The position numbers and the translations under genes are program-made. Below, in pieces: positions 1 through 52,466 of a DNA stretch of 52,466 nt. Source of the stretch: a virus (taxonomy: Duplodnaviria > Caudoviricetes). Where the stretch lies: IMG/VR virus record IMGVR_UViG_3300037042_001548, positions 1 to 52,466 of that record. One strand, given 5' to 3'. The first letter of the stretch is position 1. Each line of letters begins with the position of its first letter. Under the pieces are notes generated by a model. That model worked only from the letters and a program-made list of their open reading frames with translations, was not told the origin of the DNA and did not search any database.

Positions 1-558
1 GGCTCATACACCGGCATCACCGGGGTTGGTACGCTGACCGCTGGCACATGGAACGCAACTGCGATTTCTGACACCTACCTGTCTACCATCTCAACGGCTG
101 GCAAGGTATCAAACAGCGCCACGACTGCAACGAACGCCAACACAGCCAGTGCCATTGTGGCCAGGGATGCGTCTGGTGATTTTGCTGCAAACATCATTAC
201 CGCCAGCCTGACCGGCAACGCAAGCACGGCAACGTCGGCCACCACAGCAACCAACATTGCTGGTGGAACTGCTGGGGCAATCCCATACAACACCGGAGCA
301 GGCGCAACGTCGTTTTTGTCGTTGGGCACAAACGGGTATGTCCTGACTGCTGGCGCAACAGCGCCTCAGTATACTGATATCTCCACGGTGTCTGTTGGCA
401 CGGCTACAAACCTTGCGGGCGGCATCGCCAGTCAAATTCCGTATCAGTCTGCTGCAGGGGCAACAGGTTTCATTGCAAACGGCACTGCAGGTCAAGTATT
501 GACATCGGCAGGAACTGGAGTGCCAACATGGTCTGGCATATCTGGCGGGACATTCTGA
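1..558 (+). CDS. tail fibre protein, 5'-truncated by the window edge
   Basis: Frame 1 is open from base 1 (GSYTGITGVGTLTAGTWNAT...). Gly/Thr/Ala-rich fibre repeats (ATNIAGG..G.IPY; GT.GQVLTS.G) and a C-terminal GGTF. Confidence 0.8.
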   Translation, partial: GSYTGITGVGTLTAGTWNATAISDTYLSTISTAGKVSNSATTATNANTASAIVARDASGDFAANIITASLTGNASTATSATTATNIAGGTAGAIPYNTGAGATSFLSLGTNGYVLTAGATAPQYTDISTVSVGTATNLAGGIASQIPYQSAAGATGFIANGTAGQVLTSAGTGVPTWSGISGGTF

Positions 559-567
559 GGAAAAATC

Positions 568-1215
568 ATGGCACAAGTAGGCTACACACCAATTCAGTTG
601 TATCATTCAACCACTGCTTCTGCGGCGCCTACAGCAGGCAATCTGGCAGCTGGCGAGCTTGCCATCAATACAAACGACGGCAAACTGTACTATGAAGACA
701 GTGGTGGCGTCGTGCAGGTTTTGGCCACAAAAGCCGGTGCATCGGGTGATGTGGTTGGCCCGGCATCGGCCACGGCAAATGCAATCGCTCTTTTCGATGG
801 CACGACCGGCAAACTCATCAAGGATAGCGCAGCTACCTTGCCTGCTGGCTCTCTAGTCGGAACAACCGCCACTCAGACGCTGACCAACAAACGGATTGAC
901 CCCAGGGTATCCAGTGCGGCTTCTGCGTCCTCTGTAACGCCCGACATCAGTTCCTTTGATCAGTACGCCTTTACGGCCCTGGCGGCGGATCTGACAATCA
1001 ACGCCCCCGGAGGAACGCCCGTGGACGGCAACAAATTGGTCTTTAGAATTCTTGACAACGGCACCACAAGAACTTTGACATGGAACGCCACTTACACTGT
1101 AATTGGCACCACTTTGCCGACCGCAACAACAGCAAACAAGATGGTCTATGTTGGATGCATCTACAACGCGGCAAACTCTCGTTGGGATGTTGTTGCCGTC
1201 ACCACACAAGCATAA
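568..1215 (+). CDS. tail fibre/adaptor protein with an Mtd-N-like N-terminal domain
   Basis: 215 aa; N-terminal LAAGELAINTNDGKLYY motif typical of phage fibre-anchoring domains; GAGG RBS upstream. Confidence 0.7.
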   Translation: MAQVGYTPIQLYHSTTASAAPTAGNLAAGELAINTNDGKLYYEDSGGVVQVLATKAGASGDVVGPASATANAIALFDGTTGKLIKDSAATLPAGSLVGTTATQTLTNKRIDPRVSSAASASSVTPDISSFDQYAFTALAADLTINAPGGTPVDGNKLVFRILDNGTTRTLTWNATYTVIGTTLPTATTANKMVYVGCIYNAANSRWDVVAVTTQA

Positions 1216-1224
1216 GGAGCAATC

Positions 1225-1392
1225 ATGCAAATCATTTTCAAATTTGACACCCCGTTTGGCTCGTTCTGCGATGCATTGAACCTGCCCGATGACCACGGCC
1301 TGTCCGATGAGCAGATTGAGGCCATGAAGCAAGAGCGCCTGACCAACTGGCTTGCGGTGGTCAATCCCACCATTGAAGCTCCGCAGGAGTAA
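1225..1392 (+). CDS. small hypothetical protein (55 aa), possible fibre-assembly accessory
   Basis: Not in the ORF track. MQIIFKFDTPFGSFCDALNLPDDHGLSDEQIEAMKQERLTNWLAVVNPTIEAPQE; AAGGAG RBS; fills the gap between two tail genes. Confidence 0.75.
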   Translation: MQIIFKFDTPFGSFCDALNLPDDHGLSDEQIEAMKQERLTNWLAVVNPTIEAPQE

Positions 1393-1395
1393 GGC

Positions 1396-3771
1396 ATGGC
1401 CAACAGGTATTGGGTTGGCGGCACGAACTTTTGGAACAATTCGACCCTCCGCTGGTCTGCTACTGACGGCGGGGCCAGTGGTGCGTCTGTTCCCGGTTCA
1501 GGTGACGATGTGTTTTTTACTGCCCTGTCAGGGGCGGTAACTGTTTCATGGACTTTAAGCTCAAGCACTGTTGTGCGTAGTATTAACTGCACAGGTTTTA
1601 CAGGTACTCTTGCAACAGGTGGATTTTCAAAAACCCTTAACTCCACAGGCACGGTTTGGACTTCACCGTCAACCTGCACAATTACTGGCGCACCAACACT
1701 AACTGTAAGTTCTACGGGTTCTACAGCCATATCGGTGACCTGTAATCATGCCAGCCCAAGCGCTACCAATGCTCCAAACTTTAGTTTTACGGGCGGCACT
1801 TATGCGCTAACCTTGAGCGGCACAGGGTTTAGAGCGTTGACATTTACGGGAAGTAGTTGCACCGCCTCTGGTTCTATTTCCATGTACCAGAATTTGACCT
1901 TATCGTCTGGCGGCACATTTACCTCTCTTGTTCCAACATTCCGCGCATCTGGAACCCTCACCAGCGCAGGCAGGACGCTTAGCGCTACAACTGTTAATGG
2001 CTCAGGCATCACCGTTACTCTTGCCGATGCGATGCTCATCACAGGTGCGAGCGGCTTCGGTTTTACCCTGACTCAAGGCACAATTAGCCTTGCCGGGTTT
2101 ACTTTAACCGCGCCTCGGTTTTCATCCTCCGGTAGTAATACTCGCGCCATAAACTTTGGCTCAGGTGGTGGCATTACACTAACTGAAAGGGACATAGATT
2201 TATTTCGGATGGATACCGCCACCAACTTTACACGGTCGGGTACGGGAGGAATTACGCTGACGGGTGGCGGCGGCAATGGGCGTTTTAGCTTTGGCACCAC
2301 GGGAGGAGCAACTAGTTCAAACGTACTTGACCTAACCATTACAACTTCTGCGGGGTTAGTTGTCGAGTTTCCTTCTGGCTCATCAGTCAGGAGCATCAAC
2401 TGCCCCAGTGGGAATCCTTCGCTACAAACAATATCTGGCACCACTAATTTGTATGGCAACCTGACTTTGATTGCTGGTGTTGGCAGCATTTACCCCTTTT
2501 CCCCTACATTTTTAGCTTCTGCAACTGTTACAAGCAACGGTATGACGCTTCGCAGCACAACTGTAAACGGCTCTGGAATTACAGTCACGCTTGCGGATGC
2601 AATGACGTTGGGCACAGACAACACGTTCACGCTTACTGAAGGCACACTTGACCTTGCCGGGTTTACTTTGAGTGCGGGTACTTTTAGTTCCAGTAACAGC
2701 AACACCAGAGCAATTTCTTTTGGCTCTGGCAACATTGCACTGACCAGCACAACCGCAGCAACGACCGTGCTGTCAATGGCTACAGCCACAGGCTTTACTT
2801 GGACTGGCACAGGCGAATTTACCCGAAATCAAGCGGCGACCGCCACAATGGTATTTGGAACTTCTGGCGGAACAACTTCAAACGCGCCTAATTTGACAGT
2901 CAATGCTGGTGCTTCGGCGTTGACCTTTACAACCTCCAGTTGGTTTAGAGATATTAACTTTACTGGCAGCACTTGTGCGCCCACCGGGTCTATAAACAAT
3001 GTCGGAAACCTGACCCTTGCGTCTGGGGGAACTTACACAACGCTTGCCCTAAACTTTCGCGCATCTGCAACAATTACCAGCACGGGCAGGACGGTTAATG
3101 GTGTTCAAGTTAATGGCAGTGGAATTACAGTCACACTCGCCGATGCGATGACGATTCTTTCAAACGGCACGCTCACGCTTACGCAAGGCACATTTACCGC
3201 TGCAAACTTCAATGTAACGGCGGGTCTTTTTTCTTCAAGCAATAGCAATACTCGTACCTTGAACATGGGCAGTGGTACTTGGACTATATCTGGCAGTGGC
3301 GCGACCGCGTGGAACACGGCCACTATAACGGGCCTTACGGTTGTCCCAAGCACCTCCACAATAACCATGACAAACGCATCGGCGAAGACTTTTGCTGGCG
3401 GGGGGTTGACCTATTACAACCTCAACCAAGGCGGCGCTGGAACGCTCACCATCAGCGGCTCCAACACCTTCAACAACATCACCAACAGCACCCAGCCTGC
3501 TACGGTGACGTTCACAGCGGGCACAACGCAGACTGTATCCGCCTTCGGTCTGTCGGGGACTGCTGGGAATCTGATCACCATCAACAGCACCACGCCGGGT
3601 TCTCAGTTCACCTTGTCCGATGCTTCTGGCACGATCAACGCACAGTACCTGTCAATCCGAGACAGCAACGCCACCGGTGGGGCGGTGTGGAACGCGCTTT
3701 CCAGTACCAACCTGGGCAACAACACCGGCTGGATTTTTCCCGGTGGCAATATGTTTTTGATGTTTATTTGA
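1396..3771 (+). CDS. beta-helical tail adhesin / receptor-binding protein
   Basis: 791 aa, Thr/Ser/Gly-rich. Starts MANRYWVGG, has three internal VNGSGITVTLADAM repeats, ends NNTGWIF..MFLMFI. Confidence 0.7.
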   Translation: MANRYWVGGTNFWNNSTLRWSATDGGASGASVPGSGDDVFFTALSGAVTVSWTLSSSTVVRSINCTGFTGTLATGGFSKTLNSTGTVWTSPSTCTITGAPTLTVSSTGSTAISVTCNHASPSATNAPNFSFTGGTYALTLSGTGFRALTFTGSSCTASGSISMYQNLTLSSGGTFTSLVPTFRASGTLTSAGRTLSATTVNGSGITVTLADAMLITGASGFGFTLTQGTISLAGFTLTAPRFSSSGSNTRAINFGSGGGITLTERDIDLFRMDTATNFTRSGTGGITLTGGGGNGRFSFGTTGGATSSNVLDLTITTSAGLVVEFPSGSSVRSINCPSGNPSLQTISGTTNLYGNLTLIAGVGSIYPFSPTFLASATVTSNGMTLRSTTVNGSGITVTLADAMTLGTDNTFTLTEGTLDLAGFTLSAGTFSSSNSNTRAISFGSGNIALTSTTAATTVLSMATATGFTWTGTGEFTRNQAATATMVFGTSGGTTSNAPNLTVNAGASALTFTTSSWFRDINFTGSTCAPTGSINNVGNLTLASGGTYTTLALNFRASATITSTGRTVNGVQVNGSGITVTLADAMTILSNGTLTLTQGTFTAANFNVTAGLFSSSNSNTRTLNMGSGTWTISGSGATAWNTATITGLTVVPSTSTITMTNASAKTFAGGGLTYYNLNQGGAGTLTISGSNTFNNITNSTQPATVTFTAGTTQTVSAFGLSGTAGNLITINSTTPGSQFTLSDASGTINAQYLSIRDSNATGGAVWNALSSTNLGNNTGWIFPGGNMFLMFI

Positions 3772-3782
3772 TGGATAAAGAA

Positions 3783-3962
3783 ATGTCTACGATTGACGCA
3801 ACAGAGGCTCGATTAACCACGCACGAAGAGGTGTGCGCCATCCGCTACGAGCAGATCAACGCACGGCTCAAGCGCATAGAGGCCATTATGATAAAGACTG
3901 CTGGGATCATGCTCGTCAGCATGGCCGGGACGATCTTCGCGGCCATCTGGATAACCAAGTAG
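3783..3962 (+). CDS. small membrane protein (XhlA/holin-like; coiled coil plus C-terminal TM)
   Basis: Probable true start MSTIDATEARLTTHEEVCAIRYEQI; one C-terminal hydrophobic helix; first gene of the lysis cluster. Confidence 0.65.
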   Translation: MSTIDATEARLTTHEEVCAIRYEQINARLKRIEAIMIKTAGIMLVSMAGTIFAAIWITK

Positions 3963-3971
3963 GCGACAAAG

Positions 3972-4424
3972 ATGGATGTCACAAAGGTCATCGGTGCTGT
4001 TGCCGCAAGTGTTGCCGCGCTTGGTGGAAGCTATACGCTTGCAGACAAATTTGGCTGGTTTGATCGCGCTATCATTGAGTGGTCTCCTGAAAACTTCAAG
4101 ATCACGGCTGAGGCTGGCAAACCCATCAATGTCACGGTTGCGCGGATTAAGAAGCGCGACGATTGCTCTGTCGAGAGCTTCACCCCCAGCATCAGGGATG
4201 CCGCTGGGATGGTGCACGCAGCCACCACCACGGCCAGCAAATTCTCGGGCCCAGCAGGGCCAGAGATTGACACCTTCACCTACCAGCTCACGATGGTGCA
4301 GAAAGAGAAGATCGCTGATGGCAAGGCCACTCTGCTGGCAACGATCAAGTACAAATGCCCAGAGGGTGAGCGCGTTGTGCAGTACCCGCGCCACCCCAAC
4401 CTAAGTTTTGACCTGAAGGGGTAA
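3972..4424 (+). CDS. hypothetical protein with an N-terminal hydrophobic anchor
   Basis: 150 aa, tightly packed in the lysis cluster; N-terminal TM/signal segment, beta-rich body, two Cys. Confidence 0.7.
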   Translation: MDVTKVIGAVAASVAALGGSYTLADKFGWFDRAIIEWSPENFKITAEAGKPINVTVARIKKRDDCSVESFTPSIRDAAGMVHAATTTASKFSGPAGPEIDTFTYQLTMVQKEKIADGKATLLATIKYKCPEGERVVQYPRHPNLSFDLKG

Positions 4425-4426
4425 TC

Positions 4427-4921
4427 ATGGACTGGCTCAAACAAATCGCACCTACGATTGCCACCGCACTGGGTGGGCCGCTTGCAGGTATGGCTGTATC
4501 TGCCATCTCCAAGGCCATCGGCGTGGACGAGGCCAAGGTGGGCGACATGATCTCCAACAATAAGCTGTCAGCCGAACAGATTGCACAGGTCAAGCTGGCC
4601 GAGATTGAGTTGCAAAAGCAGGCGCAAGAGCTGGGCCTCAACTTTGAAAAGCTGGAAGTCGAAGACAGGAAATCAGCGCGGGAGATGCAGGCCACTACCC
4701 GTTCAATGATGCCCCCAATACTGGCTGGCGCAGTCACCTTGGGTTTCTTCGGCATCATGGTGATGATGTTCTTCAACCAGATCGACAGCAGCAACCCAGC
4801 CATCCTGATGATGTTGGGCAGCTTGGGCACAGCATGGACGGGCATCATTGCCTACTATTTTGGCTCGAGCGCAGGCTCACAGGCCAAGACAGATTTGCTC
4901 ACAAAAGCCACAGGGAAATAA
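4427..4921 (+). CDS. holin (3TM-holin-like)
   Basis: IAPTIATALGGPLAG N-terminus, DRKSAREM motif, two C-terminal TMs ending YYFGSS; directly before the endolysin. Confidence 0.75.
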   Translation: MDWLKQIAPTIATALGGPLAGMAVSAISKAIGVDEAKVGDMISNNKLSAEQIAQVKLAEIELQKQAQELGLNFEKLEVEDRKSAREMQATTRSMMPPILAGAVTLGFFGIMVMMFFNQIDSSNPAILMMLGSLGTAWTGIIAYYFGSSAGSQAKTDLLTKATGK

Positions 4922-4922
4922 A

Positions 4923-5432
4923 ATGAAACAAAATTGGGACGACGCGCTCAAGCATATCCTCAAGTACGAGGGCGGTTACGTCAACCATCCCGATGATCCG
5001 GGCGGGATGACCAACTTGGGGGTGACCAAACGTGTCTGGGAAGAATGGACTGGCAAGCCTGCCACTGAAGCCGACATGCGTGGACTCACCGTTGAGATGG
5101 TTTCTCCGCTCTACAAGAAGCGGTATTGGGACGCTGTGCGCGGCGACGACCTTCCTTCTGGTGTTGATCTGTGCGTGTTTGATTGTGCCGTCAACGCTGG
5201 TGTTGGTAGGGCTAGTAAATTTCTACAGCAAGCTGTTGGAGTGAACGCCGATGGACAAATTGGCCCCATGACCGTTGCGGCCACTACAGCCAAGCCTGCT
5301 GAAGAAGTGATTGAGGCGTTCTGTAACCTGCGTGAGGCCCACTACAAGAGCTTGTCCACCTTTGCCACGTTCGGCAAGGGCTGGATGAGGCGACTTGAAG
5401 GCGTCGAGGCCGAGAGCTATCACATGGCCTAA
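4923..5432 (+). CDS. endolysin, glycoside hydrolase family 108 with peptidoglycan-binding domain
   Basis: EGGYVNHPDDPGGMTNLGVT catalytic motif; FDCAVNAG, DGQIGPMT, FGKGWMRR. Confidence 0.92.
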   Translation: MKQNWDDALKHILKYEGGYVNHPDDPGGMTNLGVTKRVWEEWTGKPATEADMRGLTVEMVSPLYKKRYWDAVRGDDLPSGVDLCVFDCAVNAGVGRASKFLQQAVGVNADGQIGPMTVAATTAKPAEEVIEAFCNLREAHYKSLSTFATFGKGWMRRLEGVEAESYHMA

Positions 5433-5467
5433 TAGGCCTGTGTTAATTGCAACCTGTAGGAGATACA

Positions 5468-5638
5468 ATGGCAACAAGTAAGCCTGTTTGGGAAAAACAA
5501 CGGCCCGCATCTCTTGGTAAGTCAAAGCCTTTGTCGCCGCAGAAAAAAGCGGCAGCCAAAGCAAGGGCAAAAGCCGCTGGGCGGCCTTACCCAAACCTTG
5601 TTGACAACATGGCAATGGCCAAAAAGCGGGGCAAGTAA
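5468..5638 (+). CDS. small basic hypothetical protein
   Basis: 56 aa Lys/Arg/Ala-rich (MATSKPVWEK...RPYPNLVDNM); AGGAG RBS. Confidence 0.7.
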   Translation: MATSKPVWEKQRPASLGKSKPLSPQKKAAAKARAKAAGRPYPNLVDNMAMAKKRGK

Positions 5639-5639
5639 G

Positions 5640-6275
5640 ATGACTTCTGCCGCAGCAATGACGTATAGCTCATTGGTGGATGACATTGAGTCATACTTGG
5701 AGCGTACTGATCAAGCCACCATTGAAAAGATCCCAACATTTGTCATGTTGGCAGAGCAAATCATTGCGTCTGAAATCAAGTTCATGGGCAACCTTACCGT
5801 CAACACCTTCAATTTGGTGCAAGGCGAAGCGGTTGTGCAAAAGCCTGCTCGTTGGCGCAAGACCGTGTCAATGAACATTGTAGTCAACGGCCAGCGTGAG
5901 CCCGTTTTGTTGCGTAAGTATGAGTACCTGCGCAACTACTGGCCTAATCCTACGCAGCAAGACACACCGCTATACTACGCTGACTACGACTACTTTCATT
6001 GGCTAGTTGCGCCTACGCCTAACGCCGCTTACGCAGCTGAAGTGCTTTACTACGAGCGTATTCAACCGCTAGACTCAAACAATCAAACCAATTGGTTTAC
6101 GATGTACGCGCCGCAGGCGCTGCTATATGGCACATTGCTCCAAGCAATGCCTTTTCTTAAGAACGACGCTCGTGTGCAACTTTGGCAAACAATGTACTCA
6201 CAGTACATGGCGGCGCTGAAAGCTGAAGACCTGCAGCGCCTGGGTGATCGTCAAACCGTAGCGGTGGATTCATGA
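5640..6275 (+). CDS. head-tail adaptor / tail tubular protein A-like
   Basis: MTYSSLVDDIESYLER...VAPTPNAAY...NQTNW...APQALLYGTLLQAMPFLKND pattern of podovirus adaptors; position before tail genes. Confidence 0.7.
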   Translation: MTSAAAMTYSSLVDDIESYLERTDQATIEKIPTFVMLAEQIIASEIKFMGNLTVNTFNLVQGEAVVQKPARWRKTVSMNIVVNGQREPVLLRKYEYLRNYWPNPTQQDTPLYYADYDYFHWLVAPTPNAAYAAEVLYYERIQPLDSNNQTNWFTMYAPQALLYGTLLQAMPFLKNDARVQLWQTMYSQYMAALKAEDLQRLGDRQTVAVDS

Positions 6276-7510
6276 CTACATACAGTTCCCCTTTTGCAGG
6301 TGACGTTGTACAGCCAACTGATGTTAGCTACGCAGCGTTTATCACAAGCACTGACATTGTTTTGCAGTGGCCTGTTAATGGCAATAGCTCAACTGACGTT
6401 GCGGCACGTGTCATGGACGTTGCTGCAAATGCTGCCAATCTTAAGATGTATATGCCACCGGCCAATCAGGTCTCGGTTGGCAATGACGCACTGATTTCAG
6501 TTACTGCAGGTAATGACCTTGAGATTGTTAGCTACAACGGCACAACCATATGCACTGTTGAAGTTGGAAAAAGCCAGTACATCTACGTTACTGACAACAG
6601 CACTGAAGATGGCACTTGGGGCGTAATTGCGTTTGGCGCAACAACATCCAGCGCAAACGCGGCAACGTTAGCAGGCGCAGGCTTAGTAGCTTCTTCCAAC
6701 ACGCTAAATCAAAGCCATCCATCAGCTAGTGCAGTAAATGGGCAGACTTTTAGCGCAGCAAATAGGGCAGAGACTGTTATTTGGATTGGTGGCTCTGGGT
6801 CAGGCACGTTGCCTACCGCCTTGTCAATTGGCGATAACTGGTTTATGCTGTTTAAGAACAACGGCAGTGGCACATACACTATAAATTGCACAGGCCTTAA
6901 CACAATTGATGGCGTATCAAGCAAAGGCTTTGCGCCAAACGAATCGGCGTTTATCGTGTGCACGGGCGCAGCATACGTGACCATTGGCTATGGCGTTAGC
7001 AACCAATTTGCGTTTACCGCGCTTGTTAAGCCTGTTGTTTCAGGTTCGTATACGCTTACAAACAATGAGGCGTCATCAACAATTCAAGAATTTACGGGTA
7101 CACTAACAGGCAATGTTACAGTTGTGTACCCACAAGTTGTTAACTTTTATGTTGTCTCAAACCAAGTTGTTGCAGGGGGTTATACACTCACTATTACGAC
7201 AGGCGTAGTTGGGGCGGCAAACGCCATTGTGCCTGCTGGGCAGCAAGCAACACTTGTGTGTGACGGCACAAACTTTTACAACGCCAATACTGTACAAGCA
7301 GGCGCAACAACGGTTAGTCTTGCAAACGGCACTGCGGCAAATCCTGCACTAAGTTTTGCCAGTGAGACTAATACAGGCATGTATCGTCCTGGCGCTGGGC
7401 AGCTTGCATTTTCGATACTTGGTACAGACCGCGCAGTTGTCTCTGCAAGTGGGGTAACTGTTACTGGCTCAGGCACGTTTACAACAGGCATTGCAGGAGG
7501 TACTTTCTAA
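6272..7510 (+). CDS. tail/fibre-anchor structural protein
   Basis: 412 aa beta-rich; GTAANPALSFASETNTGMYRPG fibre motif; C-terminal GGTF; ATGA overlap with the upstream gene. Confidence 0.7.
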   Translation: MTTYSSPFAGDVVQPTDVSYAAFITSTDIVLQWPVNGNSSTDVAARVMDVAANAANLKMYMPPANQVSVGNDALISVTAGNDLEIVSYNGTTICTVEVGKSQYIYVTDNSTEDGTWGVIAFGATTSSANAATLAGAGLVASSNTLNQSHPSASAVNGQTFSAANRAETVIWIGGSGSGTLPTALSIGDNWFMLFKNNGSGTYTINCTGLNTIDGVSSKGFAPNESAFIVCTGAAYVTIGYGVSNQFAFTALVKPVVSGSYTLTNNEASSTIQEFTGTLTGNVTVVYPQVVNFYVVSNQVVAGGYTLTITTGVVGAANAIVPAGQQATLVCDGTNFYNANTVQAGATTVSLANGTAANPALSFASETNTGMYRPGAGQLAFSILGTDRAVVSASGVTVTGSGTFTTGIAGGTF

Positions 7511-10500
7511 TGACCTCAAAAGTCTTTGCCCTTGACACTAAGCCCGGTATTCAGCGGGATGGTACCGTGTTTGACAAAGACTTTTACGTTGATGGCCGCT
7601 GGGTGCGCTTTCAGCGTGGCCGGCCTCGTAAAATTGGTGGGTATCGCGAAATACTGGCAACATTGGCTGGGCCTTCTCGCGGGATGTACTTAGACCCGCA
7701 ATCAACGTTTACAAATGTCTATAGCGGGTACGCTTACGGTTTGCAACTAGTACCTATTAACAACGATGGCATTGGTACAGGGCTGCTCGACCTTACACTG
7801 TCAAACTTTACGCTTAATGACCGCAATATGTGGCAGTTTGATGCTTTGCGGGACTCAGGCGGTGGTGGCAACGACACATTGGTTGCGCACCCTGGGCAAA
7901 ACTTAACCGACATTGACAACCGCGTTAATACGCCTGTTCTTGCAGGCGCAATTGGCGGCACTACCATGTCGCAAGTAGGCGTATTTCAAACTGCAAATTC
8001 ATATCTGAATAACACAACAGCTGTTACGCTTAGTTCGCTAAATGACTTGATTGGCGCTGGACAAACTGTTACAGGCACAGGCATTTCTCCAAATACTGAA
8101 GTAGTGTCAACTGCAATTGCTACTGACATTTTAGCGTCCGTTGCAGTTACAGGCACGGCAGGCACGTTTTCTTGCACGTCAACGTCAGGGCTGTTTGTTG
8201 GGCAAACCGTGCAAGTAGCTGGCGCGCTAGGCAACATCACGCTGTCGGCGGTTACTGTTACCGGCACAGCGGGTACGTTTTCTTGCACTGCAACCACCGG
8301 ACTATACGTAGGCCAGGCAGTTAATGTAACAGGCACAACGGATACGCAAACGCTTGCTAGTGTTGCAATTACAAGCGGCGCAGGCGAGTTTTCGTGCACT
8401 GCAACAACTGGGCTTGCAGTTGATCAGGCTGTGCTTGTTACTGGGATTGTAAGCACGCAGACGCTTGCGTCGGTTGCAATTACAAGCAATGAAGGCGCGT
8501 TTTCGTGCACTGCAACAACGGGTTTGTATGTAGGTATGCCTATGCGTGTTTCTGGCACGCAAACAGCTGCAACATTGGCAGGCGTAGCCGTTACCGGTAC
8601 AGCAGGGGAATGTTCTTGTACTGCAACCAATGGTCTATACATCGGCCAGCCGGTTGTGGTAACCGGCACGCTTACGGGCACTGCAACGGGCGTTGCAGGT
8701 AACCAAGTCTACTACATCATTGCGACGGATGGCACCTCAACGTTTACGCTGTCTTTGGCGCCTGGCGGTACTGCAATTGTTACCACTGCAGGCACAACAA
8801 CTGGGTTGACGTTCAAAGCTACGCTGTTTAGCGGCATTGCGTCAAACGCCACGTATTACGTCATTGCCACCAACGGCACCTCAACCTTTACGTTGTCTGC
8901 GTCGCAAAATGGCCCAGCCATTACAACGGTAATTGTAGGCATCACAGGCTTGACGTTTACCGGGCAAGCATCCACAGGGATTACGCCTGGATTGACCTAC
9001 TACATTGCTGCAACCAACGGCACGTCCACATTTAGTCTATCTACAACCCGTGGCGGCACGGCCATCAGCGGCACGTACGGCTCAACAACCGGTTTAACGT
9101 TTAAGACCTACCCTTATGCAGGCGTAGTGACTGGCACAACGTACTACATCATTGCCACCAATGGCACCTCAACATTTACGCTGTCTGCCACTAGCGGCGG
9201 TGCAGCAATTACTACGGTGGTGACCTCGGTTGCAGGCTTAGTCTTTACCGCGCCAAAAAGCATTGGGCTAACCTCAGGCACAACGTACTACATCATAGCG
9301 ACAAACTACTCAACTACGTTTACGCTTTCAGCAACAGCAAGTGGATCTGCTGTTACCACTGTTGTAACGCCGACAACGGGGTTTGTCTTTACGCTAGGCC
9401 CATATCAGAAAGTCATACTTAACAACAGCGCAACAGCTTCAGGCGCGTCAGTTTTGACCTTCAACAACAACATTGCAGTTTCTGGCGGCGTGGTGTCGTT
9501 GCACCCTTATCTGTTTGTCTACGGCAACAACGGGTTGATTAAGAATTGCTCTGCCGGTGATTTGCAAAATTGGGTTGCTGCGGATGCCAATGAGACCAAC
9601 GCGGCATCGACCAAGATTGTTCAAGGCCTACCAGTTAGGGGCGGCTCAAACGCGCCGTCTGGGCTTTTTTGGAGCCTTGATAGCGTAATACGTGTCAGCT
9701 ATGCACCAACCACGGTAGGGGCCTCTCAAATCTATTGGAGGTATGACATCATTAGTAGTCAGTCATCCATTCTCTCAAGTCAATCTGTGATTGAGTACGA
9801 TGGCGTTTACTACTGGTGTGGCGTGGATCGCTTTTTGATGTACAACGGCGTCGTCAAAGAGATCCCCAATAACATGAATCAAAACTACTTTTTTGACAAC
9901 TTGAACTACGCGCAGCGTCAAAAAGTCTATGCAACCAAAGTGCCTCGTTTTGGCGAGATTTGGTGGTTCTACCCAGAAGGCGACGCAACGGAGTGCACAA
10001 ACGCAGTCATTTACAACGTGCGTGAAAATTGCTGGTATGATGCCGGTAACGCCCCTGGCGCACGCCGGTCAGCAGGCTACTTTTCGCAGGTGTTTCATTA
10101 TCCTGTCAACGCGGACTGGACGCCTAACGTTGCTGGGATGCTAAAGACGTTGACCATTGCAAACGCCGGTAGTGGCTACACCAATGGCACATACACAAAC
10201 GTTACGCTAACCGGGGGCAGTGGCTTGTACGGAACTGCCAACATTACGGTGTCAGGCGGCGCAGTAACCGCTGTTGCCATCAACAATGCGGGCGTAAACT
10301 ATGTAGCTGGTGACATCTTAGGCGCGCCATCTTTGCCGGCAGGCGCTGGTTTTAGTTTGACAGCTACGCACGTTGTGTCTAAGGTGTCGCTGTACCAGCA
10401 TGAAGTCGGCGTTGATGAGCTTAAATCAGGCAACACTTTTGCAATTGAGTCTTATTTTGAGACCAACGACCTAGGGCTTGTTTCAGGCGGGCCTTCGCAA

Positions 10501-10782
10501 CCTAGCGCGGTTGGCGAAAACGTATGGCTGCGGTTGGAGCGTGTTGAGCCTGACTTCATCCTGTCAGGGGAAATGTCTTTGTTTGTTGTAGGTAGACCCT
10601 ATGCACAAGAAGACGATTACACCTCGCAAGCCTATACGTTTGATGCAAATACAGGTAAAATCGACATGAAAGAGCAGCGGCGTGAGCTGCGTCTTCGTTT
10701 TGTCTCCAACACCCAAGCCGGTGACTACCAAGTAGGCAAGGTGCTACTGAATGCGGATGCCGGCGATGTAAGGGGTTACTGA
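7510..10782 (+). CDS. tail nozzle / tail tubular protein B-like, with large repeat insertions
   Basis: 1090 aa. N-terminal PGIQRDGT..WVRFQRGRPRKIGG and C-terminal FGEIWWFYP...VIYN...WY beta-propeller-type motifs, interrupted by repeat blocks. Confidence 0.75.
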   Translation: MTSKVFALDTKPGIQRDGTVFDKDFYVDGRWVRFQRGRPRKIGGYREILATLAGPSRGMYLDPQSTFTNVYSGYAYGLQLVPINNDGIGTGLLDLTLSNFTLNDRNMWQFDALRDSGGGGNDTLVAHPGQNLTDIDNRVNTPVLAGAIGGTTMSQVGVFQTANSYLNNTTAVTLSSLNDLIGAGQTVTGTGISPNTEVVSTAIATDILASVAVTGTAGTFSCTSTSGLFVGQTVQVAGALGNITLSAVTVTGTAGTFSCTATTGLYVGQAVNVTGTTDTQTLASVAITSGAGEFSCTATTGLAVDQAVLVTGIVSTQTLASVAITSNEGAFSCTATTGLYVGMPMRVSGTQTAATLAGVAVTGTAGECSCTATNGLYIGQPVVVTGTLTGTATGVAGNQVYYIIATDGTSTFTLSLAPGGTAIVTTAGTTTGLTFKATLFSGIASNATYYVIATNGTSTFTLSASQNGPAITTVIVGITGLTFTGQASTGITPGLTYYIAATNGTSTFSLSTTRGGTAISGTYGSTTGLTFKTYPYAGVVTGTTYYIIATNGTSTFTLSATSGGAAITTVVTSVAGLVFTAPKSIGLTSGTTYYIIATNYSTTFTLSATASGSAVTTVVTPTTGFVFTLGPYQKVILNNSATASGASVLTFNNNIAVSGGVVSLHPYLFVYGNNGLIKNCSAGDLQNWVAADANETNAASTKIVQGLPVRGGSNAPSGLFWSLDSVIRVSYAPTTVGASQIYWRYDIISSQSSILSSQSVIEYDGVYYWCGVDRFLMYNGVVKEIPNNMNQNYFFDNLNYAQRQKVYATKVPRFGEIWWFYPEGDATECTNAVIYNVRENCWYDAGNAPGARRSAGYFSQVFHYPVNADWTPNVAGMLKTLTIANAGSGYTNGTYTNVTLTGGSGLYGTANITVSGGAVTAVAINNAGVNYVAGDILGAPSLPAGAGFSLTATHVVSKVSLYQHEVGVDELKSGNTFAIESYFETNDLGLVSGGPSQPSAVGENVWLRLERVEPDFILSGEMSLFVVGRPYAQEDDYTSQAYTFDANTGKIDMKEQRRELRLRFVSNTQAGDYQVGKVLLNADAGDVRGY
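8128..9390 (+). repeat. coding repeat block: 5 x 111 bp (37 aa) followed by 5 x 144 bp (48 aa)
   Basis: A units begin at 8128, 8239, 8350, 8461, 8572. The B-unit YY motif is at 8710, 8854, 8998, 9142, 9286. Confidence 0.95.
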
Positions 10783-11039
10783 TGTCTGGTCCTGCGCTGA
10801 TCTACGACCCACGAGGTCACACCTTTGAGTCGTGGGCCGCGTTGATGGTTGAGCTGTACGCAGCGCAGCAGCTGGAAGTACCTACGCAGTTGACTGACTG
10901 GCAGTTATGGGGTGAAGGCCTTAAGGCTATTGACGTCTTTACCAACGAGGCCATCCCAGGCACACGAAACTTTGCAAACTGGTTTGATTGGGCTGAGGCA
11001 CTGGTCAATGCGGTAAACCCTGCAACGCAAACAACATGA
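10782..11039 (+). CDS. hypothetical virion-associated protein
   Basis: 85 aa Trp-rich; translationally coupled on both sides. Confidence 0.75.
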   Translation: MSGPALIYDPRGHTFESWAALMVELYAAQQLEVPTQLTDWQLWGEGLKAIDVFTNEAIPGTRNFANWFDWAEALVNAVNPATQTT

Positions 11040-11452
11040 GCACAAATTACGACGTTGATCAAGAAGCAGTGTTGAAGATAGTCACTGACTTTTTCCGCAA
11101 GTCAACAAAAACTGAAGAGGAGGCCCAAGGCCTGCTCAATGGTTTGGCTCGCGTGATTCAAGATGAAGGGGCGAAACTGGTTCATCTCGGGAGCGTGCTT
11201 TTTCTGGTCTTGGTTCGCGGCCAGGGCGTGGTGGAGGTTCACACCATTGGTGAAGAGAAGCGCCCAAGGGACTTGGCAAAAGACTTTCTTGACCTTTCAA
11301 GATACTTGAAAAACATTGGCGTCACAACAGCCTACACCTACTCGGAGGACGAAAAGTTTAAGAAGCTCGCAAAGATGGTTGACCTTCCGGTGCAAGAGTA
11401 CAAAGCCGAAGTGGAAGGCAAAAAACTCAACGTATACGTTGTGGAGTTGTAA
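11036..11452 (+). CDS. hypothetical protein (possible GNAT-like fold, at the position of T7 gp13)
   Basis: 138 aa between the tail and ejection genes; fold guess is from secondary-structure pattern only. Confidence 0.6.
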   Translation: MSTNYDVDQEAVLKIVTDFFRKSTKTEEEAQGLLNGLARVIQDEGAKLVHLGSVLFLVLVRGQGVVEVHTIGEEKRPRDLAKDFLDLSRYLKNIGVTTAYTYSEDEKFKKLAKMVDLPVQEYKAEVEGKKLNVYVVEL

Positions 11453-14400
11453 ATGCCAGCAGTACCATTTATTGCTATTGCCCTGGGGGCTTCTGGAGCG
11501 CTCGCTGTTGGAGGCGCCGCCCTTGCAACGGCTATTGGCATTGGGACTGTTTCTACTGCCGCAGCCACTGCCATTGGCGCTGCAGCTTTTTCGGGCCTTG
11601 CCACGGCTGTGCAGGGCGGTAGCGCAAGTCAAGTTCTCAAATCAGCAGTTCTTGGCGGGGTTACGTCTTACGCCGGTTCCGCCATTGCTGGGTCAGTTGC
11701 AAACTCTGTTGCAAGTTCGGCTACTGGGGTCAGTACTGGCGTTGCGCAAGCAATGGGAAGGGTCGCTGGGTCTGCCGTTGCTGGTGCAATTACATCGGGG
11801 ACTTCCGCCCTTCTGACAGGCAAGGGGGATCCGATTGAGGCGCTTTTGAAAGGCGGCATCACAGCCGCTTTGAGCGCAGGGGTCGGAGAAGGCGTTGGTG
11901 TGATTTTGAAAGATGTCCCGGTGCTCGGGAATCCGATGAACAGTACTGAGGCCGCTATTTCTCGTGCCACACGCGCTGCAATTGGCACAGCAATTGTTTC
12001 TGGAGGCGACACGGCTCAAATTGGCACTGCTGTTCTAAACTCTTTTGCGCGAACTGCAGGTTTGCTTGCAGGCCAGCAAATAAGGGACTCCAGCTCTCAA
12101 TTGTCTTCTGCAAACGAGCAGTTTAGGGCTTCTGAGCAGGCATATTCCAGCAATCTTGAATCTCAGAACAGCCTTGTAAATCAATACAACACTGCAATAC
12201 AGCCTTTGGTTGAGCAAAAAACTCAGCTTGATGGATTAATTAAATCATACGACGACTTTGCATATAGGTACAATAACTATGACTCTTATATGCAAAGTAA
12301 GGGGTATAAATACGATATAACTGGCTATGATTACGATGGTAATTACCATTATGGCTGGGTTAAGCCAGAATGGCAGCCTGAGCGTCGCATAGACCAACTT
12401 GATGAGTACAACAATTATAACTCGTACATTCAATCCGCTGGATATGTTAATGTTGCAGCGCCCAGAGAAGAATCAAAAGATTATTTTCTTGAAAAAGCAA
12501 GAGCAATTGACTCTCAAGCTACAGCTCTTGCAAATGACCTGAATACTAAAACCACAAATCTTCTTGGCGGCGAGGTAACCAAATACAGGACGGAGACTGT
12601 CACAAAGTATGCGGGAAGTAATGACTGGGAGGGGAATTGGATTGAAACGCCATATACAGAACAAGTTCAAGTCCCATACAAGGAAACTGTTACTGGGTCA
12701 TTGACGCCAATTAAAGATCAACTTGAGCAGTTAAAAGGCCAAACTGAATCCCTTGGCGAAAACCTTCTTTCTGCAAAAACAAATCTTGAGAAAGCAGTTG
12801 AAGATTTCAACATCACAGAAACAGCCAACGCTGCTGTGGTGGATCAGCAGCTTAAAAACTTTACCACTGCAAGCAATCAGTACAAAGCTGAATTTGGAGT
12901 TGACCCAACGCAAGAACAGTTAACGCAATTTGCGGCAACTGGGGATATTCTTGGTCATGTCAGCAAGCTGGTTGCAGACAACAACAACGAGCAGTTTGCA
13001 AAAGAGTCCGGCTTTAAGAACTACGCCGACTTCACTGCCGCTGGCAATGTCTCTCCCAATGATTTTTATGCCCAACAACAGGGATGGCCAAATTACGCTC
13101 AACAACTCAACGCCCAGAACAACGGCTACACCGATTTCGCCGCTTGGGACACTTACCTAAACAATCAGCAGACGGCTGTTGAAAACGGCTTCGTAAATTA
13201 CCAAGACTACCAAAGCGCCGGTAATCAGACATCGAACGACTTCTACGCCAAAAAAGAAGGCTGGACAGACTACGCTCAAAAACAGCAGGCGCAAGATTCT
13301 GGATTTCAAACGCCGACCACATGGACGGCCAAATTAAACCAAGACAAGGCAGAGTCAAGGGGCTTTAAAAACTTCGCCGACTACACAGCCGCTGGTGGTG
13401 ATGAAGGAGTCAAGGGACTTTTCGGTCGTCGCTACAATGTATCTGCTGAAGACTTTTATGCCAGACAAGAGGGTTGGCAAAACGCCGTCCAAAAAATAGA
13501 AGCTGAAAAGTCTGGATTTAATGACCCCACATCTTGGAATAACCAGCAAACTGCCAAAAATAGCGGCTTTCCTGATTACGCCACTTACCAGCAATATGCT
13601 GGCGACAAAGAGGCATACACGACGGCGCAAAATAACTCTGCTGCAGTAGCCGCAGGCTTCCCAGACTACGCAACACAACAATCTTTTGGGGGCGACGTTG
13701 AGGCGTATAGGAACGCACAAAACGAGATAATTGCGAAGAACGCTGAGTTTCCTGATTTTAATACTTTTAAGCAATTTAACGGGGATCTTGAGCTTTATCA
13801 AAACTTTACTCGTGATGAGAGCGCAAAAGCTGCAGGCTTTCCAGATTATGAGACTCAAGTCACATATGGTGGGGACAAGAACGCATACACGACGGCGCAA
13901 AATAACTCTGCTGCAATAGCTGCTGGCTTTCCTGATTACGCCACTTATCAGCAATATGATGGCGACAAAGAAGCGTACACGACAGCGCAGCTTGGCAATA
14001 ACCTTACGCTGCTAACACAGGAAGAGCTTGATAAGCTGGCGTACAAGCCGCCGCCAATGTTTACAGGCGAAGAGACTGCGTGGCTGTCGCCTGCAAATGA
14101 CGCTACACTGCGTGATGTGTCAACTAAAGATCCTCAGTTTTGGCCTAAATTTAATGATGTTGTAGAAAAAGAAATTGCGCTTGGGAACAAAGGTTACTTT
14201 CGTGACCTTGGAAATGGCAAGTACGCAAACATTGACAGAAATGGCGACCTAGTTTACGTTTGGCAAAAAGGCTCTAATGGAAATTGGACTACTCTTAATC
14301 TTACCAACGCAGAAAGAGAAGATTATGAGTCAAGGCTTGGCGCAGCTATAGCATCAGGCGCCGCTACGCAACGGCCTACTGGTGACGATACGCAGCAGCC

Positions 14401-16495
14401 TACTGATGGCGCAGGTACGCAGCAGCCTACTGATGGCGCAGGTACACAGCAGCCTATTGATGGCGGTATGCAGCAGCCTACTGATGGCGGTACGCAGCAG
14501 CCTACTGATGGCGGTACGCAGCAGCCGGGTCCCACAGAAGTAGCAGACTTTTTTGATAAGTTTGGTGCGCTGTTTAGCTTTGGTACACCCGACTTGACAG
14601 GCAAGCTATCTGTGTTTGGGCCAGGTAGTACTGGGCCTGACCGCGATGACTTTGCCATTTTGGCATTTGATAGTCCTGTTCAAAAACAAGATGCTATCAT
14701 TTGGGTTGATAACCTTGTTGACGTAGTTGAAAGCAACCCCAACGCCACACAAGCTGATAGAGACAAAGCTCAACAAATTCAAGAGCAAGTGCATAGCGCG
14801 CCAGTTGCAGGTGCAGGTCTACCTGTTGAGGGTGATAACACGCAAACTGGCGGCGCACTACCTATTGGCGGGGGCGATGCAGTTGCTGGTAGCGGCGGTG
14901 GTGGCGATACACTTACTGGCGGCGGTGGCTCACTAACTGGCGGTCTTTCTTATGATATAGATCCAGATTTTGGCAGTGAGCTAGCACTCCCTGACGGCGG
15001 TGGCGATACACTTACTGGCGGTGGTGGCTCACTAACTGGTGGTCTTTCTTATGATATAGACCCGGATTTTGGCAGCGAGTTGGCGCTACCTGGCGGTGGC
15101 GACGGCGCAATAACTGGCGGCGGCGGCTCGTTAATTGGTGAGGGCGGTCCCTCTTCCGATATAGACCCAAATTTTGGCGGCGGCGCACTTACTGGCGCTG
15201 GTGGCACGCCCCCTGGCGGAGGCGCATTGCCTGTTGACGGCAACGACACGCTTACGGGTGGTGCGCTTACTGGTGGCACTGGCGGAGGTGGTGCGCTTAC
15301 TGGTGGTACTGGTGGTACTGGTGGTACTGGTGGTACTACCATTGTTGATGGTACTGGTGGTACTGGTGGTACTACCATTGTTGATGGTACTGGTGGTACT
15401 GGTGGTACTGGTGGTACTGGTGGTACTGGTGGTACTGGTGGTACTGGTGGTACTGGTGGTACTGGTGGTACTGGTGGTACAACCGGTACTGGTGGTACAA
15501 CCGGTACTGGTGGTACTACCATTGTTGATGGTACTGGTGGTACTGGTGGTACTGGTGGTACTGGTGGTACAACCGGTACTGGTGGTACTACCGGTACTGG
15601 TGGTACTACCATTGTTGATGGCACTGGCGGTACTGGCGGTACTGGCGGTACTGGCGGTACTACCATTGTTGATGGTACTGGTGGTACAACCGATACTGGC
15701 GGTACAACCGATACTGGCGGTACAAACAATACTGGCGGCGGGCGCCCGGTTGTAGTTACCCCGACCCCTGACGTCCCACAGCCGCCAAGCCCTTTGAGAG
15801 TTGCAGCTGCCAGCTCAGCTGATACTACGCAAGGCGCGTTGCCTATTGCGCTCAACCCATCTCTATTACAGGCAGCGCCTGTTACTGAAGGAGCACCTTT
15901 AGCCATGCAAGAACTTCCACAGCTGTTTCCGCAGCTTACAAACATTGACCCACGCTTGATGCAGGTGCTTTCAGGTCGTAGCAATGCCAAACCTGGCTAC
16001 TACAACTATGGGCAACAGTCAAACGCGCAATCCCCGCTTTTAGGCGCCAGCATTTCCGGATTGCCAAGCGCAGGCATTCCCGTTCGTGCAACGTCAAACG
16101 CATACAGCCCTTTAAGCGCAGGCGCAATGAGCGGCAATTCTCGTGACCTTATGTCGGCGGGTATGAACATGCTTGGAGGTGGCGGCGGCGGGCTATCGGG
16201 TTACGCCGCTGGAGGTGGTGTTGAAGGGCATAACCCAAAGTTCATTACAGGCAAAACAGGGTATTATGTCCGTGGTGAAGGCGACGGCCAGTCCGACTCC
16301 ATCCCCGCGATGTTGGCCGATGGTGAGTATGTGTTCGACGCTGACACGGTTGCAGCATTAGGCAACGGCTCAAATGAGGCTGGGGCCCGCGTTTTGGATA
16401 AAATGCGTGAGAACCTTAGAAAACACAAGCGGTCCGCCAAGCATGGTGAAATTCCGCCTCCTGCCAAGTCGCCCTTGGCTTACATGAAAGGTTGA
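11453..16495 (+). CDS. large internal virion/ejection protein with low-complexity repeats
   Basis: 1680 aa: hydrophobic Ala/Gly N-terminus, coiled coil, GF(P/K)(D/N)Y repeats, GGT tracts, C-terminal YAAGG...GDGQSDSIPAMLADGEYVF module. Confidence 0.75.
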   Translation: MPAVPFIAIALGASGALAVGGAALATAIGIGTVSTAAATAIGAAAFSGLATAVQGGSASQVLKSAVLGGVTSYAGSAIAGSVANSVASSATGVSTGVAQAMGRVAGSAVAGAITSGTSALLTGKGDPIEALLKGGITAALSAGVGEGVGVILKDVPVLGNPMNSTEAAISRATRAAIGTAIVSGGDTAQIGTAVLNSFARTAGLLAGQQIRDSSSQLSSANEQFRASEQAYSSNLESQNSLVNQYNTAIQPLVEQKTQLDGLIKSYDDFAYRYNNYDSYMQSKGYKYDITGYDYDGNYHYGWVKPEWQPERRIDQLDEYNNYNSYIQSAGYVNVAAPREESKDYFLEKARAIDSQATALANDLNTKTTNLLGGEVTKYRTETVTKYAGSNDWEGNWIETPYTEQVQVPYKETVTGSLTPIKDQLEQLKGQTESLGENLLSAKTNLEKAVEDFNITETANAAVVDQQLKNFTTASNQYKAEFGVDPTQEQLTQFAATGDILGHVSKLVADNNNEQFAKESGFKNYADFTAAGNVSPNDFYAQQQGWPNYAQQLNAQNNGYTDFAAWDTYLNNQQTAVENGFVNYQDYQSAGNQTSNDFYAKKEGWTDYAQKQQAQDSGFQTPTTWTAKLNQDKAESRGFKNFADYTAAGGDEGVKGLFGRRYNVSAEDFYARQEGWQNAVQKIEAEKSGFNDPTSWNNQQTAKNSGFPDYATYQQYAGDKEAYTTAQNNSAAVAAGFPDYATQQSFGGDVEAYRNAQNEIIAKNAEFPDFNTFKQFNGDLELYQNFTRDESAKAAGFPDYETQVTYGGDKNAYTTAQNNSAAIAAGFPDYATYQQYDGDKEAYTTAQLGNNLTLLTQEELDKLAYKPPPMFTGEETAWLSPANDATLRDVSTKDPQFWPKFNDVVEKEIALGNKGYFRDLGNGKYANIDRNGDLVYVWQKGSNGNWTTLNLTNAEREDYESRLGAAIASGAATQRPTGDDTQQPTDGAGTQQPTDGAGTQQPIDGGMQQPTDGGTQQPTDGGTQQPGPTEVADFFDKFGALFSFGTPDLTGKLSVFGPGSTGPDRDDFAILAFDSPVQKQDAIIWVDNLVDVVESNPNATQADRDKAQQIQEQVHSAPVAGAGLPVEGDNTQTGGALPIGGGDAVAGSGGGGDTLTGGGGSLTGGLSYDIDPDFGSELALPDGGGDTLTGGGGSLTGGLSYDIDPDFGSELALPGGGDGAITGGGGSLIGEGGPSSDIDPNFGGGALTGAGGTPPGGGALPVDGNDTLTGGALTGGTGGGGALTGGTGGTGGTGGTTIVDGTGGTGGTTIVDGTGGTGGTGGTGGTGGTGGTGGTGGTGGTGGTTGTGGTTGTGGTTIVDGTGGTGGTGGTGGTTGTGGTTGTGGTTIVDGTGGTGGTGGTGGTTIVDGTGGTTDTGGTTDTGGTNNTGGGRPVVVTPTPDVPQPPSPLRVAAASSADTTQGALPIALNPSLLQAAPVTEGAPLAMQELPQLFPQLTNIDPRLMQVLSGRSNAKPGYYNYGQQSNAQSPLLGASISGLPSAGIPVRATSNAYSPLSAGAMSGNSRDLMSAGMNMLGGGGGGLSGYAAGGGVEGHNPKFITGKTGYYVRGEGDGQSDSIPAMLADGEYVFDADTVAALGNGSNEAGARVLDKMRENLRKHKRSAKHGEIPPPAKSPLAYMKG
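14366..15735 (+). repeat. coding tandem repeats (24/27-bp TQQPTDG units, 2 x 99-bp unit, 9-bp GGTGGTACT tract)
   Basis: Directly visible at 14366-14527, 14900-15097 (period 99) and 15299-15735; all unit lengths are multiples of 3. Confidence 0.95.
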
Positions 16496-16497
16496 TC

Positions 16498-17556
16498 ATG
16501 TCATTGACGCAAGGCAGCGCACTGCCTAACATTACAACTACGCAAGGGCAGACCACAACCGCCCCTAGTTGGTACACTGACTACCTTAGCAATTTGTCTG
16601 GGCAGTCAACGGCGGCTGCAGGCAACGCGCAGTTTGTTGGCGCAACGCCTCTGCAGCAGCAGGCGTTCCAGCAAGTCGGTCAAAACGTAGGGTCATATCA
16701 ACCTACATTGACTGCTGCAACCAATATGGTTACAGGCGCAGGAACCACAACGGCGCCGGATGTAGTTGCCAACTACATGAACCCGTACACCTCGCAGGTT
16801 GTCAATCAAATTGGCGCCTTGGGGCAGCGTGGCATTCAGCAAAACTTGGCGCCAAGCGCAACAGCAGGCGCTGTAGGCTCGGGGCAGTTTGGCTCCAAGC
16901 GTGGCGCCGAGGTGCTAGGTCAAACCATTCGTGATGCAAACCAAAACATACTTGGGCAGCAAGGTCAAGCGCTTAATGCGGGCTATCAAAACGCAATGGC
17001 AGCTGCGCAAGGCGACTTAAATCGCCAACTAGGTGCAGGTCAGCAACTAGGCGCCTTGGCACAACAAACGCAAACACAAAATCTTGCCGACATCAACGCG
17101 TTGTCTACGCTTGGTGCGCAGCAACAGCAAATTGACCAAGCTCGGGAGCTGTTCCCATTGCAAGCACTTGGAATGTCGGCGCAAAACCTGCGCGGCTACA
17201 GCATTCCAACCAGTGTGTCCTCGACTTACACAGGCCCAATTCCTGGCGCGTACGCAGCGTCGCCGCTGCAACAAATTGCAGGCCTTGGTGCAATCCTTGG
17301 GGGTATAAGCGGCACGCCATTTGGCACCTCACTTGGTAATACCATTGGCAGCTTCTTTAGCGGCTTAGGCTCAGCAGCCGGATCAGCAGGTGGTGGTGGT
17401 GGTTCCGCAGGTGACAGCGGCGGTGGCGGTGGGTCAGTTGTAACAAGCCCTGATAACTGGGGCGAGTCTGAGTGGAGTAACTGGTGGAACAATACGCTAA
17501 CGGCAGGGCAACGCAACTACTTGACAGGCGTTGACGCTTTTGACGATGAAGGCTAA
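16498..17556 (+). CDS. internal virion/DNA-transfer (ejection) protein
   Basis: Gln/Gly/Ala-rich; YMNPYTSQVV and GQFGSKR motifs as in podovirus DNA-transfer proteins. Confidence 0.7.
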   Translation: MSLTQGSALPNITTTQGQTTTAPSWYTDYLSNLSGQSTAAAGNAQFVGATPLQQQAFQQVGQNVGSYQPTLTAATNMVTGAGTTTAPDVVANYMNPYTSQVVNQIGALGQRGIQQNLAPSATAGAVGSGQFGSKRGAEVLGQTIRDANQNILGQQGQALNAGYQNAMAAAQGDLNRQLGAGQQLGALAQQTQTQNLADINALSTLGAQQQQIDQARELFPLQALGMSAQNLRGYSIPTSVSSTYTGPIPGAYAASPLQQIAGLGAILGGISGTPFGTSLGNTIGSFFSGLGSAAGSAGGGGGSAGDSGGGGGSVVTSPDNWGESEWSNWWNNTLTAGQRNYLTGVDAFDDEG

Positions 17557-17570
17557 AGGACAACAGCACC

Positions 17571-19694
17571 ATGGCACTTCCGGCAACACTTTCGCTTCCT
17601 ACGCCGCCTGCGATGCTAGGCGCTGATGCAGACGCAAAGCAAGAGTACTTTGATGCTTTACAAAGGACGCTTGATGCGCTTGATGCAAGGGCCAATAAAG
17701 GCCCTAACTGGTTTCAACTGGCAGGCGCACTGCTTGACCCTGGCCGCACCGGCAATGTAGGCGAGGCCCTAGGGCGTACGTCAACAATGCTAGGCGAGCA
17801 GCAGCAACGGCAAGCCGATATGCAAGTACCAATTGCGCAAGCACGGGCGCAGTTGGCAGGTCAAAAGTATGAGACTGAAAATCAAGCAAAAGCCATTGGC
17901 TTGCTAGCGCAAACGTTAGGCACAACGCCTGACAAAGTTGAAAATCGCCTTGCAGGAGGCAATCTGTCACCGCCAGAGCTCAACAAACTTGCGCAAGTCT
18001 TTCCTACCATTGCGCAGCTGTCGCCTAAAGTCGGTGAGATTGTAAAAGGCGTCTTTGCAATGCAAAAAGACGTCAGTGCTGCAGCGCTGGCACAACAGCA
18101 ATTTAAACTTGACTCAGATAAGTTTGCTGCTGAGCAGCGGCAACGGCTTATCACAAACGCGGCAACTGACCGTACTGCAGGCATGAGTCAAGCTGATTTG
18201 GTTGCAAAGTACGGTACAGATGTCCTAGGTTTAATCCCAGGCGGCGGGATGCCTGCAACGGGGGCTAGGCCAATGCCTGCTGCGGGTCCTATGCCTGCAG
18301 CTGGTCCTATGCCTGCAGCTGGTCCTATGCCTGCAGCTGGTCCTATGCCAATGCCTGCAGCTGGCGCACTGCCCGGTCCTGCAGCGGGTTCTATGCCTGG
18401 TCCTGCAGCGGGTTCTATGCCTGGTCCTGCAACTGGCGCACTGCCTGGTCCTGCAGCTGCTGCGCCTGTTGTGCAAGGCAGTCCTGAAGCCGCGCAAGCA
18501 GTTCAAAGGTTTTTGGAACAACGAATGCAAGGGGCTGCTGCCCCTCCTGTTGTGCAAGGCAGTCCTACTGCTGGTCCTATGCCTGCAGCTGGTCCTGCAG
18601 CCGGTCCTATGCCTGCAGCTGGTCCTACGCCTGGTCCTGCAGCTGGTCCTACGCCTGGTATTCTAGGCGCCCCGGCAGGGCAAGGCGCAGCGCTATTTGC
18701 GCAAAACCCAGGCGCAGGCGAGGTGTATAAGCAGTATTCTGAGTACGCAAAAACTGCGCTAAGCTCTGACCCTACGTCTAGAGAAGGCCAAGTCGCAACA
18801 CTACGAATGCTAGAAACAGCCAATCAGCTGCATAGCATGGGTATTCCTGTACCACGTGATCCTGGCACCGTACGTGAACTGCTAAGTAGACAAGGGCAGC
18901 GCAGCGCACCTGTAACTGTGCCTGCTGTGCCTGCTGCGCCTGCTGCGCCTGCTGCGCCTGCTGCGCCTGCTCTGCTCCCACCAGCGCAAGCGCAATCTGC
19001 CACGCCTTCTGACTTACAATCACTGCCTTTGGCAGCTCGGTCTGACGCAGCTAAACGCCGTTTGGAAGAAGCTGATAAGCCTTACAACTCAAAGCGTGAT
19101 GAGATCCTCACATACACGCCGCAGCTGTTGGAAGGCTCCAATACTAACTTGCGGCAGCTGGATCGCATTGCACGTGAAAAGCCGCAGATCTTTGCATTGA
19201 TGCAGCAGCAAGGTTTGCTGTCAGGTCTTATGACATTGGCACAAGAAGGCGCGCAACTTACTGCAGGCACCTTTAACGCACGCCTTGGCTTGCCAGTTCA
19301 GCAATTCCTTGAAAAGACAAAGCTGCCGCCGCAAGATCAGCAAGCCGTGCGTGATGTTTCTCGCATTCTAGGGGCTGAATTCTTGGCCAATGTGAAAGCC
19401 AACAAAGGTCTTCTGGGCGTTAACCCGACGGACAATGACGCAAGGCTCCTACAAGCGCCTATGGTTAACATTCAAGACTCGGCCAAAGCAGTGCAACTTT
19501 GGTCGCGGCAGCAGATTTTGCTTAACAAGCAACGCGAGGCGCTGTACGGCGCAATGTCCGAGTACTCAGATAGGTCAGGCGCAACGGCAAGCCCACGGCA
19601 ATTCTTTTCCCCTGGCAGCGTGTATGAGCAAATCAACAAAGACTACGCGCGATTTAGAATGCAGCTTTACAATCAGTTCTATCCTAAGAGGTAA
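17571..19694 (+). CDS. putative ejection protein with Pro/Ala-rich repeats
   Basis: 707 aa; helical Gln-rich ends and central PAAGPM repeats; AAGGA RBS. Confidence 0.7.
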   Translation: MALPATLSLPTPPAMLGADADAKQEYFDALQRTLDALDARANKGPNWFQLAGALLDPGRTGNVGEALGRTSTMLGEQQQRQADMQVPIAQARAQLAGQKYETENQAKAIGLLAQTLGTTPDKVENRLAGGNLSPPELNKLAQVFPTIAQLSPKVGEIVKGVFAMQKDVSAAALAQQQFKLDSDKFAAEQRQRLITNAATDRTAGMSQADLVAKYGTDVLGLIPGGGMPATGARPMPAAGPMPAAGPMPAAGPMPAAGPMPMPAAGALPGPAAGSMPGPAAGSMPGPATGALPGPAAAAPVVQGSPEAAQAVQRFLEQRMQGAAAPPVVQGSPTAGPMPAAGPAAGPMPAAGPTPGPAAGPTPGILGAPAGQGAALFAQNPGAGEVYKQYSEYAKTALSSDPTSREGQVATLRMLETANQLHSMGIPVPRDPGTVRELLSRQGQRSAPVTVPAVPAAPAAPAAPAAPALLPPAQAQSATPSDLQSLPLAARSDAAKRRLEEADKPYNSKRDEILTYTPQLLEGSNTNLRQLDRIAREKPQIFALMQQQGLLSGLMTLAQEGAQLTAGTFNARLGLPVQQFLEKTKLPPQDQQAVRDVSRILGAEFLANVKANKGLLGVNPTDNDARLLQAPMVNIQDSAKAVQLWSRQQILLNKQREALYGAMSEYSDRSGATASPRQFFSPGSVYEQINKDYARFRMQLYNQFYPKR
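18273..18971 (+). repeat. coding tandem repeats (18/24-bp PAAGPM-type units; 9-bp PAA units)
   Basis: atgcctgcagctggtcct repeats at 18273-18658 and cctgctgcg repeats at 18921-18971. Confidence 0.9.
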
Positions 19695-19697
19695 TGT

Positions 19698-20723
19698 ATG
19701 GCAACCAGCCCTAAAATGCCGGAGCTGATTCCCAATGATGATGAGGGACAACAAGGTCTTTCACCGCTATTGGACATTGATGAAGTTTTTGGTGAACCCA
19801 TTGGCGCTGCCCTTGCTGCAGGCACGCCTTTACCTGCAAATGCCCGACGCCCTGTCTTTCCTGAGACTGGGCTAACTGCGGATCAAGAAAAATACGCTGC
19901 AGGCGCTGCAGGTGCCATTGCCGGCCCTGCCATGCAGCGTTTGGCTGAAAAAGGGTTTCCTAGTCGCGCAACGCGTGAAGCTGAAGGCGCTAAGCGTTTG
20001 CAAGAGCAATCGCGTACAGCGCAGCTTTTGCGCAATCTTGAAGAAGAAGAGCTTTTGCGTCGAGGTATTGACCCAAAGTCAATGCGCCCATCAACGCCTG
20101 CCGATGCAACGTCCGGCACCAAGTGGATACGCAATTGGGCAGGTATGGATAGGGACATTGCAGGCGGAGTGCCTGAAGCCAGCGCCGCGTATCAACGCAG
20201 TAAAGGGCAAGGCAAGGTTACAGGTAGGATCTCACAGCGGTTTGGGCCTGAAGCTCTACAGCCTGGTGGCCTTTCAATTAACAATCCAAAATACACGCCT
20301 GAAGCGCGCCAGCTTGCTGAAATGCAAGGCATTACGCGGCAAGCTGATGCGCTGGAAGCTCGCAATGCAGCGCAGTCTCGCCTTGCGCAGGCTACACCCG
20401 GGCCGTTGTCGCGTATGGGCAAGGCTGCTATGTCGCCTTTGGTGCAGGGCCCGTTGGCTGGTGGCTTTGCAGGCCTTAGCTTCTACGAGGCGTATCAGCG
20501 ATGGCTGGAAGGCGACCGCTCAGGCGCGGTGATTGAGGCCCTAGGCGGCATAGGTGGACTTATGTCCATGGTGCCGGGCTTGCAAATCCCAGGCCTAGCA
20601 CTTGGTGCTGCCACCATTCCTGCGCAATACTTCAACGATCGCTATAAGACGCAGCCTAATGCAGGACCGGGCTCAGCAGGATCGCAACAAGCAGCCGACC
20701 AGGTCTACCAAGGCGCGCAGTAA
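19698..20723 (+). CDS. putative ejection/membrane-associated virion protein
   Basis: 341 aa; Gly-rich hydrophobic C-terminal segments; GAGG RBS; last gene of the structural arm. Confidence 0.65.
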   Translation: MATSPKMPELIPNDDEGQQGLSPLLDIDEVFGEPIGAALAAGTPLPANARRPVFPETGLTADQEKYAAGAAGAIAGPAMQRLAEKGFPSRATREAEGAKRLQEQSRTAQLLRNLEEEELLRRGIDPKSMRPSTPADATSGTKWIRNWAGMDRDIAGGVPEASAAYQRSKGQGKVTGRISQRFGPEALQPGGLSINNPKYTPEARQLAEMQGITRQADALEARNAAQSRLAQATPGPLSRMGKAAMSPLVQGPLAGGFAGLSFYEAYQRWLEGDRSGAVIEALGGIGGLMSMVPGLQIPGLALGAATIPAQYFNDRYKTQPNAGPGSAGSQQAADQVYQGAQ

Positions 20724-21059
20724 CTAGGCCCGAGATAGCCCTTTGGAGGCTATCAGGCCCATGATGCTTTGCAGCAACTTGATTTGAATTTGCTTGGCGT
20801 CGTCAACGCTAATCGATACGAGATCGTCAAACTCTTCCGGTCGTACCAATTGGATTTGCGTTTGTATGGCATGCAATATGCCATGCCGTTCAAACAGCGT
20901 TGCTACGTTAAACGCTTCCAGCCATACGTTGTAGGCGTCGTCAAGTATGTCGGCATTGCCGGTATGCTTAAGTAGCTCAACCCAGTCGTTGTAGGCTACT
21001 TTGACAACGTCATTGCTGCGTGCGTGAGGCTCTGCGCCATTGATCATGGTGTTTTCCAT
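20724..21059 (-). CDS. hypothetical protein
   Basis: 111 aa; last gene of the minus arm; its stop abuts the convergent gene. Confidence 0.7.
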   Translation of the reverse strand: MENTMINGAEPHARSNDVVKVAYNDWVELLKHTGNADILDDAYNVWLEAFNVATLFERHGILHAIQTQIQLVRPEEFDDLVSISVDDAKQIQIKLLQSIMGLIASKGLSRA

Positions 21060-21259
21060 TTGATGAGTGTAGGTCTAGTAAGTTGCTGTGGCTGGTCAGG
21101 CGCGATGCTTTCAGCACCTCGTGCCATTTGTGCTCTAAAAGCTGCCCATTTGCGTTGCTGCACTGGATCCTCCGACGGAGGCGTCCAATTGTACAGCTTA
21201 CGCCACCGAATGGTGATGTCCGTTGTTGCAGGGGTGTAGACAAATTCTTCTGTGCTCAC
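21044..21259 (-). CDS. hypothetical protein
   Basis: 71 aa; YTPATTDITIRWRK...PPSEDP; GTG start overlapping the upstream stop; AGGAG RBS. Confidence 0.7.
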   Translation of the reverse strand: MSTEEFVYTPATTDITIRWRKLYNWTPPSEDPVQQRKWAAFRAQMARGAESIAPDQPQQLTRPTLIKWKTP

Positions 21260-21978
21260 AGCTCAGCTCCTTTTGTGTTAAACCACATCCTCAGTGTTGA
21301 CATGCCGCCGTCGATTAGCACATGCTGCGGCAAGATTTTGTACTTGTTGTACACAGCATGGGAAATAAAGTTCTTCATCAACAGATAGGCGTGTGCCTCG
21401 CCCATGTCAAGATGCCTTGCGGCTTCATTGCCTATAAACCGCAACACAAACTTGTCACCAAACTCACGCTGCATAAGCTGTTCTTGATCTGGCAAAAGCC
21501 CAATGATGGTCACATGTGGTTTTCGAACGCCTGCGCCTTCATAGGTGGGGTTGTGCTTTTCAAGTTTGAACGTATGTTCCAACTCTTTGACTTCACGCTT
21601 AACAGCTTGAACCAAGGTAGCAGCAATCCTTGCTGCAATTGCCTCTACCATTGCATCCAGGCTTATCACTGGTGGTGGTTCTGATGGCGCTGGAGGCACT
21701 GGATCTACAACCGTAGGGGTTACTACCTCTTTTTGCCCCAAAGGCTTCTGCGCCAGGCTCTTTATATACGCAGGGTACGCATCTTGCATATGCCTAAGCT
21801 CAACCGTAGCTGACGAGTGCGTTGTAAACGCACGATGCCGCTCTTTAGGAAGCTCCTGAGTTTGCGCAGTACGCAACGCAGCCAACTGCGATTGCATGCC
21901 ACCGCTGTGGTACAGCGCAAGCGCTTTTTGCAAAACGGCATTGCGTTCGCTAGTTGTCCAATGGATACGTGTGATCAT
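21256..21978 (-). CDS. hypothetical protein with a DUF2325-like C-terminal domain
   Basis: Start reassigned to MITRIHW behind the GAAAGG RBS; C-terminal VTIIG...FISH...GGMSTL pattern. Confidence 0.65.
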   Translation of the reverse strand: MITRIHWTTSERNAVLQKALALYHSGGMQSQLAALRTAQTQELPKERHRAFTTHSSATVELRHMQDAYPAYIKSLAQKPLGQKEVVTPTVVDPVPPAPSEPPPVISLDAMVEAIAARIAATLVQAVKREVKELEHTFKLEKHNPTYEGAGVRKPHVTIIGLLPDQEQLMQREFGDKFVLRFIGNEAARHLDMGEAHAYLLMKNFISHAVYNKYKILPQHVLIDGGMSTLRMWFNTKGAEL

Positions 21979-21985
21979 GGTGTGG

Positions 21986-22037
21986 TACCTTTCAAAAGTC
22001 AAAAAAGTGTGGGCTAGCCACACGTGAATTATACATC
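21986..22037 (-). promoter_or_regulatory. promoter (-10 TATAAT), hairpin and TTTGACTTTTGAAAGG leader
   Basis: TGTATAAT at 22028-22035, stem gtgtgg/ccacac at 22007-22023, leader motif at 21986-22003. Confidence 0.7.
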
Positions 22038-22811
22038 CAAAAGCCAACAGGAGAAGGCATGTTTGTCGTCAATGCATTTCGTACTCAAGAGTTGAGCCTC
22101 ATGCGTTGTGATGTATGGCGGTCTATCTGCCACTGGCAGGTAGGAATTGGTTGATAGGATCTTATTGAACATCTCCATGCGCGACTCGTAGACATGAAAA
22201 GAGCCTGCGGAGACGGTCAGCGTACCCATTTGAACAATCAAGAGTGCCGCAACGATCTCATGCAAAAACGAGAATGTTGGCAAGTCATTTGCCATACCCC
22301 ACAGAATGTCTTGACTTCGCATGATGGCGCGCATGTTAAGCTTGCCATCCCTAAGCCTAAACTCAATGGCCAAGGTACAAGGCACATCCTTGGCCTCGGG
22401 GTCCATATGGTCTACGTCGGAGCCGTACATGGGGATCACCGCACGACGGGACATGGGGTCTTGCTTTAAGATGTGGTGTATGAACCCTACACCGTGGGGG
22501 CCAAACCAATAGCTACCGTAGTTGCTATTGAGCTTGCCATTGAGCACGATCTTGCCCCACTGCGCTGCGTGCGCGGCAATAGATAGGTCATGCGGATCGG
22601 CTTTGATGTACCAAGCCATTTCGCGCTTTAGGTACTTCAGATTGAAGTTGCGGCCTTCGAAAGAGTTGAACCTCACACCGGGGTCACATACGTATGAAAA
22701 GTTCTCAATTTCAAGACACTCAGCACCGCGTGGGCTGGCCCACTTACCCATCGTGGATAGCCCACGGTACAGGTTGATTAGCTCTTCCTCGGTTCTAATT
22801 CGCATTTCCAT
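22029..22811 (-). CDS. thymidylate-synthase-family enzyme, dCMP hydroxymethylase-like (T4 gp42 type)
   Basis: YLKREMAWY (E64), NSNYG, DPMSRRA, VPCT (C145), MRSQDILWGMAND (D176 where ThyA has Asn), GSFHVYE. Confidence 0.85.
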   Translation of the reverse strand: MEMRIRTEEELINLYRGLSTMGKWASPRGAECLEIENFSYVCDPGVRFNSFEGRNFNLKYLKREMAWYIKADPHDLSIAAHAAQWGKIVLNGKLNSNYGSYWFGPHGVGFIHHILKQDPMSRRAVIPMYGSDVDHMDPEAKDVPCTLAIEFRLRDGKLNMRAIMRSQDILWGMANDLPTFSFLHEIVAALLIVQMGTLTVSAGSFHVYESRMEMFNKILSTNSYLPVADRPPYITTHEAQLLSTKCIDDKHAFSCWLLDV

Positions 22812-23730
22812 AGTCAGCCTCAGTGATGTGGTAGGGTTGGTTGGGAAAATTTTGCATGTGGTACAACGGCGGCGGTAATTTGTAAGCACGCACCTCGTTG
22901 TTCAACGCCCATGTGTACGCGTTGTTGCCTAACGCAAAGATTTTGCTAGGCTTTAGCGCGGCAATAAACGCCGGTGATGTAGGCGTACCTTGATACGTTT
23001 GTGTGTTAGCCCAGTACAGCTGCGTTTCAGCAATGCCTTCGCGCTCAAGTGTATCCGCCAGCATACGACTAGGGCCGTCGTTATCCTGGAAGTTGATGAA
23101 AGGCACAACGGCTGCGGAGGGCCGCACATTTGCACGTGGGCCTTTATCGCAAAGCATCAAGATGTTGCCTTCACGAAAACAGCCGCCTCCAGAATGTTTG
23201 TTTGTGTATGACTTATCATTCAGCTGCTGAAGAAGTTCGCTGAGTGTCCCAGAAGTGTAATCATATTGGATTACTGGTAGGCATGTACGCTGCGGCAGCT
23301 GCTCGTACTCATCATAGACCTGTTTTAGCTGCCCGATGGTGTCAAGGTACTCATCATCAATGCGCGACATGAACGTCTTTGCGCAAACTTCAAAGTCAGG
23401 TTGGCATTGCACAACAACGGCGCCGCGGGACAAGGCCACCCGTTCAAGCATGCGCCGCCTTGGCATATCAACGCGATTTTCGCCTTTACGATATACGCTG
23501 CCGTAAATAGGCTCAGACAGCCATGACCTATCCATGATGACGTGGTCATCGTAGGTTAGGGCCTGCGACATAGAGCGAAAAAAGATTTTGCAAAGATCCT
23601 CACTTTGTACGCCTTTGTATGGGCCGTGCTTGATGACATGCGTCATGCCGTTGCTTTGCAACTGCGCACGCAATGTCTCAGCTAGCGTCGTTTTACCGCC
23701 GCCATCTGGCCCCTCAAGAATGATGATCAT
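22795..23730 (-). CDS. dNMP (thymidylate-type) kinase fused to a C-terminal UDG-like domain
   Basis: IIILEGPDGGGKTT P-loop and IMDRSWLSEPIYG; the last ~130 aa resemble the uracil-DNA glycosylase superfamily. Confidence 0.8.
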   Translation of the reverse strand: MIIILEGPDGGGKTTLAETLRAQLQSNGMTHVIKHGPYKGVQSEDLCKIFFRSMSQALTYDDHVIMDRSWLSEPIYGSVYRKGENRVDMPRRRMLERVALSRGAVVVQCQPDFEVCAKTFMSRIDDEYLDTIGQLKQVYDEYEQLPQRTCLPVIQYDYTSGTLSELLQQLNDKSYTNKHSGGGCFREGNILMLCDKGPRANVRPSAAVVPFINFQDNDGPSRMLADTLEREGIAETQLYWANTQTYQGTPTSPAFIAALKPSKIFALGNNAYTWALNNEVRAYKLPPPLYHMQNFPNQPYHITEADYGNAN

Positions 23731-24617
23731 TTAAGAATGCTTTCAAGTTTTGCAAGTGTTTCAGGCCTAGTTGCGGTTTTTAAGCTGGTGATTTGCTGCC
23801 CAACCAATTGTTGGTGCTGCTCATCGTTCATGGCCTCAATCTCATGCAGTGTATGACTATACGCAGGGCCAATCATTCCAAGCTCTTTAGGATCTCCGCC
23901 AAGGATTGCCCCGGTGTGTGCAGCGTGCAGGTAACGGACTCGCCACCATCCGCAACCCGCATGGGCATAAGTCGGACAAAGAACGCCTTTGTAGCTCCCG
24001 TACTCCCAGACAACGTCACTTTCAAGGATGCGTGGCTGTCCGAGTGCCTTTCCACCAACGCTATAAATTGGCCACGATAGATTTTGTTGGCTTGCCCACT
24101 CATGTGCCTCCCTCGATAGCGACGCGTTGTACCACTCAGCTTTTCTGTAACGCCACGCAAAATGATGGCAACCTGGAGACTCGTACAAAGGCGACGGATC
24201 CCACGTGTGGATGACATCAACCGGCAAGCCCATTAGCTTAGGGTCACCCCATGGGAACAACGGGGCCAGCCATACATGCTGTTGCAAATCAGCCGCAGGA
24301 ATAACATGCTCCCATGAAGGCAGAATCTTCTGGAAGGCCCAATCATCCAAGCTAATAATAGCATCCATACGCTCTTGCAAAACCCTTTTGGGGCCTTCTG
24401 GATGCACAGCATTGTTGTCCAATGGGTACATGTAGAGGAACACCTTGTCAAACTTTGACAGGTCAGTGTCCTCACGCACATAGTCATGTGTTACCTCATG
24501 CCCAAGGGCCTTAAAGCCTTCGCGCATAAGCTCGGGGATTGACACAAACTTTGTAGAGCTTGCGCGCCTGGGGTTGTTGTTATGCGTCTCAGTGACGCCG
24601 GTAATGAGGATCTTCAT
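23727..24617 (-). CDS. putative DNA glycosyltransferase (GT-B, beta-glucosyltransferase-like)
   Basis: MKILITG...ALGHEV...DLSKFDKVFLY...LDDW N-terminal Rossmann pattern; GWWRVRYLHAAHTGAI in the C-domain; operonic with the dCMP enzyme. Confidence 0.65.
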   Translation of the reverse strand: MKILITGVTETHNNNPRRASSTKFVSIPELMREGFKALGHEVTHDYVREDTDLSKFDKVFLYMYPLDNNAVHPEGPKRVLQERMDAIISLDDWAFQKILPSWEHVIPAADLQQHVWLAPLFPWGDPKLMGLPVDVIHTWDPSPLYESPGCHHFAWRYRKAEWYNASLSREAHEWASQQNLSWPIYSVGGKALGQPRILESDVVWEYGSYKGVLCPTYAHAGCGWWRVRYLHAAHTGAILGGDPKELGMIGPAYSHTLHEIEAMNDEQHQQLVGQQITSLKTATRPETLAKLESILK

Positions 24618-24832
24618 ACAACGGCAAGAGAAATGTAGCCAGCCTCAGCGTCGTGGTTCACATCACCCGTGCGGCCGCCGAACTCAAGGTACTTTGCCAC
24701 GGTCATGCCGGACTCATACAGCGCAAACCGCGTCCACGCACGTGTGCCTTTACGCTTTGGGTTTTCAGTAGCCAAAACGGTAATGATGGCGGCTTTATTC
24801 GCGCGACGACGCGCCTTCTTTTCTTCAGTCAT
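24614..24832 (-). CDS. small basic protein (72 aa), possibly DNA-binding
   Basis: NPKRKGTRAWTRFALYESGMTVAKYLEFGG..DVNHD...GYI; AGGAG RBS; ATGA overlap with the glycosyltransferase. Confidence 0.75.
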   Translation of the reverse strand: MTEEKKARRRANKAAIITVLATENPKRKGTRAWTRFALYESGMTVAKYLEFGGRTGDVNHDAEAGYISLAVV

Positions 24833-24880
24833 GCTGACTCCTACAGGGTTATGGAAAAATTGTTGCTGCTGCATTGCATT

Positions 24881-24912
24881 CTTTTCAAACATCAACAGAG
24901 GCCATTGTATCA
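24881..24912 (-). promoter_or_regulatory. extended -10 promoter candidate for the modification operon
   Basis: TGA-TACAAT (TGn plus -10) at 24904-24912, followed by the leader-motif variant GTTGATGTTTGAAAAG at 24881-24896. Confidence 0.5.
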
Positions 24913-26288
24913 CGATGGACGTAATCACGCACTGCATCAAGCAATTTTTGCTGCGTCTTGTCTTTGCGTTTTACCGCTTGCAGGATAGCCTCGTCAACGG
25001 TGTCTTTTGCAATGATGTGATGCACCACAATATGGTTCTTTTGCCCTTGCCGCCACAGCCTACGAATAAACTGCTCGTAGATTTCAAGACTCCAAGTCAG
25101 AGAATACCAGATCACTGCGTGGCCTGCGCCTTGCAAATTAAGGCCATGGCCTGCAGACATCGGGTGGGCAAGCAACACCGGTATTTCGCCTGCGTTCCAC
25201 GCGTTGATGATTGCGTCTAGCTTAGCGCCAATTACGCCACTACCAATTACAGGCGCGTTTGGAAAGGCAGCTTGCAATCTTTCCAAGTCATGCGCAAAAT
25301 GGTAGCCAATGATGCAAGGCTGCCCGGATAGTTCTTCAACCAGCTCAAGTGCAACCTCAGTTTTTGCGTCATGTAAATGTATGCTGGTCTTTTCCGTGGT
25401 GTTGTCATCCATATCCAAGTAAGACCCACCATTGGCGATTTGCTGGCCTTTCATAACGGCAACGGCAGCGTTGACTGCGGTAACGTTACCTGCAGCCAAC
25501 TCAATGGTCAAGTTATCCTCGAAGGCCTTGTACATTTTGCGTGCGGCTGCAGGTAGTTCTATGTAGACGTTGTTGTATGTTAACTCAGGCAAATCTAGAT
25601 GGTCCAGTGCTGCCATACGCAGCACCTTGCCTTCCAGCTTTTCATGGATTCGCTTTTCACCGTCTTGCTGCAGCTTCCACTCGTACCCGCCATACCCGGA
25701 TGGGTAGAAGTACTCTTGCCTAAAGCGGGATACAAACTGCCCAAACGTGGCACCTTGATCAACGATCAGCTGCGGGCCAAAGATGTCCAATAAGCTATTA
25801 GGCGCAGGGGAGCCTGTTAGGCCCCAACGGCGATCAAACTTATTCAGCAACGGCTTAATGCATTTGAACCGCTGTGTTTGCGTGTTCTTCATGTAGCTGA
25901 TTTCATCTACCGTAAGGATTTGAAAAGGCCATGGCTTGCCATTAAGCTGCGATGACAGCCACTGCAAGCCTTCAAAGTTGATTACGTAAATGTCGTGGTT
26001 TTGCTTTAAGACCTTGGCCTTATTGCCACCATGCAGCACGCCTATGGAGTAGCCTTCAAACTGCTCCCACTTCTTAGTCTCGGCAGGCCACACGCCATGC
26101 GCAGGCCTAAGCGGCGCAAGCACCAGCATCTTTTGCACAAGGCCTTTAATCTTCAAGGCGCGAAATGCTGCCAACACAATGGCAGTTTTGCCGAGACCTG
26201 GATCAAGCCATAACGCGCCTGACCCCTGTGAGACCAGAAACTTTACGGCTTCCTTTTGATACTCATGCGGTTCCCAAAACACGATCAA
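24885..26288 (-). CDS. SNF2-family helicase
   Basis: PHEYQ, LDPGLGKT, TVDEIS, LTGSP, SAGHGLNLQ, RRLWRQGQ. Confidence 0.92.
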   Translation of the reverse strand: MIVFWEPHEYQKEAVKFLVSQGSGALWLDPGLGKTAIVLAAFRALKIKGLVQKMLVLAPLRPAHGVWPAETKKWEQFEGYSIGVLHGGNKAKVLKQNHDIYVINFEGLQWLSSQLNGKPWPFQILTVDEISYMKNTQTQRFKCIKPLLNKFDRRWGLTGSPAPNSLLDIFGPQLIVDQGATFGQFVSRFRQEYFYPSGYGGYEWKLQQDGEKRIHEKLEGKVLRMAALDHLDLPELTYNNVYIELPAAARKMYKAFEDNLTIELAAGNVTAVNAAVAVMKGQQIANGGSYLDMDDNTTEKTSIHLHDAKTEVALELVEELSGQPCIIGYHFAHDLERLQAAFPNAPVIGSGVIGAKLDAIINAWNAGEIPVLLAHPMSAGHGLNLQGAGHAVIWYSLTWSLEIYEQFIRRLWRQGQKNHIVVHHIIAKDTVDEAILQAVKRKDKTQQKLLDAVRDYVHRDTMASVDV

Positions 26289-26550
26289 TGTCCTCCTTAC
26301 TGTAAGTCACATGCACCTTGTGACCTAGCCGCGCAAGATCAGCATGCACCTTTTCTTGCAAAGCTGATAGCTTACCTCCCGGCCGTTTAAGCTCTACCCA
26401 AAGCACCTCGCCATTTTCAAGAGCAACAATGCGATCAGGCCAACCGCGTGTAAATCGCACATGCAATTTCAATGTCATCAGCTTATGCTTTTTGCATTGC
26501 GCCGAGAAGTACCTTTCCAGGTCGCGTTCAAGCAGTACGCGTGCTACCAT
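26263..26550 (-). CDS. VRR-NUC domain nuclease
   Basis: LERDLE...GWPDRI...WVELKRPGGKLSALQ. Confidence 0.9.
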   Translation of the reverse strand: MVARVLLERDLERYFSAQCKKHKLMTLKLHVRFTRGWPDRIVALENGEVLWVELKRPGGKLSALQEKVHADLARLGHKVHVTYSKEDIDRVLGTA

Positions 26551-27179
26551 TGGCATGGGCCCCCATTGGATTTGCGAAAGTGGCACCACCGGCAGCCATA
26601 GTCTGGCTTTGGCGCAAAGATGTCGTCGTTTTCAATCTTTTTAATTCTGTCAGTTAGCCATGCTTTCAACACAACCAACTCGGATCGCTTGTACGTGTCA
26701 TGCGGCATGCGCTTGTTGAGGTCTGTGTAGCAAATCTCGGTGGTAACGTAATCAATTTCTGGATTGCATACCATGATGATGGTGGCGTATAGCTTTAGCT
26801 GGTCGCCGTAGTCCCGTTCTTTGCCTGACTTCCAATCCAAAACATGTGCATGCCCATCTTTGTGCCACACAGCGTCATACACGCCGCGCACCCAATACTT
26901 AGGGTCTTTGAAATCACAAGGGACCCAGTCGCGTGTAATGGCAAACTCGGTTTCGCATTGCGTATGCTTTGCAGTAAGTTCTTGTACGTAATCAAGCCAA
27001 AACTTTTGCGTGTCAGGTAGCATGCCTAGGCCCATAATGGCATGCTCAAACTCGCTGTGAATTAGCTTGCCCCGCTCCGCGGCTTCACCTGAAGGCTCTT
27101 TGCGATGCTCAATGCGTGTGAGCTTGTACTTGTAGGGACATTGCTCGTAAGCTTTGATCGATGAATGTGAAAAGCCCAT
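26544..27179 (-). CDS. PD-(D/E)XK exonuclease (Cas4/RecB-like)
   Basis: SHSSIKAYEQCP, RGKLIH, VYDA, LDWKSG, QLKLYA, CRWCHF..C (four Cys). Confidence 0.88.
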   Translation of the reverse strand: MGFSHSSIKAYEQCPYKYKLTRIEHRKEPSGEAAERGKLIHSEFEHAIMGLGMLPDTQKFWLDYVQELTAKHTQCETEFAITRDWVPCDFKDPKYWVRGVYDAVWHKDGHAHVLDWKSGKERDYGDQLKLYATIIMVCNPEIDYVTTEICYTDLNKRMPHDTYKRSELVVLKAWLTDRIKKIENDDIFAPKPDYGCRWCHFRKSNGGPCQW

Positions 27180-27358
27180 TATTGTGACTCCCGTTCTGCA
27201 ACGCGTGCGTCCTCTGCAGCATGATACGCCAGCCGCGTTTGCGCAATTGCGTTAAGCAATTCTTCCTTGCCTGCTGTGTAGTCCCTTCGAATCAAAGCTT
27301 CGTAAGCTTGACGTAAATGCTTTTCTGCCATTAGCATGGGGTGTGCGTAGTCAATCAT
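27179..27358 (-). CDS. hypothetical protein (59 aa)
   Basis: Not in the ORF track; MIDYAHPMLMAEKHLRQAYEAL...; GGAGG RBS; coupled to neighbours. Confidence 0.7.
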   Translation of the reverse strand: MIDYAHPMLMAEKHLRQAYEALIRRDYTAGKEELLNAIAQTRLAYHAAEDARVAERESQ

Positions 27359-27457
27359 TCAAGGCCTCCACACAAACACATCAAGCGCCACCACAACTGC
27401 GCAAACACAAAAGATGATGACATTCCAGCGAATGGACATAAACTTTTCATTGCTCAT
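27359..27457 (-). CDS. small membrane peptide (32 aa)
   Basis: MSNEKFMSIRWNVIIFCVCAVVVALDVFVWRP; AAGGAG/AGG upstream; fills the gap. Confidence 0.6.
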   Translation of the reverse strand: MSNEKFMSIRWNVIIFCVCAVVVALDVFVWRP

Positions 27458-27468
27458 TACCTGCTCCT

Positions 27469-29328
27469 TCATTTGGTTTCCTGATACGTTTCACCGACTT
27501 TGTAATCCGAGACCATAGGCACATCCATGGCCAATGCATTGCACATGCTCCACATTAGTGTTTCTGCCTCGCGCTCAATATGCTCAACCGGCGTTGAGAT
27601 GACCAACTCATCATGCACACTAAGTAGCAATCTACTACCAAGACGGCGCTTTTGATACAGCAGCATAGCGGCCTTGGCCTGATCAGCTGCTGAGCCTTGA
27701 ATTAGCAAGTTGACGCCTTTGTAATCAAACTCCCTAAGGCGGCCGTTGATGATCTTTGGAGGCTCCATCATAACCAACCTACCGCCTAGTGTTTTGATAG
27801 GCTGGCTAAGCTTGTACCGAGTACGCATAACACCTTGCATGGTCTTAAGACCTGGCGCCACCGCTGATGTGTAGGCATCCATCAACGTTTTGGCAAGCTC
27901 ATAGCTAATCTCAAGCATTTCGCTAATCTTTTGCGGCCCTGCGCCATACAAAATGGCAAACGATACGCCTTTGGAGTAGGTACGGGATACTTCCTGGCCG
28001 GCAGCCTCGGACATCAACTTGGCAGCGTAGGTATGCAGATCAGCACGGGCATCCTGCTGGTACTGCTGCATAAGGTTGCCACCTTCAAAGTGCGCAAAGA
28101 TTCGCAGCTCCTGCGCATTGAAATCACATGCTACTAGCTTATGACCTTCATCCGGAAGAATGAAACTACGAATGAGTGGCAATGGGGTTATGTCGAGCTC
28201 TGCGGGGATGATGATTTCGTTTCGTCCCATACTTGCAGTTGCCCCACCGGTAACAATTTTTGGGTAGCGAACAGGCGCATTTTGAAAATTAGGGGTGGAT
28301 GAGAGTCGCCCCGTGCGGGTCCCGCCACGTTCACCTCGTACACTATTCCAGTTCGTGTAGATTCGACCTGTAGATGTAGAAGCTTCCAGCCAGGGCTCAA
28401 TGAAAGTTGACAGGCATGTTGATAGGTTGGCTCTGTAGCGTAGGACACCTTTTAACTCCGTGTGGGTGATGATTTCTTCCAATGTTTCCTTATCCGCCTT
28501 AGGGGATCCTTTGTCCGTAGCGGGCCAGCCATTCTTTTTGTCCCAGTAGTCTGTGGGATAAATACTATCGACCAGCTGCCGATCGCTGTCAACATTCAAC
28601 TCAGGAGACCCAAGCAATGTACGAACCCAAGCATTACACTTTTCAATGTCTATTTGCGCTTGCAATTTTGCTTTTTGCAACCCATCGCGATCAACCCTTA
28701 CGCCTAAACGCGAGTTTTCAAGCAACATGGGGATCAGCGCAATCTCACGTTGATACGGCTCAAACTGCGCCGGCAAAACCAAAGGCTGCAAAAACTCATA
28801 AAGCAAAGAGGTAAGCTTTACATCGGCCTCGGCATAGCGGCCTACCAATTCAACGGGGCCTTTTGAAATGTGCGCGCCCCAGGTAGACTTTTTACGCCTT
28901 GCCTCGTCAACATTGGCAATAACCCAGTCTCGCAATTCATCTCGTTCATTCGGCTCAGCAAGGCTGTAGGTAACCACCAAGTCTTTAAGGGACAAGGACG
29001 GCACATGCGGATTATGCAAGAACGCAAGTATCAGTGTATCGTGCACACGATCAGGCGTAGGCATTGGCAAGCCTAGGTGCGTCTCCGCAACGTCAAGGTC
29101 AAACATTGCGTTGTGAAAGCAGATCTCCCTATCGCTGTCATAGATCAGCTCAAGGATTGTTTGCACCGTACGCTCCGTGGTGTTGTTGCCACTCAAATGG
29201 CCAAAGGCATGGTAACCATTGGGGTACTCACCTTCGGGGTCATAGAGGGCCAATCCGACAGGTCTGGGTGGGTATGCAGGCCGTGGGCCAATGGCCTCTG
29301 TTTCAAAATCAAGGAATACAGGTTTCAT
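27469..29328 (-). CDS. polA: DNA polymerase, family A (3'-5' exonuclease plus polymerase)
   Basis: LDFETE, FHNAMFD, YAEAD, TRTGRLSS.PNFQN, DFNAQELR, RTYSKGVSFAILYG, IQGSAAD, VHDEL. Confidence 0.95.
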   Translation of the reverse strand: MKPVFLDFETEAIGPRPAYPPRPVGLALYDPEGEYPNGYHAFGHLSGNNTTERTVQTILELIYDSDREICFHNAMFDLDVAETHLGLPMPTPDRVHDTLILAFLHNPHVPSLSLKDLVVTYSLAEPNERDELRDWVIANVDEARRKKSTWGAHISKGPVELVGRYAEADVKLTSLLYEFLQPLVLPAQFEPYQREIALIPMLLENSRLGVRVDRDGLQKAKLQAQIDIEKCNAWVRTLLGSPELNVDSDRQLVDSIYPTDYWDKKNGWPATDKGSPKADKETLEEIITHTELKGVLRYRANLSTCLSTFIEPWLEASTSTGRIYTNWNSVRGERGGTRTGRLSSTPNFQNAPVRYPKIVTGGATASMGRNEIIIPAELDITPLPLIRSFILPDEGHKLVACDFNAQELRIFAHFEGGNLMQQYQQDARADLHTYAAKLMSEAAGQEVSRTYSKGVSFAILYGAGPQKISEMLEISYELAKTLMDAYTSAVAPGLKTMQGVMRTRYKLSQPIKTLGGRLVMMEPPKIINGRLREFDYKGVNLLIQGSAADQAKAAMLLYQKRRLGSRLLLSVHDELVISTPVEHIEREAETLMWSMCNALAMDVPMVSDYKVGETYQETK

Positions 29329-29507
29329 GTGTGTTTAGATGTGGTTGATTGCTGTTTGTATACGCGCTTGTTGCGAGGCTGCGTGATGACGATTTCCTCA
29401 GTTGAAAAAACATGCATGTTGTAGCACTCCCTACGCCTGATCACTTTATCATCCACGTTGCGTTTTGATTTGACGTCTGTAGGCGCTCGACACAGCGGGC
29501 ATTTCAT
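29325..29507 (-). CDS. zinc-ribbon protein (NrdR N-terminus-like)
   Basis: MKCPLC...RRRECYNMHVFSTEE. Confidence 0.75.
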   Translation of the reverse strand: MKCPLCRAPTDVKSKRNVDDKVIRRRECYNMHVFSTEEIVITQPRNKRVYKQQSTTSKHT

Positions 29508-29686
29508 TTCCACCCTCCGGGCCAGTCGTCAAACAGCATGCCATCAGGCTTGACTTGATCCATCACCTTGTCCAGAGCATCAAGGGCTCGTTGCGTCTTC
29601 ACTTGGTCAATTGGAAACGGTAAGGTTGCCATATGCAATGCGTCCTGCGCCAGCTTGAGTGCGTTGATGACTTCATCCTTGGTCAT
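29504..29686 (-). CDS. hypothetical protein
   Basis: 60 aa; ATGA-coupled. Confidence 0.7.
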   Translation of the reverse strand: MTKDEVINALKLAQDALHMATLPFPIDQVKTQRALDALDKVMDQVKPDGMLFDDWPGGWK

Positions 29687-29859
29687 GTGTTCCCCCTCGC
29701 CAAATCAAGCAGCGCGCAGACCTCGTCAGCCCTGAGTGTCACGGCCCAAGATCCTGTGTCATACTTTGTGCATCCAAGGTGATCGTCTGTCTCGCACCCG
29801 CTCAACATGGCATACGTCACTCTTGCCTCGATACCGTCCAATAATTCTTTGTCAGTCAT
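29683..29859 (-). CDS. hypothetical protein (58 aa)
   Basis: Not in the ORF track; MTDKELLDGIEARV...LARGNT; ATGA overlaps at both ends. Confidence 0.65.
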   Translation of the reverse strand: MTDKELLDGIEARVTYAMLSGCETDDHLGCTKYDTGSWAVTLRADEVCALLDLARGNT

Positions 29860-30011
29860 GTGTTCCCCCTTGCGTACTCTTTATGGTGCGGGTAGGCAAT
29901 CGGCAGCTTGGCACCGCATCTACTGCACTGGTCGTGGGTGTATCTCCAGTGCTTGCCCATGCAACTGATGTCGTTGCGATGACCTAGTAGTCGGCACAGC
30001 AACTTCCTCAT
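29856..30011 (-). CDS. small Cys/His protein (DUF1660-like, 51 aa)
   Basis: Not in the ORF track; MRKLLCRLLGH...CSRCG; ATGA overlaps. Confidence 0.65.
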   Translation of the reverse strand: MRKLLCRLLGHRNDISCMGKHWRYTHDQCSRCGAKLPIAYPHHKEYARGNT

Positions 30012-30256
30012 GCTTGCCCCCTTGCTCGGATGGCGGCGGCAATATCTCTGGGGTCTGCGCTGTCGCTATCCCAATCCTCAACCATCTTTGCAATCGCCTC
30101 ACGCTCAGCAGCAGCGACGAGGGCGGCAAAGCGTTCAAGCTGTCGCAGTTCTTCAATCTCTGAATCGCACAGGGCATCTTCCTTGCCGTACATGTGTAGC
30201 AAGACGGCGCTGCGTAACCCAGCCTCCTGCGCCATGCGGATGATGTCATCTTTCAT
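30008..30256 (-). CDS. hypothetical protein (paralogue of 32678-32914)
   Basis: DDIIRMAQEAG...ERFAALVAAAERE...AAAIRARG. Confidence 0.75.
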   Translation of the reverse strand: MKDDIIRMAQEAGLRSAVLLHMYGKEDALCDSEIEELRQLERFAALVAAAEREAIAKMVEDWDSDSADPRDIAAAIRARGQA

Positions 30257-30608
30257 GTGTTCTCCTTATCTTGGCTTCGATGGCTCGGGCAGCGTGGGTT
30301 AGTATGGCGCGAGTTGTCGCCGTAGTGTGTTCGCCGAACCCAAGCGCTTCTGCAATCTGCTCGTCCGTCAGCGGCTTGCGCTGTGGTGGTGCGGTGTAGA
30401 GGGGCGCAAGCTGATATGCATTTGCATCGCCATCCGGCGAATGCTGCTCGGGCCAATGCAATGATTTGCCGCCACCCATACGGTGATAAACTGCATACGC
30501 CACAGGCTCCTGCTCTGGCTGCGCCAGCCTCTCGCGCAACTCGTCGCGCTGCGCTTTGATGCACTGGGGTTTGTCGCAGTAGTAACTGCACGAATGGATG
30601 TCAGTCAT
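30246..30608 (-). CDS. hypothetical mosaic phage protein
   Basis: AQPEQEPVA...PLYTAPPQRKPLTDEQI...ARAIEAK motifs typical of phage early small proteins. Confidence 0.75.
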   Translation of the reverse strand: MTDIHSCSYYCDKPQCIKAQRDELRERLAQPEQEPVAYAVYHRMGGGKSLHWPEQHSPDGDANAYQLAPLYTAPPQRKPLTDEQIAEALGFGEHTTATTRAILTHAARAIEAKIRRTHER

Positions 30609-30835
30609 ACCTCATACCCTTCCTTCAGCATCATTGCCCGTGGGTAGTGGTGTTTAAACCGGCCCCACATTTCTTCCCTGTGGTCTTTGTCCTCGCACCA
30701 ATTGAAGAGCCATTCCCAAGAAGCATCCTCGCGGCCTTGCTCAAAGTGGTGCATTGCCCAGTACATTGAGCCGACCACGTTTTTCTGCGCGGTGTAGTAG
30801 TCATTGAGCAGGATCAGCAGCTTAATGTCAGTCAT
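30605..30835 (-). CDS. hypothetical protein
   Basis: Start MTDIKLL in an ATGA overlap. Confidence 0.65.
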   Translation of the reverse strand: MTDIKLLILLNDYYTAQKNVVGSMYWAMHHFEQGREDASWEWLFNWCEDKDHREEMWGRFKHHYPRAMMLKEGYEV

Positions 30836-31014
30836 GACAACGCCTTCCATTTGCTTTTTGGCTCGTTGGCCCTCTCCACATAGAAGTGGATCAAGAAATT
30901 AAAAATCTGCACATACGTCATGTTGATTCCCGTATCGTGCTTGATGCGCTCACGGATCAAGTCGATGTCCTTGGTCACCGGCACGGTGATGCGTTTTGTT
31001 TTTGGGTTGATCAT
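30832..31014 (-). CDS. small putative DNA-binding protein (ribbon-helix-helix-like)
   Basis: MINPKTKRITVPVTKDIDLIRERIK...TYVQIFNFLI; GAAAGG RBS. Confidence 0.65.
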   Translation of the reverse strand: MINPKTKRITVPVTKDIDLIRERIKHDTGINMTYVQIFNFLIHFYVERANEPKSKWKALS

Positions 31015-31035
31015 GTTACCTTTCAAAAGTCAAAA

Positions 31036-31140
31036 TGAGGTGGGGGCCTCGATTTGGGTTTTAGCTTGTTGCAGCAGAAAGCCAGAAAATGCTGCAAATC
31101 ACCATCCTCGAACGCAGGCTTAACAGCCCCCAGAAACTCA
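31036..31140 (-). ncRNA. candidate structured RNA with nested stems and a pseudoknot
   Basis: Pairings TGAG/CTCA, TGGGGGC/GCCCCCA, TCGA/TCGA, TTGCAGCA/TGCTGCAA, plus loop GGCTT complementary to AAGCC. Confidence 0.5.
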
Positions 31141-31878
31141 ATACTTATTGCTAGTTGCAGGGGCCTCGGCCGACTGCTCCTGATCAACCTCACCCGCGGT
31201 TTCAATGGCGCGTTGCGTTTCGATCTTGGCACGCTCCATCAGCGCGCTAATGACCGCCGAGTCCTCAATGGCTTTGATCAGGCTAAAGGTAACCTTGAAC
31301 TGCGTTTTGGCGTCAGGCACCACAGCAATCTCGCTGATCACAGCCAAAGGCGGCCGCTTCAACGTAGTTGCCACCGTCTGCACGTAGGTGCTATAGTTCT
31401 TCAGGCTGGTAACAGGCGGACGCAGCGCGGCAACCTCAGCAGCTTTAACAGCCTCGACCGAGCCAATGCTATCGGCGGGGATCACCAACAGCCGGCGCGT
31501 TTCGCGGCAAGCTTTGCCTTTGCCACCATTTGTTGCCGAGCCCCATTCATTCTTGGGGCAGCCTTCGCAGGTGTCATGCTGCTTGCCTTCGGCGCGATCG
31601 GATGGGCCCATACCGGTTGCAATGGCTGCAATGGCAAAGCACTTCGGCCCAACCAACTTGGTGGGGTCGTACCTGGTGTCATAGTACAGCCGCTCAATAG
31701 GGGCTTGCAGAATCACACACTGCAGCTTATTGCCGGTAATGGGGTTGCCCCGGTAGGTCAGGGCGCCATTCTTGGTGGAAAGGAAGGTAGCACCAAGGCC
31801 GGATTGCTCCGCCTTCACTGAGTCCACGGCCATCTTGGCCAACTCATCTTCAAACAGGGCGACTTGATTTTTCGACAT
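31138..31878 (-). CDS. putative single-stranded DNA-binding protein
   Basis: Start MSKNQVALF; CEGCPKNEWGS..GKGKAC, LRPPVTSLKN, acidic tail; replication context. Confidence 0.6.
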   Translation of the reverse strand: MSKNQVALFEDELAKMAVDSVKAEQSGLGATFLSTKNGALTYRGNPITGNKLQCVILQAPIERLYYDTRYDPTKLVGPKCFAIAAIATGMGPSDRAEGKQHDTCEGCPKNEWGSATNGGKGKACRETRRLLVIPADSIGSVEAVKAAEVAALRPPVTSLKNYSTYVQTVATTLKRPPLAVISEIAVVPDAKTQFKVTFSLIKAIEDSAVISALMERAKIETQRAIETAGEVDQEQSAEAPATSNKY

Positions 31879-31900
31879 GGCTAAAGCTCCTTGTAACATG

Positions 31901-32278
31901 TCACTTGCGACGAACACTGAGTTCCCAAACATCCGACGTGGATGTTCCGGGGATAGACTCGCCTGCTTCCCAGCGCTCACGGAATGCAGTCGAGGACAGC
32001 CGCTTATGCAGCAGTTCAAATTGTTTGGTATCAGCGACGTAGCCATAGAAGGCTTGCCAATCGTTGATGGCGGGGTGACGCACCAGCTTCATAGACAGGG
32101 ACGCCTTATCGCTGGCGGCCTGCGTAATGCCAGCATGCGACATCAAATCCATGATGTCTTTTTCAAGGCCGGCCAGATCTGTGGTGCATTTGCGTACGTC
32201 TTCAGAGAGTGACTCACGGCGAGCCTTGATCTCTACGTACTTGTCAATGAGGTCTTTGATGTTCATAGTACTGCTCAT
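31901..32278 (-). CDS. hypothetical replication-module protein
   Basis: Coiled coil followed by INDWQAFYGYV...ELLHKRLS...IPG. Confidence 0.75.
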   Translation of the reverse strand: MSSTMNIKDLIDKYVEIKARRESLSEDVRKCTTDLAGLEKDIMDLMSHAGITQAASDKASLSMKLVRHPAINDWQAFYGYVADTKQFELLHKRLSSTAFRERWEAGESIPGTSTSDVWELSVRRK

Positions 32279-32691
32279 TTTATGTCATCAACGCCGCTGT
32301 ACTGCATCTCGCTTATAAGCAATTGCATTTCGCATTCCGGCGCAACCCAGCCAACCGGCTTGACCACGTCGTACTGGTTGCCTCGCACAGAGCGTATGTA
32401 GGCATTGGCCGGTTGCTTTTGCATGTTGGACCGGTGCACTATGTCAAACAGCTTGTCAAAGGGCATACCCATGGCGTGTGCGCAGCCCATTGCAACGTAG
32501 ACCAAGTCCACCAACGCGTCCGCCGCGTCAACCAAGTGCCCCTCCTCCACCGCGCGAAGATACTCGCTGAGCTCTTCAAGAATGAACCGCGCAAAGTAAC
32601 TGGTCTCGGTGGGCTGTAGAAACATAGGCCGCTCGCCTATAGGCAAGGACATGGCCTTACGGAACTCACCAACTTTTTCAAAGTTCGTCAT
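32275..32691 (-). CDS. MazG-like all-alpha NTP pyrophosphatase (DR2231/PRA-PH-like)
   Basis: EELSEY...DAADALVDLVYV...VHRSNMQK...KPVGW. Confidence 0.85.
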   Translation of the reverse strand: MTNFEKVGEFRKAMSLPIGERPMFLQPTETSYFARFILEELSEYLRAVEEGHLVDAADALVDLVYVAMGCAHAMGMPFDKLFDIVHRSNMQKQPANAYIRSVRGNQYDVVKPVGWVAPECEMQLLISEMQYSGVDDIK

Positions 32692-32914
32692 CTTCCTTTA
32701 CCTTTCCATTACGGATTGCCTCGGCATTGGCCTGCAACAGGCTACGCCATATGGGATTTTCACATGCCATGGCGTTGCTGTCAACCAGGTTGGCGTCAAG
32801 CTTACGTTGTGCGGCAGCGACAAGGGTGGCGAATTCACGCAGGCATTTGTTTTCGCCATCAAATCCAACAAAACCGGCCTCCCGCGCCATGCGGGTGATG
32901 TCATCCTTAGTCAT
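32678..32914 (-). CDS. hypothetical protein (paralogue of 30008-30256)
   Basis: MTKDDITRMAREAG...REFATLVAAA...AEAIR. Confidence 0.7.
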   Translation of the reverse strand: MTKDDITRMAREAGFVGFDGENKCLREFATLVAAAQRKLDANLVDSNAMACENPIWRSLLQANAEAIRNGKVKEDDEL

Positions 32915-33420
32915 ACTGTAGCCTCCACAAGGAGGTCTTGGAGCCAGTCAGGCTGCGGGCTACGGCCTTTGTTGTACACCAGCGGCATGGCTGCTGCCTT
33001 GCTGGCGTAGTACTTGCGGTAGGACTCGATGTGATCGGCGGACTTGTACTCGTCGGGCATTGCCAATGTAGGTGGCGTCCACCGCAACGGCAAGTCCATC
33101 ATTTCAGGAGGGGCATACATAAGCTCGCGGAACCACACGCCGCGGGACTTATGGTCATGGCCATAGCGCCAGAAAAACTGGCGGCCGAGACCGCTAGCCA
33201 AATCGCTAACCCACTGATAGTTGAGACGGGACTGACGGACCCAGACGGCTGAAGGGTGATTGGCATGTGTGGGGCGGTACGACACTTTGTGGCCGTTGCC
33301 GAAGTGATGGTGCGCAGTGGCCAGAAGCTGGCAGGACTCGATAAGCATTTTGCCGACATGCTTGTCGCAGTGGTACTGCGCGGCAATCAACGGCAGCTGA
33401 TGGAGATAGAAGATGTTCAT
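32911..33420 (-). CDS. pyrimidine-dimer DNA glycosylase (DenV)-like protein
   Basis: MNIFYL..CDKHVGKMLIESCQLL..THANHPSAVWVR..RYG..HKS..AMPDEYK..YRKYY. Confidence 0.75.
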   Translation of the reverse strand: MNIFYLHQLPLIAAQYHCDKHVGKMLIESCQLLATAHHHFGNGHKVSYRPTHANHPSAVWVRQSRLNYQWVSDLASGLGRQFFWRYGHDHKSRGVWFRELMYAPPEMMDLPLRWTPPTLAMPDEYKSADHIESYRKYYASKAAAMPLVYNKGRSPQPDWLQDLLVEATV

Positions 33421-33427
33421 GGTGTCG

Positions 33428-33503
33428 TACCTTTCAAAGATCAAAGACTAGTGGGACAAGTTGCAGCAGCCGAGTGAGTGACTGCTGCTGAGGCGATTAT
33501 ACA
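33428..33503 (-). promoter_or_regulatory. promoter, hairpin and TTTGATCTTTGAAAGG leader
   Basis: TGTATAAT at 33496-33503; stem gcagcag/ctgctgc at 33463-33488; motif at 33428-33445. Confidence 0.7.
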
Positions 33504-33504
33504 C

Positions 33505-33723
33505 TTAGTCGTGACAAACGGCGACGGCCGCCTCCTCAATAGTTGCTGCAATGCGTATGTCCAGCAACTCGCGGATGTCAACGCCTTTCACCTTGGCGGT
33601 GATAAGGTAGGCCTCGGCGGGGAAGGCGGGGTCGATCTCCGTTGCGGTTTGACCGGGTACAAACTCCAGCTCGCAGTCAAGCTCAACGCCGTCAATGGTC
33701 ATGGTGTGCGTGATGATTTGCAT
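33505..33723 (-). CDS. hypothetical acidic protein
   Basis: 72 aa; GGAGG RBS. Confidence 0.7.
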   Translation of the reverse strand: MQIITHTMTIDGVELDCELEFVPGQTATEIDPAFPAEAYLITAKVKGVDIRELLDIRIAATIEEAAVAVCHD

Positions 33724-33725
33724 GA

Positions 33726-33965
33726 TCAGGCCTCCACGTCGTTGCGGTTGATCACGACAATCTCGGGCGTCATGCCAAACTGGATTGCGTACCTAAGCGA
33801 GAACATTTGCGCAAGCAAAGGCTTGCGCATGGCAAGGTACCCATCAAACTCTTCTGTGGAGCGTGCAACCTTGATGTTCTGCTTTGCGCATCGAGCTTCG
33901 AACGCCTCGATTGCATCAAGGAGAGCCTCAATGCGAGCTTTGGGGATGGTGACAGTCTGCGTCAT
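33726..33965 (-). CDS. hypothetical protein
   Basis: Start MTQTVTI behind the GAAAGG RBS. Confidence 0.7.
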   Translation of the reverse strand: MTQTVTIPKARIEALLDAIEAFEARCAKQNIKVARSTEEFDGYLAMRKPLLAQMFSLRYAIQFGMTPEIVVINRNDVEA

Positions 33966-33970
33966 GATTC

Positions 33971-34029
33971 TACCTTTCAAAAGTCAAAGAATGGGAGGCC
34001 AGTCCTAGGCCTCCCGTGAATTATACATC
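33971..34029 (-). promoter_or_regulatory. promoter, hairpin and TTTGACTTTTGAAAGG leader
   Basis: TGTATAAT at 34020-34027; stem gggaggcc/ggcctccc at 33993-34015; motif at 33971-33988. Confidence 0.7.
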
Positions 34030-34993
34030 AGGCCAGCGCCAGGAGTGCCTCGGCAACTTTGGCCTTGACGTTCACCCCGCCGCCGAACCAGGCATTGGCC
34101 AGCCGAGCGTCATTGGTGCGGGCGGTTTCCCAATCCAGGAGCTGCGTAACGGCGTTGAGTGCGCCCCATGCTGTGCCTTTGGCCGACTCCAACTCGGCGC
34201 CGATGCCGGAGCCTTCGAAGAGGGTCAGTGCTCGAGCTGCAGCGCGGCTTGGCTTTTTCTCGTCGCCGCCAAGGATCTTGGTGAAGACGTTCTGTGCTTG
34301 TGCCGAGCTGAGTTTGATGCCGGCCAGGACCTTGGCGGTTTGCTCAAAAGTCTTAAACGCGTCGTTGAACTCGCCGAGCCGCGCCTTGACCGACGCGGGG
34401 TCAAACACGCTGTTGTGGCGAACTTGAACTACGCTTTGCATACCGGCGCCAATTGCAATCTGCATGGTGTTGTTGCACACCACGCGGACAGGGGTCAGCC
34501 GTGCCTGAGTGGCCAGGGAGCCATCGCAGCTCGATGCCAAGAGGAGATATGGGTTGACCTTGTCGCCTGCAACGGCGAACTCGCCATCCATCCGAGCCAG
34601 TGCCCAGTAGTGAGCGCCGTTGCGAAGGACGCCTGCTGTTTCCAGGTGGGCGATCGTGCCGACCATGTCGCGGAAGAATTCCAGCACCTCGATGGGCTGC
34701 ACAATCTTGTAGCTGTTGCTCACCAGGCCAAGGGGCTCCTTGGTATCAGCGCGGTACATCACCTTCTTGCCATGGTAGGCAAGCCGCTCGGTACGCATGC
34801 CGTTCCAAGCCGTCGGGGGGATGTCGAAGTTGACGGTGGCGGTGGCCAATTGGAAGGCCAGACCAGACTCCTCGGCCCAGGTTTCGATGCTGCTATCTTG
34901 CGTGAGACGTTGACCCAGGCCGTGCCAAGGGGTGTCACCAACGTAAGCCATAGCTGCTTTGCCGGTAGAGGTGGATGCGATCATGTGAGCCAT
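34028..34993 (-). CDS. DUF932 / TIGR03299-type phage-plasmid protein
   Basis: MAYVGDTPWHGLG, YKIVQP, ETAGVL, SCDGS, VRVVCNNT, GTAWGALNAVT. Confidence 0.88.
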   Translation of the reverse strand: MAHMIASTSTGKAAMAYVGDTPWHGLGQRLTQDSSIETWAEESGLAFQLATATVNFDIPPTAWNGMRTERLAYHGKKVMYRADTKEPLGLVSNSYKIVQPIEVLEFFRDMVGTIAHLETAGVLRNGAHYWALARMDGEFAVAGDKVNPYLLLASSCDGSLATQARLTPVRVVCNNTMQIAIGAGMQSVVQVRHNSVFDPASVKARLGEFNDAFKTFEQTAKVLAGIKLSSAQAQNVFTKILGGDEKKPSRAAARALTLFEGSGIGAELESAKGTAWGALNAVTQLLDWETARTNDARLANAWFGGGVNVKAKVAEALLALA

Positions 34994-35353
34994 TTTGCGT
35001 TCCTTTCAAAGATCAGGTTGGTTGTTACAGCAATCTGAAGTGTGTTGCTGTGAAAGCATTATACGCCGCATTCTCGTGAGTTGTACACAGGCTTGCGAAA
35101 ATTTTACAATTCTGTACTTGCGTTTTAAGAATTGGGTTACAGGCTCACGAAACTGTACACTTTCGTTTCTCAAGACTTGAGCACCACAACTTTTTGCCTT
35201 GGCTCCATAGGCTGTGGATGTACAATGAATGACGGCCCGGTCTGGGCCGCAACACTTTGACCGTTGAAAGAAAAAAGGCTTGGAGCTGTTTGAGCAACTC
35301 CAAGCCTTTGAAATCATGGCAACTGCGATTAACCATGTAAGGAGACCATCGGC
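34994..35353. promoter_or_regulatory. divergent control region with back-to-back promoters
   Basis: Leftward CGTATAAT at 35058-35065; rightward TTGGCT-N16-TACAAT at 35199-35226; hairpins at 35027-35051, 35233-35249 and 35274-35309. Confidence 0.7.
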
Positions 35354-37438
35354 ATGTCAACCGGCTTTGCAGCGCAGACAACACAACCAGCAACATTATA
35401 CCAAGACTTCTTAGCGGCACGGGGGTTCACCCCGGCGGACACTGCAGCGCTTGGCTTGGAGCTTCTTGACCCACAGGAGACTTACAATCTACTGGGCCAC
35501 ACCCGTGAGTGGAGCATCAAGCTCCCCTACTTCGACATCCAGGGGCAGGAAACCGGCTTTACACGTGTAAGGCTTCTTATGCCTAAGAGCAAGATGAAGT
35601 ACTCCCAGGCACGGGCCTCGGGGTCCCACATCTATTTCCCCCCAACCGTGGGGTGGAAGCAAGTCTGCCAGGACGTGGATGTGCCGCTCATCATCACGGA
35701 AGGTGAGTTCAAGACCTGGGCGTTGACCAGGAAGATTGCCGCTGACCAGCTACCCTATGCAGCTTTAGGCTTGGCAGGGGTTACGAGTTGGACGGACCGT
35801 ACGGGCTTGCATCTCCATAAGGATCTGATGCAGATCTATTGGAAGCGTAAGACAAGCTTCCAGGAGAAGCACCGCAAGGTCTACATTGTCTTCGACTACG
35901 ACGGGGCGGAGGATGACGGGGAGCCTAACGAGCAGGTGGGGATGGCAGAAACCAGGCTTGCAGTCACGCTCCGCGGCCTAGGGGCTGAGGTCTATCTCTG
36001 CCGAGTCGGGAAATTTGCGTCAGGCAAAGGCTCCAAGTACGCCATAGATGACCATTTGCTTGCCGGCGGCGACTTGGGGCAGGTACTCTCCGCCACATCC
36101 ACGGTGATGAACGGCATCGATACCTTGGAAACCAAGCTTTATGAGTTCAAGACGCAGTACGCCTTATACAATGGGGACGTAATCCGCTTGCGGGATGGCC
36201 TCATTTTGCCTTGGTCAAAGGCAAAGATTGACTCGGCGCAGCATTACTTCATCCAGATCACGCAAAAGCAGAACGGCCAAACCAGTAGTCGTGAGATTGC
36301 GCTGATTGATGAGTATAAAAAGTGGCCTCGGTGCTGCAAGCTGGAGCACATCGGCATGTATCCCGAGCACCAAGGGATGCCTATCACACCCGATAAGTGT
36401 TACAACCTCTTCAAACCGTGGACGCATGAGCCAATGGCCGGCGATCCAGGACCGTACCTGGACTTTTGCAAGTACTTTTTTCAGGCCGAGCCGCACTTTG
36501 AGGAGTACTGGCACGATTGGGTGGCCAATGTCATCCAACAGCCGTGGCGAAGAAACAATACCACGCCGCAGTTCATCCACGACATGGAAGGTATGGGCAA
36601 GTCCGCAATCCCCGAGTTCATAGCCGAGATGCTAGGCTATGGGGATGGGTCACCGGCGGCTACGTTAGGGCCAGATGATCTATTTGGCAACTTCAACGGC
36701 TTGATGAAGGGCAAGGTCTTTGTGGTGGTGAATGAGCCTTCATCCGATCGCGATGACCATAGCGCAAAGCTAAAGAATCTGATCACCGGCAAGGAAATCA
36801 CGATCAACAACAAGTATGGCGCGCAATACACCCTACGCAACTACGTCAACTACGTCTTTACCAGCAATAAGCCCTACATCACCCACATGGGGGAAAGCTC
36901 TCGGCGCGAAGCTATCTACAAGTGCCCAACTTTTAACCAACTGGACATCCTAACTAGAGTGGGGACCATGATGCGGTGGGCCAGGGCTAACAATGGCGCG
37001 GGCTTTTCAGCGGTACTTAATTGGTACATGAACCGCGACATTCACGACTACGATCCCTACGCTCCAGCTCCCAAAACCAAGTACAAAGACATTGCCATTG
37101 CGCTAAGCAAGACGCCAATGGAAAGCTTTGCCGTTGAGCTCACGAGCTGGGTTACCGAGCACCTTGAAGGTGTGGCTGCTTTCACCGCGGCGCAGCTTGC
37201 TGTTCTATGCGAGCGTTGGGGCCACGACATACGCCCTAAGGCCCAATACATCAAAAAAGCGCTACAGGCACATGGGGACTTGGAGCCTAATAAGGTCATC
37301 AAACTGGGCGGAAAGACACATCGATTCACGTTCTTTGTGGTTACAAATTCGGTGCACAAAAACCGTAACCATGGCGATCTCACGACTGTTGCAAAGAACA
37401 CTGAGGATGCGATTAAACGTGAGATTGAGCAAATTTGA
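35354..37438 (+). CDS. primase-helicase (DUF3854/TOPRIM-like plus SF3 helicase, DUF5906-like)
   Basis: IITEGEFK and YIVFDYD TOPRIM motifs; EGMGKS Walker A, VVVNE Walker B, VFTSN motif C. Confidence 0.88.
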   Translation: MSTGFAAQTTQPATLYQDFLAARGFTPADTAALGLELLDPQETYNLLGHTREWSIKLPYFDIQGQETGFTRVRLLMPKSKMKYSQARASGSHIYFPPTVGWKQVCQDVDVPLIITEGEFKTWALTRKIAADQLPYAALGLAGVTSWTDRTGLHLHKDLMQIYWKRKTSFQEKHRKVYIVFDYDGAEDDGEPNEQVGMAETRLAVTLRGLGAEVYLCRVGKFASGKGSKYAIDDHLLAGGDLGQVLSATSTVMNGIDTLETKLYEFKTQYALYNGDVIRLRDGLILPWSKAKIDSAQHYFIQITQKQNGQTSSREIALIDEYKKWPRCCKLEHIGMYPEHQGMPITPDKCYNLFKPWTHEPMAGDPGPYLDFCKYFFQAEPHFEEYWHDWVANVIQQPWRRNNTTPQFIHDMEGMGKSAIPEFIAEMLGYGDGSPAATLGPDDLFGNFNGLMKGKVFVVVNEPSSDRDDHSAKLKNLITGKEITINNKYGAQYTLRNYVNYVFTSNKPYITHMGESSRREAIYKCPTFNQLDILTRVGTMMRWARANNGAGFSAVLNWYMNRDIHDYDPYAPAPKTKYKDIAIALSKTPMESFAVELTSWVTEHLEGVAAFTAAQLAVLCERWGHDIRPKAQYIKKALQAHGDLEPNKVIKLGGKTHRFTFFVVTNSVHKNRNHGDLTTVAKNTEDAIKREIEQI

Positions 37439-37440
37439 TG

Positions 37441-37605
37441 GCTTTCTGTAACTTTGTAGGAAAAGTGTAACTCGTTAAGTTGTTGATTTTGTTGGGAAAT
37501 TTACAAAGTTACATAATTACTTTAAATTAAAAAGATATATATATATACATATGTGTGTGTGCTTTTATAGAGTTTTTGCTAGATGTAACCTTTTTTGTAA
37601 CCCGT
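37441..37605. other. putative replication origin or packaging-initiation region
   Basis: Strongly AT-rich non-coding tract; TGTAAC/GTTACA repeats; IHF consensus; alternating purine-pyrimidine run. Confidence 0.55.
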
Positions 37606-37669
37606 GAGCTTTGCGTGTGTTGCAAAGCCTGTGTCCTTCAACCCTCACCTTGCCGTACAATCCACGACT

Positions 37670-38143
37670 ATGACTACCAAAACTCCCTCGCCAAAAGGAA
37701 ATGGAAAGTTCCTTGGACGGCCGACGAAGTACGATCCCAAGTATTGCGACATTGTCATCGAGCTTGGCAAGCAGGGCTACAGCCGAATACAGATGTTTGC
37801 AGCAACCGGCGTGCCTTACGCTACGTTTAAAGCCTGGGAACATGGACAGCCGGAATTTCAAGCCGCAATGGAAGAAGCGAAGGCGCATGCACTGGCGTAT
37901 TGGGAAGACATGGCGCACAGGCACATGGTCGAGGCGCCGGGTGGCGTAAAGCTTAACACCGGACTTTGGTCGCGGTCCATGGCTGCGCGGTTTCCCCGTG
38001 AGTATCGTGAAAACGCCAAGGTCGAGGTTGTGGGCAAAGACGATGGGCCGATCGAAGTTGACCACGTTCACGACTTCTCAAAGACTTTGCTTGACGACTT
38101 GCTTGGTGTAAGGCAAAAGGATGCTAAGTCAAAAGGCGGCTGA
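37670..38143 (+). CDS. terS: terminase small subunit
   Basis: GRPTKYDPKYC HTH N-terminus, W...PEF..A, KVEVVGKDDGPI; directly upstream of TerL. Confidence 0.88.
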   Translation: MTTKTPSPKGNGKFLGRPTKYDPKYCDIVIELGKQGYSRIQMFAATGVPYATFKAWEHGQPEFQAAMEEAKAHALAYWEDMAHRHMVEAPGGVKLNTGLWSRSMAARFPREYRENAKVEVVGKDDGPIEVDHVHDFSKTLLDDLLGVRQKDAKSKGG

Positions 38144-39545
38144 GCAGCTTGCGGAGCGTATTCGCAATGGCCCGAATCTTGGGTTGCTACCGCCAGAGGC
38201 CCGTGGCGCACATCGAGCTCGGCAGAAGTGGTTGACTATTGCCAATGCGCATCAGATACCGCCTGGTGGCAACTGGTGGACGATTTGGCTGTTGTTGGCA
38301 GGCCGAGGGGCAGGCAAAACTCGTTGCGCTGCCGAGTGGACCTGGTGGGAAGCTTGGTCTAACCCGGGAACTCGGTGGCTTGTATCAGCGCCCACATCCG
38401 GCGATGTCCGCGACGTGTGCTTTGAAGGCGACTCCGGCCTGCTGCGTGTGATCCCCGAAGAGATCTTGGATGGCTACACACGGTCGCTGCATGAGATCAC
38501 GCTTAAGAACGGGAGTCTGATCAAAGGCATTCCGGCCAGTGAGCCCTCACGCTTTCGCGGACCTCAGTTTCATGGCGCTTGGCTTGATGAGCTGGCCGCC
38601 TGGGACTACCTGGACGATTCCTGGGACATGATCCAGTTCGGGTTGCGGCTAGGTACGCGACCTCGCGTGATTTGCACCACAACGCCTAAGCCCAAGCCCT
38701 TGATCGTGGACTTGGTGAACCGCGAAGGCGAGGATGTGGTGTACACCTCGGCCTCGACGTACGACAACATTCAGAACCTGGCCCCAACTTTCCAAAAGCA
38801 GATCCTGCAGTACGAGGGTACGAAGCTAGGTCGGCAAGAGATACACGCCGAGATCATTGATCCGGAAGAAGCCGGCATCGTGAAGCGGGACTGGTTCAAG
38901 CTCTGGCCTCATGAGAAGCCGTTGCCCAGGTTTGAGTATGTGGTTCAAAGCTACGATTGCGCCACGTCAGATAAGACCAAGAACGACCCGACAGCCTGCT
39001 CGGTGTGGGGCGTCTTTAAGCCAAGTCCCGACAAGGCAATGAGCGTGATGCTCATCGATTGCTGGGAGGAGTACATGCAGTACCCCGAGCTGCGACCAAA
39101 AGTCATGGACGAGTACGGCGCGATCTACGGGGATGAGAACGAGTTCGGGCATGGGAAGAAGGTCGACCTGATCCTGATCGAAGACAAAAGCGCCGGTATC
39201 TCACTCATCCAAGACCTGCAGCGCGCAGGCCTGCCCGTTCGTGGCTACAACCCGGGCAATGCCGACAAGATGACACGACTCAATATCGTGGCGCCCATCA
39301 TTGAGCGTGGCCGCGTCTACATTCCTGAGTCCATAAAGAATCCCGGCATGGCTCGTGATTGGGCGGAGACGCTGATCTCGCAGATCTGCTCGTACCCCGA
39401 GGTGCGGCATGATGACTTGGTGGACACAACCACGCAGGCATTGCGTGTGATTCGTGATATGGGCTTGATCAACATCGACCCGGTCATTGTGACCGACGAG
39501 TACGACGAAGACCGGCCGAAAAGAGTTAACCCCTACGCAGTTTGA
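38121..39545 (+). CDS. terL: terminase large subunit
   Basis: AGRGAGKT Walker A, RGPQFHGAWLDE Walker B, TTTPK, nuclease SYD and HDDLVD. Confidence 0.95.
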   Translation: MLSQKAAEQLAERIRNGPNLGLLPPEARGAHRARQKWLTIANAHQIPPGGNWWTIWLLLAGRGAGKTRCAAEWTWWEAWSNPGTRWLVSAPTSGDVRDVCFEGDSGLLRVIPEEILDGYTRSLHEITLKNGSLIKGIPASEPSRFRGPQFHGAWLDELAAWDYLDDSWDMIQFGLRLGTRPRVICTTTPKPKPLIVDLVNREGEDVVYTSASTYDNIQNLAPTFQKQILQYEGTKLGRQEIHAEIIDPEEAGIVKRDWFKLWPHEKPLPRFEYVVQSYDCATSDKTKNDPTACSVWGVFKPSPDKAMSVMLIDCWEEYMQYPELRPKVMDEYGAIYGDENEFGHGKKVDLILIEDKSAGISLIQDLQRAGLPVRGYNPGNADKMTRLNIVAPIIERGRVYIPESIKNPGMARDWAETLISQICSYPEVRHDDLVDTTTQALRVIRDMGLINIDPVIVTDEYDEDRPKRVNPYAV

Positions 39546-39548
39546 AGC

Positions 39549-39592
39549 CGTATAATGCGTAGGCAATCTCGCGCTTGCGAGACTTAAGAGGG
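39549..39592 (+). promoter_or_regulatory. promoter (-10 TATAAT), hairpin and RBS of the giant gene
   Basis: CGTATAATGC (identical to 35056-35065 on the minus strand); stem tctcgc/gcgaga at 39567-39582; AAGAGGG. Confidence 0.55.
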
Positions 39593-39598
39593 TCAAGC

Positions 39599-42500
39599 AT
39601 GCCTCCTGAGAATTTAGTTGATTACACCGCAAGCCCTGAAGAGCCAAGTCTCGATGCGATGCGATACGCGCTAACCCAGCGCAACGCCACACCCAATCAG
39701 CAACAACGTCCATTGGACGGCATTACTGACACCTTCAAGCGGTTGGCAGCGGAGTTCAACCCGTTGATGATGGGTCGCACTCTGCAGGACGCGCCTAAGG
39801 TTATGTACAACGCCGTTGCCGCGCCGGTTGCAGGCACTTGGGCAGGCGCATTGCGTAACGTACAAGCCGCGGGCGCAGCTCAAGCTTACGGTGCGCTGGG
39901 TATGCCGCAGGAAGCTGCAGCAGCGCAAAGCCGCGTGCAACCCGTAAAGCCGCAAGACGCGCAGCTGCAATTGCGCTCAAACGCAGGACAGCAAACGCAA
40001 CAAGCGCTGGGCGAGGCGTTTAACGCCTTGCAGTTGCCGCCTGTAGGCCCAGGCTCGGGCATGCCAGGCTCCGCGCCTGTGAGCCCAAGGCCTATACTCA
40101 CACCAAATGATGTCCGCGTCATGGGAGCAAGGGCTACGCACGCTGTGCGCGAAGCCGGGCAGATCCCAACTGACATTGCCAATGTGCGTAATGCAGGCAT
40201 TCAGCGAATGAGCCCGTTGACGGGGCAGCCTTCGGTGGGTAGCCGAATGGGTACCGCAATTGAAGGCACGTCGCAGGCTGCCGGGCGCGTAGGCGATGTG
40301 GCTCGTGATGTAGGGCAATCCACGGCTGACTACATGCAAATGCGGCGTGATATGGGCTTAAGCCCCGTGCCAGGTGTGCCGCCTGAGTTCTTCCCTGATT
40401 TGCGCATGTACGCAATGCGGCCTAAAGACTCAACGCTTGTTACGCCGTCGGTGCCGCCTACAAAAGATGTGACCGCGTTGGATATAGGCACCGCGCCGCA
40501 GACCGCAATTCATGACATAGGTGCGCATAAACCTGAGTTGCGCACGTCAGACGCGTTGGCATATCTGGCAGGCATGGACTTGGACATCCCACGCACTGAC
40601 GCACAAGGCATTGCGACTATCACAAGCGAGCGGCAAGCTGCGTTTAATGCATTCATAGCGGCACAAGCGAACGCGCTATACCCTGACGCACCCAATTCTC
40701 GCGAGGCCGTACTTGCAATGGATGACCGCTTTTCGCGGCAAGCTGATAAGGACGCAGCTCGTATAAAGCTATACGATGAGTTTCGTGAATCGCCGGAAGG
40801 CCAAGCCGTTGACATGGGCGACTTGCCGTCGTCAACGGAGTTGCAAGAGCGCCACGTTGCGGCGTCGCAATGGCTTAACTCTACGCTTTTGAATTACGCC
40901 AAGCGTAAGTTCGGCGCCGAAGGCGACCCCTTGGTGCAACAGGCATCGCAAGGGTTCACCATGCTGCCGGCCGAGGACGTGCGCCGCATGTCAGAAAGCG
41001 TCAATGAGGACGTCTTAAAGCGACGCAGAGCTCAGGCAGGCATGCCTGTTGCAGGCACCCTTGCACCGGCCATTCGAGATAAGTCAGTTGAGCTGGCTGA
41101 CGCCACTGCAGCGGTGGAGCAGCTGCAACAACGCCGTGAAGAGTATCGCAACGTTGCAATGCAGCAAGGTTTGCCTGATCCGGCGCAATTGCCTGAGTAC
41201 GCCGCAACTACAAACCCGTTGAGCGCGGCTGTTGCTAAACGCGATAAGCTGCAAGATGAATTAAGCAATCTGCAACTTGGTCGTGATTACGAAAAGCTAT
41301 CAGACATCGCCGTAGCGGTTGACACGCAACCTAATTTACTAGGCAAAATTGAGTATCCGCAGCAGCAGTTTTACCCGTCGGTTACGCGTGCACGACCTGA
41401 TGAGACGCTATTTCACGTTTCTAGAAATAATGCTCTGCAAAGCACAGGCTTCAATGAATTGGCAGCGCAGTTTTATGACGACGTAATTCGTGGCAATATT
41501 CCAATTGACAAGTTGAAGGGCTTAACCGTTGAGAAGTACGTGCGTGGTAAATCTGAAAGCCGAGTTGCTGAGGAAAAGCGCCAAGTACAAGCAACGGCGG
41601 CGCTAAAAACCAATATCGAATCGCGAATGCAGGAGGACATGGCGCTATACGTCAAGCCTGAGAATTACTTTGGCAACGTTGGCGTCTTGGAGCTTAGCAC
41701 AAGCACGGGCTTTCACATTGACGAAATTCGCAGGTTGATCAGCGATGACACATTGGTGCTGGATCACTGCGTTGCTGAAGGCCCCACGCCTGGTAGTAAG
41801 GCAAAGAACCTTTGGAACGGCAGGGAGCGTAGGTATATGCCGTTGGTTGACCCTGCAACAGGTCAATTGCTACCTAACTCATCGCGTACGTATACGCGGT
41901 ACATTCGCGAGGCTGGCGACCCAGACGCAAATCAGGCAGGTATGTTGGCCAGTGTCCGTGATAAAGCCACAGGCTTGCCTGTCGCAACCATTGAGTTTGC
42001 GCACGCCTCAAATGGCAAGTACCGTATTGGTTACGCATCAGGCTATCAAAACGGCCACGTTAAAAAGGCGTACCATGATGCCATCAAGGAGTACTTGAAT
42101 TCTCGTGCCGACGTAATTAACGGTAGTGGTGGTGATCTTCCAAATGTGGGGCTTATTGATCTGCATAGCACAGAGGCAGTTGGTGAACTGCAACGCATAC
42201 TGGGCGTGCCTCGGCGCGATGCTGAGGCATTGCTAGATGACGCACTCACAAATGGCGGATTACCGCGGTTTGGTACAAGCGACGATCTGCGGCAAATTTT
42301 TGCAAAGCCACAACCTGCGCCTGTAGCTCAGCAGCATGCCGCGCGGCAACCTAACACGCAGCAACCTGTAACGGTTACTGCATTAAACGATTTCGTGGCT
42401 TTTATGCGGCGAGAAGTAGGCGTTGACGCAGCTGCCACAATTTCACATATACTACAAGAAGCACGACAAAGCTTTCCTGGCGCGCCTGATTACATGGTGC

Positions 42501-45500
42501 TATTGAGTGAGCAGCCTACAGCGTTTGCAGAGCGCATTGCTGAGCTTGCGCAGGAACAAGGTAATGCGCTTGTTGCGCAATTTGGAACTGCTTTTGCCAA
42601 TCGCATTGCGCCGCCTGTAGCGCAACAGCCTGCCGCTGCGCAACCTGCGGCTCGGCAACCTGCCGCGCAGCAAACCGTAACGGCCAATGATCTGTACAAT
42701 TACTTACGAGATGTTGCGCAAGCTTACGGCCGTGACGAAGGCGACGCAATGATGCATGTAGTAAGGCAAGTGCGACAATCATTTGGTGGCGCACCATATG
42801 AAGATCTACTGCGTGAGCATCCTACCGCGTTTGCAGAGCGCATTGCAGAGTTTGCGCAGGAACAAGGCAACGCAATTGTTGAGCAAGAATTGCTGGCTTT
42901 GGCTGATCGCATCGCCCCGCCTGTGCCACCTGCAGCGCAGCTAAACCCCCTAGCCGCTTGGCCTCTTGCGCAACCCGAAGCGCAACAGCCTGCAGTACAA
43001 GGCCGAGGCGCAGGCACTGTGTTGATACCAAGGACACGATTGGCAATTGACGACGCATTTGAGCTTGCTGAGCGTGGCTTACAAGGTGATGATGAGGCCA
43101 CACGTAGGTTTGCGGCTTTTGAAAGTGACGTGCGCAATGCGTATTTGCAGCCTAACGCGACAATGAATGACCTACGTTTATTGCGTCAGCGCATGGCTAA
43201 TGCTATCGACTTTTATGAGCGTGTCAGTGTCAACCCGGTACAGGAAGTTGCTGACGTAATACGTAATGATTTGCTGCCTGCGATAGACGCCTTGATTGCG
43301 CCGCCTGTAGCTCAGCAACCTGCAGCGCCGCAGCAGCCCGCGCTTGGCTTGTTTGAAGAATTTGCCATAGCGCGAGATTTGCTTGAAAACGCGCGTCTTG
43401 ATAACCAAACGTTTGACACGGGCGATTTAGGCACTACGCTGTTTGTACTTGAGAATGGCAACTTTGATGACCCGCGATTTAGAGCTTTAGGCCCACAAAG
43501 CGCGGCGGCACAGCGTGAAGTTGCAGCGGCACTTCGTCAGATGATGCAAGAAGCAGGCATACTAACGCCTGGTTCTCAGCAGATTGCCTACCCAGGCCCG
43601 CCTGTTGACAATCAACCTACGCCTCAGCAGCAAGCTATCATCAACGACATTCGTGCGGCTGATTTAGCCGACATTGTCAACTTTATCGAACCTAATAGAT
43701 GGCCTTTGATTACTGCGCGTGCAGATCGCGCGGCAGCAGGGGTATTGGACAATTGGCCGGCTGATTGGCAGGATGTACACTTAGCAGACGCAGCCCAAAC
43801 GACTGAAGCCATTCGCAATGGGCAAATGCCTGACATTACAGATGGGCTTGATGTTATTGAGCGAGAACTTGTTGCTCGTGAAGTGCAGCAACGCATTGAT
43901 GACCTCGCGGGTAGACAAAGACCTATTGCAGCGCAACCCGCTGCTCAGCAATTTGACAACACGCCTTTTGACGACGCGCTGATAAGCTTTGACGCGGGGT
44001 TGACAGACATTGCCATGGACGTTGGCTGGCCTGGAGCCATCGCTGAGATTGACCGTATACTGGACGACTTAGCGCATGGTGCAGGTTCTATTTATGGGTT
44101 GTGGGAAGGCGATGAGCCACTTACTGATCGCACGCGTGAGTACTTGGCAACGCGGCTTCGCGAGCTTCGTCAAGAATACGAGATACGTGCGGCGGACGCG
44201 GAAAGGGAGGCAGATTTAGGCGATTGGGAGCCGGACGACGACCATCCTGCTAACCGCCCAACGCGACAGCGCCCATTTCCACCTGGTGGCGCAGCAGCTA
44301 CACGCGGTGTGCCTTTTGGCAATTTGAATATTCAACCCGCCACAACTGCTGCAATGCTTAGAGGCGCAGACACGCAGCCATTACGTAACTTTATTCAGCA
44401 ATTTCGCGCATTGCCTGGCGTAACTCGTGAAGGCGCGCAAACGGCATTGCTAGGTCTTGAGCGCATGGACCCTACACGGCGTGTGACCAAAGCTGAGTTT
44501 ATTCGCGAGTTGGTGCCGTCAAACTATGACGTCGTTGATTTGAAAGGCACTGCTACACGCGATGAGCACTTGTGGCAAACCCTTGATGATGAGCTTGAGT
44601 ACGCAGAAGTAGGTGAGCATTTTGCAAGCTTACATGGGCTTAGCCCTTCAAGGTATGGCGCAATGCTAGGCGAAAACGTGTATGATGACTTGTCTGCAAG
44701 CGTAAAGCGTTTACTTGCCAGCAAAGGCATAACTGATGAGATTGAGTTTGATAGCGCAATGCTTAAAGCGCGAGAAGAGTTGCTGCAAGAACAATACACT
44801 GATGCTAGAGAATACGTTGCCGATATGGGCGGAGGTGGTGATCTTGAAGGTTACGCGTATTCAGACACACAACGATTGATTAGTGATGACTCACATGGCG
44901 TATACGGCGAATTTGGTGTTACGCACCCTGAGCAGCAAGGTACGTACACACACTATGATGCCGCGCCTGAGGGCATGATAGGTCATTTTCGTGGAACGTC
45001 AGTTAGCGCTACGCCGCTTGTAATCAACGTGCATACTGGCTCAAGCGCGCGTACTAAGTTTAAGACAAAGCCTAATAGCTACGTCATCGAAGAAATACAA
45101 TCTGACGCACAAAAAGGCGCGTCACAAACTGCGCAGTTGCATCAGGTGCACGGCCTTATTTTTAAGGCGGCAGTCCAAAAAGCATTGGAGTCAGGCGCAA
45201 CAACAGTGTATATGCCTACTGCAGCTGTCATTGCTAAAGCACGAGGTGAGAATGCTACAAGTTTTGCGCCTATTTACGATCAAGCTGTTGTCAAAGAAGG
45301 TCTTAAGCCACTGCTTAAGCTTCAGGGTGTGTCATCAACAATGGTTAATGGCTACCATGAAATTAGCTTTACGCCTGAGGCAATAGAGCACATTTTGCGT
45401 GGGCCAGGGCAAACTATTCCAGGCTACAATGCGGGTGGCGCTGTACGCAAGTCAGCGTATGACAGCACTTTTGCGCTGAAATACGCAAATGGTGGTACAG

Positions 45501-45559
45501 TACCACAAACTCAAAGCTTGGATGCTATGAAATACGAACTTATGATGCGGAGTAAATGA
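39599..45559 (+). CDS. giant multidomain (polyvalent-type) accessory protein, ~1986 aa
   Basis: Single open frame between terL and portal; PcfJ-like segment (LDHCV...SVRD..G.PVATIEF), an internal duplication, and a C-terminal GHFRG...IEEIQSD domain. Confidence 0.8.
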   Translation: MPPENLVDYTASPEEPSLDAMRYALTQRNATPNQQQRPLDGITDTFKRLAAEFNPLMMGRTLQDAPKVMYNAVAAPVAGTWAGALRNVQAAGAAQAYGALGMPQEAAAAQSRVQPVKPQDAQLQLRSNAGQQTQQALGEAFNALQLPPVGPGSGMPGSAPVSPRPILTPNDVRVMGARATHAVREAGQIPTDIANVRNAGIQRMSPLTGQPSVGSRMGTAIEGTSQAAGRVGDVARDVGQSTADYMQMRRDMGLSPVPGVPPEFFPDLRMYAMRPKDSTLVTPSVPPTKDVTALDIGTAPQTAIHDIGAHKPELRTSDALAYLAGMDLDIPRTDAQGIATITSERQAAFNAFIAAQANALYPDAPNSREAVLAMDDRFSRQADKDAARIKLYDEFRESPEGQAVDMGDLPSSTELQERHVAASQWLNSTLLNYAKRKFGAEGDPLVQQASQGFTMLPAEDVRRMSESVNEDVLKRRRAQAGMPVAGTLAPAIRDKSVELADATAAVEQLQQRREEYRNVAMQQGLPDPAQLPEYAATTNPLSAAVAKRDKLQDELSNLQLGRDYEKLSDIAVAVDTQPNLLGKIEYPQQQFYPSVTRARPDETLFHVSRNNALQSTGFNELAAQFYDDVIRGNIPIDKLKGLTVEKYVRGKSESRVAEEKRQVQATAALKTNIESRMQEDMALYVKPENYFGNVGVLELSTSTGFHIDEIRRLISDDTLVLDHCVAEGPTPGSKAKNLWNGRERRYMPLVDPATGQLLPNSSRTYTRYIREAGDPDANQAGMLASVRDKATGLPVATIEFAHASNGKYRIGYASGYQNGHVKKAYHDAIKEYLNSRADVINGSGGDLPNVGLIDLHSTEAVGELQRILGVPRRDAEALLDDALTNGGLPRFGTSDDLRQIFAKPQPAPVAQQHAARQPNTQQPVTVTALNDFVAFMRREVGVDAAATISHILQEARQSFPGAPDYMVLLSEQPTAFAERIAELAQEQGNALVAQFGTAFANRIAPPVAQQPAAAQPAARQPAAQQTVTANDLYNYLRDVAQAYGRDEGDAMMHVVRQVRQSFGGAPYEDLLREHPTAFAERIAEFAQEQGNAIVEQELLALADRIAPPVPPAAQLNPLAAWPLAQPEAQQPAVQGRGAGTVLIPRTRLAIDDAFELAERGLQGDDEATRRFAAFESDVRNAYLQPNATMNDLRLLRQRMANAIDFYERVSVNPVQEVADVIRNDLLPAIDALIAPPVAQQPAAPQQPALGLFEEFAIARDLLENARLDNQTFDTGDLGTTLFVLENGNFDDPRFRALGPQSAAAQREVAAALRQMMQEAGILTPGSQQIAYPGPPVDNQPTPQQQAIINDIRAADLADIVNFIEPNRWPLITARADRAAAGVLDNWPADWQDVHLADAAQTTEAIRNGQMPDITDGLDVIERELVAREVQQRIDDLAGRQRPIAAQPAAQQFDNTPFDDALISFDAGLTDIAMDVGWPGAIAEIDRILDDLAHGAGSIYGLWEGDEPLTDRTREYLATRLRELRQEYEIRAADAEREADLGDWEPDDDHPANRPTRQRPFPPGGAAATRGVPFGNLNIQPATTAAMLRGADTQPLRNFIQQFRALPGVTREGAQTALLGLERMDPTRRVTKAEFIRELVPSNYDVVDLKGTATRDEHLWQTLDDELEYAEVGEHFASLHGLSPSRYGAMLGENVYDDLSASVKRLLASKGITDEIEFDSAMLKAREELLQEQYTDAREYVADMGGGGDLEGYAYSDTQRLISDDSHGVYGEFGVTHPEQQGTYTHYDAAPEGMIGHFRGTSVSATPLVINVHTGSSARTKFKTKPNSYVIEEIQSDAQKGASQTAQLHQVHGLIFKAAVQKALESGATTVYMPTAAVIAKARGENATSFAPIYDQAVVKEGLKPLLKLQGVSSTMVNGYHEISFTPEAIEHILRGPGQTIPGYNAGGAVRKSAYDSTFALKYANGGTVPQTQSLDAMKYELMMRSK

Positions 45560-48105
45560 TGGCAACACAAATGCCGATACCTCCTGACTTTGGGCGCTTT
45601 GTTGGCCCCGCAGCAGAGCAAGAAGAAGATGATGACGGGCAAAAGCAATCGGTCTTTGAGATCTTTAACGCGGAGGAGTCCGAGCCCGACGTTGAAGAGC
45701 TGCCTGACGGCTCGGCCATTGTTCGCATGAATGATGATAAGCTACAAGGCCCGGATGAAGATCCGGACTTTTATGAGAACTTGGCCGAGCGGATTCCGGC
45801 CATTGATCTTAAAAAGCTTGCCATTAAGTACCTGGACCTGATTGAAAAGGACAAGGAAGCACGCGAAGAGCGTGATAAGCAATATGAAGAAGGCCTACGC
45901 AGAACTGGGTTGGGGAATGATGCCCCTGGTGGAGCGCAGTTTACCGGCGCTAGTAAAGTCGTGCACCCCGTCATGGCAGAAGCCTGCGTTGACTTCTCCG
46001 CCCGTGCCATTAAGGAGCTCTTTCCTCCCGACGGACCGGTCAAAACCAAGATCATTGGCGAGACTACTGATGAAAAAATAAAGCGTGCCGAGCGTAAGCG
46101 CGACTTTATGAATTGGCAGCTCACCGAGCAGATTGAGGAGTACCGTGATGAGCTTGAGCAGTTGCTTACGCAAAAGCCGTTGGGTGGCTCGCAGTACCTG
46201 AAGCTGTGGTTTGACGAGTATAAGCGTAGGCCTTGCGCCGAGTTTGTCCCAATTGACAACATTTACTTGCCTTTTGCAGCTGCAAATTTCTACACTGCGC
46301 AGCGCGTAACTGAAGTCAACGACATCACGCAGGAGACGTTTGAGCTTCGTGTTGCGCAAAAGATGTACACCGACATCGACTTGGTTCGTGCAACGCAAGA
46401 GCCTGAGCAAACCAAGTCGGAAAAAGCCAACAACAAGATTGAAGGCCGCGTTAGCCAGGAGATCAACGTTGACGGCGTCCGTAGGGTGTACCACATCTAT
46501 ACGTGGCTGGAAACTGATGATGACTCCTTCACCAAAGGCGAGCGAGCACCTTACATTCTGATGATTGATGACGTCACCGGCGAGGTGGTTGGGCTGTATC
46601 GTAATTGGGAAAAAGGCGACGACACGCTAACCAAGCTTGATTGGCTTGTGGAGTTCAAATTTATCCCTTGGCGTGGAGCATACGCCATTGGCTTGCCGCA
46701 TCTGATTGGCGGTCTAGCCGCTGCGCTTACAGGCTCGCTTCGTGCTTTGCTGGACGCCGCGCATATCAACAACGCGCCGACCATGCTGAAGTTGAAAGGC
46801 GCAAAGATTTCAGGCCAGTCCACGCAGATTGAGCCTACGCAGGTCGCGGAGATTGAAGGCGCGCCTGGCGTTGATGATGTGCGCAAGATCGCAATGCCTG
46901 TGCCGTTTAACCCGCCTTCGCAGGTTCTTTTCCAGTTGCTAGGCTGGCTTACCGGCGCAGCAAAAGGCGTGGTTACCACCGCTGAGGAAAAGATTGCCGA
47001 CGTCAACAGCAACGCGCCGGTAGGCACTACACAAGCGTTGATTGAACAAGGCGCTGCGGTGTTTAGCGCCATTCATGCGCGGTTGCATAACAGCCAAGCT
47101 CGTGTTCTTAAGATTCTCAACCGCTTAAATCGCTGGCACTTCGATGAGCAGCATAAAGGCCACATGGTTGAGGACCTTGGTGTAACCAAGGAAGACTTTG
47201 AGCGTGACACTGACATCATCCCGGTCTCGGACCCGCACATCTTTGCAGAGACACAGCGATACGCGCAGGTGCAAACCCTTGCCGCACGGGCACAAGCCAA
47301 CCCTGACTTGTACAACCGCTTGGCTGTTGAGAAGCGTATTCTTAAGCAGATTAAGCTGCCGGACATTAATGAGGTGTTGCCTGACCCGCAGAATGTTAAG
47401 GAGATGAACCCCGCGTTGGAAAACGTGGCCATGACGCTTGGCAAGCCTGTGGGTGCTTTCCCATCACAGGATCATTTGGCGCATATTCAGGTTCACCTGG
47501 ATTACATGCGCGATCCCGTGTATGGCGCAAACCCCATCATTGCGCCCGCCTTTACGCCGCAATGCTTGGAGCATTTGAAGCAACACCTTGTGCTGTGGTA
47601 TCTCAACCATGTTGAGCAGTACGCTGCAGCGGCATTGTCGCGACCTTTCAACATTTTGAAAGAGCAAGTGTTGCCTGCAGAAGCTGACCAGCTGCTTGCC
47701 GCAGTTGCGCAACATGTTCACCAAGATACAGGTCAGACTTTTGGCGGGGTAACACCGGTCATTGCACAGGCGCTGCAGATGTTGAAGCAAATGCAAGGCC
47801 AGCCTCCGCTAGATCCGGCAACACAGGCGTTTGTGCAGACCAGCATGGCTGAAACGCAGCGCCGTGCGACCAAAGATCAAGGCGAGTTGCAGTTGAACGT
47901 TGCCAAGATGCAGCAGAACGACCAGCACTTTATGCTTGACAAGCAGACCGAGTTGATCAAAAACACTGAAGACAACTTGGTGCAGGAAAGAATCAAGTCG
48001 GCAGAGCTTACGCGTGATGCTGCCAGCTTGCAAACTGAGCAGTTTAAGACTGCGATCGACGCGCAAAACGCAATCCAATCTACTCTAGGAGTTCAAAATG
48101 GCTGA
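45556..48105 (+). CDS. portal protein
   Basis: 849 aa; GASKVVHPVMAEACVDF.ARAIKELFPPDGPVK, FIPWRGAYAIGLPH, APVGTTQALIE, DIIPVSDP. Confidence 0.9.
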   Translation: MMATQMPIPPDFGRFVGPAAEQEEDDDGQKQSVFEIFNAEESEPDVEELPDGSAIVRMNDDKLQGPDEDPDFYENLAERIPAIDLKKLAIKYLDLIEKDKEAREERDKQYEEGLRRTGLGNDAPGGAQFTGASKVVHPVMAEACVDFSARAIKELFPPDGPVKTKIIGETTDEKIKRAERKRDFMNWQLTEQIEEYRDELEQLLTQKPLGGSQYLKLWFDEYKRRPCAEFVPIDNIYLPFAAANFYTAQRVTEVNDITQETFELRVAQKMYTDIDLVRATQEPEQTKSEKANNKIEGRVSQEINVDGVRRVYHIYTWLETDDDSFTKGERAPYILMIDDVTGEVVGLYRNWEKGDDTLTKLDWLVEFKFIPWRGAYAIGLPHLIGGLAAALTGSLRALLDAAHINNAPTMLKLKGAKISGQSTQIEPTQVAEIEGAPGVDDVRKIAMPVPFNPPSQVLFQLLGWLTGAAKGVVTTAEEKIADVNSNAPVGTTQALIEQGAAVFSAIHARLHNSQARVLKILNRLNRWHFDEQHKGHMVEDLGVTKEDFERDTDIIPVSDPHIFAETQRYAQVQTLAARAQANPDLYNRLAVEKRILKQIKLPDINEVLPDPQNVKEMNPALENVAMTLGKPVGAFPSQDHLAHIQVHLDYMRDPVYGANPIIAPAFTPQCLEHLKQHLVLWYLNHVEQYAAAALSRPFNILKEQVLPAEADQLLAAVAQHVHQDTGQTFGGVTPVIAQALQMLKQMQGQPPLDPATQAFVQTSMAETQRRATKDQGELQLNVAKMQQNDQHFMLDKQTELIKNTEDNLVQERIKSAELTRDAASLQTEQFKTAIDAQNAIQSTLGVQNG

Positions 48106-48385
48106 TGAAGGTATCAATATGCATAAGCGTTTGGCGATGGGCGCGTCTGAAGGGACGGCCAAAGCCAGCGGCAAAAGCGTGATTCAAAAATACGCAGCAG
48201 GCGGGTCGGTGATGCCTGAGTCGCGAGTGGCAAACCTGCCTGCTCGTGGTTCCGCGCCGCCGCCCCTGCCTAAGCCCGGTGGCAAAATCGCCACTATGAA
48301 AAAGGGTGGTGCTGCTAAAAAAGGCCCTGGCATGATGATTGCCGTGGCCATCCCCGTGAAGAAGTCTGCAGGTCGCGGCCGTTGA
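48098..48385 (+). CDS. small basic low-complexity protein with YAAGG and MKKGG motifs
   Basis: 95 aa; AGGAG RBS. Confidence 0.7.
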   Translation: MADEGINMHKRLAMGASEGTAKASGKSVIQKYAAGGSVMPESRVANLPARGSAPPPLPKPGGKIATMKKGGAAKKGPGMMIAVAIPVKKSAGRGR

Positions 48386-48392
48386 GCAATCA

Positions 48393-48578
48393 ATGTCTGT
48401 ACTTGGAGATTTCATCGGCCGCGTAAAAGTTGAGCAGGCCAAACTTGCGGATAGCCTTACACAAGGCTTTGCCACAAACTTTGAGACCTATCAACGCTTA
48501 GTCGGCCGGCACCAAGGCTTGCAAGAAGCCTTGTCCATTCTTAATCAACTACTTGAAGAGGAACGAGATGGTAATTGA
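48393..48578 (+). CDS. hypothetical head-module protein
   Basis: 61 aa helical; G.ATNFETYQRLVG..QGL. Confidence 0.75.
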   Translation: MSVLGDFIGRVKVEQAKLADSLTQGFATNFETYQRLVGRHQGLQEALSILNQLLEEERDGN

Positions 48579-49005
48579 ACTTATGCCGGAGGCTTCGAAT
48601 GAAGCCGAGTTGCGGGAAGCATTTCCTGCAGTTGACCCCGGTGCAATCCCCGTAGGCGGTAGGATCTTGGTGCAATGGCGCGCAGTGCGCGACAAGATCA
48701 CTAGCTCAGGCATTGTGTTGCCTGAGGAAACCAAAGAGACTGAAAAGTGGAACACGCAGGTTGCAAAAGTTATTGCAATTGGCCCACTTGCGTTTAAGAA
48801 ACGCGATTCCATGGAGCCTTGGCCCGAAGGCAGTTGGATTGCCGTCGGGGATTACGTGCGTATGCCTAAATGGGGCGGCGACCGATGGGAAGTACCCTTT
48901 GAAGTCGACAATGCCAAAGGCAAAGCGCTTTTTAGCATCTTTAACGACCACGAGGTGATTGCAAAAGTCACCGGTGACCCGTTAAAAGTAAAAGCTTTCG
49001 TGTAA
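48568..49005 (+). CDS. groES: GroES-like co-chaperonin (Cpn10)
   Basis: PVGGRILV, TSSGIVLP, KVIAIGP, VGDYV, IFNDHEVIA. Confidence 0.85.
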   Translation: MVIELMPEASNEAELREAFPAVDPGAIPVGGRILVQWRAVRDKITSSGIVLPEETKETEKWNTQVAKVIAIGPLAFKKRDSMEPWPEGSWIAVGDYVRMPKWGGDRWEVPFEVDNAKGKALFSIFNDHEVIAKVTGDPLKVKAFV

Positions 49006-49022
49006 GCTTTGGAGAATGACAC

Positions 49023-50015
49023 ATGACACCTACTGATAAGCTGGAATTGCAAGTCGCTGAGGAGGCTGATGGCTCCGCAGTGGTGCAAATGCCGCAAAAT
49101 GACAACGACGAGCTCTCGAACGCGTCAGATGACTCACAAAGTGATGATTCCGATGCATCAGATGAGGCTCAGGGACCCCAAAATGATGACGATAGGGGTA
49201 TACAGGACGACGACCCTGAACGTGAGGCCCTTAGGGCTGCACGCCGAGATGAAAGAAGGCTAAAAAAGCAGCTTCATCGTGAAAAAGCACGTGAATCTAA
49301 CCATTTGATTACTGCTCTGCGTAAGCAGAACCAAGAACTTGCACAGCGAGTGGCTACTTTGGAGACAAAGACCTCTGGCGCCGAGCTTGCAAGGCTTGAC
49401 AAGGCCATTGAAGACTCACAAACGCGTGTTGAATACGCAAAAATGAAGCTTCAAGACGCTGTAAACTCACGAAATGGTGCTGAAGTTACCAAAGCCCAGC
49501 AGCTGTGGTATGACAACCAGCGGCAGTTGGAGTCTTTGCAGTCAATGAAGACCAACGCGACCAAGCACATTTCGCAGCCTAAACAGCAAATCAAAGGGCC
49601 CGACCCGACGGTTCAGCGCATGGCAGCGACGTGGATGGAGCGCAATGGGTGGTACGACCCGCAGCTTAAAGATGCAGATTCCAAAGTTGCGCAGTCCATT
49701 GACCAGTCATTGACTGAAGAAGGCTTTGACCCAGCGCTTGCTGATTATTGGGATGAGCTCGACGAGCGGCTTCAAAAATACCTTCCCCATCGCTACAATT
49801 CCGGGTATAGTAGCAACACGAAAACTTCCAGACCCAGATCTGTTGTGACAAGTTCAGGACGTGAAGCGGTATCTAGTGTACGGGCCAACGAATTTAGAGT
49901 TGACCCAAAGCGTGTGCTTGCGCTTAAAGAAGCAGGCATGTGGGATAACGTGGAGCTTCGGAACAAGATGATTCGCAAATTCGCCGACTTTGATCGGCAG
50001 CAGAAAAGAGGTTAA
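49023..50015 (+). CDS. putative capsid scaffolding protein
   Basis: 330 aa; acidic N-terminus, long coiled coil, WMERNGWY; position before the capsid genes. Confidence 0.65.
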   Translation: MTPTDKLELQVAEEADGSAVVQMPQNDNDELSNASDDSQSDDSDASDEAQGPQNDDDRGIQDDDPEREALRAARRDERRLKKQLHREKARESNHLITALRKQNQELAQRVATLETKTSGAELARLDKAIEDSQTRVEYAKMKLQDAVNSRNGAEVTKAQQLWYDNQRQLESLQSMKTNATKHISQPKQQIKGPDPTVQRMAATWMERNGWYDPQLKDADSKVAQSIDQSLTEEGFDPALADYWDELDERLQKYLPHRYNSGYSSNTKTSRPRSVVTSSGREAVSSVRANEFRVDPKRVLALKEAGMWDNVELRNKMIRKFADFDRQQKRG

Positions 50016-50017
50016 TC

Positions 50018-50554
50018 ATGGATGATCGTATTCGTAAGAACACTCGTATGGACCGCAGCAACCGTGGGCAAGAAGACGCCTCACGTGCTGCGCCAGAAGA
50101 AAGCTTTGTTTCATCTGAGGAGCGTCGTAGGATGTTCCGCTCGGAATGGCTTCAAGAAGCTCTTCCGACTCCGCCAGAAATTCCTGGCTACCACCTGTGC
50201 TGGTTGTCTTCCAATAACCAATATGACCCTATTCACAAGCGAATGAGGATGGGCTATGAGCCCGTGAAAGCCGATGAACTACCAGGCTTTGATCATTTGA
50301 AGGTGAAAGCTGGTGAGCACGTCGGCTTTGTTGCTTGCAATGAAATGCTGCTGTACAAGTTGCCTATGGACATCTATCAGCAGTTGATGCTTGAGCTTCA
50401 CTACCATGCGCCTCAAGAGGAGCAGGAGAAGATCAAGGTTCAACAAGAGCAATTGCTAGGCGCGCGCGACAGTCACGGCAAGACGTTGGTTTCTATTGAA
50501 GGCGATGGCATGAATTTTGACGCCAAAGTTAAGTCACTTCCAGTGTTTACTTGA
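50018..50554 (+). CDS. conserved head-module protein
   Basis: LPTPPEIPGYHLCW...RMRMGYEPV...MLLYKLP. Confidence 0.75.
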   Translation: MDDRIRKNTRMDRSNRGQEDASRAAPEESFVSSEERRRMFRSEWLQEALPTPPEIPGYHLCWLSSNNQYDPIHKRMRMGYEPVKADELPGFDHLKVKAGEHVGFVACNEMLLYKLPMDIYQQLMLELHYHAPQEEQEKIKVQQEQLLGARDSHGKTLVSIEGDGMNFDAKVKSLPVFT

Positions 50555-50592
50555 AATGACTACCATTCACATTTTCATGAAAGGACTCAGAC

Positions 50593-51165
50593 ATGAGTGC
50601 AATTAGTGCACCGTTCGGTCTGCGCCCGGCCTTCCACCCTTCTGGGTTGGATCGAGCCCAAGCGCTGGCTGGCGGCATCGCGTCGGCTTATGCAACCGAC
50701 ATTCTTAAAGGCCAACCGGTCAAACTGAACTCGAGCGGCGTCCTTGTTGTCGCTGCTGCTGGCGACGCGTTCCAAGGCGCTTTTGCTGGTGTGCAGTGGA
50801 CTGACACCACCGGCCGTGCTCGCGTTTCGAACTACTGGCCTGCGTCCACCGCATACCAGACCGGTTCGTGCGTGGCGTATTTCTACAACGACCCCAACAT
50901 CGTTTATGAAATCCAGGCCGCCGGTTCGCTGGCACAAACCTCTATTGGCGACATGGCCGATTTGAGCAACACCACCGCTGGTTCCAATGTGACCGGTCTG
51001 TCGCAATGCACGCTCTCGACCACCCTGGTCGGTGCAGGCAACAGCGCGCAGATGCTGATCCGTGATCTGGCCCCGTACCCCGACAATGCTTGGGGCGATG
51101 CGTACACGATTGTTCGCGTAACCATTAACGAGTCGCAGTTCAACGCGTCCGTTAACGCCATCTAA
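50593..51165 (+). CDS. putative capsid decoration/minor capsid protein
   Basis: 190 aa; APFGLRP N-terminus, NDPNIVYEIQA; GAAAGGA RBS; immediately before the major capsid gene. Confidence 0.7.
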   Translation: MSAISAPFGLRPAFHPSGLDRAQALAGGIASAYATDILKGQPVKLNSSGVLVVAAAGDAFQGAFAGVQWTDTTGRARVSNYWPASTAYQTGSCVAYFYNDPNIVYEIQAAGSLAQTSIGDMADLSNTTAGSNVTGLSQCTLSTTLVGAGNSAQMLIRDLAPYPDNAWGDAYTIVRVTINESQFNASVNAI

Positions 51166-51179
51166 GGAGGGTCTGAACT

Positions 51180-52094
51180 ATGGCAGCCCCAATGAGAAGT
51201 ACGGACTTTCGGAGTATTGTTGAGCCTATCCTCAATGAATGCTTCGATGGCGTCTATGATCAGCGCTCTGATGAATGGTCTACGGTTTTCCGTGAGCAGC
51301 AGGGTATTCCGCGTAACTACCACGAAGAGCCAGTCCTGTACGGATTTGGCGCCGCGCCGCAATTGCCTGATGGTTCCCCTGTGGCCTATCAGCAAGGTGG
51401 CGTTCTCTTCCTGAAGCGCTATGTGTACAACGTGTATGGCCTGGCTTTCGCGTTGACCAAAGTGCTTGTTGAAGACGGCGACCATATTCGTATTGGCCAG
51501 GTTTACGCCAAGCATTTGGCGCAATCGCTGGTTGAGACGAAAGAGACTCTTTGCGCTAACGTGCTCAACTACGCTTTCACTGCCGGCTTCAACGGCGGCG
51601 ACGGCGTGCCGCTGATCTCTGCCAGCCACCCCTTGGTGTCCGGTACTGCCAGCAACCTGTTGACCACCGCAGCCAATCTGTCGCAAACCTCTCTTGAGCA
51701 GATGCTGATTCAGGTTCGTCAAGCTGTTGACAACAACGGCAAGAAGATCCGTCTGCAGCCTACCAAGCTGGTTGTTGCCCCTGGCAACACTTTCCAAGCT
51801 GAAGTTTTGCTGAAGAGCGTTCTGCGTGCCGGTACCGCCAACAACGACATCAACCCGATCAAATCGATTGGCTTGATGCCTGAAGGCGCTTCGGTCATCT
51901 CGCGTCTTACTTCTCCAACTGGATGGTGGGTTCAAACCGACGCACCGGAAGGCATGAAGTTGATGATGCGTCGTGGCCTGGAGAAGACCATGGAAGGCGA
52001 CTTTGAGACCGACTCTATGCGTTATAAGGCTACCGAGCGTTATGACGTGGGCTGGACTGACTGGCGCGCAATGTACGGTACCCCCGGCGTCTAA
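51180..52094 (+). CDS. major capsid protein (Mu gpT-like, HK97 fold)
   Basis: GDGVPLISASHP, LQPTKLVVAP, GDFETDSMRYKATERY.VGWTDWR. Confidence 0.9.
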   Translation: MAAPMRSTDFRSIVEPILNECFDGVYDQRSDEWSTVFREQQGIPRNYHEEPVLYGFGAAPQLPDGSPVAYQQGGVLFLKRYVYNVYGLAFALTKVLVEDGDHIRIGQVYAKHLAQSLVETKETLCANVLNYAFTAGFNGGDGVPLISASHPLVSGTASNLLTTAANLSQTSLEQMLIQVRQAVDNNGKKIRLQPTKLVVAPGNTFQAEVLLKSVLRAGTANNDINPIKSIGLMPEGASVISRLTSPTGWWVQTDAPEGMKLMMRRGLEKTMEGDFETDSMRYKATERYDVGWTDWRAMYGTPGV

Positions 52095-52100
52095 ACCTAG

Positions 52101-52120
52101 GCGGGGGCTTCGGCCCCTGC
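52101..52120 (+). terminator. GC-rich C(UUCG)G hairpin after the capsid gene (weak terminator or mRNA stabiliser)
   Basis: gcgggggc-ttcg-gcccctgc; no clear U-tract. Confidence 0.5.
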
Positions 52121-52140
52121 TCCATTAAGGAGAAAAGACA

Positions 52141-52466
52141 ATGGCAAATTTATTGGTAACCCGTTTCCCCAATGGCGTGACAAACGTCGGGGAAGATTCA
52201 CCGTTTGCTGATCTAACAATGCCAGCACCGACGAAGTTTCACACTTACTACGAAGATTTTGACTACTATGTAGCTGGAAATTGGACTGTAACTGAGACTC
52301 AGGCTGGTGCTACTCAGGCTTTGACAGACGGCGATGGTGGTTTACTTTTGATCACCAACACTGCCGCAGATGATGATCTTGTTGCTTTGCAAAAAGTAGG
52401 CGAGTCATATCGCTTTGCTTCAGGCAAAGAGCTTTTCTTTGAGGCTCGCTTCAAAGTTAGCGACGC
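52141..52466 (+). CDS. structural protein, 3'-truncated by the window edge
   Basis: MANLLVTRFPNGVTNVG...YYEDFD... open to the end; AAGGAG RBS. Confidence 0.8.
   Translation, partial: MANLLVTRFPNGVTNVGEDSPFADLTMPAPTKFHTYYEDFDYYVAGNWTVTETQAGATQALTDGDGGLLLITNTAADDDLVALQKVGESYRFASGKELFFEARFKVSD

Follow-up and report, generated by a model that had tools for sequence, protein, structure and literature searches.

Several phages are known to replace or hypermodify cytosine in their DNA. The glucosyl-5-hydroxymethylcytosine (5hmC) pathway of phage T4 consists of the gp56 dCTPase, the gp42 dCMP hydroxymethylase, the gp1 dNMP kinase and the alpha- and beta-glucosyltransferases. Clusters for glycosylated 5-hydroxycytosine are described in RB69 (gp45-48), DLP3 (gp78-80) and RL38JI (gp214-216) (Lee et al., NAR 2026, PMC13326640); although already in print, they were not listed in the original prediction made from this DNA. 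According to Yang et al. (eLife 2021, PMC8670742), a synthase and a carbamoyltransferase are together behind 5-carbamoyloxymethylcytosine, which is derived from 5hmC. The DNA of the cultured phage AXL3 is reported to resist 35 of 37 restriction enzymes, the two cutters having A/T-only sites (PMC7504290).

Here a 52,466-nucleotide stretch of viral DNA (IMGVR_UViG_3300037042_001548:1-52466; the window) was analysed, in which a four-gene operon probably encodes a T4-like pathway of cytosine replacement and glycosylation, giving glycosylated 5hmC, in a small phage with a family-A DNA polymerase (PolA). The basis for this is computational throughout, namely domain identities, active-site signatures, synteny and co-occurrence, from which the chemical steps and the sugar are deduced. 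A modified dCMP, a kinase, PolA and glycosylation had been predicted as one pathway, and every in silico test run agrees with that proposal.

Organisation and conservation of the operon

The operon consists of four overlapping genes, all on the minus strand from 24832 to 22029, with overlaps of 4, 4 and 17 nt in gene order 1-4 (Table 1). The coordinates and the translations agree with the genes as predicted, a basic 72-aa protein, a GT-B-like enzyme, a kinase fusion and a synthase homologue. The 3′ boundary, marked by the hairpin and T-run after the synthase stop, is better supported than the promoter signals; 3′ of the hairpin there is another -35/-10-like site, followed by the ATG of the next gene at 21978. 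Terminator-like sites in the region were not above the shuffled expectation (5 vs 7.0 expected). At the 5′ end, the proposed extended -10 promoter, TGATACAAT, is present at 24912-24904, but it was not picked by the consensus promoter scan, which chose 24888-24859 instead, and with 3 promoter-like sites in 6 kb, vs 5.5 expected from shuffles, the operon promoters are no better than chance.

Table 1 Features of the operon and of other pathway genes in the window.
Feature	Position	Strand	Basis or remark
Gene 1, 72-aa basic protein	24614..24832	-	Translation; function not assigned by family searches
Gene 2, 296-aa candidate GT-B glycosyltransferase	23727..24617	-	AlphaFold2 model and Foldseek
Gene 3, 311-aa kinase and UDG-like fusion	23730-22795	-	Translation, domain searches
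Gene 3 N-terminal P-loop nucleotide kinase domain, residues 1 to about 174	23209..23730	-	Pfam, PHROG, Foldseek
Gene 3 C-terminal divergent UDG-superfamily domain, residues 175-311	22798..23208	-	Pfam (relatives), profiles
Gene 4, 260-aa thymidylate-synthase homologue, dCMP hydroxymethylase signature	22029..22811	-	Pfam, PDB search, alignment
Extended -10-like sequence TGATACAAT	24904..24912	-	Read from sequence; within the 3′ end of the SNF2 helicase gene
Sigma-70-like site TTGAAA-18-AACAAT	24859..24888	-	Consensus scan, 9/12 matches; 27 nt upstream of gene 1
Terminator-like hairpin GTGTGGCTAGCCCACAC then TTTTTT	22007..22023	-	Directly 3′ of the synthase TAA stop
MazG/PRA-PH-type all-alpha NTP pyrophosphohydrolase, 138 aa	32275..32691	-	phrog_671, E 9.6e-26; Pfam PRA-PH PF01503, E 1.5e-16
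Family-A DNA polymerase (PolA), 619 aa	27469..29328	-	phrog_17 DNA polymerase, E 1.9e-93

The order glycosyltransferase, kinase/UDG, synthase is found in 80 of 80 related IMG/VR viral loci, which is more than chance would give. All four genes are present together in 76 of these, with the small protein ahead of the glycosyltransferase. In all 8 of the more distant loci, a synthase with Asp for Asn at position 177 of E. coli ThyA (N177D) comes directly after the kinase-UDG gene. Uncultured phages commonly carry the module, an observation absent from the original prediction.

The 72-aa protein (pI 9.9) has no match in Pfam, PHROG or NCBIfam, and the Atlas search returned unnamed viral clusters only. 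Its relatives share a conserved core, NPKR..(T/S)L...RF.LY..GMTV.EY...GGR.GD..hD...GYI, and in related loci the conservation is confined to the part after the ATG at 24832. A role for this protein in the pathway is something we infer rather than observe.

A primase, a terminase and a portal were also found in the window. Of the description of the virus as a small PolA podovirus-like phage, PolA was found, whereas 'podovirus-like' goes beyond the evidence, as the search of the window gave no protein that settles the tail type. The phage record is estimated to be 79% complete, and the gene absences given here apply to the window.

The synthase homologue and its product

The synthase matches the Pfam family PF00303 at 62.1 bits (cut-off 24.3) and phrog_160 with an E value of 2.4e-35, and its best PDB sequence matches are the CMP hydroxymethylase MilA (2.5e-14) and the T4 dCMP hydroxymethylase (4.1e-12). 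Its residues were checked in three ways, by counting on the translation, in the HMMER alignment and in a MAFFT alignment with ThyA and T4 gp42, and all three agree with the prediction of E64, C145 and the motif RSQDILWGMAND containing D176. Opposite D176 in the MAFFT alignment, E. coli ThyA has N177 and T4 gp42 has RSNDVVFGFRND. The catalytic Cys146, Glu58 and Arg166 (ThyA numbering) correspond to C145, E64 and R165, which are invariant in 40 synthase homologues; the signature residues, including N177D, L143D and H147T, are likewise invariant in these, down to 35% identity.

At the signature positions (ThyA 58/143/146/147/169/173/177) the residues of the window synthase are E D C T D G D (E64, D142, C145, T146, D168, G172 and D176), and the same signature is found in T4 gp42 and phiAS4 gp42. 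Other enzymes differ: RB69 gp48, which makes 5-hydroxy-dCMP, has E E C T N V D, ThyA has E L C H D G N, E N C P D G D is found in the Xp12 dCMP methylase, and the PaMx11 dUMP hydroxymethylase has N at 177. Positions 177, 143 and 169 (an acidic 143 with Asp169 kept) are given as specificity markers in PMC13326640, and positions 177 and 147 in PMC8670742. Asp is present at 143, 169 and 177 (hereafter D/D/D) in 78 of 80 related loci, the remaining two having a truncated sequence or an ambiguous base. Under residue rules for substrate and product that rest on a limited set of tested enzymes, this signature supports a predicted dCMP-specific synthase of the hydroxymethylating type.

The phylogeny that had been proposed as a check, with ThyA, gp42, a methylase and a hydroxylase, places the window clade as sister to the Xp15/Acinetobacter-phage clade (support 89/81) and apart from E. 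coli ThyA and the Xp12 methylase, which group together at 100/97; the deep branches of this tree are weak, with 8 of the 17 inner branches open and long-branch warnings. The closest homologue in a cultured phage is that of the jumbo phage RsoM2USA (40% identity), followed by those of Xp15 and the Acinetobacter phages Effie, MD-2021a and HHU4 (32-38%), in which the synthase genes lie near genes for NodU-type carbamoyltransferases, the gene pair named above for 5-carbamoyloxymethylcytosine.

A different product would be expected if the synthase were flavin-dependent and made 5-hydroxy-dCMP as those of RB69, DLP3 and RL38JI do, with the sugar put directly on 5-hydroxycytosine by the glycosyltransferase. 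The operon shares its gene content with these clusters as given in Table 1 of PMC13326640, and N177D and an acidic residue 143 are common to the window synthase and those enzymes. We nevertheless consider this unlikely because D169N, the signature of the 5-hydroxy enzymes in PMC13326640, is absent, the residue being Asp in the window (Asp168) and in 78 of 80 relatives. Moreover, G173 is kept in the window synthase but is Val in RB69 gp48, which falls outside the window clade on a very long branch. An Xp12-type methylase, giving a 5-methyl product, is disfavoured because position 143 is Asp in the window and the Xp12 enzyme groups with ThyA. The D/D/D signature thus agrees with 5-hydroxymethyl as the likeliest C5 modification, as originally proposed, and both alternatives that had been kept beside it are disfavoured.

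The kinase fusion, the glycosyltransferase and the proposed pathway

The N-terminal domain of the gene 3 product matches Pfam Thymidylate_kin at the P-loop only (E 3.6e-6) and phrog_761 over residues 1-171 (E 8e-24). The closest structures found by Foldseek were yeast Tmk (3tmk) and Bacillus subtilis YorR (3kb2) (E 2e-7, TMt up to 0.76), and the kinase profile matches YorR in the PDB over residues 2-171 (E 4e-10). The invariant residues include GPDGxGK (GPDGGGK in the window), D67-R68, R86 and R97, so that the P-loop, the DR motif, the basic lid and a whole-domain structural match to Tmk/dNK/YorR-type kinases are all present. The dNMP kinase fusion predicted beside the synthase is therefore borne out as a Tmk/YorR-like nucleotide kinase, and the domain is a candidate 5hm-dCMP kinase.

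The identification of the kinase's fusion partner as a UDG-superfamily domain is an addition to the original prediction. UDGs have as catalytic motifs a motif-A acid and a motif-B His-Pro. The isolated C-terminal domain scores 13.8 bits against Pfam UDG (PF03167; E 0.061), under the cut-off of 24.3, and PF03167 was not detected in a six-frame search of the window; however, 22 of 68 relatives match PF03167 at E<=0.01 (best 1.8e-9), and the profiles match family-4 UDGs in the PDB (E 0.003-0.06). The domain alone is matched by 246 cluster representatives, nearly all about 300 aa long with the domain C-terminal. Based on these comparisons, it appears to be a divergent UDG-superfamily domain, closest to family 4. 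D195, F211 and N242 are kept; N242 would correspond to the Asn with which family-4 UDGs recognise uracil. In column H287, at least 90% of the 68 relatives have His, and P288 does not vary. Both positions are Pro in the window and its clade, presumably a replacement of the near-invariant motif-B histidine.

Since the UDG-like domain goes with dCMP-specific synthases both with and without a glycosyltransferase, its most likely task would be in the replacement of cytosine, such as binding or policing bases that are unmodified or of the uracil type, and not in sugar transfer. In the window clade, with the motif-B histidine lost, it may be restricted to binding.

The fusion also raises the possibility of a DNA-level enzyme, in which the UDG fold flips 5hmC or another base and the kinase phosphorylates the hydroxymethyl group, in which case the end product would be something other than a simple glycoside. 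An enzyme that phosphorylates bases in DNA would have to combine a kinase with a base-flipping fold, an analogy is provided by the 5-hmdU DNA kinase of thymidine-hypermodifying phages, and PMC8989533 describes 5-HMUDK fused to other hypermodification enzymes. The fusion is the dominant architecture among the 246 representatives and also occurs in AXL3-type phages without a glycosyltransferase of the gene 2 family. Against this, the kinase as a whole is closest to the small-molecule nucleotide kinases YorR, Tmk and dNK, with the DR motif and basic lid kept, no second candidate 5hm-dCMP kinase was found in the window, and the GT-B enzyme would require a free acceptor hydroxyl. In addition, neither BLAST nor profile searches, run on the 25-kb PaMx11 stretch with its hypermodification genes as a whole, found a relative of the kinase-UDG protein. 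Action on DNA appears improbable, and a kinase acting on 5hm-dCMP is preferred.

The 296-aa protein has no Pfam family, and none of its 86 relatives has a Pfam domain. Its AlphaFold2 model (pLDDT 91.3, pTM 0.88) gave 42 Foldseek matches in the PDB at E<=0.001. Those listed are all glycosyltransferases or related GT-B sugar-transfer enzymes (the selenosugar synthase SenB and the trehalose synthase TreT); T4 beta-glucosyltransferase (BGT, 1j39) is first (E 1.8e-5), and T4 AGT and the phage HY126 glycosyltransferase are also among them. The TM-score against T4 BGT is modest at 0.52, the highest among the matches listed being 0.64 (SenB), and the BFVD matches are viral glycosyltransferases. The modelled structure has two Rossmann domains consistent with a GT-B fold, in line with the GT-B-like enzyme of the original prediction. 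A profile of the family (A1) matches a 'glycosyltransferase' of the Actinomycetia phage DSL-LC01, ORF0026 of Aeromonas phage phiAS4 and a protein of Gordonia phage Forza, phages which also carry D/D/D synthases. It has no match in the T4, RB69 or AXL3 genomes (E<=0.001 for T4 and RB69) and we therefore infer DNA as the acceptor from the fold and co-occurrence. The protein is a candidate DNA 5hmC glycosyltransferase, its family co-occurring with D/D/D synthases in 80/80 clade loci.

Ordinary nucleotide metabolism would instead involve a dTMP or 5-methyl-dCMP synthase, a thymidylate kinase, a normal uracil-repair UDG and a glycosyltransferase with a non-DNA target. The source databases do label the proteins thymidylate synthase and thymidylate kinase, and Asn242, presumably the uracil-recognising residue, is conserved. 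This explanation is nonetheless very improbable given the invariant N177D, L143D and H147T, the different signature and tree position of the Xp12 methylase, the absence of a DHFR from the genes found in the window, and the tight four-gene synteny, which includes the glycosyltransferase in 80/80 loci.

The MazG/PRA-PH-type enzyme, a member of a family annotated as 'nucleotide pyrophosphohydrolase' (phrog_671), is encoded 7.7 kb from the operon and was missing from the list of components first drawn up. By family it is the putative dCTPase of the pathway. In the proposed glycosylated-5hmC pathway, this pyrophosphatase, encoded outside the operon, would convert dCTP to dCMP, from which the synthase homologue would make 5-hydroxymethyl-dCMP with methylene-tetrahydrofolate. 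The kinase domain of the 311-aa protein would then give the diphosphate and a host NDP kinase the triphosphate, the phage PolA would put 5hmC into DNA, and the GT-B enzyme would transfer a sugar onto the 5hmC hydroxyl after replication. A host NDP-sugar, for instance UDP-glucose, is the probable donor, since sugar-nucleotide genes were not found in the window. If the pathway operates, the DNA would resist restriction enzymes and probably CRISPR nucleases too. The undescribed parts are the kinase-UDG fusion and the glycosyltransferase family; that the operon yields an undescribed base, as had been suggested, is speculation.

Comparison with known systems

The clusters of RB69, DLP3 and RL38JI resemble the operon in bringing together a synthase homologue, a Tmk-like 'nucleotide kinase' and a GT-B transferase. 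The window kinase profile matches RB69 gp45 (E 8e-8), which Table 1 of PMC13326640 gives as the 'nucleotide kinase' in the hypermodification cluster of RB69. Their synthases, however, carry D169N and make 5-hydroxy-dCMP, whereas the window synthase keeps Asp169. No UDG-like domain is fused to their kinases (RB69 gp45 has 182 aa), the window glycosyltransferase profile matches nothing in RB69, and these phages have genes for arabinose- or galactofuranose-nucleotide synthesis, of which none were found in the window.

In AXL3 (gp27-31; Stenotrophomonas) and PW916 (Pseudoxanthomonas), a D/D/D synthase directly follows the same kinase-UDG fusion (33-34% identity, 93-96% query coverage), and an NTP pyrophosphatase lies alongside. 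The restriction resistance of AXL3 DNA, at sites with G or C, is an experimental hint in favour of the proposed pathway. The two phages differ from the window in having a methyltransferase and a dCMP deaminase in place of the glycosyltransferase, with no glycosyltransferase of the window family (profile run on AXL3), and in UDG-like domains that keep the HPQ motif; their published annotation is that of a dTMP pathway. Xp15 and the Acinetobacter phages, whose synthases form the sister group of the window clade, also have a small P-loop kinase directly upstream of the synthase, but this kinase is unfused (about 160 aa) and decoration is by a NodU-type carbamoyltransferase instead of a glycosyltransferase. 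SP-15-like phages, as described in PMC13697223, also have a UDG-superfamily domain fused to an enzyme of nucleotide or DNA synthesis and a replaced pyrimidine. There, the UDG is active and fused to PolA and thymine is modified (PMC13697223), while the window domain is joined to a nucleotide kinase, cytosine is the base concerned and the catalytic-motif histidine is missing.

T4 has the same active-site signature in gp42, the best PDB match to the window GT-B transferase in its BGT, a dCTPase to which the all-alpha NTP pyrophosphatase of the window may correspond, and a beta-gt that likewise adjoins gene 42. The window phage is, by contrast, roughly 52 kb or more with PolA, and T4 is a 169-kb family-B myovirus. 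The window synthase shares only about 30% identity with gp42 homologues of the T4 type in Aeromonas and Serratia phages, and the glycosyltransferase profile detects neither a-gt nor b-gt of T4. The kinase is Tmk/YorR-like, with no gp1 structure (1del/1dek, the codes given in Table 1 of PMC13326640) among the Foldseek matches listed. Unlike in T4, the window kinase bears a UDG-like domain, and all four genes are in one overlapping operon.

The operon and its synthase

Four overlapping genes lie on the minus strand of the window, which is an IMG/VR virus record (linear, 52,466 bases, estimated completeness 79%). They are the genes named in the original prediction, with neighbouring gene ends overlapping by 4, 4 and 17 nt. 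The sequence TGATACAAT, which had been proposed as the operon's promoter, is present at the expected place, but promoter-like and terminator-like sites around the operon show no excess over shuffled sequence. The position of the hairpin, right behind the stop codon of the synthase, does fit the end of an operon. Using blastn, no nucleotide relatives of the operon were found among 50,697 phage records.

Coordinates of the operon genes, flanking signals and other features of the window
Feature	Position	Strand	Remark
SNF2-type helicase gene	26288-24885	-	upstream flank of operon
TGATACAAT, candidate promoter	24912-24904	-	read from sequence
72-aa protein gene, pI 9.9	24832-24614	-	first operon gene
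296-aa protein gene (GT-B)	24617-23727	-	second operon gene
311-aa kinase-UDG gene	23730-22795	-	third operon gene
260-aa thymidylate-synthase homologue gene	22811-22029	-	fourth operon gene
Hairpin and T-run	22023-22007	-	directly after synthase stop codon
240-aa protein gene	21978-21256	-	directly 3' of the terminator-like hairpin
302-aa protein gene	31138-32046	-	replication region
MazG/PRA-PH-type NTP pyrophosphohydrolase gene, 138 aa	32691-32275	-	family match
1680-aa ORF	11453-16495	+	only a 49-residue match, to a tape-measure family
1994-aa ORF	39575-45559	+	no PHROG match

The 240-aa protein has a Pro-rich linker and belongs to no family; at 51 related loci its gene comes after the synthase gene and points the same way (in 64 loci the sequence extends 800 nt or more beyond the synthase). 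Atlas searches with this protein and with the 72-aa protein returned only unnamed viral clusters. For the 302-aa protein, present in 47 of 80 related loci, PHROG matches are confined to families of unknown function (phrog_27714, E 3.6e-22).

The synthase scores well over the cut-off of the Pfam Thymidylat_synt family; among solved structures it is matched best by MilA, a CMP hydroxymethylase, and by the dCMP hydroxymethylase of T4, with true thymidylate synthases behind. Residues E64, C145 and RSQDILWGMAND with D176 had been read correctly in the original prediction, as translation and alignments confirm. A 2026 paper (PMC13326640) gives residue rules tested in vivo, by which N177D (E. coli ThyA numbering) denotes a dCMP substrate, L143D/E accompanies non-methyl products and D169N is the mark of flavin-dependent 5-hydroxy-dCMP synthases. 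Positions 177 and 147 have been linked independently to modified cytosine in metaviromes, in which N177D synthases are common (PMC8670742). Reference synthases of known or published type were taken from annotated records and aligned with the window protein.

Residues of the window synthase and reference enzymes at diagnostic positions (E. coli ThyA numbering)
Enzyme	58/143/146/147/169/173/177
Window synthase	E D C T D G D
T4 gp42	E D C T D G D
phiAS4 gp42	E D C T D G D
RB69 gp48 (5-hydroxy type)	E E C T N V D
PaMx11 dUMP hydroxymethylase	Asn at 177
Xp12 dCMP methylase	E N C P D G D
E. coli ThyA	E L C H D G N

Asp169, Asp177 and an Asp at the third residue ahead of the catalytic Cys (Asp143 was scored across the 80 synthases by counting back from this Cys) were found in 78 of 80 related viral loci, the remaining two being truncated or containing an ambiguous base. 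The signature residues are also invariant in 40 protein relatives with identities down to 35%. A role in ordinary dTMP metabolism is very improbable given that N177D, L143D and H147T are invariant, and a 5-hydroxycytosine pathway is unlikely since the window synthase has Asp169.

Phylogeny had been proposed as a check in the original prediction. A maximum-likelihood tree was built from 20 sequences. It shows the window clade as monophyletic (support 100/99) and joined to a clade of Xp15 and Acinetobacter phages (89/81), and Xp12 groups with ThyA (100/97); the deeper branches lack resolution and several rows sit on long branches. In Xp15-type phages a gene for a NodU-type carbamoyltransferase is found near the synthase gene, and it is such a pairing that underlies 5-carbamoyloxymethylcytosine, which is made from 5hmC (PMC8670742). 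Based on the residue signature, the placement in the tree and the carbamoyltransferase pairing of the Xp15-type phages, the window enzyme is best read as a putative 5hm-dCMP synthase.

The kinase-UDG protein and its partner genes

Protein searches with the three enzymes recovered 86 to 248 clusters per enzyme. A scan of viral contigs for relatives of the fusion gave 338 stretches, and synteny was counted on the best 80 of these. The order glycosyltransferase, kinase-UDG, synthase is kept in all 80, the 72-aa protein precedes the trio in 76/80 and an SNF2 helicase homologue is found in 79/80. A second scan, with distant family members as queries, added eight loci outside the clade. In each of these a synthase homologue directly follows the kinase-UDG gene, with Asp177 in all eight and Asp143 in seven, and a glycosyltransferase of the window's family is present in only one. 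The fusion thus accompanies a dCMP-specific synthase in 88/88 viral loci examined. Because the synthase is next to the fusion throughout and the glycosyltransferase occurs in only one of the eight distant loci, the kinase-UDG protein has, judged by gene order and signature residues, the dCMP-specific synthase and not the sugar transferase as its constant partner.

The exception to Asp143 is one of these distant viral contigs (L136), with Leu143 and His147, a methylase-like pattern. There (7866-10225) the fusion is followed by a longer synthase homologue reading E L C H D G D, ThyA-like at 143 and 147 but with Asp at 177, a combination resembling that of a dCMP methylase. From this pattern, the fusion may also serve 5-methylcytosine phages.

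Residues 1 to ~174 of the 311-aa protein form a P-loop nucleotide kinase, of which Pfam detects the P-loop only and phrog_761 matches residues 1-171. The structural matches of the model (pLDDT 91.7) are thymidylate kinases and the Bacillus subtilis SPbeta protein YorR. Kinase profiles match YorR over the whole domain (E 4e-10) and RB69 gp45 (E 8e-8), the latter listed as a 'nucleotide kinase' in the RB69 hypermodification cluster (PMC13326640, Table 1). They also match the small kinases whose genes immediately precede the synthase genes of Xp15, Effie, MD-2021a and Forza, as well as the product of a kinase gene near the RsoM2USA synthase. A kinase acting at the DNA level, with the UDG module flipping bases, is an improbable alternative: the likeness to small-molecule nucleotide kinases extends over the whole domain, and the pathway needs a 5hm-dCMP kinase.

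Residues 175-311 are assigned, on profile and motif evidence, to a divergent UDG-superfamily domain. In isolation the domain matches Pfam UDG at E 0.061 only. HMMER, run in full over 1.84 billion representatives, gave 246 relatives, nearly all ~300 aa long and carrying the domain C-terminally; Pfam UDG is detected at E<=0.01 in 22 of 68 of these (best 1.8e-9), and three profiles matched family-4 UDGs and UdgX-type proteins in the PDB (E 0.003-0.06). No matches were obtained in a phmmer search of the PDB with a distant UDG-like domain (P0109) or in a six-frame search of the window for PF03167, and Foldseek with the whole 311-aa model gave kinases only among the matches listed. An acidic residue after 'LLVG', Pro-Phe, the Asn of 'LYWxNA' and His-Pro are invariant or nearly so in the family; the window protein and its close relatives have Pro-Pro for His-Pro and Cys for the Gly preceding the acid. 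Taking these motifs to have the catalytic roles that we assign to them from the UDG literature, glycosylase activity is doubtful in the window clade and plausible in the relatives that keep His-Pro (HPQ-type), AXL3 gp29 among them. Identification of the fused domain as aGPT-Pplase-like was dropped, as aGPT-Pplase is a helix-hairpin-helix domain and not of UDG fold (PMC8989533). Prediction of a complex between the kinase-UDG protein and the synthase, run without controls, scored 0.00 in both runs, which speaks neither for nor against binding and was not used as evidence.

The 296-aa glycosyltransferase

The 296-aa protein matched none of the Pfam, NCBIfam and named PHROG families searched, and no Pfam domains were found among its 86 relatives. 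Its AlphaFold2 model, from an alignment of 31 relatives, has a pLDDT of 91.3 and a pTM of 0.88. Foldseek gave 42 PDB matches at E<=0.001, and those listed are all glycosyltransferases or related sugar-transferring GT-B enzymes (the selenosugar synthase SenB and the trehalose synthase TreT). The first is T4 beta-glucosyltransferase (E 1.8e-5, TM 0.52), and T4 alpha-glucosyltransferase and the phage HY126 glycosyltransferase are also present; a viral structure library gave the same outcome.

The family profile has members in the Actinomycetia phage DSL-LC01, the Aeromonas phage phiAS4 and the Gordonia phage Forza, and none in the genomes of T4, RB69 and AXL3. All three carriers have a synthase with Asp at 143, 169 and 177 (D/D/D). 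Based on the predicted fold and on these synthases, the 296-aa protein is a predicted GT-B enzyme whose sequence family is uncharacterised and co-travels with dCMP hydroxymethylases, from which we infer that its acceptor is 5hmC in DNA.

In phiAS4, a T4-like phage whose gp42 homologue has the T4-type signature, three tandem genes (ORF0025-0027, 3895-7167) encode proteins of ~350 aa each. The window's glycosyltransferase family includes the second of the three, and this stretch of the record contains no glucosyltransferase annotation. In DSL-LC01, a 129-kb actinophage, kinase-UDG fusion, D/D/D synthase and dCMP deaminase genes are consecutive (89-1929); 7 kb on (8992-12613) are the same-family member, annotated as a glycosyltransferase, an adjoining UDP-galactopyranose mutase, a second, weaker glycosyltransferase relative and a MazG-like gene. 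This gene row suggests galactofuranosyl decoration.

Proposed pathway and comparison with known systems

Elsewhere in the window are genes for a family-A polymerase, an exonuclease, a primase and an endonuclease. Its MazG/PRA-PH-type protein is of the family type of the DLP3 and RB69 dCTPases (PMC13326640, Table 1). No dCMP deaminase, DHFR or sugar-nucleotide synthesis genes were found among the scanned proteins of this incomplete record, in which many ORFs have no family. In the proposed pathway dCTP would be hydrolysed to dCMP, which would be hydroxymethylated; the product would be phosphorylated by the fused kinase and incorporated into DNA by PolA, where the GT-B enzyme would glycosylate the modified base using a host NDP-sugar. 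The original prediction of modified dCMP, kinase, PolA and DNA glycosylation is upheld as the best-supported reading by the synthase signature, the kinase and GT-B matches and the synteny, and we consider the five T4-like steps jointly to be probable.

A bolder reading, rather unlikely as a whole, is that the fusion is a new kind of enzyme coupling modified-dCTP supply to DNA-level discrimination, accompanied by a new family of DNA glycosyltransferases. The UDG-fold domain may recognise unmodified cytosine or uracil-type bases in DNA and, in clades that keep HPQ, may also excise them, which would enforce complete cytosine replacement or help to destroy host DNA; in the window clade it would be a non-catalytic base reader. 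The 296-aa protein would found a DNA glycosyltransferase family common to T4-like Aeromonas phages and actinophages, and its sugar may be other than glucose.

Cytosine replacement by glycosylated 5hmC is a classic phage counter-defence, and to our knowledge nearly all studies of it concern large T4-like phages. Here its whole logic would be contained in a 2.9-kb operon of a small PolA phage, from a clade that is common in metagenomes (relatives of the kinase-UDG protein are encoded on 338 viral contig stretches). Two candidate protein families emerge, namely a DNA glycosyltransferase also found in Aeromonas T4-like and Gordonia phages, and a kinase-UDG fusion accompanying dCMP-specific synthases. 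Compact modules of this kind would be handy for making modified DNA in heterologous hosts and for discovering enzymes that read or write 5hmC.

Cultured phages with the fusion include Stenotrophomonas phage AXL3, Pseudoxanthomonas phage PW916 and, by profile, DSL-LC01; all three have a gene for a D/D/D synthase right behind it. In AXL3 (NC_071036, 5971-7744) the gene after the fusion encodes gp28, annotated as a thymidylate synthase, and in PW916 (2346-4098) a homologue annotated as a deoxyuridylate hydroxymethyltransferase; both read E D C T D G D. The AXL3 publication annotates these genes as a dTMP pathway, with the homologue of the 311-aa protein as a thymidylate kinase, and reports that 35 of 37 restriction enzymes failed on AXL3 DNA, both cutters recognising A/T only (PMC7504290). 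This fits cytosine modification in AXL3, a phage-therapy candidate: its dCMP-hydroxymethylase signature and fusion would explain resistance at G/C-containing sites. The closest synthase among cultured phages, at 40% identity and with the D/D/D signature, is that of the jumbo Ralstonia phage RsoM2USA. A separate small kinase gene is near the synthase gene (5962-8446 of the compared stretch, L013), and far from it a UDG-like gene of the same clade stands alone (MG752970, 265770-266204). RsoM2USA would represent the unfused form of the same trio.

A literature search, with supplements outside its scope, returned no published kinase-UDG fusion, and the words 'kinase', 'glycosylase', 'glycosyltransferase' and 'UDG' do not occur in the MetaGPA main text. 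The fusion, the glycosyltransferase family and the compact operon in a small PolA phage clade were not found described and are apparently new. The first prediction of 5-HMUDK and related systems was reportedly made by Iyer et al. in 2013. The operon is no new principle: the chemistry proposed for it is that of the T-even phages, and RB69, DLP3 and RL38JI likewise have a clustered trio of synthase, Tmk-like kinase and GT-B enzyme, but with 5-hydroxycytosine (PMC13326640).

Follow-up and report, generated by a model that had tools for sequence, protein, structure and literature searches.

The window, the whole 52,466-nt stretch of viral DNA analysed here, encodes a fusion protein that we read, tentatively, as a 5hm-dCMP kinase joined to a remodelled pseudo-glycosylase, a pyrimidine-binding domain without uracil excision. 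The C-terminal part of this protein is, in its predicted structure, an alpha/beta-fold domain of the uracil-DNA glycosylase (UDG) type, related to families 4 and 5 and devoid of Fe-S ligands. The gene and its parts are placed as follows:

22795..23730, minus strand: kinase/UDG-like fusion gene, 311 aa (ORF list)
23221..23730, minus strand: P-loop dNMP kinase domain, residues 1-170 (PHROG, Pfam, profile against PDB, Foldseek)
23167..23220, minus strand: linker, residues 171-188, with a conserved GGG.F (alignments; HMMER alignment to UdgX)
22831..23166, minus strand: minimal UDG-fold domain without Fe-S, residues 189-300 (AF2, Foldseek, Pfam UDG in relatives)

The preliminary description had located the UDG-like domain at 22795-23190, which corresponds to residues 181-311 plus the stop codon, and the strings quoted in it, LKPSKIFALGNNA included, are all found in the order given there in the 311-aa protein. 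The viral record to which the window belongs is about 79% complete.

Fold and homology of the fused domains

The N-terminal domain carries a Walker A motif (GPDGGGKT, residues 7-14), a DR motif (Asp67-Arg68) and an Arg-rich stretch (RRRMLER, residues 91-97), and residues Glu6, Gly7, Asp9, Gly12, Lys13, Asp67 and Arg68 are invariant in one of the family alignments (A1). The PHROG 761 family, 'thymidylate kinase', matches residues 1-171 at 8e-24; the Pfam Thymidylate_kin model (PF02223) covers no more than the P-loop region, residues 5-36, with a score of 27.2 bits (cut-off 27), and NCBIfam TIGR00041 gives 35.3 bits (cut-off 83.25). A profile of the kinase found YorR (2axp) in the PDB at 1.1e-10, and YorR (3kb2/2axp, TMt 0.74-0.75) also heads the Foldseek matches, followed by thymidylate and deoxynucleoside kinases. 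YorR, from the SPbeta prophage, and these kinases share with the fusion kinase the fold, the Walker A and the DR motif by which dNMP/thymidylate-kinase-like P-loop kinases are recognised. Judged from its sequence, the N-terminal domain is a dNMP kinase of the YorR/thymidylate-kinase-like type, intact over residues 1-170, and not a bona fide Tmk equivalog. Phages DLP3, RB69 and RL38J1 also have YorR/TMK-like 'nucleotide kinases' beside a thymidylate synthase (TS) homologue in their cytosine-modification clusters; in the accessible part of that source (PMC13326640) they are listed without a UDG-like extension, a distinction drawn from the listing.

The AF2 model of residues 175-311 alone (pLDDT 88.2, pTM 0.83) has the alpha/beta fold of the UDG superfamily. 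In the Foldseek comparison of this model with the PDB, UDG-superfamily chains or a UDG-fused polymerase account for 43 of the 44 matches listed, the best among those listed being the family-4 UDG 1ui1 (E 1.4e-4, probability 1.00, TMq 0.58) and the single other fold a cutinase (E 0.059, probability 0.41). The UDG fold that the preliminary description had proposed for residues ~180-311 is borne out by this comparison. The best structural matches are family-4 UDGs (T. thermophilus UDGa 1ui0/1ui1, Thermotoga maritima 1l9g/1vk2 and Sulfolobus tokodaii 4zby) and UdgX (6ail and kindred entries); 9qhs and viral PolA-UDG proteins are also found among them, and the BFVD matches include viral UDGs and viral PolA-UDG fusions. 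The Pfam UDG model PF03167 is matched by 4 of 47 homologues (best E 6e-8) and is precomputed for one of the 120 homologues listed; the window protein has no match to it at E<=1. A profile of 14 canonical C-terminal domains (those with the full catalytic set) found UdgX and family-4 UDG in 26 of its 27 PDB matches, which are weak (E 0.16-0.9), and in the HMMER alignment of UdgX to that profile the columns of motif A, of PF and of Asn coincide. The nearest ESM Atlas clusters (score 0.91), in which 18-36% of the members carry PF03167, provide a lead only. The likeness of the C-terminal part to UDG exceeds chance.

The C-terminal domain has in common with family-4 UDG and UdgX the order motif A, PF, Asn, LG.A strand and motif B, and the canonical relatives also keep the residues G-D/E, PF, N and HP. 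Unlike these enzymes it lacks the Fe-S cysteines, is fused to a kinase and is considerably smaller (~125 residues vs 190-210; TMq 0.58, TMt 0.44), and the window form departs further by a His to Pro and a Gly to Cys replacement, as well as by its missing Pfam UDG match. Gly181 and Gly183 of the linker GGG.F are nearly invariant in the alignments, and in the HMMER alignment this motif pairs with the G.G of UdgX just before motif A. The AF2 model of the full-length 311-aa protein (pLDDT 94.2, pTM 0.92) predicts that the kinase and the UDG-like domain form one rigid unit.

Homologues of the fusion protein number 237 at E<=1e-3, mostly of 300-320 aa, and the family comprises 246 clusters at 50% identity, whose source sequences are all viral or metagenomic. 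This large family is apparently undescribed so far. The literature search, supplements aside, found no paper on a kinase/UDG-like fusion, in agreement with the preliminary description, which did not know it from characterised pathways; a mention in Iyer et al. 2013 is possible. The 10 kb around the fusion gene gave no megablast match in the phage collection, and tblastn of the same collection matched 26 phage records. The UDG-like domain almost never occurs without a fused kinase, the only short forms found being seven, on contigs of 537-12503 nt, which are probably fragments. As a separate observation, the Atlas and BFVD hint that viruses may also encode small UDG-like proteins, 124-152 aa long.

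Gene neighbourhood and the 5hmC pathway

Three further genes of the window bear on the pathway in which the fusion protein would act:

22029..22811, minus strand: TS homologue of dCMP-hydroxymethylase type (Pfam Thymidylat_synt 5.9e-17; PDB matches)
23727..24617, minus strand: 'U296', a conserved 296-aa protein (PHROG 14998, annotated as of unknown function)
32275..32691, minus strand: MazG/PRA-PH-type NTP pyrophosphohydrolase (Pfam PRA-PH 1.5e-16; PHROG 671 9.6e-26)

The ATG of the TS homologue, at 22811, overlaps the last 17 bases of the fusion gene, and the ATG of the fusion is itself overlapped by the stop codon of U296 (ATGA). The best PDB matches of the TS homologue are the CMP hydroxymethylase MilA (2.9e-14) and the T4 dCMP hydroxymethylase (4.5e-12), and its alignment to TS and to these two enzymes revealed L143D, C146, D169 and N177D, which include the three residues (N177D, L143D and D169) of a T4-type module. 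According to the portion of PMC13326640 consulted, N177D indicates dCMP, L143D/E hydroxymethyl, and Asp rather than Asn at 169 an enzyme other than a 5hoC synthase. Among 80 non-redundant fusion loci the TS homologue has N177D in 80, L143D in 79 and D169 in 80. Because of the N177D and L143D signatures in the gene next to the fusion, the context is one of 5hmC biosynthesis, as the preliminary description had held. A complex prediction of the TS homologue with the C-terminal domain gave no support for a contact and carries no weight either way.

The T4-type pathway from dC to 5hmdC (gp42 dCMP hydroxymethylase, gp1 dNMP kinase, gp56 dCTPase and glucosyltransferases) is pre-replicative. As in T4, one replication module of the window brings together an NTP pyrophosphohydrolase, a dNMP kinase and a hydroxymethylase (N177D/L143D); unlike T4 gp1, its kinase comes from another family and carries a UDG-fold domain, and its pyrophosphohydrolase, which may be the dCTPase of this pathway, is of the MazG type. 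T4 also differs in its glucosyltransferases: the profile searches with U296 revealed no recognisable DNA glucosyltransferase in the window module, this protein having no Pfam, NCBIfam or PDB-profile match, and a weak Atlas lead (Glyco_trans_1_2 in 12% of one cluster) was obtained for it. The translational coupling to a TS homologue of dCMP-hydroxymethylase type suggests that the kinase most likely makes 5hm-dCDP for the replacement of C with 5hmC. The cultured phage AXL3, a relative carrying the fusion in its canonical form as gp29, has DNA that resists 35 of 37 restriction enzymes, and its published annotation, in the part of the source at hand, lists no other kinase (PMC7504290).

The neighbourhoods of the homologues fall along the state of the UDG-like domain. 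Fusion forms with an intact His adjoin a dCMP deaminase in 14/14 loci, and U296 adjoins the fusion in 66/66 loci of the window clade, none of which has a dCMP deaminase. The same U296 context is seen in L173, a member of the sister 'LCS' clade without His or acid; the IMG/VR scan for that clade returned nearly exclusively loci of the window clade, with L173 as the one true member. Since essentially two or three clades are involved, the correlation between deaminase and His represents few independent events. A division into dUMP-specific TS homologues beside intact-His forms and dCMP-specific ones beside the window type was considered and rejected, N177D being common to all the non-redundant loci. 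For members with a dead kinase (Walker lysine lost), a locus search with a smaller alignment gave only two viral loci, and the same search of representative cellular genomes found none.

The remodelled pocket of the UDG-like domain

The counterparts of the family-4 motifs in the window protein are:

23137..23154, minus strand: motif A equivalent LCDKGP, residues 193-198, in which Cys194 replaces Gly and Asp195 is kept (column counts, n=111)
23098..23103, minus strand: Pro210-Phe211, corresponding to the PF that stacks on the base in family-4 UDG (counts; UdgX alignment)
23005..23016, minus strand: YWAN, residues 239-242 (column counts; UdgX alignment)
22858..22878, minus strand: motif B equivalent LPPPLYH, residues 285-291 (column counts, alignments)

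The corresponding strings stand at residues 189-198 (NILMLCDKGP), 209-211 (VPF), 238-242 (LYWAN) and 284-290 (KLPPPLY), and GPSRMLADTL and LKPSKIFALGNNA are also present in the domain. Motif A of family-4 UDGs has the consensus G-E-[AG]-P-G, found as GEQPG in UdgX, and reads C-D-K-G-P in the window. The position of Cys194 is occupied by Gly in 88/111 relatives and by Cys in 16/111, that of Asp195 by Asp in 55/111 and Glu in 46/111. The change of GE to CD reported in the preliminary description is thus correct as regards the replacement of Gly by Cys194, but the acid is not lost, Asp195 being the normal state of the family. In place of the H-P-[SA] of motif B the window has Pro287-Pro288-Leu289; Pro288 is invariant, and Pro287 stands where 96/111 relatives have His, so that the earlier claim of a His to Pro replacement holds, the window clade having lost the His and kept the Asp. 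Canonical members have a Lys-Arg after their HPQ, at a position we take to be that of the DNA-intercalating Arg of UdgX; the window clade lacks this pair as well. The PF site, which pairs with PFVG of UdgX, has Pro in 109/111 and Phe in 102/111. YWAN pairs with YVTN of UdgX, with Trp at position 240 in 111/111 and Asn at 242 in 110/111, and Asn242 is equivalent to the uracil-recognising Asn. Residues 175-311 contain two cysteines only (C184 and C194), which leaves no set of four to ligate a 4Fe-4S cluster as in family 4, again as first described, and the family alignments show no conserved Cys quartet.

The term 'degenerate' of the preliminary description is misleading. The window clade has changed His to Pro and Gly to Cys but keeps Asp195, Phe211 and Asn242, three of the hallmark residues out of four, and its UDG-like domain surpasses the kinase in conservation, as measured by mean pairwise identity (75.1% vs 67.8%), by invariant positions (37.5% vs 31%) and by dN/dS (0.083 vs 0.101, from 264-268 of 2145 pairs only, dS being saturated in most). 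The invariant residues of the clade fall in the five UDG motif loops, which form the UDG pocket, and LCD.GP, with Cys194-Asp195, is invariant in 66/66 sequences. From these comparisons the UDG-like domain of the window is remodelled, not decayed. An inert structural relic, kept as a prop for the kinase fold, would account for the loss of the catalytic His and for the tight packing of the domains in the AF2 model; it is an improbable explanation, given that the domain is more conserved than the part it would prop up and that its invariant residues cluster in the former active-site loops, not at the domain interface alone.

The replacement of His by Pro, the lost basic residues and the Gly to Cys change, combined with invariant pocket loops under purifying selection, lead to the reading of the domain as a remodelled pseudo-glycosylase. 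The UDG superfamily includes active glycosylases without this His (family 2, MUG/TDG), so its loss does not prove the loss of excision. The window domain could in that case be a still-active, His-free DNA glycosylase of altered specificity, directed for instance at 5hmU:G arising by deamination of 5hmC or at U in 5hmC DNA, which we regard as unlikely. The kept Asp195, Phe211 and Asn242 and the strong purifying selection on the invariant pocket loops would suit it, but Lys-Arg has gone along with the His, and the window clade is without the adjoining deaminase that accompanies each of the 14 intact-His forms. Retargeting of the superfamily to modified cytosines is exemplified by Brig1, whose fold is closest to family 4 and whose biology likewise revolves around (glucosyl-)5hmC DNA; Brig1 belongs to host defence and has Glu instead of Asn to read cytosine, whereas the window domain is phage-encoded and keeps the Asn (PMC11078745, in the part consulted).

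In the family as a whole the full UDG set (acid, Phe, Asn and His) is kept in 116/131 representatives. The Walker lysine is lost in 35/131, and 31 of these 35 have the full UDG set. The family thus displays a reciprocal inactivation, dead kinase with intact UDG site in some lineages and intact kinase with rebuilt UDG site in that of the window, a pattern which suggests that in 5hmC phages the UDG-like domain is selected for a function separate from that of the kinase. The retention of the domain by dead-kinase members further indicates that this function may be independent of kinase activity, and it speaks against a role on free nucleotides, either as a second pyrimidine site for the specificity or allostery of the kinase or in the hydrolysis or sequestration of dUMP or 5hm-dUMP. 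To our knowledge all characterised members of the UDG superfamily act on DNA, which also counts against such a role. It would fit the rigid packing of the domain on the kinase (pTM 0.92), its near absence outside the fusion, the crystallisation of UdgX with dUMP (6ajp, among the Foldseek matches listed) and a C-terminal domain that is not basic; on balance we consider it quite doubtful. The median net charge of the C-terminal domain, which is 0 for the window clade and -3 for the canonical members, gives DNA binding no support when taken as a proxy.

The fourth alternative is a new chemistry on DNA, in which a 5-hydroxymethylpyrimidine is flipped out and its base phosphorylated by the kinase, attacked at C6 by Cys194-Asp195, or both. 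The core of thymidine hypermodification consists, in a similar way, of a P-loop kinase, the 5-hmdU DNA kinase (5-HMUDK), and a DNA-glycosylase-fold transferase (aGPT-Pplase) that employs a conserved Cys and the Glu neighbouring it, and the two genes also occur fused (PMC8989533, in part). The fusion protein shares with this pair the theme of a P-loop kinase with a glycosylase-derived domain in a C5-pyrimidine cluster, and with aGPT-Pplase a Cys beside an acid in the putative active site, by analogy only. Cys194-Asp195 is constant throughout the window clade, and the gene lies within a C5-pyrimidine modification cluster next to the conserved U296. A new catalytic module on the UDG scaffold, with Cys194-Asp195 acting at C6/C5, the kinase activating the hydroxymethyl group on DNA and the product a hypermodified cytosine, possibly finished by U296, would be the counterpart of this pair for cytosine; it is nevertheless very improbable, and so is the flipping chemistry in general. 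The Cys is missing in most of the family, where Gly prevails; the kinase resembles nucleotide kinases (YorR, TMK, dNK) and looks mononucleotide-type; and a 5hm-dCMP kinase is needed anyway, with no other annotated in AXL3. The 26 phage records matched by tblastn include none from Pseudomonas M6, Salmonella ViI, Bacillus SP10 or Delftia PhiW-14, sources of the characterised 5-HMUDKs used as reference (M6 gp54, ViI gp67/gp243, SP10 gp186 and PhiW-14 gp37), and judged by that absence the kinase shows no homology to them. Finally, aGPT-Pplase has a helix-hairpin-helix (HhH) fold and not the UDG alpha/beta fold of the C-terminal domain. A relationship between the two was rejected on that ground (PMC8989533 and PMC5889632, both in part).

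Proposed role and significance

According to the tentatively favoured reading, a 5hm-dCMP kinase with a pseudo-glycosylase, the kinase, together with the coupled dCMP hydroxymethylase and the MazG-type pyrophosphohydrolase, would most likely phosphorylate 5hm-dCMP, by which the phage exchanges C for 5hmC before replication. The C-terminal domain would descend, in minimal form and without Fe-S, from family-4-type uracil-DNA glycosylases. In canonical members, with the full catalytic set and an adjoining dCMP deaminase, it is probably a real uracil-type DNA glycosylase, for U or 5hmU, that would police DNA made from a rewired pyrimidine pool. In the window clade, where the leaving-group His has become Pro, the following basic residues are lost and Cys stands before the kept Asp, the domain would still hold a pyrimidine in its former pocket, be it a base flipped out of DNA or a nucleotide, without excising uracil, and its use to the kinase or to the modification pathway would lie in binding or tethering. 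The roles put forward in the preliminary description (sensing or channelling of modified or deaminated nucleotides, shielding of modified DNA from host glycosylases, new chemistry) are conjectures beside this one. A comparable arrangement exists in the PolA-UDG proteins of the modified-pyrimidine phages SP-15, YerA41 and phiLo, in which a UDG fold is likewise joined to a replication enzyme; there the partner is a polymerase, the UDG was shown to be active and T is modified, whereas in the window the partner is a dNMP kinase and the modification is of C (PMC13697223, in the part available).

The pathways by which phages modify their DNA supply new nucleic-acid enzymology, and on them depends which defences of the host a phage can escape. 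Here, across a large viral and metagenomic family, a nucleotide kinase beside a dCMP hydroxymethylase is firmly joined to a domain of UDG fold, and routine annotation is corrected for such genes, to which published phage genomes, AXL3 for example, give the names 'thymidylate kinase' and 'thymidylate synthase'. The function of the domain, once found, could reveal a phage-encoded quality control of uracil or 5hmU linked to the making of precursors, a module that reads or shields modified bases, or a new base chemistry.

Gene order and the proposed hydroxymethylation module

The kinase/UDG-like fusion is encoded within a replication module of the 52,466-base IMG/VR virus record (completeness estimated at 79%), with the following surroundings:

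21256-22047, minus strand: 263-aa ORF, directly 3' of the hydroxymethylase gene
22029-22811, minus strand: TS homologue, predicted dCMP hydroxymethylase
22795-23730, minus strand: kinase/UDG-like fusion, ORF of 311 aa
23727-24617, minus strand: U296, conserved protein of 296 aa
26544-27179, minus strand: Cas4-like PD-(D/E)XK nuclease of the replication module
34028-34993, minus strand: DUF932 protein of the replication module
Around the fusion gene: SNF2 helicase, family-A DNA polymerase, MazG/PRA-PH pyrophosphohydrolase and primase

The ATG of the fusion overlaps the stop codon of the upstream 296-aa ORF (ATGA at the junction) and the ATG of the TS homologue, at 22811, falls inside the last 17 bases of the fusion gene; the overlaps at both junctions thus couple the three genes in translation. 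The 263-aa ORF, without a match in Pfam, PHROG or NCBIfam, is found at 37-88% identity across many loci of the window clade (fusion relatives with Pro287 in place of the motif-B His and Cys194 in place of the motif-A Gly).

Every string quoted in the preliminary description was located at its place in the 311-aa ORF. Residues 1-170 make up a P-loop nucleotide kinase, with a match at 8e-24 to PHROG 761 ('thymidylate kinase'). YorR of SPbeta is matched by the family profile at 1.1e-10 and also by the full-length AF2 model (TMt 0.74-0.75), for which thymidylate and deoxynucleoside kinases come next. The Walker A (GPDGGGKT) and DR motifs are invariant in the alignment of live-kinase relatives, close and distant.

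The best matches of the TS homologue are the CMP hydroxymethylase MilA (2.9e-14) and the T4 dCMP hydroxymethylase (4.5e-12). In PMC13326640 (sections 24 and 28), position 177 distinguishes dUMP (Asn) from dCMP (Asp) enzymes, position 143 a methyl (Leu) from a hydroxymethyl (Asp/Glu) product, and D169N marks 5-hydroxy-dCMP synthases. The window's TS homologue, with L143D, C146, D169 and N177D, is by these signatures of the dCMP hydroxymethylase type, as are those of 79-80 of 80 non-redundant related loci (the exceptions have Leu at 143 in one case and X at the Cys in another). The former, L107:6867-8231, is the only TS homologue combining Leu at this position with N177D; a methyl-type product is predicted, and the unusually long ORF (454 aa) may be a fusion. 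A MazG-type pyrophosphohydrolase lies in the same module as the hydroxymethylase and the kinase, and the three would make up a T4-like scheme replacing dC by 5hm-dC ahead of replication, in which the fusion kinase would naturally fill the place of the 5hm-dCMP kinase.

Stenotrophomonas phage AXL3 is the only cultured relative with a paper (PMC7504290). There, AXL3 DNA is described as resistant to 35 of 37 restriction enzymes, and the two that cut it have A/T-only sites; the authors discuss the same Cas4-like gene, also present in AXL3, the function list given contains no other kinase, and the gp28/gp29 pair is annotated as thymidylate synthase and thymidylate kinase. The sequence signatures contradict this annotation: the 'synthase' carries N177D and L143D, as expected of a dCMP hydroxymethylase, and the 'kinase' is a kinase-UDG fusion with the His intact. 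These signatures fit the reported resistance to enzymes whose sites contain G/C.

Fold of the C-terminal domain

The AF2 model of residues 175-311, built from a 123-row alignment, has a pLDDT of 88.2 and a pTM of 0.83. UDG-superfamily chains account for 43 of the 44 PDB matches listed by Foldseek, the best being the family-4 UDG 1ui1 (E 1.4e-4, TMq 0.58), with UdgX, SMUG, poxvirus D4 and a UDG-fused phage polymerase among the others; the sole non-UDG fold has a probability of 0.41. The predicted structure thus agrees with the UDG alpha/beta fold proposed from the sequence alone, and the assignment as a cut-down UDG fold is solid. The domain has about 125 residues, compared with 190-210 in UDGs, and, unlike family-4 UDG, lacks the Fe-S cysteines. 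The window protein has no Pfam UDG match, and 4 of 47 homologues match directly (best 6e-8); a profile built from the C-domains of canonical (intact-His) members matches UdgX at no better than E ~0.16, its G-D/E, PF and W.N columns falling on GEQPG, PFVG and YVTN, and PF03167 appears in 18-36% of members of Atlas neighbour clusters, as a lead. In the full-length model (pLDDT 94.2) the packing of both domains is confidently predicted to be fixed, as in one rigid protein, since the pTM reaches 0.92 in a two-domain protein.

Matches in BFVD comprise unnamed viral proteins, viral UDGs, PolA-UDG fusions and gp315 of Bacillus phage G (331 aa), a structural relative of the domain. Candidate stand-alone viral mini-UDG proteins (124-152 aa) occur among the BFVD and ESM Atlas matches.

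No description of a kinase/UDG fusion was found in the literature searched, an earlier mention being possible. The nearest systems are the PolA-UDG fusions of T-modified phages (PMC13697223), the YorR-like 'nucleotide kinases' adjoining TS homologues in 5-hydroxycytosine phages (PMC13326640) and Brig1, a UDG-fold defence enzyme of the host (PMC11078745).

Active-site states and loss of the kinase

With the C-domain alone as query (E<=1e-3, clusters at 50% identity) 246 clusters were obtained; in 130 of the 150 listed the protein has 240-327 aa and its C-terminal half carries the match. Only seven short forms were seen in the larger database, all from contigs of 537-12503 nt. No family member turned up in one scan of representative cellular genomes, and the Atlas taxa of C-domain neighbours are 93-100% viral. 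In an alignment of 111 sequences the motif-B His is present in 96, the Asn of its motif in 110, the stacking Phe in 102 and the motif-A acid (Asp or Glu) in 101, while E235, W240 and P288 are unchanged in all 111. The majority therefore has a complete family-4-like active site without Fe-S cluster. The canonical relatives are probably true uracil-type glycosylases. The window type accounts for 9 of the 111 aligned sequences and 2 of 131 cluster representatives, and is abundant in IMG/VR (66 non-redundant sequences).

The Walker lysine is present in 85 of the 131 representatives and the N-terminal start is missing in 11. In 35 (about a quarter of the 50% clusters) the N-domain aligns without Walker lysine or DR motif, the details of how these degenerate N-termini align being uncertain; no G....GK occurs within their first 80 residues, as an independent regular-expression check confirmed. 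The full UDG residue set is kept by 31 of these 35, which makes the UDG-like domain the family's constant element, with a function that cannot hinge on kinase catalysis. Inactivation is reciprocal in the family, with a dead kinase beside an intact UDG site in some members and an intact kinase beside the rebuilt UDG site in the window's lineage.

A Pro/Gly/Ala low-complexity linker is often present in the dead-kinase members. At L131:3607-8776, a 217-aa UDG-like ORF without kinase follows a 408-aa TS homologue; the next ORFs have N-termini that, in our impression, resemble a sugar aminotransferase and an NDP-sugar dehydratase.

Genomic context and the remodelled pocket

Eighty non-redundant loci were compared, 14 with the His intact and 66 of the window clade. 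A dCMP deaminase gene lies downstream of the hydroxymethylase in 14/14 intact-His loci, with an NTP pyrophosphohydrolase upstream in 11/14 and a methyltransferase in 8/14; no deaminase gene was found within the fetched flanks of the 66 window-clade loci, nor a Pfam dCMP deaminase match in the window record. The U296 gene is upstream of the fusion, and translationally coupled to it, in 66/66 window-clade loci; it occurs in 1/14 intact-His loci and also beside L173, a sister-clade member in which both His and acid are lost. Numerous Trp, Gly and His positions of U296 are invariant (e.g. GVTETH, DDW, CPTYAHAGCGWWRVRY), and the protein has no match in Pfam, NCBIfam or PDB-profile searches; a weak Atlas lead is a glycosyltransferase family in 12% of one cluster.

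Within the window clade, where kinases are as low as ~54% identical in pairs, the UDG-like domain is more conserved than the kinase domain (mean pairwise identity 75.1% versus 67.8%, invariant positions 37.5% versus 31%) and has the lower dN/dS (0.083 versus 0.101; these values use only pairs with unsaturated dS, 264-268 of 2145). The motifs L.LCD.GP, PF.NF.D..GPSRM, E...YW.NTQ, ALGNNA..W and KLPPPL.H.Q, which correspond to the pocket-forming loops of UDG, are invariant. The domain is not decayed, as the term 'degenerate' had implied, and an inert relic, which the loss of the His might suggest, is improbable. The Lys-Arg after HPQ in canonical members is lost as well, at what we take to be, by UdgX numbering, the site of the DNA-intercalating Arg of UdgX. 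The invariant pocket could also belong to a glycosylase active without the His, a rather unlikely reading. Action at the free-nucleotide level is a slightly weaker candidate. We regard as the least likely a new, Cys-dependent chemistry in which the kinase would act on DNA, analogous to the pair of kinase and glycosylase-fold transferase described for thymidine hypermodification (PMC8989533).

We tentatively favor a remodelled pseudo-glycosylase, in which the old pocket would bind a pyrimidine, uracil excision would be gone and the domain would serve as a binding or tethering module for the kinase or the modification pathway. The correlation between context and His, which reflects only a few evolutionary events because the clades are few, is consistent with the intact domain handling uracil-type bases that would arise as the deaminase supplies the pool with dUMP or 5hm-dUMP; in genomes lacking the deaminase, this activity would no longer be needed.
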